Positions 1 through 43,501 of a stretch of DNA of 43,501 nucleotides are shown here, one piece after another. The stretch covers positions 930,001-973,501 of the forward strand of contig CP120463.1 of NCBI GenBank assembly GCA_034226945.1. Reading direction: 5' to 3'. Under the pieces are notes generated by a model. The model saw only the letters and a program-made list of their open reading frames with translations. It was not told the DNA's origin and did not search any database. Made by a program: the position numbers and the translations under genes. The DNA comes from Picochlorum sp. SENEW3. Taxonomy: Eukaryota. How positions within the stretch are numbered: the stretch's first letter is position 1; each line of letters begins with the position of its first letter.

Positions 1-1599
1 AGTCAGAATCGGGGGCAATCTGAGGATAGAAATTTGCTTTGCTGCTCCAGATTTTGCATTGCAGTCTGTACACGTCCAGTTGTGAGTCCCCGAGTCCAAG
101 ATCTCAGGCGTGGTGAAACGCCTCAAGCATCCCAACAACGAGTCTCCAGGCCAATGAAGATATCCTACTAGGGATGGATGATTCCAATGAACCTTCTCCT
201 GGCATGGAGCCCCATTTTGGTCATCCTCATCTCGAAGATGTTTCCTGCCCGGGGAGGACAATGTATCATGAATATCGTCTATACCGGTCTCTGAAACTGT
301 CCTTACCGACGGGATATCCGATACATTCTGCAGAGCGCTCTGTGATGCCGAAACAGAAACTTGAGATGACCCAGACTTTGCCTGCTTGCTCCCCTTGCTT
401 CTCTTTGCACGTCGGATGGGCTTTGCCTTGGACTTTGCGACAATGGGCTGAGGAAGGAGGCCGGCGGGAGGCAAGACATCTAGCGACAAATGCGAAAACT
501 CGTCGTTTTGCACCGATGTTCTCCCGCACGCCTGACAGAATATGTGCGACTCCATCTGCCCAATGAAGAGGGTTGTAGCTATGCTGCTGGGGCCTGTCAA
601 CATTTGCAGGATGAAGAGGAAAAATTCGTGGGCATCCTGCTGCTTATAACCACTCAAAATCCCACCTGCCATCATCCACCAGGTATGTAAAAAGTTCACC
701 GGCGAATATGGAGTCCGCTCTCCACTGAAGACCTTGGAGATGACGGCATCCAACTCGCACTCAACACAGCGTCCTCCTTCCCCTGACACTCTACAATTCC
801 CTTTAAAATGCCTTCCTTGCAAATAATAGTCTCTAATCTTGGGAGTTCGGATAAATGCTTGGAGTATGGAATTCATGAAACACGTGTTGCCCATATTATT
901 CATTCCTCGAAGGCCCAGAGGCCATGTGTCCTTGTTGGACACATTCACAAACTCTTCACTCTTTACGTCAAGTGACTCGGACAGAATCACTTCATCATCT
1001 CCAGAATCTGACTTCCAATCTTCCGTCTGATGCGCACCACCGCTAACGCTGCCCTCTCCCTGGGCAGCCTTTGGCCCTCCACTGCTCGAGGTGACCAGAG
1101 GTGCCAAAGCTTGACCTGTGTCTTTGTTCCTCAATGCGTACATGACGACATCAAAATCATCTAGGTATACATAATCATCGCATTTAGTGCAATAGAGCTC
1201 CCTAAGCTTCCTATCAAGAAAAATATCGTGAGCTTTTGACCTTTTATTGCCGTGTTTCCTCGTGAGCTCCTTTGGTGTTTCAGCTACTAGCTGACAGTCC
1301 ACACACGCCATGGTGCTTCCAGGTATCACGGTCGCCGACAGCTCGCGTTTTGAAGCACTATTTCGGACAGAGTACGCGTCAGAACATGGCTCATTGCACT
1401 GGCACAGAAGCGTTGCAAGCAACTGTGTCAGTCTCTCGCCCTTTTCCTCCTTCCACGCCTGTACGTGAGGACAATGGGTGGGACCCACTAGTGGTGAGTT
1501 GACATTATTATTGTGTGAATCTTGTGTTTGAATTTCGCCTCCTATTCTCTTCGGGAAAGTTGTTACGCCATTGGCCTTCGAACGGCCCCTCACAGCCAT
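1..1599 (-). CDS. UBP22: Ubiquitin-specific protease, USP22/UBP22-like (zf-UBP plus peptidase C19), 3'-partial
   Basis: Not in the ORF track because it runs off the window. Manual minus-strand translation from ATG 1599 gives MAVRGRSKANG...CPHVQAWK...MACVDC...AHDIFLDRKLRELYCTKCDDYVY (zf-UBP), the Cys box PLGLRGMNNMGNTCFMNSILQA (~860-925) and GYKQQDAHEFF (~620-650). The start codon is inferred. Confidence 0.88.
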   Translation of the reverse strand, partial: MAVRGRSKANGVTTFPKRIGGEIQTQDSHNNNVNSPLVGPTHCPHVQAWKEEKGERLTQLLATLLCQCNEPCSDAYSVRNSASKRELSATVIPGSTMACVDCQLVAETPKELTRKHGNKRSKAHDIFLDRKLRELYCTKCDDYVYLDDFDVVMYALRNKDTGQALAPLVTSSSGGPKAAQGEGSVSGGAHQTEDWKSDSGDDEVILSESLDVKSEEFVNVSNKDTWPLGLRGMNNMGNTCFMNSILQAFIRTPKIRDYYLQGRHFKGNCRVSGEGGRCVECELDAVISKVFSGERTPYSPVNFLHTWWMMAGGILSGYKQQDAHEFFLFILQMLTGPSSIATTLFIGQMESHIFCQACGRTSVQNDEFSHLSLDVLPPAGLLPQPIVAKSKAKPIRRAKRSKGSKQAKSGSSQVSVSASQSALQNVSDIPSVRTVSETGIDDIHDTLSSPGRKHLRDEDDQNGAPCQEKVHWNHPSLVGYLHWPGDSLLGCLRRFTTPEILDSGTHNWTCTDCNAKSGAAKQISILRLPPILT

Positions 1600-1704
1600 T
1601 GCCGTCCTAAGCACCTATCGAGACGAATGCAGCATGTGAAGTAACCTTTACACACGGAAATAAACTTTAGGTCTTAATCGATATGGCAATGAGGGATCCC
1701 AGCC

Positions 1705-4700
1705 TCATGATCCTAGGGCCTTCATCAGGGCCTCCTGCTGTTTGGGCTTCAAGGCCCCGACGCAAGATTCGAAATGATCCGGGAAGGCGCCCCGCAATTG
1801 GTCGATCAAAGTAGCCATCTCAGGTACATCGTTAGTCTGTACCAGTTTCTCACCCGATCCAACAACTCTGATTAAGACTTCCATGATTTTGGGGAGATTT
1901 GAGTTGCCTTGACCGAGAATTCTGGAATCGTTGGCAGAAACGAGCCTCACCAGCTGCGGGTGCACAATCCGTGCTTCCTCCTCGTCTTCCACTAATGGCA
2001 GATTCTGCACAAATACTGTGCCCAACGATGGATCAGCAAGATTGGGATGAAATTCCAAAATATTTCCAAGCGCCCCTACGGCATTTTCTGTCGCCATTGT
2101 ATTATCAACTGAGCGGGCTGCTGGATCATTCAGCATTGCAAGAACTACTCGAATGGCATCTTGGACGTGGGGTTCGAAATCGAACTTTCTGTGCTCGGCC
2201 GCTCTTCCAAGCCCATATACACAACATTGTCGTATTCCAGCATCTGGATCACCTGCTCCGCTCAAAAGATATGGCAAGACTTGTTGCACATACTTGGCAG
2301 CACCGGCTGGGGAGTACTGAATGATGTCGTCCAGGACAATGAGAGCCACTCTTCTTTCTTCCGTGTATCTAGACTCTTTCATGAGCTCATAGAATGCAGG
2401 GAGCAGAGACTCGACAAAAGGAAGCGCGGCATCTCCATACAGCTTCAGAATTGTGGACAGGCAATTCCCCAGGGCATCCAAAAGTTCGCTTTCAGCCTCA
2501 TGCTCCTCCTCAAGGGCCTCCTCTTCCTCTGCATCAAAATCTTCTCCTTCAGTCCTTTCCATCCTAATCATCCTCCTTTCTTCGTAATCATTTAGAACAG
2601 TCTTGAACGCGTCAAATACTGGAGCCATGAGATCCAAGGGCATCAAAGCTGGGCCTTTGGCCACATCAACTAACTCGTCCACACTTGTCAACATTACTTG
2701 CACTACGTCTGGGTCTACTTCTTTCGCAAGAGAGTCCACTAGTTGCGGCCACATTCGGCCTAGCAGCTGTCTACAAGAATCTTCTGTTGGACCCATGCCC
2801 TTTCCAGCACCCTCAACATAGGACCTTAACAATTCTGACAACGTCTGTGCAGATGCTATCCGAATTTCCTCATTGAAGTAGAACTTCAAAAGCGGTATCA
2901 TTATTTCGGCGACTTGTTCAACGTAAGGACAAAATCCTTCTTTCAATTCATAGGCAAAGCAACACAGCATACTGCATGCAGTTGCCTTTTCTTCCAACGC
3001 AGATGTATGCAAACTGACCCTCTTTCCTGCAACAAAGAAAGTCTCCAGGTCTTCGTCACCATTGTCTGCCTCATCGTCTGCGTCATCCACTTTAAAATCG
3101 GGTTTCGCTGCCGCTATTTCTAGCATCTTTGGCATCATCACAGGCAAGTATGGTATGAAGTCCTGGCCGAGGGCAGTACAGATTCTGGCACCAGCCTGCA
3201 GCATATATGAGCCGAAAGGATCATCGTTTTCGATGCCCATATTCAGGACGTTTTGAATATATTGCATGATTCTACCGGCATCAGCAGCAAATCTTTCTTT
3301 TCCAACCGCCATCCCAACCAGGGAGATGCACTCCAATGCTTTAGCCCTCATCATCTGGTAGGATTTGTCGTTGGCATTCTCCAAAATATGCCTCAAAAGT
3401 GGAACGCAAGTATCGTAATATTTGATGAAATAGTCGCCCGAGCAGTCCGCAATGGAGGCCATTGCTGTAAGTGCACCCTCTTGTACATTCTTACGCCCCT
3501 TCTGCAATAGCACAAGAATCTTAGTGATGAGGTCGTCCAAATACGGTGCCATCACATCCTGATCGCAGCTTTCCGCGAAATTGACGATCGCCGCACATGA
3601 GTGGGCCTGTACCCGTGGGTTGTCAAAGTCGTCCATCAGCCCAATCAATCCCCTCAGGACTGTCTCATGATGAGACTCCTGCAACTCTGGGCCTAAATCG
3701 GTGCAAAGCTGACCTAACGCCTGGCAAGAAGCCCATCGAACTTTTGGATGAGGATCACTGGTACCCTTGATGCACATAGCGACGAGCTCTGACATGACTG
3801 GCTCTTGTTTCATGACCCTCTCGCAGCCCTCTGCAATCTGAGCGAGGCCAACAAGAGCAGCATGTCGCTTTCTCCAGTCTCCATCCGCCATCAATAATGA
3901 AAAAGACTGTCCAGCCACTGGAAGCATTGATTTTCCCCCGATGGAGATCGATATCCGGTCAAGACATTCCTGCCCGAATTCAAAGAGTTCTGTTTCGCCA
4001 GCATCTTCAAACTTCTCATCCTCGGCTGAGTGCCACTCTGGATCGTCCTCTATCTCTAGCAAAAATGCTACGCAGCAATTGAAGAGTTGCTGCACAAGCT
4101 GAGGAAGCTTTCGCATCATTCCTGGGGCTTTATCTCGAGCCTCGCACAATGTGACCAAAAATTCAGCCGCCAGACGCCTAGTGCCATCATCTAATGAGTC
4201 CGCCTCCGCTATCTTGATCATCGCACCAGCAACCTCATTAATTTGCTTCCTCAAGAATCGCGGGTGCTCGTCTGCCACCTCAATCAACCTCTCAACCGCA
4301 GTATTTGCAGCAATCTCATCCCCAGAATTGAGTGCATCCCCAAGAACCCCCAACAGGGCAGGAACCAAAGACTGGAATTTTTCTCTATCAGATTGCTTTT
4401 CCAGACATCCTATAAAAGTTGTGGTAGCACTGAATGCAGCTATTTTCACATCCAGGGACGGATTCGAGAGACCAGCAGACAGTGCTCCATGGATGGTTCC
4501 CAGATATTGTGCCAGTTGGTCTATAGAAAACCGGGCCAACTGATCAAAAACTAAAAATGCGCTCTCAGCATGACCTGTATTTCCCGATTGAACGCATTGA
4601 AAAATGAAAGGAAGCAATTCTGGCCAACCCTGACTTTCCTTTTGAAAAATCTCTGCTGCATGCTGCGTCACTTGGTCAGTCTCCTTCTCTACATTCAGCC

Positions 4701-5185
4701 TCTTCATAACTTCGATTTTGACTTCGTCAAATATTTCAGCAGCTATTTCACTCACGCTGTCGCAAACCTTTTTCGTGATGCTCCGCTCTGGCTCGTGCTG
4801 CAGACACGCCAGCAGTTCGCCCTTGATCGTCTGCTTCACAGGCGCAGAGATTTTCGGCCACAACGGTTCATCTCGCGTTAACACCTACAGCAACAAGAAT
4901 AATCAAACTGCCATCAGGACAAATTCGAATGAACAGGACCACTAGGCAGTATTCAGAGCATACCCGTCGCAACAAGACAGCAGACAAACTTCGCAACTCG
5001 GCCCTATCAGCAGACCTCAGACCACGAATTAAATGGTTAGCACAGACATCTGGGCTGTTCTGAAGCTCTTGAAATGCTTTTTCTCCATGTGATCTCTGCT
5101 CGTTGTCAGTCGCCATGAGCATTTGCAGCAGCGTTTCGAACGCAACAGCGTCTCCGCCGTGTAGGGCGGTCATTATGTCCGCCAT
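1705..5185 (-). CDS. IPO5: Importin-5 / importin beta-3 (Kap121/Pse1-like HEAT-repeat karyopherin)
   Basis: Exons 5185-4964 (MADIMTALHGG...LSAVLLRR) and 4884-1705, joined by a GTATGC...CTGTAG intron at 4963-4885. Motifs WPELLPF, ECLDRIS, WRKRHAAL, HPKVRWA, RAKALECISLVGMAVGKERF and LEEKATAC are typical of importin-5. Confidence 0.95.
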
Positions 5186-5766
5186 GATTCCAGTCAAAAT
5201 TATAAATGGGTTATGAATGCTGAGTCTCCAGGTTCTTCGGACCGGTATCAGATACCATCGGCGACAACAGAAAATTGAAATATGCGTAAGCAGCCCGGTC
5301 ACATTATTCGCCTGATGGGCCCATCCAGACGGGGATGACCCACCTGTATTTTCCGAGGCGCCCACCAGCAAACGGACGAAAAAGGAGACACAGGACACAC
5401 ATTAATTGCCGATGCATATGCCTGGATAACGGCACTGTTAGCATGTTGGGGATCAACCACTTTTTGGCGCACCCAACCAACCTACAGGATCTGTAGGATC
5501 AGATCCAACGTGCCCCTGCCGAATGTGATGGCCAGGACCTGGTCAGGAAATTGCCAGTAGCAGGCGCATCAGTCTCTTCCTCCGTTCAACTCAACACTGT
5601 GGGCAATTCATTATCATTATTATATTTTATCTGGAATTCATGTACATTTGAGAGTGTCTAGTGCACGATCTTGGCGAATAGATTTGAATATACCATAGGA
5701 GAGGCTGAAAGTTGTCAGCCAGATCGAAACCTGCGCTGACTCCTTGAATCGATCTCAAAGCGAACG

Positions 5767-8218
5767 ATGATGCGCGCCTTGTTCAAGCTCTCATCTTTAA
5801 TCTTATTGCTGGCAATCTCTGTCACAGCTCAAGAGGTAGGTGAAGGCATACCATGTTGCCTCCTGGTGGGGAGGGGTTCGAAGATCGAATCTGGGGTGGC
5901 CTTGAATTTCTCCATCCATCGCTAGCGGGGCAAAGTTCTAATCTTCGTGTCTATATTTTGTTTACAGACGAATGAGCAGAAGAAATTGAGAGAGATTGCC
6001 GTCAAAGAGGCGATGCGAACCCTGTCGTCTGGGCGTGTGGTACGTGTGGTCAACTTGAATTTGAGCGTACTGGCCCCATCATAGGGCCTCTTGGATGGGT
6101 AGAGGCTGTATACCTGCCATCGCCGCAGTGCCCCTCCTGTAGGGAACACGTGTGCCACTCGTCACCATTGCGTCTCTGAGTATTCATTACATGAAATTTT
6201 TATGTGTGTAGGTTGCCATGAATGCAACGGAGCATCCAATGTTCGAGTACGTGGTCAGCAAGATTGAGTTTATCCTGAACAAAGAAGCAGCTATTGAGGA
6301 GTGGAAGGGCATAGATCCTCCGGAGGAGGAGGAGGAGAGATTCTCCAGTAGGAGAAGGCTTCAGGCAGATGATAGCTGCAGGAAACCAGCACGAGCACTC
6401 AAGTCCAGGAAAACGTGCAGGCAGTTCAAAAACAAGGCATACCTTGGCAAGCTCATCAAGGTTGTGAAAAGCATTTCATCACCAGATAAATGCTGCGCTG
6501 CCTGCGGCAGGAGGAGAGATTGTGCCGCATGGACACTCAAGCCAAAGTCTACTGGTAAGATTAGAGGATGCTACTTGCGAAGAGCGGGGTACAAGAGAAG
6601 TATCACCAAGAAGGGATACTGGTCAGGATATATTGGAGATGCCAGGCAACCATCGTCTCCCCCACCCTCGGGTAATGACGCGTATGAAGCACCACCACTT
6701 CCATCCACAGGCAATGACGCGTATGAAGCACCACCACTTCCATCTACCGGCGATGAGCCCTCGTGGATGGATGACTTTTGGACTGCCTCGCCACCACCTC
6801 CACCACCACCCAACGACATCTACGAGTTTGGACCCACAGATTCCCCAAATTTACCATCTGGGACACAAAAGTACAAAGAAATTCTCGATTTGACATGGAT
6901 GTTTTACGAGGCACAGAGAAGTGGACAGGAACCATCCTGGAATCGAATTGATTGGAGAGGTACATCCCATACAACTGACAAGGTACCAGGTGGATGGCAT
7001 GATGCAGGAGATACCCTCAAGCTCTCCTTCCCATTGGCCTCGAGCTTGGTCTTCATTGGACAGGGATTTATCGAATTTCCAAAGTCATACTCCGGAAGCA
7101 CAAAGACCCACGCCCTCAGGAATTACAGGATAGCCGTGCAGTACTTGTATGACTGCTTAGACAAAAATGCTGGGACATTCGTGGGCCAAATTGGTGATCC
7201 TAAGATTGATCACAATTATTGGGGTCGACCAGAGGAACAAAGAATCCCTAGACCTGCATACATTTATAAAAAGGACTCCATGCCTGCTGCAGACTTGTAT
7301 GGAGCTGCCTCAGCAGCATTGGCAGCGGCATCCATTGTGTTCAAAAAGGAAGGAGAAACTAGATTTGCTTCAGACCTGCTCGATGCTTCAAAGACATTGT
7401 ACTCCTGGGGAGATGGCAGGCCGGGGCGCTACAGCAATTACTATAAAGACCAAACCAAAATATACAAATCAGGAGATTCTGATGACAGTATGGCAGCAGC
7501 TGCAGGGTGGTTGTTCAGAGCTACCGAAGACTACGACTGGCTGAGGAAAGCAGAGTCGTACTGGGATTACAGTGCGGCAGATGTGTATCCATGCTGGGAC
7601 TCTTTGTGGGCTCCTCATGCAGTCCACATGGTTTCCTTGGCAGACAAGGGTATTGGCGTCCCAGGCATCACAGAATACAGACGTTACTTGGATAACAAGT
7701 TCTACCGCGCTTGGCTGAAAGCTGATGGCTATCAGTCTATTATCAAGACGCCTAAAGGAATGCACTATCCTAAGTGGAATGCATGGGCAAATCTTCAATT
7801 CTCCACAACCTCTGCATCCTTAGCCTTGATCACCGCAAAGTACACCAAGGACACCGCCAAGAGATCGTCATTGATAAATTTTGCTAGGAGCCAAGTTGAT
7901 TATGCCATTGGAGGGAATGGAATCCGCAGTTATGTCATTGGATATGGGTATAACTACCCAAAGAACCCTCACCATGCCCCTGCATCCTGCCCAGATCTTC
8001 CTGCTCCATGTGGAAAGGCAGCATTCAGATCCCCAGATCCAAACCCACAAATTTTGTATGGTGCAATGGTTGCAGGACCAGGCGGAGTGAGGAAAGATCC
8101 GAATAATCCTGATGAAGCATATTGGGACAAGCGTGATGACTACGTCACGAATGAGGTTGCTGTAGACTACAATGCCGGCCTTGGCGCTGCTCTTGCTGGT
8201 TTGCGTGAGCTTTTGTAG
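5767..8218 (+). CDS. Secreted GH9 endo-1,4-beta-glucanase with N-terminal PAN/apple-like domain and Pro-rich linker
   Basis: Exons 5767-5835 (signal-peptide-like MMRALFKLSSLILLLAISVTAQE), 5968-6039 and 6212-8218, with in-frame GT-AG introns. GH9 motifs GGWHDAGD, NPHHAPASC and YWDKRDDYVTNEVAVDYNAG. A Cys-rich PAN-like module (CCAACGRRRDCAAWT...CYL) and an SPPPP linker precede the catalytic domain. Confidence 0.92.
6671..6757 (+). repeat. In-frame 39-bp tandem repeat (GNDAYEAPPLPST x2 plus partial) in the GH9 linker
   Basis: ggtaatgacgcgtatgaagcaccaccacttccatccaca at 6671, near-identical copy at 6710, partial copy at 6749. Confidence 0.9.
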
Positions 8219-8398
8219 GCCTCCTGCCCATGAATAACGTAAGCTGAAGGAATCATAATCAATCGTGACATTGTGCATTCAGGATTGACCAATTTTACTT
8301 ATTATTATTCAAACTATAGGGTATATGTATATACAATATAGTATATACAATGTCATCAAGTTAAATTGTAATAATATTATTATAACTCTTTATAATAT

Positions 8399-10189
8399 TT
8401 ATAATATCTCGGAGGCAATCCTCAACAGTTCTGCTTTGAATCTTTCAACATCATTTGCCATAATCTCCATGACGCTTGTGTCAAAGAGATCATGCCACGA
8501 CTGTGCCCCAACATCTTCTGCTGCTTGAACAAAAGCGGATCCCAGCTTGTTTCCCTCTCCAGGAGCACAGACTTGGAACCCAACCACCAAGCAGCGACCA
8601 CTCTCATCTTTTGGTGCGACAAGCACAACAGGCTTCCTTTTGCTTGTTTGGCTCTGATGATAATACTGTTCCTGCAAGAATTCTGCCATTCTTTGCAACG
8701 CTACTGGGTGCACCAGGAGATTTTGATTCGTGAGCTTATGTTCCGAAAGGTCGAACACTCTAAATGATCGGAAGTTGTGATACAGCCTTTGAGCAATCAC
8801 TGCCCCGCCATCCGTGACCAATGCAGTCTGCAACTTTTTTGCCAACTCCAGTCCCTTTCTAAGTTCTTTCGAGTCATTGCTCCAGCTAAGAGCGTTCCAG
8901 CATCTCCAAAACCTATCAATGTGTGACGATCCGTCTGTTTCCGACTTTCTCGAGCCACACTCTAACAGTGCCGACAGGGCATGCACAATATCTACGGCCA
9001 TGACACATCTATTAAACCCATCCTGGAGCTGGAAGGAGTGAAACATGCAATCGCCCAGATTGTACGACATTCCATGCAGAGCCAGCTGCTCCTGTAATCT
9101 TCGGTGATATAGAGGTTTCATATCGAATTGGAAAGAGCTTTTCGCTTCACGCAGAGGTATTCCAATCTTAGCAAGGAGGAACTCAAGCCTCTCCCTGCCC
9201 TTCTCCGAATATGTTTGGAGTCGTGCTGCTACGTAGGGCGAATTCATCATTGCATCCCACAACGTCCATTCCCTGACGAGACCGAACCTATAGTCATCCT
9301 CGCGTGCGATTCGACAGATAGGCTTTGATGTTGTGGCACCTTCCTCCAATCCATCTTCTCTCTGGATTTCCCCGGGATCATCCAGGTGACCAGCAGATGC
9401 AACGTGATTTTCGTATTGTACGTAGTATGACTCATACTTGGAAGCCGGCATCTTATTATGAATCAAATAGTCGGTCAGTCCAACGATAGCGAGCCACAAG
9501 AAGTATGATGATTCCTGCCGTAAATGGTAGGCCAAGTCATACAAGACACAGGAAGTAGGCTTCCCGTAATGCATACCCGCCTGATAGTACGCTGCCCGCC
9601 TCACTGCCGCCGACTGTGCATGAGAAGATTTTTCACCCCTCCCTCCTGAAGCGTCGCCCTCTACTACATTCATCCCATCCGTATTCTCCGGATATGACGG
9701 ACTGTGTCCATCCTCATCCATGCCCTCACCAAACGCAAAGGGTATATCCTCCAGCGAGATCCCTTCCGACTCGGCGTCCATAATAACATACACCTGACTC
9801 TGTGGATCGTTATCGTTAGCCACATGCATCACCGGGCGGTGAGAATCGAAGATGATGACACACACGTTGGGTCTTCTCCCCAGATCTAGAATCTTGCCCA
9901 CATCCTCTGAGGCTCCACAATTCAACAAAATGATATACCGCACAACCTCGTCCTCGTCGTCATACGCCCGCATGAAGTCATCCACAATCTCCTGATAGCG
10001 ACTCACAGGAAGCCACCCGTGAGGAATCATTTCGTTCTGGAACATGGACTCCAAAATCCTCAGCGCACACGTGGAGTCCGCATCCGACGCTGACACGTAT
10101 ATATGCACATGCTTCTCCGCACTTTTCCTAGTCTCTAGCCGTAAGGCCTCGAATAACTTGACCCACTGGTCGGAATCCGTCAAAATCAT
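8399..10189 (-). CDS. CDC45: DNA replication initiation factor CDC45
   Basis: MILTDSDQW... start at 10189. SDADSTCALRIL, IILLNCGA, IFDSHRPV, LWLAIVGLTD and LLAKIGIPL are CDC45 family motifs. Confidence 0.93.
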   Translation of the reverse strand: MILTDSDQWVKLFEALRLETRKSAEKHVHIYVSASDADSTCALRILESMFQNEMIPHGWLPVSRYQEIVDDFMRAYDDEDEVVRYIILLNCGASEDVGKILDLGRRPNVCVIIFDSHRPVMHVANDNDPQSQVYVIMDAESEGISLEDIPFAFGEGMDEDGHSPSYPENTDGMNVVEGDASGGRGEKSSHAQSAAVRRAAYYQAGMHYGKPTSCVLYDLAYHLRQESSYFLWLAIVGLTDYLIHNKMPASKYESYYVQYENHVASAGHLDDPGEIQREDGLEEGATTSKPICRIAREDDYRFGLVREWTLWDAMMNSPYVAARLQTYSEKGRERLEFLLAKIGIPLREAKSSFQFDMKPLYHRRLQEQLALHGMSYNLGDCMFHSFQLQDGFNRCVMAVDIVHALSALLECGSRKSETDGSSHIDRFWRCWNALSWSNDSKELRKGLELAKKLQTALVTDGGAVIAQRLYHNFRSFRVFDLSEHKLTNQNLLVHPVALQRMAEFLQEQYYHQSQTSKRKPVVLVAPKDESGRCLVVGFQVCAPGEGNKLGSAFVQAAEDVGAQSWHDLFDTSVMEIMANDVERFKAELLRIASEIL

Positions 10190-10853
10190 AAAGAACCCGT
10201 GGAACAAAATTCAAACCTTGCGACCAAGAGGCTGTTCTCAACTCGTACCACTGCCCCAGATAACGTGCGCTAATAAACCATATATAAATGAAAAATGAAT
10301 CGAGACCGGATGGTGACAAATACACCACGTGCAACCCTGATACACCCTGCGCCTGCCCCTCACAGTAACAACCTCTATTTTTCACGCGACAGCGCGGTAC
10401 ATGAACAATAGATGCTGTAAAACAGTATTGTAGTCACTAATATGTATTATATAGTCGCAGCTGTGCAGTCTTGTGGCTGTATATCGCAGGCTGCAATTTG
10501 AATTACGTGGTCGATCGACCTATATAGACAGGCCTGTCCTGTCAAACCAACCCCTCAACCGACGGTATCAACACATCTTTTATTTCATTCACGGGAGAGC
10601 ATCAGGTCTCTGTTTGGTGAAACATAAACTCAAACATCCATCAGCGTAACGTATATAAACGTGATAAATACCTTGCGTACATGCAGCTCTTGGGAAGAGA
10701 TTCCATCACCGTTGAACGCGGCATGTCCGTTGCAGACGCGATGCACGACAACTGACAGCACGGGATTCCTTGAGGGCTTGCTTTTTCCTAAGATACTTTT
10801 AATTTGTTTCGTGAGTTATATTGTGTGGCGGGGAGGTGTTTGGCTCGCGTGGA

Positions 10854-13800
10854 ATGAACCAAGAAGGACAGCACGATCTCGTGGGCAGCGAAGACTCTTC
10901 CCCGGCCAGGGTTCCCTGGATAGAAAGGAAGATGCTATCTAGGAATAGTAGGAACAAGGAGAGCAAGCCGCAGAAATTGATCGGAGAGAGGTACAAGTTG
11001 GGGGAAGAAATCGGTCGAGGAGCTTCTGGTGTCGTGTATCGGGGTTTGGATACAAAGACGGGTAAGCATGTGGCCGTGAAAGAGGTGTCGTTGGAGAGAA
11101 TGCAGCCGAGCGATATTTCTGCCATCATGGGGGAGGTGGAGCTGTTGAAGTCTCTCAACCACGTGAACGTGGTGCAGTACCTTGGTTCGTTCCAAACTCG
11201 GCATTACTTGTACATTGTCATGGAGTTGGTGGAAGCTGGTTCTCTCGCGATGATCATCAAGAAGAATCATTTCGGTCCATTTCCTGAAAGCCTCGTAGCT
11301 GTGTACATTGACCAGGTATTGCAGGGGCTTGCCTATCTCCATTCTCAGGGTGTTGTGCATAGAGATATCAAAGGGGCCAACATTCTGACGAATAAGGAGG
11401 GATTGGTCAAATTAGCCGATTTTGGGGTGGCAGCCAGGTTGGAGGAGGCTCCCCAGTACGATAGAGGTCAATCAGAGGAAGAGTACATGCAGCCAGCGGG
11501 GACTCCGTACTGGATGGCACCAGAAATTGTAGAACTGAAGACTGTTACAGCATCATCAGACATATGGAGCGTTGGATGCGTAGCAATAGAACTTTTGACG
11601 GGATTTCCGCCGTACTTTGATCTGCAACCCTTGAGCGCATTGTACAATATTGTTCAGGAACCCCATCCACCACTGCCAAATGGAGCATCTGAGACCTTTA
11701 AAGATTTCTTGCTGTCTTGTTTTGACAAGGTACGAGTATATTGTTTCTGTGTGCCTGTATTAATTCACTGAAAAATAGCTTAAACGCAAAACCTGCAGGA
11801 CCCTATGAAAAGGCCATCAGCTCAAGCCCTGACAATGCACCCGTGGATTGTCCAAAACAGAAAGTCGATCAAGTCTCTGTGGGGCCAGACAATCAAGGCC
11901 GATTCGAATGATCAATATGATGCCGGCGTCGCATCTGTGGTTCAGCGCCTGATTGCCGCAGATCTGACATCTTCCGTCTCAGACGCCTCCAACGCTGGGG
12001 CTAGCACAGAATCTTTTGAGACGGCCAATGAAACCCGGCCCAGCTTGTCGCGGCCTAGCGATGTTATCGACACAGTTGAAGGATATCGGATAGACAGCGT
12101 CAATCAAGCAGAATTCGACGAAGAAAATCAAATTGATACAGCTGGCCAGATCGCTCTGAGTCGTATTGTGGAGTCTGGTGCTTTTCATCAGGATCCTTTC
12201 TCAGTCGGACAACCTACCAATCCTCACGCCACTGTCCAAGATGCCGCAGATGTTATTCGGCAAATAAGCTCCCTAAAAATATCTTCAAACTCTAAAGAAA
12301 GAAGTTTAGTCGAGGAAGCGGCTGCAGCGGCCTCAGCGAGGACGATTGATGGCTACATTGCAAAACACCACCAACTAGCAAAGGTTTTTGTCAAAGCAGA
12401 TGGATTGTCATCCCTGCGGGAATTGTTTGATTCTTCCTCTGAAAGAGTGTTGATGCCTTGTCTAGACTTGTTGATGACCGTCATCACGGCAGATTTAGAG
12501 GCTTTGGAAGAAGTTTGTTGCCTTGGGATCATCCCATCAGCTCTCAGGTTTGCTGCAAAGCAGCACCCTGTCTCACTGCGGATCCGGGCCGGGCAGTTTG
12601 GGCATATCTTAGCAACAAGTTCCTCTTTTTCGTCTCGCTTACTTATATCATGCCAAGGGATTCCATTTTTAATGGCGCTGGTCGATGAGCAGCCTCAGCG
12701 TGTGGAAGACTTTCAGTTGGCAAGTCTAGCAATCTCGACGTTTTGGGCCATCCTCAGACGTACCACACTTCCGGGTGCGAATGTTTGGCCAAACCAATAT
12801 CTGAGGCTGATGGCCCACCATGGAGTGCCTCATAGGGTCGTGCAGATCCTGCCACACGTTCTGAGGCGCGCCTCTGAGATGGGCTCCAGACAACGAGCTC
12901 CAAGGCCACAGAGTGGGCAGCAGGCAGAGAGTGCGATGTGCGAACCTGAGGCCTCTGTGAACACGGACATAGACAGTCACTTGGAAAATTTTTCGCAGCC
13001 ATGTGTCATGAGAGAATTGGATGATATGTTGCGAATTTCAGAGGGCGCTCTCAATCTTTTTGTTGCTCTGTCGTTTGGCGACAAGGTGGTCAAAGCAAGA
13101 TGTGCCAGAAAGGATACAATTACTCTACTGTTATCATTGACCTTAAGAATGCCAACAGACATGCAGGAGAAGGTGCTGCTGGCCATAAAGTCCTTGTCAG
13201 GTGAGGAGACGGTCATTGGCAGCTTGGAGGAGGCAAATGGTGTTGCTTATGCCTCGGCACAGCTGGCACGAGAAGACTCTCCACGGCTTCAGGCTGATGG
13301 GCTGAAGACTCTGAAGAATATGTGTCAACTTAGTCGAACAAGGCAAGAAAAGGCGGCGAGAGCTGGATCCGTGCCTTGGCTATGCAGGCTTGCCATTCAC
13401 CCACCAAAGCTCGATGCTCGTTCCGCAGAAAGGGAGGATGCTGGTGAGGATGAGGCGATTGCCTTGCTTTGCGCCATGGTCCACTCGAGCTCGAAAACTC
13501 GCGATCTCCTATGGAAAGCCAACGCTCTGGACGTCTTTCTCCAGCTTCTAAAAGATGAAGCATGTCAAGCATCCGTCTTGGAGGCTATCACTTTCTGGCT
13601 GGACTGTGATGCTGCCAGGATTGAACCCAAACTGCTAGAAGATGCTGCAATCACCCGAATAGTGCTCCTGATGCCTTGCGGCAACGACATCTCTGAGACG
13701 AAGCTTGACAACCTTCCGAATATAACTTCTCCAATTTCCAAGCTCGTATCAAAGTCAAGAAAGATTGGGCTGGCGCTCTCGAGTTCGGGGCTGGCATCTA

Positions 13801-14030
13801 GGATCACAGAGCTGATGGCAAAATCCAACCCTTCGACAATCCTGTCATTGATGGATCTGCTGAAGCTTCTTTACGAGATACAGCCGCATCCACAACAATT
13901 TCTCAGTGAAAATAAGATTCCCGGGATTCTGCAGACATTGGTGAGGAATTGGACGGCGGAGGACCAAGTTTTAGTGTCAATTCAAGCCAACAAGCTTCTC
14001 TCAGTCTTCTCCATTGATGAAAGCCTTTGA
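10854..14030 (+). CDS. MAP3K-epsilon / Cdc15 / S. pombe Cdc7-like Ser/Thr kinase with C-terminal ARM-like helical region
   Basis: Exons 10854-11729 and 11799-14030, intron GTACGA...CTGCAG, giving the junction FDK-DPMKRPSA. Motifs IGRGASGVVY, VAVKEV, HRDIKGANILT, KLADFGVA, GTPYWMAPE, and GPFPESLVAVY (MAP3K-epsilon type). Confidence 0.9.
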
Positions 14031-14091
14031 AAAATCAACTATTTATTTTTTACGTCTATTACATTTTTCATACGATATATGTAACCAGTTG

Positions 14092-16650
14092 TTAGGAATA
14101 TTCGCCGAGCAAATTTGCTATATCCGCAGGTGGACTGTAGGGGTTTTTCGGGGACCACCATGACGGTGTGTCCTCATTCCTCACTCCATTCTGAGTACTA
14201 GTCTCGCCCTTCTTATCAGGGCAAATAAGTTCCCCATTCTCACTCCAAGAGAATCCACTCACATATGGAGCGTCGAATTTGGTAGGATTGCATGATTCTA
14301 TAACTTGTGCAACTTGTTCTCCCGTCAACGTCTCCTCCTCATACAGGACCTTGGAGAGTTTCTCAAGGGCTTCATAATTCGTGACCAAGGCCCAGTAACT
14401 TTTCGCCTCAGCCCCCTCAAGCAATTCTACAACATCCTGATACGCTACCTTGGCCATATCTGTGGATATGTCCGATATTTTTCTGGTCTTGCTCTTGTTG
14501 AGGTAGACCTCTTCGTTATCCATCAAAGCCACTGGGCCAGTGCGCCTCCCAAACCCACACCTGTACACCATCTCTCTTGCAATCGAATTTGCCATCTCCA
14601 AGTCAGTCGCTCCAGCAGTGCTCAGGTTTGCCTCTCCCAGAACAAGCTGCTCGGCGCAACGACCTGCCAGAGCAACCACCATTCGACTCTCCAAATACGC
14701 TCGTGTTGTTATTCTGCTCTCAAGCCTCTCCTCCATCGGCAAAAAATACGTATATCCAGTCGCCAGTCCCCCTGGACACACGCTCACGCGCTGAATCTCG
14801 TCAAATTTGGGTGTGATGTACCCTACCAGCGCCCGTGCTGCTTCATAAATTGCTATTGTTCTTCTCATCCTCTCAGGGATTGTATCCTGTTCCACTTCTG
14901 TTGCCGTGATAGAACCGCCCATCTTCTCCCTGTGGATCTTTTCCAGAGCTTCGAAGGCCTCATCGTTTCCTATGAATGGCTGCTTCTGACGCGCAGCAAT
15001 AATAGCGGCCTGATTCATCAGGTTCATGAGCTCGGCACCTGTGAAACCAGCCGTAGCTCGAGCCAGTTTCGAAAAGTCAATGTCGGGGTCCACCTTCTTG
15101 TCCCGTGCGTGAACTTTCAAGATACCCACTCTGCCTTCAACGTTCGGGAGAGGCAAGTGCACAATTCTATCGAAGCGCCCAGGCCTGGTCAAAGCCTGGT
15201 CCAAGGCGGCTGGTCTATTGGTAGCTGCCATCACCACTACCCCTGTATTATCCTCAAACCCATCCATCTCCGCCAATAACTGATTGATCGTGTGGACAGA
15301 CTCGTCATTCCCGGCCCCTCCATACTCTCTAGCTTTGCCTAATCCATCGAACTCGTCGATGAATAGGATACATGGTGAATTATCCCTAGCTTGCTGGAAC
15401 ATATCACGAACCCTCGAGGCCCCTACCCCGACGAACATTTCCATGAACTCGGTCCCGGCAATGGAAAAAAACGGGACCCCTGCTTCTCCAGCGATTGCTT
15501 TCGCTAAGAGGGTCTTACCGGTCCCGGGAGGACCCACGAGCAACACGCCAGCCGGAGATCTGGCCCCTAATTTGAGAAACTTCTGAGGGTCCTTGAGGAA
15601 AGAGACCACCTCTGTAATTTCTGATTTGACTTGATCGATCCCAGCGATATCGTCGAACGTTATGGTGGCATCTTTAGAAGACACGGATTCCAATTTCGCA
15701 CCTCCAAAGATTTTGTCCCGCTTCTTCTTCCTGCCAATCCGAAAGGCAAACTTGATCAGCAAGAATGAAAACCACACTGGAAATACTAGTCTGACCAGCG
15801 CATGCACCACAGGAAGTGCAGGATTTGGATCTGAAGGAATTATGTACGTTCCATGATTGACCATGTGATCGAACAGTCCGGGATCATATGGCAGGCCGAC
15901 CTTTTCTACTCGAGCACCTCCAGGAGCAGAGTTCCGCGTCCTCACGACAACAGATCTCCTGTCAGATGTGTACTTGACACTCTCGACATGCCCTTCCTCC
16001 ACCAAGTTCCAAAATTGCGTATACGTCATATCCTTCAATTTATCTGGTCTCCACGCCGACTGCAGAGCCATCTTCTCGATTTCTTTGTTCGACGGGATTG
16101 ATGTCGGATCAGGAACCCTGGATTTCGAGGGGTCTTTGACAAGCTTTCCACCTTTGGAACGATGATTAGCTCGCTTCATTTGCTTTTGCAATCTTTCATC
16201 ACCTGAACGAGCGATGGCCGCCCTTGTCTCCGCATCAATCTCCTCCGGACTCATGGGCTGGCCTCGCCTACCAGCATCAGCAACGTCTGCCAGCCATGTC
16301 GGAGTCCGCAACGTCTCCGCCGTTTCTGGCTTTGTAGGCGAGGCGTGTGATGTCTTTGGAACCATCAATGGATAAAATGCACCAAGCAATGCTGCTCCAA
16401 CGATGCTGCCCCTGAGCAGCCCAGACCAAGGCGATTTGGGGTTAGCCATGGCCCCATCCAAAGCCTGGCATGGTTGGCTGGCAACCCTTATTACTAAACT
16501 GCGAGACCCACGCTGGAATCCTGGCGCATCTATTTTCTTTTCAGAGCAATGCCCATGAAAATCTCTACTGGAAAGCCTTTGGACTTTCCTATTTGCAAGA
16601 AGCTGCACTGCCCCTGGCCCATGAATCCCCTTTCCGCAAGGAAGGGCCAT
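14092..16650 (-). CDS. Plastid-targeted FtsH-family AAA+ protein lacking the HEXXH zinc motif (FtsHi-like)
   Basis: Probable start MALPCGKG at 16650 with a transit-peptide-like N-terminus and two hydrophobic segments. Walker A GPPGTGKT, Walker B ILFIDE, SRH TNRPAALDQALTRPGRFD. The expected HEAGH position reads YEAAR. Confidence 0.9.
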   Translation of the reverse strand: MALPCGKGIHGPGAVQLLANRKVQRLSSRDFHGHCSEKKIDAPGFQRGSRSLVIRVASQPCQALDGAMANPKSPWSGLLRGSIVGAALLGAFYPLMVPKTSHASPTKPETAETLRTPTWLADVADAGRRGQPMSPEEIDAETRAAIARSGDERLQKQMKRANHRSKGGKLVKDPSKSRVPDPTSIPSNKEIEKMALQSAWRPDKLKDMTYTQFWNLVEEGHVESVKYTSDRRSVVVRTRNSAPGGARVEKVGLPYDPGLFDHMVNHGTYIIPSDPNPALPVVHALVRLVFPVWFSFLLIKFAFRIGRKKKRDKIFGGAKLESVSSKDATITFDDIAGIDQVKSEITEVVSFLKDPQKFLKLGARSPAGVLLVGPPGTGKTLLAKAIAGEAGVPFFSIAGTEFMEMFVGVGASRVRDMFQQARDNSPCILFIDEFDGLGKAREYGGAGNDESVHTINQLLAEMDGFEDNTGVVVMAATNRPAALDQALTRPGRFDRIVHLPLPNVEGRVGILKVHARDKKVDPDIDFSKLARATAGFTGAELMNLMNQAAIIAARQKQPFIGNDEAFEALEKIHREKMGGSITATEVEQDTIPERMRRTIAIYEAARALVGYITPKFDEIQRVSVCPGGLATGYTYFLPMEERLESRITTRAYLESRMVVALAGRCAEQLVLGEANLSTAGATDLEMANSIAREMVYRCGFGRRTGPVALMDNEEVYLNKSKTRKISDISTDMAKVAYQDVVELLEGAEAKSYWALVTNYEALEKLSKVLYEEETLTGEQVAQVIESCNPTKFDAPYVSGFSWSENGELICPDKKGETSTQNGVRNEDTPSWWSPKNPYSPPADIANLLGEYS

Positions 16651-17247
16651 ATTTGCCCCGAGGCACTTCATAAAAGCCTGCACAAATCTAAACACCGCTC
16701 TTCCAGTCAAAATTGGAACCGAAACTCGAACTTGGAAGCAGCCTCCCGCCACACAAATATACACTCTAAAAAAAGGAATGCCACCAAGGACGTGGCGATG
16801 CCAAATACACACCCCAGATACCCCGTACTCCCGACCCATTTATCATATATAAGATTATCATAGAAGCGCTGCCGCCCGACTCGCCCGAGGGACTCACCTT
16901 TTGGCCGTCAGAGAAAGAACACTCCTGCAAGCGAACGTCGCGAGATGCTGCTCCTATCGCAACACAATGCACCAGGTTAATCTGATACTAAACCGCTTCG
17001 ATAGTAATATAACTGCCCGTTGTACTCTGAGCGCTCGAATCGTATGAGACGCCTGCGTCAAGGGGCCAAGAAATGGATGGCCCCCATCAAAGAGGGTGAT
17101 CAACGGTGGCTCATGAGCCATCGCGCTTGGTTGTCGCTGTCTGGAGTTTCGGCAACTCTAGAGTTCCATGGGGCGACTCCAACAATGTGGCAACTTCGTC
17201 CGGACATTGATTATTCGATTCAACTGTATACATTTTTTAGTTTCAAG

Positions 17248-17969
17248 ATGATTCCTGCAACTCACACAGTAGGCTCACGCTTCTTCCTGCGTGGTCCACA
17301 AGTCAGGGCCACTGGCCCCCAGCAAGCCCAGCGTGCCAGAACAGTCTCAAGAATAGTGTGCGAAGATGCTCCAGAGAAAAAATCTGCTGCCAAGGCCAAG
17401 GCTGCGACCTTAAGGTACGTAAAATGCTCGGCATTGTGTCGGACAACCACATCTGGAGGACGGCGCGGTGCCACTGGGTCCATGCGGACCTTGTGCAAGC
17501 ACATTGCCCCGTATCTCACTTTTGTATGCCCAATATGCACATTTCATGGACATCTGAGCCCCGTATACGGGCGAAGGTGCACTAGAGAGTTGCGGTGGTA
17601 GTATTGCTGCTTGGCACCTTGTGGTACACAGCTGAAGAAACTGTGCGCAACGAGCGCTCGGGAAACATCATGGCCTGTTTACATGTCTTTAACCCTAAAT
17701 TCAATGCCCAACACTGTAGGACCGAGTTCCCAACCGCCGAAGCAGTCCAGGGAGAGGTTGATAGGCTCAGAAGTGAGATGTTCACCATGCGCATTAAATT
17801 CGCCAAGCGTGAGGAATACCAGCCAGCACAGTACAAAGCTCTGAGAAAACGCGTTGCCCAGCTGTTGACGATTCAGCGAGAGCGCACGTTAGAGCAGGGT
17901 GTCACCAGGAGAGAAGCCCGTGCCTTAGAGAGACGCACACTGGCAGAGGCTGGCCTGAGACAATTTTAA
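17248..17969 (+). CDS. RPL29: Plastid 50S ribosomal protein L29 (nuclear-encoded)
   Basis: Exons 17248-17414 and 17720-17969, intron GTACGT...CTGTAG. Transit-peptide-like N-terminus, then EVDRLRSEMFTMRIKFAKREEYQPAQYKALRKRVAQLLTIQRER, a uL29 signature. Confidence 0.85.
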
Positions 17970-18002
17970 TGCATTCATGTTTGACAATAATAATGTAACA
18001 TA

Positions 18003-18785
18003 TTAGTTCTCTTCAAAAGCTCTTTGTGCTCGTTGCACGTAGGAAGACACTTTGCTTGGATCTTTTGCCAATTTTGTGTCATTGCAGACTCCGCTGGAAA
18101 CATCCACGCCGTCAGGCCGGGCGATTTCTATGGCGCTTGCTACATTGTCATGCGTCAGGCCACCCGCAAGCAACCACCCATGTTGTGAAAAGGTCGGAGG
18201 CCGAAGAGATTCCCAGTCAAACCTCATTCCACTGCCTCCTTTCAAAGAGTCCACGAGAAACCAATCCGGCCTTCTCTCAAGTCCCGACACGTCCGTTTGC
18301 ACCTCACCATTGCTATCTGCATGCACAACATATATCACCTGCAAATCTAGCGGCAGGGACGCAAATGCTGAGCGTGCCACATCTCCATGAAGCTGAGCAA
18401 TATCAATTCCTACTTCCTCACAGGTTTCCACTATGGCCTCGGCAGTCTCTTCCACAAACACTCCAACAGCGCGCGATCCGTGCTTCTTTGCTGCTGCTGC
18501 GATATTCCTGGCCGTCTCCAGCGAGACGCTTCGCCCAGCCTTGGGCCACAGTATCATGCCAATCAGGTCAGCTCCTTCTGAGGCTGCAAAGGCCGCATCC
18601 TCTGGGGACACAACCCCGCACACTTTGACTAAATGATCACATTTCTGGGATACGGAGCAACGCATCGTCCTGTGCGTAACTCTTTTGAAGAGTGTCGTCC
18701 GCTGCTGCTGGACATGTGGAGAACAAGCCACAAGGCTCCCCTCCGTGCCAAACACTTTCGGGGCGATGAGCGAAACAATTGACAT
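18003..18785 (-). CDS. PAI1: Phosphoribosylanthranilate isomerase (plastid, TrpF)
   Basis: VKVCGV, GADLIGMI, VGVFV, AQLHG, LVDSLKGGSG, WLLAGGL and DGVDVSSGV motifs, preceded by a transit-peptide-like N-terminus. Confidence 0.95.
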   Translation of the reverse strand: MSIVSLIAPKVFGTEGSLVACSPHVQQQRTTLFKRVTHRTMRCSVSQKCDHLVKVCGVVSPEDAAFAASEGADLIGMILWPKAGRSVSLETARNIAAAAKKHGSRAVGVFVEETAEAIVETCEEVGIDIAQLHGDVARSAFASLPLDLQVIYVVHADSNGEVQTDVSGLERRPDWFLVDSLKGGSGMRFDWESLRPPTFSQHGWLLAGGLTHDNVASAIEIARPDGVDVSSGVCNDTKLAKDPSKVSSYVQRAQRAFEEN

Positions 18786-19049
18786 CTCTCAATACCAATG
18801 AGAGCTCCACAACTGTGCCATTGCCAATATGTCGCTCCGATACGCCGAGACTCCATCCGGATCCTAGTGACAGATCGTGATGCTTGGCGACCCACAAAAG
18901 ATAAAGAGAGGATGGCATGAGAATTTCCCAGGCTTTTAAACATTGAAATACAATTTATACTTTGACTTTTAGCTAAAGCCTCCCACGCTGAAGGTGCCTA
19001 CGGTCTCTGCATGCAATTACTCGTTTCGTGAAGCATTCAGCAAAGCACG

Positions 19050-20059
19050 ATGGGAAAAAGGAAGGGGAAGAAGGATGAGACCAATAAAGTTCCAATAATT
19101 GCCGAAGGAAGGGTGCAGAAGAGGAATGGATCGTTCAAAAACAAGGAAAAGGTTCTTGTTGTGTCTTCTCGTGGCATTACGTTTAGGTGTGTGTTTACGC
19201 TCCGTCCTGGCCGGTGCCTCTGATCATGTCATATTGAAAATACGATTCTTGTACAGGTCGAGGCATTTGCTTTTAGATATCCTGCAGCTTTTGCCGCATT
19301 CGAAAAAGGATGCCAAGCTGGACACCAAGTCAGACAGAGGGGTCATCAACGAGGTTGCCGATCTCAAGAACTGTTCGTCAACGCTCTTTTTCGAGACTCG
19401 AAAGCATCAGGACTTGTACTTGTGGGCTGCAAAGACACCCAATGGCCCTTCCATCAAGTTCCATGTCACAAATGGTGAGTGGTGCACCCTCGTGAATAAT
19501 GTGATCAAGTGGTATTTGTCTCATGTGACCAATGTATTTTGCAGTTCACACCATGGCTGAACTCAAACTGAGTGGAAATCATCTCAAGGGTTCCAGACCT
19601 GTATTGACTTTCGATGCTGCTTTTGAGAGATCGCCTCACCTGCAGTTGATCAGGGAAGTCCTGAGCCAGATATTTGCCACGCCGCCGTTAGCCCCCAAAC
19701 GAAAGCCATTTTTCGACCATGTACTTAATTTTAGTGTGGTAGATGACCGGGTGTGGATTAGGAACTATCAGGTGTCGCCAGAGAAGAGAGTGCAATCGGC
19801 AGAAGACCTCACATTGATCGAGGTGGGCCCAAGGGTGTGCATGAACCCCGTGAAGATTCTTTCTGGGTCCTTTGGGGGGCCGGTTGTCTACGATAATCCC
19901 ACATATGTGTCACCAAATGCAATACGGGCGGCAATAAAGAGGTCAAAACAATCGAAATACGTTTCCAAAGTTGGTGCACGAAAGCAGCGGAAGCAGCACC
20001 TGGCTGCCAACAAAGTTCCAAGGAATGAATTATCGGATGTGTTCAAGGGTGACAATTAA
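19050..20059 (+). CDS. BRX1: Ribosome biogenesis protein BRX1 (Brix domain)
   Basis: Exons 19050-19186, 19257-19474 and 19545-20059 with GT-AG introns. NKEKVLVVSSRGITFRSRHLLLD, FFETRKHQDLYLW, GPSIKFHVTNVHTMAELKLSGNHLKGSRP, LIEVGPR, GSFGGPVVYDNP. Confidence 0.95.
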
Positions 20060-20070
20060 ATATCGTGTAA

Positions 20071-21507
20071 CTATATTCGCCTCTTTTTTTTCAGGATGGG
20101 CTCGAAGGATTCGTCAGCCTTGGGATGGCTAGGGTCTTTCTTTGAGGACGTGCCACCAAAGGCAGATCTGTGCTCATAGCCCTTGTCATCAAAAATTTTC
20201 TGAATTCGATTCAGCTCTTGATCTAACTTTGCCTTCTCCCGGGCTTGCTCACGCATTAATTCTTTTCTTTTGTCTGGCTGAGGCGCCTCTTTCTCTAGTT
20301 TGACCTGACCCTCTTCGTCGTCACTTTCATCCATGATTCCCCCTCCTTCAAAGGGGTAGCATTCTTCGTATCCATCAATCTCCAGCTGACGCCTCGACAT
20401 ACGTTGTCTATTTATATTCCATTGCTCAGGAGGTGGCCCCCTATTCGCGCCAGTGGCATCCTCGGCCACAAGTGCTCCACTCGTGCCATCTCCTGTCCTA
20501 GCCTCTCCTTGTGGTGTGTCCGAAAAATACGAGCCCGCGGCCTTGCCTGACGACTTTTTCGCCTCATTCCTCTTCTCAGGAACGTAATCTGTTCCAGCGT
20601 CCCCGAAAATGTCCTCGTCATCATCGTCATCTTTCTCCACCTTTTCCTTTTGCTCCTGGGCCGGAGCCATTTCCAACTGGACCTGCTCTGGCTCACGAAC
20701 TCGCATCGCAGACTCTTTTCTACGCGACTTGGCCCCTCCAACTTGAGCATATTGCATAATGCTGACAATCTCGTCGACCACTTCTTTGGGCAAAGACGCA
20801 TTCTCAGCGCAGGCGGCAGTCCTTGGAGCATCCTCCAGTGCCCTCATTCGAACGGTGGGCATTTCGAATTTGTCCGTGGGACTCATCGAAAACGCAAATC
20901 CGGTCCTGCGAGGTAAAAACGTATCAACTGTCGATCCACCTCTATCCCTGGTAATCTGGCCTAGTGCTTGGAGTATGGCTCTTCCCAGTGCTGAATGACC
21001 ATGAGAGACACTCTCCTCCCACGTGCTCTTCCTCGGCATCGGGGGCACCTGTTTCATAAGTTCATCTTCTATTTTTATCCTTCGCTCTTCCCTCTGTCTC
21101 TGCTCGCGCTCCGCCCTCACCTTGGACAGCAGAGCATAGTCCAGACCCCTCACCAGGTGGGTGTGCTCTTCGTCCCCTCCGAAATACTTGGACTCTTCAA
21201 TGCTCAGCGTAGCCACGTCTCTATCACTTAAATGGCTTGTACCTCCATCGATGACTCCACGACGCCTCTCCTCTGCTCTGTCTCGATAGGTGGACACATC
21301 TGTAGGTTCCGTGACCTCTTCCTCCTGAGTGCCCTGCCGGTGAACTGCCTTACCACGCCTTTTCACAGGCTTACTCTTCTCTTTAATTTGCCTATTCCCA
21401 GACCCATTTACTCGTGGAGTGTCGAGGAGTTTTCGAAAGTCCGCATTTGTCAAACCAGCGCTCGAGTGCCCGTTCTCGGGAGGTGCCTCTTGCTGGGTTC
21501 CGTCCAT
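20071..21507 (-). CDS. SMU2: RED / IK / SMU2 spliceosomal protein
   Basis: LTNADFRKLL, YRDRAEERR, SKYFGGDEEHTHLVRGLDYALL (RED_N); DIFGDAGTDY and YEECYP (RED_C); basic C-terminus KKKRRI. Confidence 0.92.
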   Translation of the reverse strand: MDGTQQEAPPENGHSSAGLTNADFRKLLDTPRVNGSGNRQIKEKSKPVKRRGKAVHRQGTQEEEVTEPTDVSTYRDRAEERRRGVIDGGTSHLSDRDVATLSIEESKYFGGDEEHTHLVRGLDYALLSKVRAEREQRQREERRIKIEDELMKQVPPMPRKSTWEESVSHGHSALGRAILQALGQITRDRGGSTVDTFLPRRTGFAFSMSPTDKFEMPTVRMRALEDAPRTAACAENASLPKEVVDEIVSIMQYAQVGGAKSRRKESAMRVREPEQVQLEMAPAQEQKEKVEKDDDDDEDIFGDAGTDYVPEKRNEAKKSSGKAAGSYFSDTPQGEARTGDGTSGALVAEDATGANRGPPPEQWNINRQRMSRRQLEIDGYEECYPFEGGGIMDESDDEEGQVKLEKEAPQPDKRKELMREQAREKAKLDQELNRIQKIFDDKGYEHRSAFGGTSSKKDPSHPKADESFEPILKKKRRI

Positions 21508-21791
21508 GTTCCCATAAATTTATATTCTGATTCCTCTTTTTGTTCAATGGGTGCCATTCCCATTAAACGTAGTGCACCGTTCAAAATCAGCCTTGCAACG
21601 CAATTGCGTTCGACTGCAATTGCGTGGGTCTAGGCTTCCTTGCAAGGAGCTCATTCCTGATTCCTCATTGAAGGGCGATGTGCGCTTCTTTTCGACGATG
21701 TAGACAATTAGTTTTTTAATTATACTTTTCCTGCGCTAGTGACCAGCGCTCCGTTGTCTGAAACAGGAAACAACGCCGTTGCTGCCACGAC

Positions 21792-23649
21792 ATGGGCGTG
21801 AAAGACGCTGCAGGGGACCAAGGGCCTGGAGCGCGCACAGGCCATGCCGCGAAAGGTTCGTTATTGTTGCGTATTTTTTATGAGAGATGTACATCCGATT
21901 TCATCGCGCATTCCTGATAATGGTGCTGTTGACTCAACAACTGACACCCTCTGACAACGGCTTGGCCGGGTCCCAGTATTTTGACTGCAACACTCTACAT
22001 AAATGCAGAGTTTCCGCCTCTATGGTTTTCTGATGTGACAGATTATCTAACAAACACCCTGAGAAAGGGCGTGGCTCCTGCTCTCGGCCTGGCCGCGGGG
22101 TTTGCAGCAGTGCGTAGTTGTCATTTCGTGGTTTTGCAGGTATTTGTCCTAGCGTTTCTGATGTATGTATTGATTTGCATTGTAGAATAAAGCGAGGAAA
22201 ACATGGGACTCCCCACGCAGCGCATGGTTGGCCCTTCGCGCCCCTCTTCAGCAGCATACGATGAGGCTGTGGCAGATGATTTGTGACCCGGACAACTTGG
22301 GAGCCCTTGCACTTCTTGCCGCGGCGTTGATAGTTTTGTTTCTTCTGAGGCGCTGGTGGTTGAAAGATCGGGTGTATTTGTTGGATTTTGAATGCTTTCA
22401 GAACAAGGAGGACAAGTGGGTGTCATACAAGAGATTTGAGGATGGATCGAGGGACAAGGGGTGTTTCACAGATGACGGCCTGGATTTCCAGCTTCGAATG
22501 CTGAAAAAAAGTGGTCTCTCACAAGAGACCATGTTCCCAAGCGGATTGCACCTGGATCCACCCCAGCCAACCATGGCTTGGGCAAGGGAAGAGGCAGAGC
22601 TGGTGCTTTTTGATGTGGTTGAAAAGGTGTTGCGCAAAACAGGGATCAAGCCCAGGGATGTCGACATTCTCGTTGTCAATTGCTCGTTATTTAATCCCAC
22701 GCCGTCCCTGTCCGCGATGATTATCAACAAGTTCAAGATGAGGAGAGACATTGAATCGTACAATCTGGGCGGGATGGGCTGTTCTGCTGGAATCATCTCT
22801 ATTGGGCTGGCCAAGAGACTTCTGGGCAGCCTGAACAGGGGAGGTTATGCGCTGGTTGTGTCGACGGAGAATATCACACAAAATTGGTATCAAGGGAACG
22901 AAAGGTCGATGCTCATTCCCAATACTATTTTCAGGATGGGAGGCGCTGGAATCCTTCTGACGAATAAGAAGACAGAGGCAAGGAGGGCAGTGTATGAATT
23001 AGAGCATGTAGTCAGGGTGCACCTGGGTGCCCAAGATGACGCGTATAGGTGCGTATACCAAATGGAAGATCAGGATGACAAAATTGGAGTCGAGCTGAAC
23101 AAAGACCTCGTCAAGGTGGCCGCCAGAGCCATGGAGGCCAACCTGACCAGGATGGGCCCCCTGGTGCTGCCACTGGGGGAGAAACTTGCCTTTGCCATCA
23201 ACTGGATCGCCAGGAAGATACTCGGATTCAAGCTTCAGGCATATATTCCTCGATTCAATAAGGCATTCGATCATTTTTGTCTTCATGCTGGGGGCAGAGC
23301 TGTTGTCACTGGGTTGAGCAAACAGCTGCAACTCTCTCGAGAGCAAATGGCACCGTCAGCCAACTCTCTGCACTGGTATGGTAACACGTCGAGCTCGACC
23401 GTGTGGTACAGCTTTGCCTTCATAGAAAGCCTGCAAGGAGTAAAACAGGGACAGCGTGTCTGGCAAATTGGGTTTGGCTCGGGTTTCAAGTGCAACAGTG
23501 CTGTCTGGAGGTCTCTGAGATCAACAAAGCGTTGCCACAAGGCATGGGAGCATATCAAGGGAAGAGAAGACCAAGCAGTCGACACCATCCTCCAAATCGA
23601 AGCTGATTCGATTCGAGAGAGGCAAGAAAAGCAAAAACAAAAGCAGTAG
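21792..23649 (+). CDS. KCS: 3-ketoacyl-CoA synthase (FAE1/KCS very-long-chain fatty acid elongase condensing enzyme)
   Basis: Inferred exons 21792-21855, 22009-22109 and 22186-23649. LVVNCSLFNPTPSLSAM, NLGGMGCSAG (catalytic Cys), HFCLHAGGRAV, GNTSSST, WQIGFGSGFKCNSAVW. The 5' exons are less certain. Confidence 0.93.
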
Positions 23650-23780
23650 CACTTTTTTGGGCGTTGTACAACAAGTTTTCAATTGAGCAATGCTGTGGCC
23701 TGTGGCCTGTACATTGTACACGGATTTTGATGCGCACCATACACGTATATTTATGAAACATTTATCTTTAACTTTGTAGT

Positions 23781-25973
23781 ATGTACAAAAGAGACGTTGG
23801 GATCCTTATCCTGGCAATCTGTGCGGTGTTCGTCAGCTTGCAGAGCGACGGGCCCATCACGTTTCAGAAAGCTTGGTGAGTGCCCATGTATGGAGCTACG
23901 CGTCCTTTGAAGTCAGGAAAATTCATTTATTGCGATATATGCAGGTATTTGAAATTCCCAGGTGATGGTGCTGGTACCGGATCACATAGTCTCCCTGGCC
24001 CAACTTCGGTACGTTGGTGCTGTGATGCTGCACGATGGTGTCATACGCTGCCTTACTATAACATGCATGTGCAGGTCGATCTTAACGGTGATGGAAAGCC
24101 AGAGTTCGTGGCAGTAGCGCCCGAGGGCAGGGTCATTTTAGCAGCACCAAAGAAGCATGGAGATGGCTTTGCACCTGCTCTTGTTTTAGCAGAGCTGTCA
24201 ACGAGGGACATTGCAAACCTGAAAGAGGATGAAGACACGCCAGAAGTACTTGCTGTGACTTCTGGGAGCCTTGACATGCCCAGGAAGGATTACGTGCGGC
24301 GCCCAAGAAAGCAGGTGGTTGCGATAGCTATGTCCAATGGGATGGTTGCACTGCTTGACTCCAATCTCAAAGTGAGATGGAGAGCACGAATTCCAAATAT
24401 AAGGGATTCAGTAGACTTAAAAGATGTTTCTGTGCTGGTGACACCACACAGTGGTGTGATGAGCGACTCGGGCATTGTGGTAGTCAGTGTGAGGGAATTC
24501 GTGGAAGAGGAGGAGGATGATTATGACTATGAGGAGGATGCTGAGGAGGAAGAGAAGCACGAACATGGGAGGGAAAAGGACGAGAAACTGTCAGAACTAG
24601 ACTCGGATCCTCGCACGAAATCGAGACATGTCTCGTACTTTGCTTTCGGAGGAGCCACGGGGCACATTGCCTGGAGCCACACTCCAGACGATTTTCACAA
24701 AGACCCCATGATGCTGGTGGAACCTGGAGTCAAAACGTTGTATTCCGAGAGGCTCAAGGCAGAACTTCTTGGGGGGATTCATTACGGTGAGCACTCTTGC
24801 AGAGACTACAGAGAATCCATCCTCGCCTCGCTGCCTCATGGGTGGTTTGGGGACGCAGATTCATCAATCCACGTTGCTCATTTCCACATGCATCGTAAGC
24901 ACCATGGATCTCAGCGACACAATCTGGGATCCTCACAAGCTGATGCAGAAGGGTCGAGACTGAATAGTCCTCCATCGACGCATTTCCAATGGAAGACAAG
25001 CGTCAAAGAAAAACCGCTCCATAAAATGCCTCCAAATGTGATTGTCTCTCATGTGGAGGACGGCTTAGAGATCATGCATTTATTCTCCGGGAGGCCAGTA
25101 TGTCGCCTACGTCTCTCTAAGAATGCTTTGCATGCAGATATTAACGGAGATGGCGTCCCAGACCACGTTCATGTGACTGGCGGGATTCCGAAACCAGAGA
25201 GGATAGAGATGGATATCGCACGACGGCAGTTTGGCCACGACAAGATGGGCCCGTGCATGACAAAAGTAACTTCTGGAATACCTCCTAGCACGGTTTTATT
25301 CAATGGAAGCATTTGTTCTCTGGCGGTCACAAATCGCCCGCAAGGTTCCCTGGACATTGCTCCCCCAGTCGCCATTCCAGTGCCAAGGAAGAATGGACAT
25401 TATGCCACCAACCCACTCCATCAGAAGATGAACTTGTTTTATTTCAATAGCAGAGGTGAGATTATATCGTATGATCATAGAGGAGACAGAGTATACTCCA
25501 TTCATACGGGAATCACGTGGAGGCAGAAATATCCCCAGTTTGACTCTGATTCGCTGGAGGAAGACGAACAAGACGATGACTATGATGCACAGGATTGGGC
25601 AGTCCCCACGTTTGCCCCGTTCTCTTTTCGAAAACACGCAATTCCATCAGGTATAATTGCTGCTGGTAGGAATTTGTTGACAATTTTGAGCGAGCACGGA
25701 AGAGAGCTGTGGTCCGTTGACCTCCCGAGCCCTCCGGTGCAACAAGTGGTCCAAACAGATTATAACATGGACGGGTACACAGATATTATTTTAGTCACAG
25801 ATAGCGCCATGTATGCTTGGACACAAGTGCGGACTCCTGGTGGAGTATCCATCAGCGCTTTGGTGGGAGGGTTGATTGTGGTGATGCTGGTCATCCTCGT
25901 GACCCAGCACCAGCTCGGTTCAGACACCGCATCAGCCGTTGCCAAAGGAAGGAGCACGGACAGGGTGGATTGA
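23781..25973 (+). CDS. FG-GAP-repeat single-pass membrane protein (plant NERD1-like)
   Basis: Inferred exons 23781-23875, 23945-24008 and 24075-25973. N-terminus MYKRDVGILILAICAVFVSLQSDGPITFQKAW resembles the plant FG-GAP family start. FG-GAP motifs DLNGDGKPE, HADINGDGVPDHV, DYNMDGYTDII; acidic tract; C-terminal TM helix. Confidence 0.85.
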
Positions 25974-26150
25974 TATTTGTTGTTGTTGTTTTCCTGTCAT
26001 TATTGGTAGCAATATTATTTGTCAATTACATTATTTACTCTGTGGTAATGCCACGGTACAGAATTACAATTGTATTCCGAAGGCTGTTTTCCTCCTCCAC
26101 CCCCCTGCAACATTGTAGTGTCTCTCAGAAGAAGCACAAAATACAGAGAC

Positions 26151-26729
26151 CTAGTTCATATACTTCTCAATCGTCTGCACCAGCGTCGACTTGGGGACAG
26201 CTCCAATGACAGCATCCATCTTCTGACCATCCTTGAACACCATAACAGTTGGGATGCTTCTGATGCCATACTCGGTGGCCACCTGTGGGCTTTCATCCGT
26301 GTTCAGCTTTACCGCCTTCAATTTATCCCCATACTCTTGCGCAATCTCGTCGATGATGGGAGCGATCATGCGGCATGGCCCGCACCAAGGGGCCCAGAAG
26401 TCCACGAGCACGGGCACAGAGGACTTGAGCACCAGCTCCTCCCAGGTGTCGTCATTCACAGCTCCAGCACCTGTAAAAACACGGCATGCATCAATGTGGC
26501 GAACAAGAAAGAGGCGCGGGCTCATTCAGGTCACGACGACTCTCGAAGACAACGTACCTGTTGACGTCGCATCCCCGGCACGAACCACAACGTTTCTAGC
26601 TGCCAGCGAAGTATATCTAGGTTCCCACTTTTGCACACGGTTAGCGAACGAAGTCTGACGACCGACACGCCCAGCTACGTGTCCAGCAGCGACAGGCTTG
26701 GGTGTCGCGATTGTGGTAGTAAATGCCAT
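26151..26729 (-). CDS. TRXm: Plastid thioredoxin m
   Basis: Exons 26729-26558 (transit-peptide-like) and 26470-26151. [44 protein letters not shown]. Confidence 0.95.
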
Positions 26730-27060
26730 TTCTCACACGTTGGATGATATTCGTGATCTGCAGTGAATATAATCAAATTAACTTGAGGAAATCTGTCGTA
26801 TGTGGTCGACTGGATCCTTCTTATGGGCCCACCGTAGTGGACATTATCGCAGCTGGAAACTCAATCCCAAATCTCATCCGAAGCAGGCCTAGGCCCGGCC
26901 ATGGGTCGCCACCCACAAGAGAGATATCTCTCCGGAGAGAATTCACGCCTGTCAAATACGACAGTTGATGGGAGCCATGTTAAAAAACAACGCGAAGTCG
27001 TCTCAAACACAGTGCGGGCACGCACGGGGAAGGACACCATATCGATTCCTCAAATTAATT

Positions 27061-28420
27061 ATGATTGGAACAATTGCCAGACGGATCAAGTCGCCGCAGG
27101 CCAGCAAGGACGCCAGGCTCTTGCTAGGGCTGCAGAGATTCGTGTCCAGTGCTGCTTCGGAGGAATTGACTGTGGAGGTGCGTATCGATGGTCCAAAATG
27201 ATATATGTGTATCATATAGGATGTTGGGTTTGTATCTGCGACCCCCATGGGCGAGAGTCCGTCGTGCATGGCCGGGATGAGCTTTTGTCTTGGTTCTTCC
27301 CTCACGATGTGCGGGTTTTCTCCATTTAAGACGTTACATCATGTATGCAATTCAGATAAATCCATTTAAGACGCACAAATGTGACGGTCCATCGACGACG
27401 GTGACCACGACGAAGGACGAACTTGTAGCATTTTTCACCGACATGTACAGAATGAGACGCATGGAGATTACAGCGGATATGCTATACAAATCTAAGCAAA
27501 TCCGTGGGTTCTGTCATTTGTACGATGGTCAGGAGGCGGTTGCCGTTGGTATGGAGGCTAGCACCACCAAGAATGATTCGATCATCACATCGTACAGAGA
27601 CCACGCACTCTATTTATCCCGCGGTGGGACTGTGCACGGTGTGATTGCTGAGCTCATGGGGAAGTACACGGGGGCATCCAAGGGTAAAGGAGGCTCCATG
27701 CACATGTACAGCAAGGAGAGCAACTTTTACGGAGGGCAGGGCATTGTGGGAGCTCAAGTTCCCGTTGGAGCAGGGTTGGCACTGGCCCATCAATATTTGG
27801 ACGATGGAAGCATCGGCATCACCATGTACGGGGATGGTGCTGCGAACCAAGGACAAGTCTTTGAAGCTTTCAATATGGCGGCATTGTGGGATTTGCCATG
27901 CTTGTTTGTCTGCGAGAACAATCATTATGGAATGGGAACTGCAGAATGGAGAGCAGCCAAGTCTCCTGCATTCTATTCCAGAGGAGATTACATGCCCGGA
28001 ATGAAGGTCGATGGAATGGATGTGCTTGCAGTGAAGCAGGCTTTTGCATATGCCAAAAAGTACGCCCTCGAGAATGGGCCCATGATTCTCGAGATGGACA
28101 CATACAGGTACCACGGGCACTCCATGTCCGATCCTGGCAGCACATATCGCTCGCGCGATGAGATCAGCAATATTCGGCAAAAGCGCGACCCAATCGAGCA
28201 CGTCCGCAGACTTTTGTTGGACAATAAAATGTGCGAGGCATCAGAGCTGAAGGCGATCGAGAAGAGCCTGAAAAAAGAGATTGACAGTGCAGTGGAAAAG
28301 GCCAAGTCTGATCCGTACCCCCCATTAGACGAGGTCTTTTCTCATGTGTATCTTCAAGCTGATGGCATTAAAGTTCGAGGGGCACGTCCTGGCGTTCATC
28401 ATAAATTGATTTCTGGTTGA
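27061..28420 (+). CDS. PDHA: Mitochondrial pyruvate dehydrogenase E1 alpha subunit
   Basis: Exons 27061-27177 (presequence-like) and 27356-28420. [23 protein letters not shown] motif [10 protein letters not shown]...NN, and the phosphorylation loop [13 protein letters not shown]. Confidence 0.97.
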
Positions 28421-28772
28421 TGCAATTAATTGCAAATATTTGCATGTAGCAAATTTGTTTTTAAAGCGTTGCGTCCTTGTCCTCGTCTTGGGTGCATATG
28501 GTCGACCTGCATTGTTTCCAACTCGTTCAACTTCTCCTAGGCCTAGGTTCGGCTTTATTTGTTTTAGTAGCAGTCGGATGTCGAATCGTGGACACATGAC
28601 TGCGACGACCTTGGGATTTGCCGTCGCATTCCGTGGACATGCCATTGGGCGCTTCTTCGAGTTGTAATCTTCTCCTTTTGCGGCTATTGGTGATATGTGT
28701 GAGATTAAAAAGGATTTTTGGAGATTCATTTGGGACCCACACATCCCCAAGTGCCCAAGTGTCTTTTTCCTG

Positions 28773-28872
28773 CTGTAATTGAACACAATAAAAAATCGTG
28801 ACCCTGCGTCGATTTCATAACAAATGTTATACGGTCGCGTGGTCGTCTTTTTTTCATTGTATGTTTTTACGG
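28773..28872. repeat. Imperfect inverted repeat (arm L 28773-28803, arm R 28841-28872), hairpin unit 1
   Basis: ctgtaattgaacacaataaaaaatcgtgacc ... ggtcgtctttttttcattgtatgtttttacgg. The insert is itself self-complementary (ataaca-aa-tgttat). Confidence 0.85.
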
Positions 28873-29624
28873 ACGAAAACACGACGAGCGTTTTGTTGAA
28901 ATTGTGTCTCCGGTCGAATGGATGACAGGAGCGGACATCTCTCAAAGAAAAAAGAGACCCTGTGGCTTCCCTCCGCTCTCAATACCCAATCAAAGTCTCC
29001 TTTCCCTATAATGCTGGGCAAAAACACGCTTCCTTCTACCCGTATTACTATGAATCTATAACATGGTTTACCTCCACAAATCGAGCCGTGTACAGATACT
29101 CTCAACAAGCAAGCGTGGCATTCGTGCTCTTGGCGCAACACACTCACTGGCGTCCGGCTGCTTGAGCTTGGTTTTGTTCTTCTGCCGTCTCATTGATTTG
29201 ATTCAACAGTATTGCAATGTCAATTAACGATTCGTGCAGAAACCCATCATCAGGAGAAGGAGAGGTCCTGGTCGTCGTGGCTCTGTCCACTGTGATCGCC
29301 AAGACATTCACGTGGAACGGTTAGGGGCCCTTCTCTGTGGACATGGCCATATGTGGGTCGTATGATGGACTTCTTATGATGCTATGAATCATATTAATGG
29401 CTCTTCCTGCGCATGGGTGACAGCTCTGCAGGCCCCTCCTCCTCCTCCCTACCGATGTGAACGGAAATGACGACGACCAGCTGTGTTTTGAATGGGGAGT
29501 TTCATTCGTTGCGGTGTCAGCAGGACGATTTTGCAAGTATAATGGCATACTCAATTCAATTGAACACTCTAGTGGTAGTAGTAGACCGATCGACCCACTT
29601 CCCAAGTACCCAAGTGTTTTTCTG

Positions 29625-29746
29625 CTGTAATTGAACACAATAAAACACAATAAAAAATCGTGACCAATGCCCCTATGTCCTTATGTCCTTATGTCCCCAT
29701 GTCCTTATGTTGCGTGGTCGCCTTTTTTTATTGTGTCTTTTTACAG
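29625..29746. repeat. Imperfect inverted repeat, hairpin unit 2, with an 8-bp minisatellite insert
   Basis: Arm L 29625-29665 (with a 10-bp internal duplication) and arm R 29716-29746. The insert is cttatgtc-type 8-mers x ~5 at 29671-29710. Confidence 0.85.
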
Positions 29747-32700
29747 ACAAACGCCACGACGAGCGTTGTTGAAATTGTGTCTCCGGTCGAATGGATGACA
29801 GGAGCGGACACCACTGAAAGTGTGAGACCAACACAGACTCTCTACTCCGCTCCCATCAAGCACTCCTCCTCTTGAAGAGTAATAAACACCACGATTATCC
29901 TGTAACATGGTTTATGTCTCCACAATTTTGCAAGCCAACCACAGATACTCCTCTCAACACGCAAGCGTGGCATTAGTTGTTGGCATTCGTGCCAACCCAG
30001 ACACACAACCATTCGCTTCCTTGAGCTTTGGAGTAGTCTGGCGTCTCCTTGATTTGATTCAGAGGGGTTGGAATGACAACCAACGAGCGATTCGTACAGA
30101 AACCCGCCCGGAGGAGAACGTCGTCTTGGCTCTTCAGACCTGTCAATGGCATTCCCGTGAACCTGTTGGGGACCCTTTCTCTCTCTCTCTGGACGTGGTG
30201 GTCATACGCTAGTGGTAGATTTGGTTTATTCTGAATATATGCAAATACGAGTCGTGGCCCTTCGTGGCACCTGCAGGCCTCCTTGTCTCAACAGCCTTGA
30301 CGTGAACGGAATTCTTGTTGACAGGACATTCAACGCATTGACAAACGGGAATACCCCTGTATCATTTCACTACATACATCATGAGGGTCATATTTAAAGC
30401 CAAATATGGTGCTCTGACTTTTTTCTACTCGTTGCACTACCTCGGTCACTGAGGTGTCATGGCCCATGGCTGTAGGTCGGGTTGGTATGGCCAAGGTCTT
30501 TTGTACCTCCCTTGCTGAAATACAATAGTGCTATGTATGCAATCATCGTGTGTCATCATCGTGGTTTGGCAATGTATGTATACACTCTAAGGCCATGGAT
30601 GCACGGTCCACATGGCGGTCCACGTGGGTCCATCCGAGAGCAGATGGACCACACTGCTGTGTAGCATGTGGACATCCATCCGTTCTCATGTGGACCGACC
30701 GTGAGTCCCACCATTTCTCTGCGCAGTATTGATTGTAAGATTCTTGCAATTTAATATGGATACATGAGAAAGGATATGATAGATAGGACGTGCTAGGCGT
30801 GGATGCACGTTCCTGCCCACGAGAGACCTCTTCAACAGTTTTCCCTCTACTACTAGTGTCCATGTCTACTCTCTTCTGTGACACTGCTGTAGAAAATGGT
30901 GTTTTCTTCTTCTTCGTGCTATATGTAAGAAAGCTGGACCGGACCATCGCGCGTCTCTCTCCGTGGTTTTCTCGTCAAAGTATCTTTTTCGACGCCAGTG
31001 TCCCCCTAGTGTCCGTCAACAGCTAGATGTAACTGTCCAGTTTCGGCAGGTGGTCGTCTTTTTTTATCGTGTCTTTTTACGGACGAACATCACGTCGGAA
31101 ATTGTTTCTCCGGTCGAATGGATGACAGGAGCGGACACACTTCAGTGAGAGAGACACAGGGTTGAACAAGCTAGCGTGCTCTTGGCGCAACACACTCACT
31201 GCCATCCGCCTGCTTGGTTTGCTTTCTTCTGTCGTCTCCTTGACTTGATTCCATACTATTATTTTTAAATGTTGGAGTGACAATCAAAGATAAATACTGA
31301 AACCCACCAGGAGAAGAAGAGGTTCCTCGACGTCGTGGCATGTTGCCATGGCTTTGTCGTGAACGGTTGGGGACAGTTTTCTCCCTCTGTAGCCATGCGC
31401 TGGTGGTATACTATCAAAATTGATTTATTAGTTATGAATACATGAATCGTCTTCATGGTTCTCCTTCTTCTTACCCCTCCTGGGGAGCGACTCCTATCTG
31501 CTGCGATGGGAGTGGAATTGGCGACGAAACAGAGTAGGATATTCTGTAGAAACATAGAACATTAGCTTATGTCACGATGCCAAATTTTTGATGCGTCGAA
31601 TGTTGCGGTCCCTTGCGTGATGAGGTCCCAGATACAGTGGTGGCAATAACGCATGTGTGACGCATGCTTGTTCCAAATTCTCTGACCGATTTCGCATCAC
31701 GAGGTATGATGACGCATCCTGTGAGGTATGCTGTGCCCATGCCCAGTTGGGGGGCAGTGACGGCAATATTGAGGGGCATTGAATTATATTCATTCCTTCT
31801 ATGACGGTACATAGATCTTATCAGGCTGCCCCTAGTATGGACAGTGCATGCTGTAGGCCTGTGGGATGCAACCTCTGGGCCTCTTGTGGTGAAACTCCCC
31901 CTTTGTTTGTCGTCGAACGTTGCTCTTTCGCTCTGTGCTTTCCGCTCTTAATTTTTGTTTTCTTTTTCGAACAGATGGATCGATTTGTCCTGCGAGCCTG
32001 GCGTGTGGCTTCTTCTTTTTTTTTTCTTGCCTCGGTTTTGAGGCTGTGCCTGCTCTTGCAATCATCTTCTCAACTCCTTTTCGTGGTTCTTGTTGCTTGG
32101 CAGCCTTTTGAATCTCGACTATTCGACACGGTGTCAAATACTAGTAGAGTCCCATTCAACAACCAACCTATTGAGGGTGAGCTCAGTCCCTTTCTTGTCA
32201 CAGGCTCTTTTTGTGTTGTTGTTCCATTCAATGTTGTTGATCTGGTACAGAGACGCATGGGAATACATTCTGTTTGTTCTTTGTTGTCGTTTTGATTGTT
32301 GTTGTGTAGCAGAGAAACCTTTCTTTTTTTTCTTTAGTAGTTGTAGCTCCTACATTCATTCATCGAGTTCAGAGCAGCATCTCTTGTGATGGCCACATTC
32401 CCTAGTCTTTTGGTGGACAGACAACACCTATCATTTCAATCAAAAACAGATTGAGTCTGCTATATATCTTTTGTTCTTGTATTGTTGATGTACAAGGATA
32501 CGACATACTACTAGAAACACTGCTCAAAAAGCAGTCGCGTGTCAGGACGGGTAGGGAGTGGTGCATGATTCCCAACAGATCCCTGTGCATGTGTGTGAGT
32601 GTCCACATCCATCCTTATATTCACACGTTGCCCTACTTACCATACGATAGAATAGATCGATTAGAACATTCGTGTTATTCTTGTGTTTTCTGAATCCACG

Positions 32701-33059
32701 AATCAGTGTGTGGGTGTGTGTGGAGATATGTATGGAGCTGTTTTGCTGTTTTGTTGGTTGAGTCTGTGGATGGTGGGTGAGCACACATTGTGTGCTATTG
32801 CTATTACTACTACTCTCTTCGTTGTTTCGTTGTTTCTACCTCTAGAGCAGTAACTATTGTTGTTTGTTTTTAGTAAACCGACAGTAATAGTAATAGTTGT
32901 AGAGAAGAAGAAGAACAAAAGGTGTAGTAGCAGAAGAGGTATCTCGTCAAAGGTCTTGTCTCCATCGGGAGGGGTAGATAGACTGAAGGCATCGGTCCGA
33001 CAGAGTATTGGACCGATCAGTAAGGTCGGCCTCTTTTCTTTTCTCGCGAGGCGTGTCCA

Positions 33060-34750
33060 TCCGTACATGAGGACAATAAAAAAGGACGACCATGAAACCA
33101 CACGCTTTATCCCGCTCGGCCACACTCAGCGTGCTTTTTGTGGCTTTTTTCATCTCCCATCACAAGGGACGTTTGACCGGCAGTGTAGTTCTCTCCTCCA
33201 TCAAACACCTCTTCTGATGGGAGCCTGGATACGGAGCACACACAGGTGGAGGAGGAGGATAGAGCTGTGGAACAGTCTTTAAACACGACGAGATCTTCCC
33301 CAAAGAAGCGTCGCAATTGTATACATATAGTACTATCCTACGATGCTCATTGCAACACATGTAGTCTAAGTAAGACAACGTGCCATGCATGCTGCTGATA
33401 CTGAGATGGTTGCTCCAGCATTAGTGCAACGTTACTCTCGTGCTTGCCACAGCTTGCTCCTTGCTTGCTATTGTAGTGAAGAAGACGATTTTTTCATTCT
33501 TTTTCTTGTCTCATGTCTTTTCATATACTTCTTATTGTACCTCTCTCTACCTCATATCTTGTCTGTGAGTCTATCTCCAGGTTCTTATCTTCTTCTTGTG
33601 TGTATGTGTATTTGTGTTTCGTCCTGTTATTATTGGCTGCTTGCTCGTATCGATTGTTGTTGTGCATGTTATTGTCATTATTACTATTTCTCTAACTAGT
33701 AGTAACTGGTATGAGATAGTATCTTGTTTTGATTGCTTTGCTTTGTTGTTTGTTGGTGTGTTGTCTCGTGTTATTATAGCAGCAGCAGTAGTAGTAGTGG
33801 TGGTGGTGTGAATGCTGGATGGTTGTTGATTTATTGTATTGTTGTTGTTGTTGTTGTGTGGGGTGGCTGTTTTAGACACCCTTGCTTGGTTTGGTTGGTA
33901 TTTTTTGGTGGTGGTCCCAGTCAAGTCCTTTAAGAAGTCAAGGGGTGGTGATGATGACGGGAAGATCGCCATTCTTGTTGTTCCGAGATGCTCCCTCTTC
34001 TTTCTTCAGACATGTGGCAGCAGACCACTGTTTGTTTTGCACTGGGTGTGCGACGCTTTTTTTTAATGATGGGTGTTTATTATCATTATTTATATTGGTA
34101 CTCTTCTTCTTACTTACTTACTTCCTTACTTACTTAATATTGTGTCCTTCTGTTGATGTTGCTGTTGTTGTTGTGAAAAAGGACAGAGATTCTTTTCATT
34201 CATGCATAGCATAGCATAGTATAGATTGTTGTTGTGTCATTATGATTATTATGAGATTTGTATCTTTTGATTTTGGTTTTGCTTTGCTTTGCTTTTGTGT
34301 TGGTTGCTGTTGTTGTTGTCTTCTCTTGTTGTTGTAGTAGTAGGAGGAGGAGGAGGAGTAGGAGTAGTAGCAGAGCTTGTGGTGTGCCGTGTCTTTTGTT
34401 GTTGTCGTTGTCGTTGTATATATATATAGGGAGGGTGTTTATTATACTACTTATTATTCTTCTTGATATTGTATTGTATATTCTGGTTCTTTTGGTGTTG
34501 TTTTTGGATGTTTTTTTAGTTGGTGTGTTTTTTTGGTTAGGGTATTTTGGTCTTGTTGGTGGTGTTTTTTCTTGGGTTTATTTTTGATTTTTTGGATATT
34601 TTCTTATTTTTGGGTAGTTTGTATATTATTTAATTTAGAAATCGTGTTTATTTTTGTTTGTGTGGTGGGAGTGGGGTGAATATGTTGTTATATACCCTCA
34701 TTACCCTCCTGCCAAGGAACGACGGTATGCACAGGGTATAGGGTATAGGG
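33060..34750. repeat. T/G-rich low-complexity region 3' of the retrotransposon, copy 1
   Basis: Homologous to 42455-43501, with the closest match between 34222-34750 and ~42979-43501. Contains (GTT)n, (GTA)n, (GGA)n and (TA)n microsatellites and T-runs. Confidence 0.85.
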
Positions 34751-34897
34751 AGCAATACGTAACTGAACGAAGTATACTGATATGAACAAAATGTGGAACA
34801 TTTGGGCTAAGGAAGGGTGTGAAAATGTTGGGGTTGGGTTGTGTTGAAGGGTGGGGGTCTACTATGGGCTAAGGGCGGATGTTGCCCCTAGGGCCAG

Positions 34898-34908
34898 GGT
34901 TCAAATCC
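34898..34908 (+). promoter_or_regulatory. Pol III B-box / tRNA T-loop-like motif GGTTCAAATCC, antisense to the LINE 3' UTR
   Basis: Exact B-box consensus inside an imperfect T-arm (caggg-ttcaaat-cctcg), with an A-box/D-loop-like tgggctaagggcgg ~30 bp upstream. No complete cloverleaf could be built. Confidence 0.4.
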
Positions 34909-35833
34909 TCGCCCCGGTTGGCTGTGTTGTGACTGGATGACGTGACTCCCAGAGGAGGGCGCCTCGCTAGGAGAGTTCCTGGGGCGCGGATTCTGCTGAG
35001 TCAGCTTGTCTAGGAGGGCGCGCTCGAATCTTTTAGATTCTCTGCCCATAGTATGGATAAGGTTCCCTTGGAGCCTGGTGCTATCCTACTATGGGGGCAG
35101 CTATCATCTCCCATCCAGCCCACTCGATATGCATCCTCCTCCGTGTCCGTTTCGGACACCATTAGGAATTTTGTGCTATTTCTGGGTTGTGTGGGTTGTC
35201 ACTGCTTGGTTACCACGAGCAGTCTGTGCAGGCATGCACGGTGCTCCATGGGTGAGGGGGACTCTAGTGTTCCCCACCTATGTTGACTACCCAGACGTCC
35301 CATTTCAGTGCAATAATTCCTAATGTCTTGTGGAGGCAGTCCTAGTCAGGTACAGGCCAGCCCAGGTAGCATGAGAGAGGAGCCAGGAGGCAGCACTGGC
35401 TCCTGTCATGGTTCCTCTCATGCCCACAGTTTCAGACACAATTCCAGCTCCCAGCATCCTCTATTCCAGCGCCAGAGTTCCAAGAAACGGTTGACATGAG
35501 TGGTGAGTCGGTTGTTTCTCTTCCTGGGAGGGACATGGGCAAGAAAACCTCGACGACGATGTGTTTCAAACTGCACTGCAATTCTTCGCCAAAGCATGCA
35601 TCATGTCGTGGCTTCATTGTCTGTGCTGTTTGCTCTTGATGTTTTCTCGTCGTCGAGGGAAAAGAGTCCCATGTTTCACCAGGGGTCACAGCTTGTCTTT
35701 CATCCCTCTTTGCTCAGTCTCCAAGGATCAGTGTGCCCAGGGAGATCCACAGCTAGGCCGTACCAGTGGCATTGGCTTATCCAGATCCTCAAGGGACCTG
35801 GATGCTCGCGCTCCTACTTCAGTGTATCCAGAA

Positions 35834-38800
35834 CTATACTAATGGGGCGCGAGACTCAGGAAATTGCCCAGTCCTGAGGCTGTTATGGAGCAAACAGGCT
35901 CTCCTCCACAGGGAGGTGATCTTTGACTGTTTGAGAGTGGTCTCGGGTTTCTGGGACCCGTGGCCTGCAGCATGGCTTGGACCCTCTCTCTCTGATCTTG
36001 ATGATGATGGCTGTCTTGGTGGTGGAGTCTTCTTGGTTGTTTTACGTTCATGGCGGCGAAGGAACTTGTCTATGGCTCTAGTGTGTCTCGTCATGACACT
36101 TTTGATAAATGCTGCCGTTTGTTGGTATGGCGGCGGTGCTGGTGATGGGGGTTCTATCTCATTCTCTGGTGGTGGTGGTGATGGTGTTTCTGGATCTGCA
36201 TACAGCCAGTATTTGGTCAGTTCTGTGAAGAGATCATTGTTGCAATATTTGTCAGCGATTAACCCGGTGCCTCCAAGGCAGAGCATCCAGAGATCCTCGT
36301 CTGTATCCATGATGCCCTCTACATTTAGTAATGCTCTAAAGTGGTCTAGCATGCTGTTTAGGTACGTATTTCTCAATTCTGCATAGGCTGTGCATTCCAT
36401 GCCTAGGTGGTGAAGGGTGTCTTTGGTTTGTGTCTTGCACGAGCAGCAGTAATGGTCGCTTTTGATTCCATTAATGCGAAGATTGGTTTGAACTGCAGGT
36501 GCAAAATGTCTCTGTCTGTATAGAAGATTACCATATCCATTAAGTCTTGCTCTTATTAATGGTGTAATGAAGATTCCCTCCCTTGTTCCTGATTTGAGGC
36601 CTTGTTTCAATAGTGCGGTTGCTGTCGCGAGGCAGTATTGATATGGCACTGCCACTGTGGATTTTGCTCTTTGGCAGGTCGTAATGACCCTTCTAATCCT
36701 CTCTGTCTTTTTTATGTGTTTCGTCAGCTCCTTGGTGGTGGGTATGGTGGTGGTGGTGGGTTGTTGCAGGTCATAGAATGGTTGGTGGTGGTGATGGGCA
36801 ATTGTCCTGTGGGTGTTGGCAAGTTGCTGTAGTGCTCCTTTGGTGGCTTTGTGGATCCATGTTGTGTTGCAGGTGGTGGTAATTGCTGGCTGAGTCAGTT
36901 CCCAGATCCATTGCTGGTACTGGGCCTCTGGCGAGGTGTCTGTGGCATGTGGTGGTGGTGTGTGCAGCGCTGTCACAGCTGCCTCTAGTATTTGTCTATG
37001 GTCGTGGTGGAGGAGAAGGTCCTGTATCCATGTTTTTGACTGTGTCCATTTCCTAATAGCTCTGGTAGGCGCGGTGGTGATGGCGGCTTGGATCGATGGC
37101 AGTCCCAGCTCAATTGTGGCCGAGTCTCTTCTGTAGGTGGCTTTGGCTTTTCTGGTGCCCACTATGGCTAGTTGCATGGCATCGCTATAAATTGTGTGAA
37201 TATCTGTGTGGTCCTGGCAGGGCCCAGCGCCCCAAATTTCGGCCCCATATGTGAGGGTGGGCAGCAACAGTCCTTTGATGCACACCGCCTTGAGAGCCAG
37301 TGGGACTCGGGCATTAGCAAGCATTGGCGCCAAAGCCCGCAGCGCTTGCTCTCCAGCTTCTAGTCTACCTTTTCTCAATGTGTCTGTGCTAAGATTAAGA
37401 TCAATTTGGAGCCCCAGGTATGTGTACTGATCTACTACAGGGATGGGCTGGCCTTGACACATGAATTGATCTGGCGCTTCCTTGGCTTGGGCCTGCAGGT
37501 GTTGGAACTCTGGGAGGGGCACCATGAGGCCACATTTGTCGTGGCCTACTTGCATGTGATAGGTGTCACACCAAGTCTGAAATTTGGCAAGAGCTGCCTG
37601 GATGCCCTCAGCGTGTGGGGCCAGGAGCACGGCGTCGTCGGCCACCAACAGCCCTCGCATGTGGCCCACCGTCCTTCCTTGTCTGTCTGGCACCTCCACC
37701 CCCTCCAGGCCGTCCATGGCGTGGTCAATGAACAGACTAAACAATAGTGGTGACAATGTGTCCCCTTGTCGGACCCCTCGCTGGATGGGTGCTGGTGCGG
37801 TGGTGGTACCTTGCTGGTGGTGTTGGAGCACGAATGAGCCCGACTGGTACACCTTGTCTATGAACCTGTATATTTTCCCCTCACCCCTTTGGCATGTAAC
37901 ACGTGTAGCATTGCGGCATGAGGTACTGTATCGAACGCTTTTTTGAGGTCCATGAAGGCCACGTAGGTGGGCTGCCCCCAGTGGTGCCTTCTCAAGTGGC
38001 ACACCTCGTGGAGGGCTGCCACGTTTTGCAGACATTCCTCTCCTGGCCTGAAGCCCGCCTGCTCCTTGGCCACCTCGGGGGTATGGTTCTGTATTCTATT
38101 CGCTGCTATTTTGGTAGCCAGTTTGAGCAGCGTCGGCATGAGGCTGATGCCTCTCTTGTTGCCCACCTCCTGGGCATCTTTCCCCGGCTTGTCCAGAGCT
38201 ACCAACACACTGGTGTTGAGTTCCTGAGACACCTGTCCATCCAGCATCGCTTGGCACTGCTCCAGAAGTGCTGCTGCCATCGGATTGGGCGGCTCCATCG
38301 CCGTGGGCGGCCCCTTGCACATTTTCAGCACTTCGTTTGGCAGGCCATCCAGCCCAGGTGCCTTGGAGGTGGTTGCCCTTGCCAAGGCGGTCGACACCTC
38401 TGGCCAGCTCACCTCCACATCCAGCTCCTTGCATTCTCCTTCCTCGGGCAGCGGGTGTTGCTGCTCCCACCACTCTCTGCTCTGTGGGTGCGGGTCCACC
38501 GCCAGGTGTGCGAAGTGGGCCATGAGGACTCCCGTCTTGCTGTCCTCGTCATACACCAGCTGCCCTGTGGCGGGGTCTCGCAGCGGCACACCCAAGGGGC
38601 TCCCCACCTGTTTCTTCACCGTCTTCTTGATGTATTTCCATACTTGTTCCCAGTCGCCCCTCTTGGCTGCCTCAGTGGCCTTGCGTGTGGCCTCTGTCCA
38701 GCCTCTCTGCCTAGCTTTGGCCTTGAGCTCTTTGGCCTTGGTGGTGGCCTCCCTCAGTGCCTGGGCATCTTCCTCTGTACTAGGCGCCCCTGTTCTGGCC

Positions 38801-40444
38801 GAACTCTTTTTCTCTATTCGTTTCCGTATTCTAATGCGTTTTTGCACCGCGTTGGCCACTGCCAACGACATGCGCTTCCTCTTCCTCTTCCTCTGTCCAA
38901 GCTCGTCCTTGTCCTGCAGTCTGCTGCGGTCCCTCCTGTCTCTGGGGTCTTTGATGCACCCATGGCGGCGAAGCACCCGCATCGCCGTTCTATAAAATAC
39001 TTCGGGTGGATTGGCGATGCTGGGCGGCGCCTCTGCTCCTTCCAGTCCCTGTCTCAGCTGTCCTCCTTCTCTGTCCTGATGGATGACCACGGCGACGTGG
39101 AGCCACTCTGGGTCATGCACAATCTGCTGTTCCCTGGCTGCCACGAGGTCCAGGTCTACCAATGGAGTCGCTCCGACACGGTGAGTCGACTCTACAGCAT
39201 CTCCAGCCCGAAGCCCAGCTCCTGCTCCAGCAGCCTCCTGTCGTCCTTCTACAAGGGCCTCCTCCCCACTCGCTGAGGGGGGCCCTTCTTCTCGTGTTCG
39301 CTGTCTCTGCTTCGCCTTTGGGCTCCTGAAGCCAACGACAATAGGTGCATGATCCGATTGCAGGTCCTCGCGGCAGGACAGTAGGCTGGTGGCGTGTTTG
39401 TTGAACAGTTTCCGAGCAGGCGTGTTCACCATGAAGTGGTCCAGGGTGGTCTCCTTGACACCATCCTTGCACTTCAACACCCTCGTGGGGTGTTGGTTGG
39501 CCACTACTGTCATGTGAAGCGGGCCAGGGTGCAGCATAACTTCCCCTCTGGTGAGCAGCTCGTCCAGGTCGCCCCTGTCGGGGCAGTTGAAGTCTCCCAT
39601 GACCACCACGGCCAGGGCGTCTCCATACCTGGCGTACCACTGCTGCACCAGGCTGCCCAGCCTCTTGACCACCTGGGTTCGTCGCGTTTCTTTCCCCCCT
39701 GCCCCCCTTGTTGGTATGTACACATTCACCAGGACGCACTGGGCATCCACCACCACCCCTTCCCCTGCCAGCACGGCCTGGACGTTGGCATCCCCAGTGT
39801 CCAACGCTCGGACGTGCAGCCCCCGTGCCACCAGCATGCACATCCCCCAACACCCCGCCAGGTCATCCTGAACCGGGGCACTCAACGTGTAGTACCCCGG
39901 GACCTCGACCTGGCGGTCTGTCAGCCCCACGTGGGTCTCCTGCAGCCCCACCACCGCCGGACGCTCGCGCCGCAGCAGGCGCACAAACGCCTTGCGCTTG
40001 CCCGCCTGTGCCCCTTTGCCCCACCCCGCGCAGTTCCAGCTCATCACCCGAGCACGATGCCTGGCTTGCACCGGCGAGTCGCGCTCCTCCCACCCCCACG
40101 GCAATACACACCAGGACGCACCGTCCACCGGCGCCAGCATAGCTGCCCGCCCGGCGGTGGTCCCCCACAAACACGGCCACCAGGTCCTGCATCCGGCGTG
40201 CGGACACCCCTGGCGGCTCGATTTCAAACATGACAGGCAAAAAACCCGACCCAACCCTCCCCCGACGACGACGACCCAGCCACACACGCTTCACACGAAC
40301 ACGCCCAGCTCCAGTGCCACGATCAAACACCTTGTGCACCACCTCCGCAGCCCCACGGCGAGAACCTACACACAAACCACGCAGTCGCCACCGGGTGTAC
40401 ACCACCTGGCGACTCGTCAAATCGGAGTCCGAGACACGGGCCAT
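35834..40444 (-). pseudogene. Retrotransposon polyprotein split over three reading frames (apparent frameshifts near 40162-40166 and 37873-37880)
   Basis: Joins ORF-track segments 39863..40465 (from MARVSDSD at 40444), 37858..40287 and 35834..38035. RT continuity requires HAKGVRGK-IYRFIDKVY across a G4A4 run. The upstream join in a G5 run is less certain. These may be assembly errors rather than real lesions. Confidence 0.7.
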
Positions 40445-41227
40445 AGCAGGGACGCACGGCCACAAAGATCAACAACAAGGAAAAGCACCTGGCTCCCCAG
40501 CAGCACCAGCAGCACCAGCAGCAGCGACGTAAACTAATAGTAGTATATATATATATCTAAAGATATATAGGCAAACTCCTCGACGGTCTCTACGAGGACT
40601 CGCTCCGGGCTCGGAGGCGACGTGACCACACGCACAACAACGGCAGGCGACAGTCGGATCAACACCACCACCCCCCTTTCACCTCGACGAGTAGTACCGA
40701 GAAAAACACTTCAAATTGAGGACGAGCAACGGGCGGGCAGGTCACGAAGTGGGCTGCCAGCACGTCCGCGAGTTTCAATTTGAATTTTCGAATGCCCATC
40801 CATCCACAGTGGGGGTGGCCTTGGCCAGGGCAAGGGCTCACCAGGAGAGGACACACAGAGAGAGAGAGCAGCAGACACTGCTTAAATAGAACATTTTCGA
40901 AATGTATGTGGAGGCACGACACCTCAGGATCTGCCCCCCGTTGCCGGGTGGACTGCTGTTCAATATCGTTTATATGTGTCTCAAGATTGCATACAATGGA
41001 ACGAAGCGCATGTCTTCCATCCCTCACACGCCTGTCACCGTGGTGTGTCGACATGGCATGCCGTGGCACGCAACACCGTGGCAGAAGCAGGGTAGGCGTG
41101 ATAGTTCGTGCAGATACATTATTGAGGGTACTTCAATTCAGATGAACTATTCTACCAGACGGCACCTGCACCCTGTCGCCGTGTTGGATGGCACAGAAGT
41201 CGAGAGTCGCGCGAGTGGTCGACCTTT

Positions 41228-41482
41228 CTGTAATTGAACACAATAAAAAATCACGACCACCCTGTGCGACCATGGCCCGAGTTTTTGCCCGAGCTGTCCT
41301 CGTCAGACAACATCCGGCCTCATGGGTGGTCCTCTTTTTTTATTGTGTCTTTTTACGGACTTTTTGCTGATGTGGACAGGGCGCCTCCCATGCCCGTGAC
41401 AGCGCCCTGGTGTAGTCTCGTACGGCGAGCTGTGTCCATCGAGAATTTCTCCGTAAATGAGGACAATAAAAAAGGGCGACCA
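41228..41482. repeat. Triple alternating-orientation motif cluster (L 41228-41258, R 41328-41358, L' 41451-41482)
   Basis: Same ~31-bp motif family as at 28773, 28841, 29625, 29716, 31052, 33061 and 42385, with unrelated GC-rich inserts between the arms. Confidence 0.85.
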
Positions 41483-42454
41483 CCATGTCTCCTGAGACCA
41501 CGTCTGCCTTGTCTAATGGTGGCTCGTGGTTTTCGCTGGCTGGCATGTTCTTTCATTCTTCTTCTACCCTACCCCCATCCACAAGGGGTGTTGGACCGGC
41601 GACGGAAAAGAAGTGGTAGATTTTGTTCTTGTGATCTCCTCCTCCTTCGATCCAAGACCTGGTCTGATGGGAGCCTGGATGTGGAGGAGGGCGAGGACAG
41701 CCAGCTGTGAAAAAGCATGCACAAGTTGTAGCAGAGAGCTACATCCCTGTAGGAGAGATCTGGTCATCATGGTCAATTTCATATACTGAGAAGATTTATT
41801 CTCATGTAACAACTTCTAATTCAAACTATCTTGTGAAGGAAGAGAGAACCCTCTGTACATTGGTTGGTATTCTATTCCATCCTCTTCTATCGAACCTCAC
41901 TGCGTGTGAAGGTTGAACGCTCTGTGTTGGCAACGACACGAGAGTGTATTGGCAGTACGTTGTGTAACCTGCGAAGGAAGTCCAGGCCACGACTGGCAAT
42001 GTACGCTGCCACAAGAAGTGTAGCAGAGGAATGGGTCGGGCTGTTTTGCTGTGCGATATTTTATTCGTAGATTTTATTGTTGTTGTCTTTTCCGCTCGGT
42101 ATTGTTTCTTCTTCTTCTCCAGTGAAGAAAGGGTAGGGTGCCTTAGTGTGGGTTTGGGTAGGGTATATCTTAGGGTATTTTGTGTGCGCATGGTGGTGCA
42201 TTTTGCTGTTTTTGTTGGTTGCGAAGATGTGTTCATGCTGAAGAGTAGTTCAAGCGATTAGTTAATTATGTTTGCGTCCTGCGTGTGTGTTTGTGTTCGT
42301 GTTGCGGAGGTGTGTGTACTATTGGCTTATGTAGCCTCATTGCCCTCTCCACAAAGTTCGAGATTGGCACAGGGGGGCTCCCAGGGTCATCTTTTTTTAT
42401 TGTGTCTTTTTACGGACTTTTGGGCGTTGTGGCTGTGAAGATCCTGCCCCCATC

Positions 42455-43501
42455 TCCCATCACGAGAGGAGTTTGACGGGCGAAAAAAACACGTGGTTAC
42501 GAACACGTGTGTTTGTTTTCCTATCCTCCCTCTTCTCCCTATTCTCCTATCGAAGACCTCCTCTGATGGGGGCGCCTGGATATGTGGAGCACAGCAGTCT
42601 TTCTTTGGTGTAAAGCACGACCAGATCTTCCCATTTTTTTCCCACGAAGCGTCGCATTTATATGCTACCCTCATTCCAGCAACACATGAAACCAACATAA
42701 GTAAGCATGCGATGCATGATGATGATATTGACATACTTGTTCCAGCAATGGTGCTACAAAGGACAAGGTGCTTGCCACATCTTGCTACTTGCTTGCTTGC
42801 TGTTGTGAAACAAAGACAATTCTCTTTTCCATTCTTTCTTGTTTCATCCCTTTTACGCATTCTTTTCATATATACGTCTACTATCTCATATGACTATATG
42901 TTGTCTGTGAGTCTATCTCCAGGTTGTTCTCTTCTTGTGTGTGTGTTTTGGTCTGTTCTGTCCTGTTGATTGCTCGTCTAGATTGTTGTGTCATTATGAT
43001 TATTAGCGGGGATTTTTATCTTTCCATTTTGGTTTGCTTTGCTTCTTTTGTGTTGGTTGCTGTTGTTGTTATTGTCTTCTCTTGTTGTTGTAGTAGGAGG
43101 AGGAGGAGCAGTAATAGTAGCAGAGCTTGTGGTGTGCCGTGTCTTTTGTTGTTGTCGTTGTTGTTGTTGTATATATAGTATAGGTGCTTATTATACTACT
43201 TATTATTCTTCTTGATATTGTATTGTATATTCTCGTTCTTTTGGTGGTGTTTTTGGATGTTTTTTTGGTTGGTGTGTTTTTTTGGTTAGGGTATTTTGGT
43301 CTTGTTGGTGGTGTTTTTTCTTGGCTTTATTTTTGATTTTTTGGATATTTTCTTATTTTTGGGTAGTTTGTATATTATTTAATTTAGAAATTGTGTTTAT
43401 TTTTTGTTTGTGTGGTGGGAGTGGGGTGAATATGGTGTTATATACCCTCATTACCCTCACTGCCAAGGAACGACGGTATGCACAGGGTATAGGGTATAGG
43501 G
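42455..43501. repeat. Second copy of the retrotransposon 3'-flank region, running off the window; probable 3' end of the next element
   Basis: tataccctcattaccctc...gccaaggaacgacggtatgcacagggtatagggtataggg occurs at both 34691 and 43441 (offset 8750), preceded by about 450 bp of highly similar T-rich sequence. Confidence 0.88.

Follow-up and report, generated by a model that had tools for sequence, protein, structure and literature searches.

A probable right-hand subtelomere of Picochlorum sp. SENEW3 carrying an L1-like LINE joined by its 3' end to a relic TATAGGG telomere tract

The association of LINEs with telomeres is of a kind already known from Zepp, TRAS/SART and HeT-A-like elements, and the Picochlorum case described here is a new member. 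In Drosophila, HeT-A, TART and TAHRE point their 3' end toward the centromere and have their 5' end on the outer side, as though cDNA synthesis had been primed by the chromosome end; TRAS and SART are R1-clade elements with poly(A), and the Y' elements found at yeast chromosome ends encode a helicase. Among green algae, Zepp is said to have first been described near a telomere and at the ends of newly formed minichromosomes (Higashiyama 1997, Yamamoto 2003). The accessible text of two studies describes Zepp as having two ORFs (RT and Gag-like) and as forming nested clusters, mostly of 5'-truncated 3' ends, with one cluster per chromosome (PMC3446292, PMC8226300). In Picochlorum, a fast-growing, streamlined alga under development for engineering, artificial chromosomes included, the telomere motif was long missed: one study found no TTTAGGG and proposed that telomeres are maintained in another way (PMC6141220), and CCCTATA was later predicted as the motif of the genus, according to the available part of PMC8287931. 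Our search of the literature on Picochlorum retrotransposons, telomeres, subtelomeres and centromeres found no description of its subtelomeres or of the LINE reported here. We have analysed a stretch of 43,501 nucleotides (the window), and we consider it likely that positions 28421-43501 are a right-hand Picochlorum subtelomere that ends in TATAGGG and contains one LINE fused by its tail to a telomere relic.

The proximal part of the window is densely packed with host genes. Fourteen ORFs that run from an ATG to a stop and span 150 aa or more were found in 1-28700, giving 1-28420 a coding density of 77.9%. A Pfam family is present in 12 of them (11 of 13 at E<=1e-5, plus the pyruvate dehydrogenase (PDH) E1), and 13 of the 14 have a codon-usage log-odds of at least 0.062 per codon (leave-one-out), with a value of 0.142 for the PDH E1-alpha ORF, the last host gene before the chromosome end. 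The original prediction, made from the sequence, had counted 14 genes in 28.4 kb with spacers as short as 11 bp in the genome of a green alga, and it was right on each count, as the stop at 20059 faces a convergent stop at 20071 and the CDC45 ORF is 99% identical to that of Picochlorum sp. BPE23. It had also located an abrupt switch about 300 bp past the PDH stop, with no recognisable host gene from there to the window end. Indeed, the first repeat unit begins 314 bp after the stop, and neither Pfam, codon usage, tRNA nor Rfam searches recover a host gene distal to it.

The sole protein-coding element after 28420 is one LINE with AP-endonuclease and reverse transcriptase domains (APE+RT), on the minus strand. 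Read from stop to stop, 99 ORFs of 70 aa or more have their end past 28421, and none of the 77 that entered the main Pfam scan reached a curated cut-off, three of them giving sub-threshold matches of 16.5-17.2 bits. The other 22 all lie within the body of the LINE (35757-40290); six of these were scanned separately, and two, which are LINE frames, matched RVT_1 and Exo_endo_phos, the remaining four having no match. Outside the LINE ORF, codon-usage log-odds were at most 0.013 in 24 of the 27 ORFs of at least 100 aa, the other three (102-110 aa, one of them in low-complexity R1) scoring 0.058-0.086 per codon. ARAGORN found no tRNA and Rfam no match at gathering score, the three matches returned for 28400-43501 being at chance level (E 1.2-3.8); the idea of a ribozyme, a tRNA-like element or another RNA in the repeats and LINE UTRs was rejected on these results and on the unremarkable fold of the LINE 3' end.

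Table 1. Features of the window, named according to the preferred subtelomeric reading
Feature	Coordinates	Strand	Basis
Pyruvate dehydrogenase E1 alpha, last host gene before chromosome end	27341..28420	+	PF00676 E1_dh, E 1.2e-112
Subtelomeric repeat unit U1	28734..29420	.	self-BLAST, three-way alignment
Subtelomeric repeat unit U2	29592..30290	.	self-BLAST, three-way alignment
Subtelomeric repeat unit U3, without first arm of inverted motif	31000..31480	.	self-BLAST, three-way alignment
Module M1, start of tandem unit A	33060..33240	.	self-BLAST
R1, G+T-rich telomere-adjacent element	33346..34733	+	identity to R2, composition
Interstitial relic telomere tract, 2.4 copies of TATAGGG	34734..34750	+	exact 17-mer match
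Full-length L1-like LINE, single copy, between units A and B	34751..41226 (distal end approximate)	-	Pfam, tblastn, frame analysis
Inverted motif pair as in U1 and U2, directly distal to LINE 5' end	41228..41360	.	self-BLAST
Tandem unit B: M2 (41450-41690) and Rx, degenerate R (~41880-42375)	41450..42384	+	alignment
Tandem unit C: M2' (42385-42600) and R2 (42670-43484)	42385..43484	+	self-BLAST, alignment
Start of terminal telomere array, 2.4 copies of TATAGGG	43485..43501	+	G-strand 5'->3' to window end

The last gene is followed by three diverged U repeats, a unique T-rich stretch and then the M-R units (Table 1), the window holding U, M and R three times each. The three-way alignment of the U repeats has a mean column identity of 67%, and its indels are not multiples of three; U1 holds an inverted pair of A-rich/T-rich motifs, and a core of ~40 nt is nearly invariant across U1-U3. 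A small gene family was considered for these repeats and rejected, given the frame-breaking indels, ORFs that align at 13-38% identity and the lack of a Pfam family. The gene-free domain is the only place where the short inverted motif occurs (5 matches versus 0.00 expected), and the motif recurs next to the LINE, 28773-28803 being 93.5% identical to 41228-41258, and 31049-31084 94% identical to 41325-41360. Within M1, 33060-33092 matches 41450-41482 at 94%, 33193-33236 matches 41642-41686 at 82%, and 33151-33181 matches 42451-42481 at 84%. The plus strand of the R elements is 68-76% G+T (68-71% in R1, 76% in 43001-43500), the same polarity as the telomeric G-strand. R1 and R2 resemble each other more and more closely toward the telomere: identity is 70% at 33346-33660, 92.8% between 34229-34750 and 42983-43501, and 100% over the last 42 nt, with weaker homology reaching back to 33060 and 41450. 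Both 17-nt telomere tracts are preceded by this same R element, and the three tandem M-R units close, respectively, on a relic 17-nt telomere (A), on a junction decayed to a G-run (B, whose degenerate R end occupies 42335-42375, the R-terminal motif lying at 42335-42361 with 1 mismatch) and on the current 17-nt telomere at the window end (C). The "long-monomer repeat" of the original prediction is real, but rather than a satellite it consists of these three units with their telomere junctions.

On the plus strand, the window closes with the 17 nt GGGTATAGGGTATAGGG, that is, 2.4 copies of TATAGGG; this exact tract occurs twice in the window versus 0.00 expected, and the window contains no TTTAGGG arrays. 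The terminal tract is the G-strand of the predicted CCCTATA motif, and its polarity fits a right chromosome end. Furthermore, P0228, a partial LINE-1 retrotransposable element ORF2 protein of SENEW3, matches the window at 100% identity along its entire 806 aa, split into two blocks, and its only record is 973,501 bp long. Because this length minus the 43,501 bp of the window is exactly 930,000, the window would stop where the record stops and probably forms its terminal piece, as judged from length arithmetic and one protein match. A window that ends in a telomere motif and, apparently, at a record end leads us to read the domain as a subtelomere and not a centromere, two options that had been left side by side in the prediction. 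There are only 2.4 repeats at the window end, which counts against a true chromosome end, since long-read assemblies often hold tens. The prediction had also taken the domain for the edge of a specialised region; 28421-43501 appears instead to span the entire terminal domain as far as the telomere.

It could be argued that a gene-free domain made of a LINE and repeats is the centromere of the chromosome, as the Zepp/ZeppL clusters are in Coccomyxa and Chlamydomonas. The accessible parts of several papers describe known green-algal centromeres as TE-rich, often L1-type LINE clusters spanning tens of kb (PMC11005252, PMC8226300, PMC3446292), and the last of these mentions a subtelomeric Zepp cluster on 2 Coccomyxa chromosomes. 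As for SENEW3, the published text available gives no description of the sequence underlying the centromeres seen by Hi-C, and its LINE content of 1.25% of 13.75 Mb would allow ~14 kb per chromosome. However, the domain is terminal and ends in a telomere motif, its repeats end in telomere junctions, and tblastn recovers a single LINE copy and nothing nested or 5'-truncated, where a centromere-type TE would be expected in many copies. In addition, centromeres and telomeres cluster separately in the SENEW3 Hi-C map, as far as the accessible text of PMC11092101 reports it. We regard a centromere at this position as very unlikely, and take from it the more general caution that a gene-free LINE island in a small algal genome need not be one.

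The LINE has the domain order of the L1 type, with an N-terminal AP-endonuclease, RT and a C-terminal Cys-His knuckle in one ORF2-like protein. This single ORF (~35883 to 40444) is flanked by a 3' UTR from 34751 to ~35882 and a 5' UTR from 40445 to ~41226. Pfam matches Exo_endo_phos at 3.5e-09 and RVT_1 at 1.3e-14 / 4.5e-12; zf-RVT, at 18 bits, stays under its cut-off of 27.5, with invariant C, C, H and C columns in the alignment. The profile of the LINE family matches human L1 ORF2p best (E 2.3e-92, from APE to RT), compared with 1e-51 for R2 (RT only). The element could be aligned by tblastn with intact relatives (P0076, P0224 and P0226), two of which, P0224 and P0226, begin at the LINE ATG at position 40444 and share a conserved Arg-rich extension of ~100 aa in frame with APE. 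A separate ORF1 upstream of ORF2 was not found, no ORF of 40445-41226 having a Pfam family. A word-indexed search with the 753-aa frame returned only 6 distant matches, an exhaustive search yielded an intact relative of 1404 aa, and the Atlas protein clusters matching the LINE are generic APE+RT. With 161 LINE-related proteins as queries, tblastn gave 364 matches, every one of them between 35897 and 40444, corresponding to one copy, with no extra LINE fragments elsewhere in the window. The 3' limit of the element is shown by its junction with the telomere tract, and its 5' limit was placed where it is because U-motif homology starts at 41228 and GC drops. The 3'-terminal 250 nt have no unusual RNA structure (z = -1.26), a point that counts against the reading preferred here.

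Four gaps of 1 nt, all in homopolymer runs (near 40128, 40095, 37876 and 35890), interrupt the frame of the LINE; such gaps are typical of nanopore consensus errors, and this brings up the quality of the assembly. The join between the R1 telomere and the LINE could be chimeric, linking a true chromosome end to other sequence, or R2 could be a misplaced allele of R1, the strain being at least diploid according to the accessible reports. The same sources describe an assembly obtained from nanopore reads and Hi-C scaffolding, in which repeat-rich regions were hard to assemble, and it is also suspicious that both telomere tracts are exactly 17 nt long. However, the window is free of N gaps, and a closely related LINE protein (P0225) is annotated on another Picochlorum contig. 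Moreover, R1 and R2 differ by 7% plus a low-complexity block of ~570 bp and unit B is a third, older copy, which favours real paralogues. An artefact seems to us very improbable.

The LINE starts directly after the relic tract with no poly(A) tail in between. It lies with its 5' end outermost and its 3' end toward the chromosome interior, which fits priming by the telomeric G-strand. The only LINE copy of the window (1/1, hence a single junction) thus has its 3' end joined to TATAGGG repeats. We found no target-site duplication, the k-mers of at least 11 nt shared by the two flanks being module, motif or low-complexity matches, and no telomere repeat at the 5' junction; a simple insertion inside a telomere tract would therefore need an additional deletion or recombination. 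Given this location, the chances seem roughly even that the LINE was reverse transcribed from the G-strand and that units were added distally afterwards. The 3'-OH of the telomeric G-strand would have primed reverse transcription of the LINE RNA, either after a nick made in the telomere repeats by the AP-endonuclease of the LINE itself or at an eroded chromosome end. Further M-R units and a new telomere would have been added later on the distal side via recombination between chromosome ends, from which the rise in R1-R2 identity toward the telomere would follow.

Alternatively, the LINE might have reached this subtelomere by chance or under relaxed selection, without any telomere priming. Gene-poor subtelomeres tolerate TE insertions, there is one junction to judge by, and the 5' junction bears no telomere repeats. 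However, the 3' end sits exactly where a 17-nt telomere tract stops and in the sole orientation compatible with G-strand priming, making a random hit on that base very unlikely; on the whole, we find such an arrival unlikely. It is also conceivable that the LINE, an M-R unit and a short telomere tract form a unit of ~8.75 kb repeated head-to-tail in the manner of HeT-A/TART, the next LINE being just past the window. In support of this, M1-R1 and M2/M2'-R2 are spaced by 8.4-8.75 kb, both R copies finish in the identical 17-nt tract, and the 3'-proximal orientation of the LINE is that of end-addition arrays. Against it, units B and C adjoin without a LINE between them, there is no LINE remnant proximal to M1, and the record ends precisely where R1 becomes LINE, a break that would be a coincidence if a LINE also followed R2. 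A stop at that base would instead be the expected outcome of an assembly graph in which R2 runs on into different sequence, for instance more telomere repeats, and the array strikes us as improbable. An array of LINEs arranged head-to-tail, with M-R serving as an extended 3' UTR, had also been considered and was dropped, as the 17-nt tract is the telomere motif and B and C adjoin without a LINE.

Read as a subtelomere, the window gives a concrete picture of how a chromosome end is built, backs the predicted TATAGGG/CCCTATA motif with independent sequence evidence, and provides a candidate telomere-associated L1-like element. A bolder and more tentative possibility is that an L1-type LINE family of Picochlorum targets, or is primed by, the unusual TATAGGG telomere repeats, that it arose independently of the insect R1-clade specialists, and that it helps to heal or extend chromosome ends together with telomerase, at about one copy per end. 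Such a copy number would agree with LINEs making up 1.25% of a 13.75-Mb genome with 12 chromosomes, and the stacked M-R units with their relic telomere junctions would then be a record of repeated end-repair events.

Compared by description, the Picochlorum LINE resembles Zepp of Chlorella vulgaris C-169 / Coccomyxa subellipsoidea and ZeppL of Chlamydomonas in being a trebouxiophyte or green-algal L1-type APE+RT LINE within a gene-free domain at a chromosome landmark. Unlike Zepp, it is present as a lone full-length copy that has one ORF, lacks a poly(A) tail and shows no nesting, so that two Zepp traits, the two ORFs and the nested arrays of 3' ends, are absent from the window. With TRAS1/SART1 of Bombyx, as with GilM/GilT, Tx1-1_ACar and MoTeR, it shares a 3' end joined directly to telomerase-type repeats (the available part of PMC10088271 lists such telomere-repeat-specific elements), and with TRAS1/SART1 an AP-type endonuclease. 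In contrast to TRAS/SART, its family profile matches L1 ORF2p and L1 EN best, with no TRAS1 or R1 EN chains among the 60 matches listed of 81, and the single copy examined has telomere repeats on one side only. Its 3' end points toward the centromere, as in Drosophila HeT-A/TART/TAHRE and in endonuclease-independent L1 insertions at dysfunctional telomeres; unlike the Drosophila elements, it is a single element and forms no array in a genome that keeps telomerase-type repeats, and distal to it lie subtelomeric repeat and telomere, with no further element. Finally, the tandem M-R units, which end at current, relic or decayed telomere junctions, recall the Y' elements of yeast and the subtelomeric arrays of Chlamydomonas (10.1101/2021.01.29.428817, in its accessible part), also in that their identity rises toward the telomere, as expected from recombination initiated at chromosome ends. 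They differ from Y' in being ~0.9-1.7 kb long and without an ORF.

The gene-free part of the window (from 28421 onward) reads as a chromosome end. The last 17 bases of the plus strand, GGGTATAGGGTATAGGG, are the G-strand of the CCCTATA motif, running 5' to 3' toward the window end, and the identical 17-mer occurs once more further in (two matches in total versus 0.00 expected from shuffles); the window holds no TTTAGGG arrays. This polarity of the G-strand is universal at right-hand chromosome termini. TTTAGGG is reported to be absent from all Picochlorum assemblies, and an alternative maintenance system was proposed (Krasovec et al., PMC6141220); CCCTATA was later predicted as an exceptional telomere motif for the genus (Fajkus and colleagues, PMC8287931). 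By tblastn, P0228, a database relative of the window LINE ('LINE-1 retrotransposable element ORF2 protein, partial [Picochlorum sp. SENEW3]'), is 100% identical to the window along its full 806 residues, split into two blocks. The record carrying this protein is a single contig of 973,501 bp, longer than the 43,501-bp window by exactly 930,000 bp, which is most simply explained if the window forms the final piece of that record, base 43501 being the record end.

Both 17-nt tracts directly follow the same G+T-rich element, R (see the table below). R1 additionally contains a low-complexity block of about 570 bp, and identity between R1 and R2 climbs toward the telomere, from 70% through 92.8% to 100% in the final 42 nt. 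Since every R comes after a module M and ends at a telomere junction, the chromosome end consists of three M-R units stacked in tandem (A to C, with C distal), each terminating at a present or former telomere. The record stops exactly at the base at which R1 becomes LINE, which fits an assembly-graph break where two near-identical paths part, so that something else probably follows R2, for instance further telomere repeats.

Elements of the chromosome end, in window coordinates
Element	Position	Remark
U units (three)	28734-31480	diverged, non-coding
U core	28893-28932; 29766-29805; 31098-31137	about 40 nt
Inverted A-run/T-run pairs	28773-28873; 29620-29748; 41228-41360; 41326-41482	
M1	33060-33240	before R1
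R1	33346-34733	precedes telomere tract at 34734-34750
LINE	34751 to about 41226	minus strand
M2	41450-41690	before Rx
Rx	about 41880-42375	third, older R copy; same terminal junction, now decayed to a G-run
M2'	42385-42600	before R2
R2	42670-43484	precedes telomere tract at window end

Proximal to the stack lie a unique T-rich stretch and the three U units, whose alignment columns average 67% identity overall. A core of the U units is almost invariant, lying after a T-run motif and enclosing a short inverted repeat; it matches nothing in Rfam, and its conservation points to a site under constraint, which could for instance bind a protein or encode a small RNA. U and M units share a short inverted A-run/T-run motif that is restricted to the gene-free domain (five matches versus 0.00 expected). 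In the inverted pairs a AATAAAAAA-type arm faces a TTTTTTTATT-type arm across 60-120 bp, an arrangement that could form long hairpins or serve as bidirectional terminators.

The original prediction had described an abrupt switch from wall-to-wall genes to a domain free of host genes, and the switch is borne out by Pfam, codon-usage, tRNA and Rfam scans. On the proximal side, the 14 ORFs of at least 150 aa (ATG to stop) within 1-28700 cover 77.9% of 1-28420, with a minimum spacer of 11 bp between convergent stops at 20059 and 20071, as had been claimed. Twelve of them carry Pfam families (UCH, importin, GH9, CDC45, kinase, FtsH, PRAI, Brix, RED, FAE1/KCS, FG-GAP and PDH E1). On the minus strand, the 596-aa CDC45 ORF (8399-10189) shares 99% identity with a Picochlorum sp. 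BPE23 protein, followed by more distant matches in Chlorella, Micractinium and Auxenochlorella; the window is therefore nuclear DNA of Picochlorum (Trebouxiophyceae). The genes are dense but not literally wall-to-wall, as two stretches of 1.4-1.5 kb (4708-6217 and 25974-27340) lack any ORF of at least 150 aa and could contain promoters, or genes that are short or spliced. A 185-aa ORF at 17044-17601 (plus strand), one of the 14, has no Pfam family and a codon-usage score of -0.046, and is perhaps no real gene. The Brix-domain ORF (19532-20059, in the region 18786-20059) aligns only to profile positions 79-193 of 193 and follows 746 bp without a long ORF; the gene probably includes an intron and a further exon upstream. 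The GH9 cellulase ORF (6218-8218, plus strand) has a PAN domain at its N-terminus, an unusual pairing for a picoalga.

Past 28421, none of the 77 stop-to-stop ORFs (70 aa or longer) scanned against Pfam reached the cut-off; the other 22 of the 99 ending there lie inside the LINE body, where six were scanned and matches fell in the two LINE frames only. With the 14 host ORFs as the training set, codon-usage log-odds were at least 0.062 per codon in 13 of these (leave-one-out) and at most 0.013 in 24 of the 27 ORFs that reach 100 aa outside the LINE ORF; the remaining three, short ones at 0.058-0.086, may conceivably be coding. ARAGORN found no tRNA and Rfam no family in this part. The original prediction left a choice between centromere and subtelomere. 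Green-algal centromeres are rich in transposable elements, those of Coccomyxa and Chlamydomonas being clusters of L1-type Zepp or ZeppL (PMC3446292, PMC8226300, PMC11005252). Three features speak against a centromere here: the domain is terminal, it contains telomere junctions, and its LINE sequence is one copy rather than a cluster. In tblastn, 161 LINE-related proteins gave 364 matches in the window, every one inside 35897-40444. The centromere retains a small residual probability. Hi-C of SENEW3 resolved one centromere per chromosome at 10 kb, with no description of the underlying sequence, and centromeres were reported to cluster apart from telomeres (PMC11092101).

The LINE carries Exo_endo_phos and RVT_1 domains in two long stop-free minus-strand frames, with the catalytic motifs of both endonuclease and reverse transcriptase (RT). 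Among its relatives, P0076 (intact, 1404 aa, 95% identical) came from an exhaustive protein search, and a further search with a profile yielded P0224 (1541 aa, about 80%), P0226 (1583 aa, about 55%), P0228 and P0225, the last an NCBI Picochlorum protein on a 1,279,571-bp contig. Compared with these relatives, the element is a single ORF, from an ATG at 40444 to about 35883, broken by four single-base gaps (near 40128, 40095, 37876 and 35890), all in short homopolymer runs of C, G or A. Because the published SENEW3 assembly is nanopore-based (PMC11092101), the gaps may be consensus errors and the copy cannot be called dead. The pattern is that of nanopore homopolymer errors, which may also affect the gene-dense part of the record.

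No separate ORF1 was found. Upstream of the endonuclease, an Arg-rich N-terminal extension of about 100 aa (40130-40444, minus strand) has no Pfam family, is kept in P0224 and P0226 (52-83% identity in relatives) and may stand in for ORF1. The match of the family profile to human L1 ORF2p spans endonuclease and RT (E 2.3e-92), that to R2 proteins the RT only (about 1e-51), and isolated L1 endonuclease is matched at about 7e-24; R1-clade endonucleases are absent among the best 60 of 81 matches; by these profile comparisons the element is L1-like. In its 5' UTR, shortly before the ORF begins, a 9-nt CAG-type repeat occurs in three exact copies and is followed by a TA-rich block (40497-40570). 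On the antisense strand of its 3' UTR, a tRNA T-arm-like stretch (GGTTCAAATCC; 34860-34925, plus strand) lies near inverted repeats, with no tRNA there by ARAGORN.

The first LINE base directly follows the relic telomere tract of unit A, and the element is antisense to the plus strand, its 3' end proximal and its 5' end distal, the latter limit being placed by U-motif homology from 41228 and a drop in GC. There is no poly(A) tail at the 3' end, no telomere repeat on the 5' side and no flanking target-site duplication. This layout would be expected if the 3'-OH of a telomeric G-strand had primed first-strand cDNA, either after the LINE endonuclease nicked telomere repeats, as TRAS and SART do, or at an eroded chromosome end, where HeT-A and endonuclease-independent L1 insert. 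Telomeric priming would imply that units B and C, along with the present telomere, were added distally afterwards, for which recombination with another chromosome end is the simplest route. As an alternative, an interstitial tract may already have separated units A and B when the LINE inserted into it, a few target bases being lost.

Our literature search on Picochlorum found no description of its subtelomeres or of this LINE. The chief value of these observations is the independent support they bring to the predicted telomere motif, together with a lead toward an L1-type element that possibly targets telomeres. The attachment of a LINE to telomere repeats and the stacking of subtelomeric units that retain relic telomere tracts are of a kind already known, with precedents in Chlorella Zepp, insects, Giardia and yeast.

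Follow-up and report, generated by a model that had tools for sequence, protein, structure and literature searches.

The repeat-rich end of this Picochlorum sp. SENEW3 window (the whole analysed stretch of 43,501 bp, contig CP120463.1) raises the question of why one short sequence recurs there in both orientations, on either side of a retroelement, while its surroundings diverge. We found 10 copies of a three-block motif, GT-CYGTAA-N6-ACAATAAAAAA-N4-GACC-A, spanning positions 28773–42415. Our best explanation, held tentatively and at somewhat less than an even chance, is that the motif is a putative protein-bound boundary of transcription units in subtelomere-type DNA.

The core ACAATAAAAAA, searched with at most 1 mismatch, has 11 matches, all inside 28785–42403, compared to 0.97 expected from 100 shuffles (largest 4). 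With at most 3 mismatches allowed, a 21-position consensus matches 9 times in the window and never in 1–28772; the degenerate tenth copy at 28841 was found by the core search and missed by the consensus. The sequence-only reading had listed ten copies and none in the 28 kb of genes. All ten were located at the noted sites, both searches find 0 copies among the genes, and the motif is restricted to the repeat-rich tail. While the motif itself is real, its proposed length of about 31 bp is too short, as the conserved unit covers approximately 36–38 bp, CYGTAA being preceded by GT and GACC followed by A(C). The copies also keep fixed spacers according to type, as had been noted: TTGAAC/TCRY in L, AAAGAC/AGNN in R and ATGAGG/GGRC in L'. 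The types recur in metagenome relatives. The features of the region are as follows.

27281–28420, + strand: dehydrogenase E1 component, the last ordinary gene; its 3' UTR extends into the first L copy
28734–31340, no strand: tandem A repeats that have diverged, with RNA contigs: units A1 (28734–29591), A2 (29592–~30300) and A3 (31050–~31340)
28773–28803, + strand: motif copy, type L (CTGTAA...), 353 nt past the stop of the E1 gene
28841–28871, − strand: motif copy, type R, degenerate (ACAATGAAAAA), left end of A1
29625–29665, + strand: motif copy, type L, with an internal 10-bp duplication, right end of A1
29716–29746, − strand: motif copy, type R, left end of A2
31052–31082, − strand: motif copy, type R, solo, left end of A3; A1/A2 homology begins 2 nt before the copy
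33061–33091, + strand: motif copy, type L', then ATG, start of unit B1
33061–34750, + strand: unit B1, with L', a conserved head, a T/G-rich tail, then telomere-like words and (GGGTATA)2
33155–33222, + strand: stem-loop conserved in the B head (TCCCATCA...TGATGGGA, plus inner helices), with pairing and covariation
34751–40540, − strand: probable L1-like LINE (APE + RT), frameshifted; right (5') limit approximate
41228–41258, + strand: motif copy, type L, 94% identical to related locus L016
41328–41426, − strand: motif copy, type R (41328–41358), and adjoining 68-nt block, with identity to L016
41451–41481, + strand: motif copy, type L', start of unit B2
41451 to about 42190, + strand: unit B2, ending in telomere-like words
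42385–42415, − strand: motif copy, type R, solo, ahead of unit B3
42385–43501, + strand: unit B3, ending in a (GGGTATA)2 junction like that of B1

The retroelement carries Exo_endo_phos and RVT_1 domains, with intact relatives of 1541 and 1583 aa, and by its sequence is probably an L1-like LINE. Its 3' end adjoins the telomere-like (GGGTATA)n tract of B1. It lies outside the motif family: the suggestion that the motif copies are partners or targets of the reverse transcriptase fails, since the LINE has no sequence in common with the motif and none of 36 fetched loci, motif-bearing relatives included, contains LINE coding sequence. Clusters of the LINE Zepp were reportedly described by Higashiyama in 1997. 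The region resembles the Zepp and Zepp-like clusters of Chlorella, Coccomyxa and Chlamydomonas, which are telomeric or centromeric, in that an APE and RT LINE lies in the one stretch of a compact trebouxiophyte chromosome region that is rich in repeats and adjoins telomere-like sequence (excerpted text of PMC11005252). It is not a nested Zepp-type cluster, because there is one frameshifted copy and a probable second beyond the window end, and the LINE and the motif family are unconnected.

The A units share 69–83% identity and are non-coding, with no preferred reading frame. The homology of A3 to A1 and A2, as well as that of copies 41328 and 42385 to the A-unit R copies, begins 2–5 nt outside the GGTC end of the motif. 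B units start 10–40 nt from L', and B3 has a reverse R in its place. Per 500 bp, the end of B1 has 5 telomere-like words on the G strand, that of B2 also 5 and that of B3 has 3, compared to 0.3 in genes, and no C-strand words occur at these ends. (GGGTATA)2 is found at 34734 and 43485. The last bases of the window are repeat, and neither the window nor the related loci contain a canonical telomere array.

Green-algal subtelomeres contain species-specific repeats, such as Sultan and Spacer in Chlamydomonas reinhardtii and Subrel in Coccomyxa, or shared end sequences as in Ostreococcus (excerpted text of PMC8287924). Measured against that text, the likeness extends to tandem, non-coding, species-specific units, a unit border with telomere-like sequence, unit ends that are best conserved, transcribed non-repeat spacers and transposable elements beside the arrays, and copies that are more similar within a locus than between loci. 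In contrast, the window lacks a telomere, and its units are few and highly diverged (64–86%). What is conserved here is one element, about 36 bp long and present in both orientations, and the excerpt of PMC8287924 describes no such oriented short element.

Is the motif conserved for its own sake, or does it only mark the ends of units that spread? We identified 22 further copies on 12 related metagenome loci; in 6 of the 12 loci motif copies form direct pairs. Metagenome loci also contain 8 distinct diverged B copies. In 11 aligned B-family copies, pairwise identity is 95% over the motif and 33–54% in the flanks. The 12 motif positions outside the search constraint, scored separately to avoid search bias, are 91% identical. 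The arms are thus far better kept than their flanks, as the sequence-only reading had claimed, and together with the absence from genes this upholds its view that the array is not simple satellite decay. Between L, R and R-type copies 12 kb apart, the common sequence amounts to only the 31–38 nt of the motif. One further segment is comparably preserved: next to R 41328, a 68-nt block that includes an 8-bp GC hairpin in its predicted fold is 97% identical to L016, as is R itself, while the sequence around them is 58–81% identical. Conservation of the motif independently of its flanks, and at unit edges, was counted in favour of a boundary.

A quite unlikely alternative is that mobile or recombining units terminate in the motif, which would be kept by recent spread or gene conversion and not by function. 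It could correspond to the terminal inverted repeats of a non-autonomous DNA transposon (R...L, about 830 bp) or to a preferred break-and-join site. Unit A1 indeed has R at its left and L at its right end, inverted, and the GGTC end is a repeated homology breakpoint in four contexts. However, the orientation of the motif relative to the unit is reversed in B units, and the L, R and L' types are common to relatives whose flanks are only 66–81% identical. The contrast between a motif at 91–95% and flanks at 33–54% means that recent spread cannot have caused the conservation. We found no target-site duplication as a direct repeat at the three L-insert-R pairs (flanks ..tttcctg/acgaaaac.., ..ttttctg/acaaacgc.. 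and ..gaccttt/acttttt..), and no transposase near the motif array. The pairs resemble MITEs in their inverted arms of 31–36 bp around 37–69 bp and differ in the lack of target-site duplications, in the far older conservation of the motif than of its flanks, and in the occurrence of solo and direct copies. A discrete MITE or TIR unit, raised earlier in the form of tiny MITEs, was rejected: to its left L continues into one A-unit end, to its right R into another, and 4 of the 10 window copies are solo.

Three L-insert-R inverted pairs do exist, with arms 77–82% complementary. Their inserts, one of them an 8-bp minisatellite, show no likeness to one another, and both spacers are mismatched in all three window pairs; in these respects the original description was accurate. 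The inserts are also unlike the rest of the window, and the spacers are mismatched in L016 as well. The sequence-only reading had suggested that the pairs could be cassettes of structured RNA or ssDNA in which the stem stays constant and the payload varies, linked to the adjacent reverse transcriptase; this appears highly improbable. Two of the three window pairs fold better than shuffles (z −4.1 and −4.9), as does the L016 unit (z −6.4), but the first pair (28766–28878) does not (z −0.76, 39/200). The pairing is a consequence of two inverted copies of one conserved motif. Each type keeps its own spacers, which fold as internal loops, and no compensatory changes that would keep the L-R stem were found in the three window pairs or L016. 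The arms are parts of different repeat units, the ends of neighbouring A units, and copies that are solo or directly paired are conserved equally well. The LINE, whose insertion was at a telomere-like tract, has no sequence in common with the motif. Rfam gave 0 matches at E≤1 over 27000–43501 and only chance-level miRNA matches (E≥0.2) over 41200–41720.

The sequence-only reading had offered oriented protein-binding sites as its alternative, and our best explanation is a form of that idea. Protein-binding boxes inside repeats include the CENP-B box of alpha satellite and the ACS/Abf1 and Tbf1/Reb1 sites of yeast X and Y' elements. The motif is like them a short, strongly conserved, orientation-tolerant and clustered box in fast-evolving repeats; it has no sequence likeness to them. 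It could be the putative site of a chromosome-domain protein that does not itself act directly on transcription, such as a CENP-B-like centromere box, an ACS-like origin element or a Tbf1/Reb1-like silencing boundary as in yeast subtelomeres, a possibility that we regard as minor. The blocks CYGTAA, ACAATAAAAAA and GACC lie about one helical turn apart, and the motif occurs in either orientation. Copies cluster at 70–160 bp, in direct pairs in half of the related loci and in L-R-L' triples in the window and in loci L014 and L016. The limitation to the repeat-rich tail and the telomere-like ends of B units fit as well. Green-algal centromeres are L1/Zepp-rich (excerpted text of PMC11005252), and for Picochlorum, Hi-C at 10 kb is the sole basis of centromere placement (excerpted text of PMC11092101). 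Against a role limited to chromosome domains, a forward copy also follows an ordinary small gene in locus L020. The stronger form, in which a dedicated DNA-binding protein would recognize the motif and define a Picochlorum chromosomal domain (centromere-type or origin/boundary-type, present once per chromosome or at every end), is unlikely. If true, the motif would be a short, portable sequence that determines chromosome function, in a green alga whose centromeres have so far been located by Hi-C alone.

The B head contains a structured element that begins about 90 nt past L'. In its stem-loop 93.3% of cells are paired, compared to 44–64% when the alignment is slid, and its covariation score was matched by 0 of 500 shuffles. 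The plus strand is favoured because the pair tables contain 23 G-U cells and 6 C-A cells. L' is immediately upstream of this element in 11 of 12 aligned B copies, and most L' copies continue from GACC into ATG or ACC(ACC)ATG. Both features might point to a compact promoter of repeat non-coding RNAs, with an upstream box and a TATA-like A-run, firing forward into the B head. Promoter boxes of multi-copy RNA genes usually outlive their flanks. On the other hand, forward R and L copies would fire into short unconserved inserts, B3 has its reverse R instead of L', and B heads have little RNA cover (contigs only). We give the promoter a low probability. The plus-strand element after L' was also counted towards a boundary.

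We infer that termination, protein binding and initiation may all take place at the motif. As a transcription-unit boundary, it would be a free-standing cis-element of about 36 bp, kept constant by selection while the non-coding repeats diverge, placed at the edges of A and B units in this subtelomere-type region and just past the 3' ends of bordering ordinary genes. A sequence-specific protein would presumably occupy it. Its forward copy may serve as a green-algal poly(A) signal, at which incoming transcripts would be cut and polyadenylated. Tail-to-tail copies (L-insert-R) would stop transcription from both sides, leaving the insert as an unconstrained gap. The poly(dA:dT) core could hold the site nucleosome-free, so that the next unit, for instance a structured B-head RNA, might start just beyond.

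TGTAA (UGUAA) is the poly(A) signal of green algae, known from the Chlamydomonas literature. Read 5' to 3', the motif places a YGTAA word about 12–16 nt before CA or the A-run, downstream of stops in the sense direction. The window is depleted in TGTAA (23 and 14 occurrences on the two strands versus ~42 expected), which lies 28–150 nt downstream of 4 of the 12 long ORFs. Each of the four L-type copies, three of them from the window and the other from L016/L014, has CTGTAA. This signal-like behaviour of TGTAA and the sense placement after genes were counted for a boundary. The points counted against it are that TGTAA is present in only 4 of the 10 window copies (the three L and R 29716), with CCGTAA or CCGTAC in the other 6, and that the 31–36 conserved bases, a stretch six times the length of the signal, far exceed what a poly(A) signal needs. 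The placement after a stop codon in sense orientation has two cases, the E1 gene and a 75-codon ORF in L020 that ends ~85 nt ahead of a forward copy. None of the 11 other long ORFs of the window is followed by the motif, which likewise counted against.

An RNA contig of run X17 with a spliced GT..AG intron crosses the E1 3' UTR and ends at 28794, 16 nt past TGTAA. As a contig of run X9, probably DNA, stops at the same base, this end may be an assembly break at the repeat, and the coincidence was counted against a boundary, as was the fact that Logan contigs have neither strand nor true 3' ends.

The A units are transcribed. In run X17 the summed depth is 87–155 in bins over 28920–30671, and contigs of the oligo-dT run X19 (30347–30851 and 31407–32615, one with no mismatch) cover units A and X. 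RNA on A and X units was counted in favour of a boundary; that the A-unit contigs are only 90–95% alike, and so derive from paralogues or another strain, was counted against. The orientations fit a boundary and were counted for it: A1, A3 with X, and the 41359–41450 spacer are each flanked so that transcripts leaving on either strand meet a forward copy, and each of the three inserts lies between converging copies. In a bolder variant of the reading with a dedicated DNA-binding protein, likewise unlikely, converging copies would both drive and stop transcription of the two insert strands, producing double-stranded RNA that silences the repeats. B2 also lies between converging copies and is in this respect insert-like, yet it bears a conserved B head, which was counted against a boundary.

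An ORF scan of the window shows long, tightly packed ORFs over 1-28420, one of which is 99% identical to a protein named from Picochlorum sp. BPE23. The eukaryotic origin is confirmed by RNA contigs that are spliced. From 28.7 kb to the window end there are few genes and many repeats. The genus Picochlorum comprises fast-growing algae used in production, whose genomes are very compact and poor in repeats. The motif, with the structure GT-CYGTAA-N6-ACAATAAAAAA-N4-GACC-A, belongs to the repeat-rich part, and homology between its separate sites extends over 31-38 nt. Its core ACAATAAAAAA, allowing at most one mismatch, has 11 matches, all inside 28785-42403, against 0.97 expected from shuffles. 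The 21-position consensus with at most three mismatches finds nine copies in the window and none before 28773; the tenth, at 28841, is degenerate and was seen with the core search but not with this consensus. The array proposed from sequence alone is therefore real and absent from the gene part before 28773. Its three types carry the fixed spacers first described, and recur in metagenome relatives. All L-type copies read CTGTAA and most R and L' copies CCGTAA. No viral contig matched the motif pattern.

Features of the repeat-rich part of the window
28773, 29625 and 41228, + strand: motif copies of type L
28841, 29716, 31052, 41328 and 42385, - strand: motif copies of type R
33061 and 41451, + strand: motif copies of type L'
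28734-29591: repeat unit A1 (unit A has a period of ~860 bp by self-comparison)
from 29592: repeat unit A2
from 31050: repeat unit A3
33061-34750: repeat unit B1, starting at L'
from 41451: repeat unit B2, starting at L'
from 42385: repeat unit B3, starting after R
~34751-40540, - strand: frameshifted L1-like LINE (APE and RT domains)

The motif copies are parts of these larger, diverged non-coding repeats. Neither A and B nor X, the stretch named jointly with A3, has a preferred reading frame, and six-frame comparison of A, X and the upstream regions gives matches in all frames. The ORFs behind the L' ATG are short and their frames differ among copies. Pfam returned no hits for the window ORF 41234-41710 and for two ORFs of the related metagenome locus L016, and only a sub-threshold zinc-ribbon match (E 0.0075) for the window ORF 28325-28978. 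In every A unit R forms the left end and L the right end, so that the L-insert-R 'hairpin' is the junction of two adjacent A units.

This arrangement bears on the earlier proposal that the pairs are structured RNA or ssDNA cassettes with constant stems and variable payloads. The inserts have no match elsewhere in the window. Both spacers differ between L and R alike in every pair, which leaves internal loops and no compensating change, the fold of the first pair is no more stable than those of shuffles, and Rfam has no match. Four of the ten window copies are solo and direct pairs occur in 6 of the 12 related loci, which speaks against both the cassette and a MITE. A hairpin cassette is thus highly improbable, and the data show that the hairpin potential follows from how the motif copies are oriented and is not itself a selected structure. 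That the motif forms the termini of mobile or recombining units is distinctly unlikely: although copies do lie at the ends of A units, the target-site duplications of tiny MITEs are absent around the three pairs. Transib/RSS-like ends were discarded because the spacing does not fit. The suggested tie to the adjacent RT could not be upheld, since self-comparison of the window finds no sequence common to the LINE and the motif, and the LINE protein has no match in the 36 metagenome loci described below. A LINE 3' tail or poly(A) remnant was discarded because homology stops beyond GACC and not at the A-run, and an snRNA with an Sm site beside R is without Rfam support.

When metagenome contigs were scanned once with a 19-position pattern, 36 loci matched. 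Twelve have flanks homologous to the window (64-90% identity) and hold 22 motif copies. Three (L018, L020 and L031) contain the extended motif, but their flanks show no homology; the remaining 21, of low-GC, bacterial-like or animal-like character, are taken as chance matches. In 11 aligned B-family copies, pairwise identity is 95% in the motif, and 91% over the 12 positions left free by the search pattern, against 33-54% in the flanks. A short element more than 90% identical within repeats so little alike clearly points to a function that is specific to its sequence. When the window is compared with L016, the L segment is 94% identical, the R segment 97% and the 68 nt adjoining R 97%, against 58-81% for the surrounding sequence; the arms, and at least one neighbouring block, are therefore kept by selection. 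This block (41359-41426; L016 3134-3200, L014 1029-1083) is 97-100% identical to its relative and contains a perfect 8-bp GC stem (CAGGGCGC...GCGCCCTG). Upstream of the conserved L-R-L' block, L016 carries a 540-codon open frame (96-1718, + strand), at the place matching that of the LINE in the window; its product has no Pfam match and no relation to the LINE's upstream ORF.

Our tentative reading is that the motif, bound by a protein, delimits transcription units in subtelomere-type DNA. The forward L copy lies 353 nt past the stop codon of the E1 dehydrogenase gene. An RNA contig that contains a GT..AG intron crosses the E1 3' UTR and stops at 28794, 16 nt after TGTAA; a contig from a run that is probably DNA ends at the same base, so the assembly may simply have broken off there. 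In L020, a forward copy follows the stop of a 75-codon ORF at a distance of ~85 nt. In the window, TGTAA is rarer than expected by a factor of about two to three (23 and 14 on the two strands against ~42) and often found 28-150 nt past ORF ends, which fits a poly(A) signal in this alga. A1, A3 with X, and the 41359-41450 spacer are bordered in such a way that any transcript running out of them, whichever its strand, encounters a forward copy, and the inserts sit between converging copies. On this reading, transcripts arriving in the forward direction would be stopped and polyadenylated at the motif, and a motif pair would be a two-way stop; the poly(dA:dT) core would keep the site open, and the next unit would start beyond it. 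A and X have RNA contig cover (runs X17, X18 and X19); the B units have little X17 cover, which, as contigs only were aligned, is not evidence of absence. That the motif is instead a promoter is unlikely. Should it be a terminator or boundary, it could be used as it stands in designing transgenes for Picochlorum. A bacterial-type terminator scan places small hairpins ahead of a T-run at four motif copies, which is not evidence in a eukaryote.

The B units end in T/G-rich tails with 5, 5 and 3 G-strand telomere-like words per 500 bp, against 0.3 in genes, and (GGGTATA)2 closes the tail (within 34700-34800 and 43460-43501). Degenerate telomere-like words (TTAGGG, TTTGGG, GTAGGG) also form a patch at 42120-42190, between B2 and B3, which resembles the short telomeric tracts that lie between tandem yeast Y' elements. 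Summed depth of X9, probably a DNA run, over A and B is several-fold that over genes but is not a copy number, and the contig joints that link B1 with B3 stem from paralogues.

The LINE 3' end adjoins (GGGTATA)2 at the G/T-rich end of B1 (34750), and its 5' end is directed away from the genes. A LINE that primes on telomere-like repeats, or is targeted to them, as SART/TRAS and Zepp are, should be oriented in this way. The window copy is broken, since two overlapping ORFs, 37858-40287 and 35834-38035, share its APE-RT frame (35834-40287, - strand). Public data contain intact relatives (1541 and 1583 aa); identities to such relatives are 79% and 55%. The 42-nt junction flank recurs, identical, at the window end (43460-43501), so a second LINE copy probably follows. 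Positions 34760-41183 lack cover in X9 or X17, again contigs only and hence not evidence of absence.

TEs abound in green-algal centromeres, and Zepp-like L1 elements are often among them (PMC11005252; PMC12636532); the centromeres of Picochlorum SENEW3 were placed by Hi-C only (PMC11092101). The repeats found in green-algal subtelomeres are specific to the species and have borders that resemble telomere sequence (PMC8287924), and the BPE23 genome paper mentions contig-breaking repeat areas but, in its available portions, no motif (PMC9615354). In the accessible parts of the literature found on Picochlorum centromeres, subtelomeres, telomeric repeats or BPE23, the motif is not described, nor are centromeres or chromosome ends at sequence level. 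A chromosome-domain binding site is a somewhat unlikely reading of the motif; should it prove to be a centromere, origin or silencing box, work on chromosome maintenance and on artificial chromosomes would gain an entry point.

An Rfam search of the motif regions gave nothing usable. Around the motif copy, L018 (1-130) and L031 show a 44-bp tandem repeat, a (CCCAT)n run and tRNA-like segments, at which ARAGORN found no tRNA; the tRNA-like look of L018 is thus unconfirmed. tRNA scans were likewise empty for the window and 18 loci, among them L017, L021 and L024 from the presumed chance matches. Rfam also has no family for a conserved stem-loop ~90 nt after L' (33155-33222 in B1), in which 93.3% of cells are paired, against 44-64% with partners slid. 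Eleven cells are changed on both sides, a number reached by 1 of 500 shuffles, and none of 500 reaches the covariation score. The pair tables hold 23 G-U cells against 6 C-A cells, and therefore favour the + strand, with L' upstream. The stem-loop recurs at 41570-41680, at 42455-42570 and in loci L005-L026, and may be a multi-copy structured non-coding RNA.
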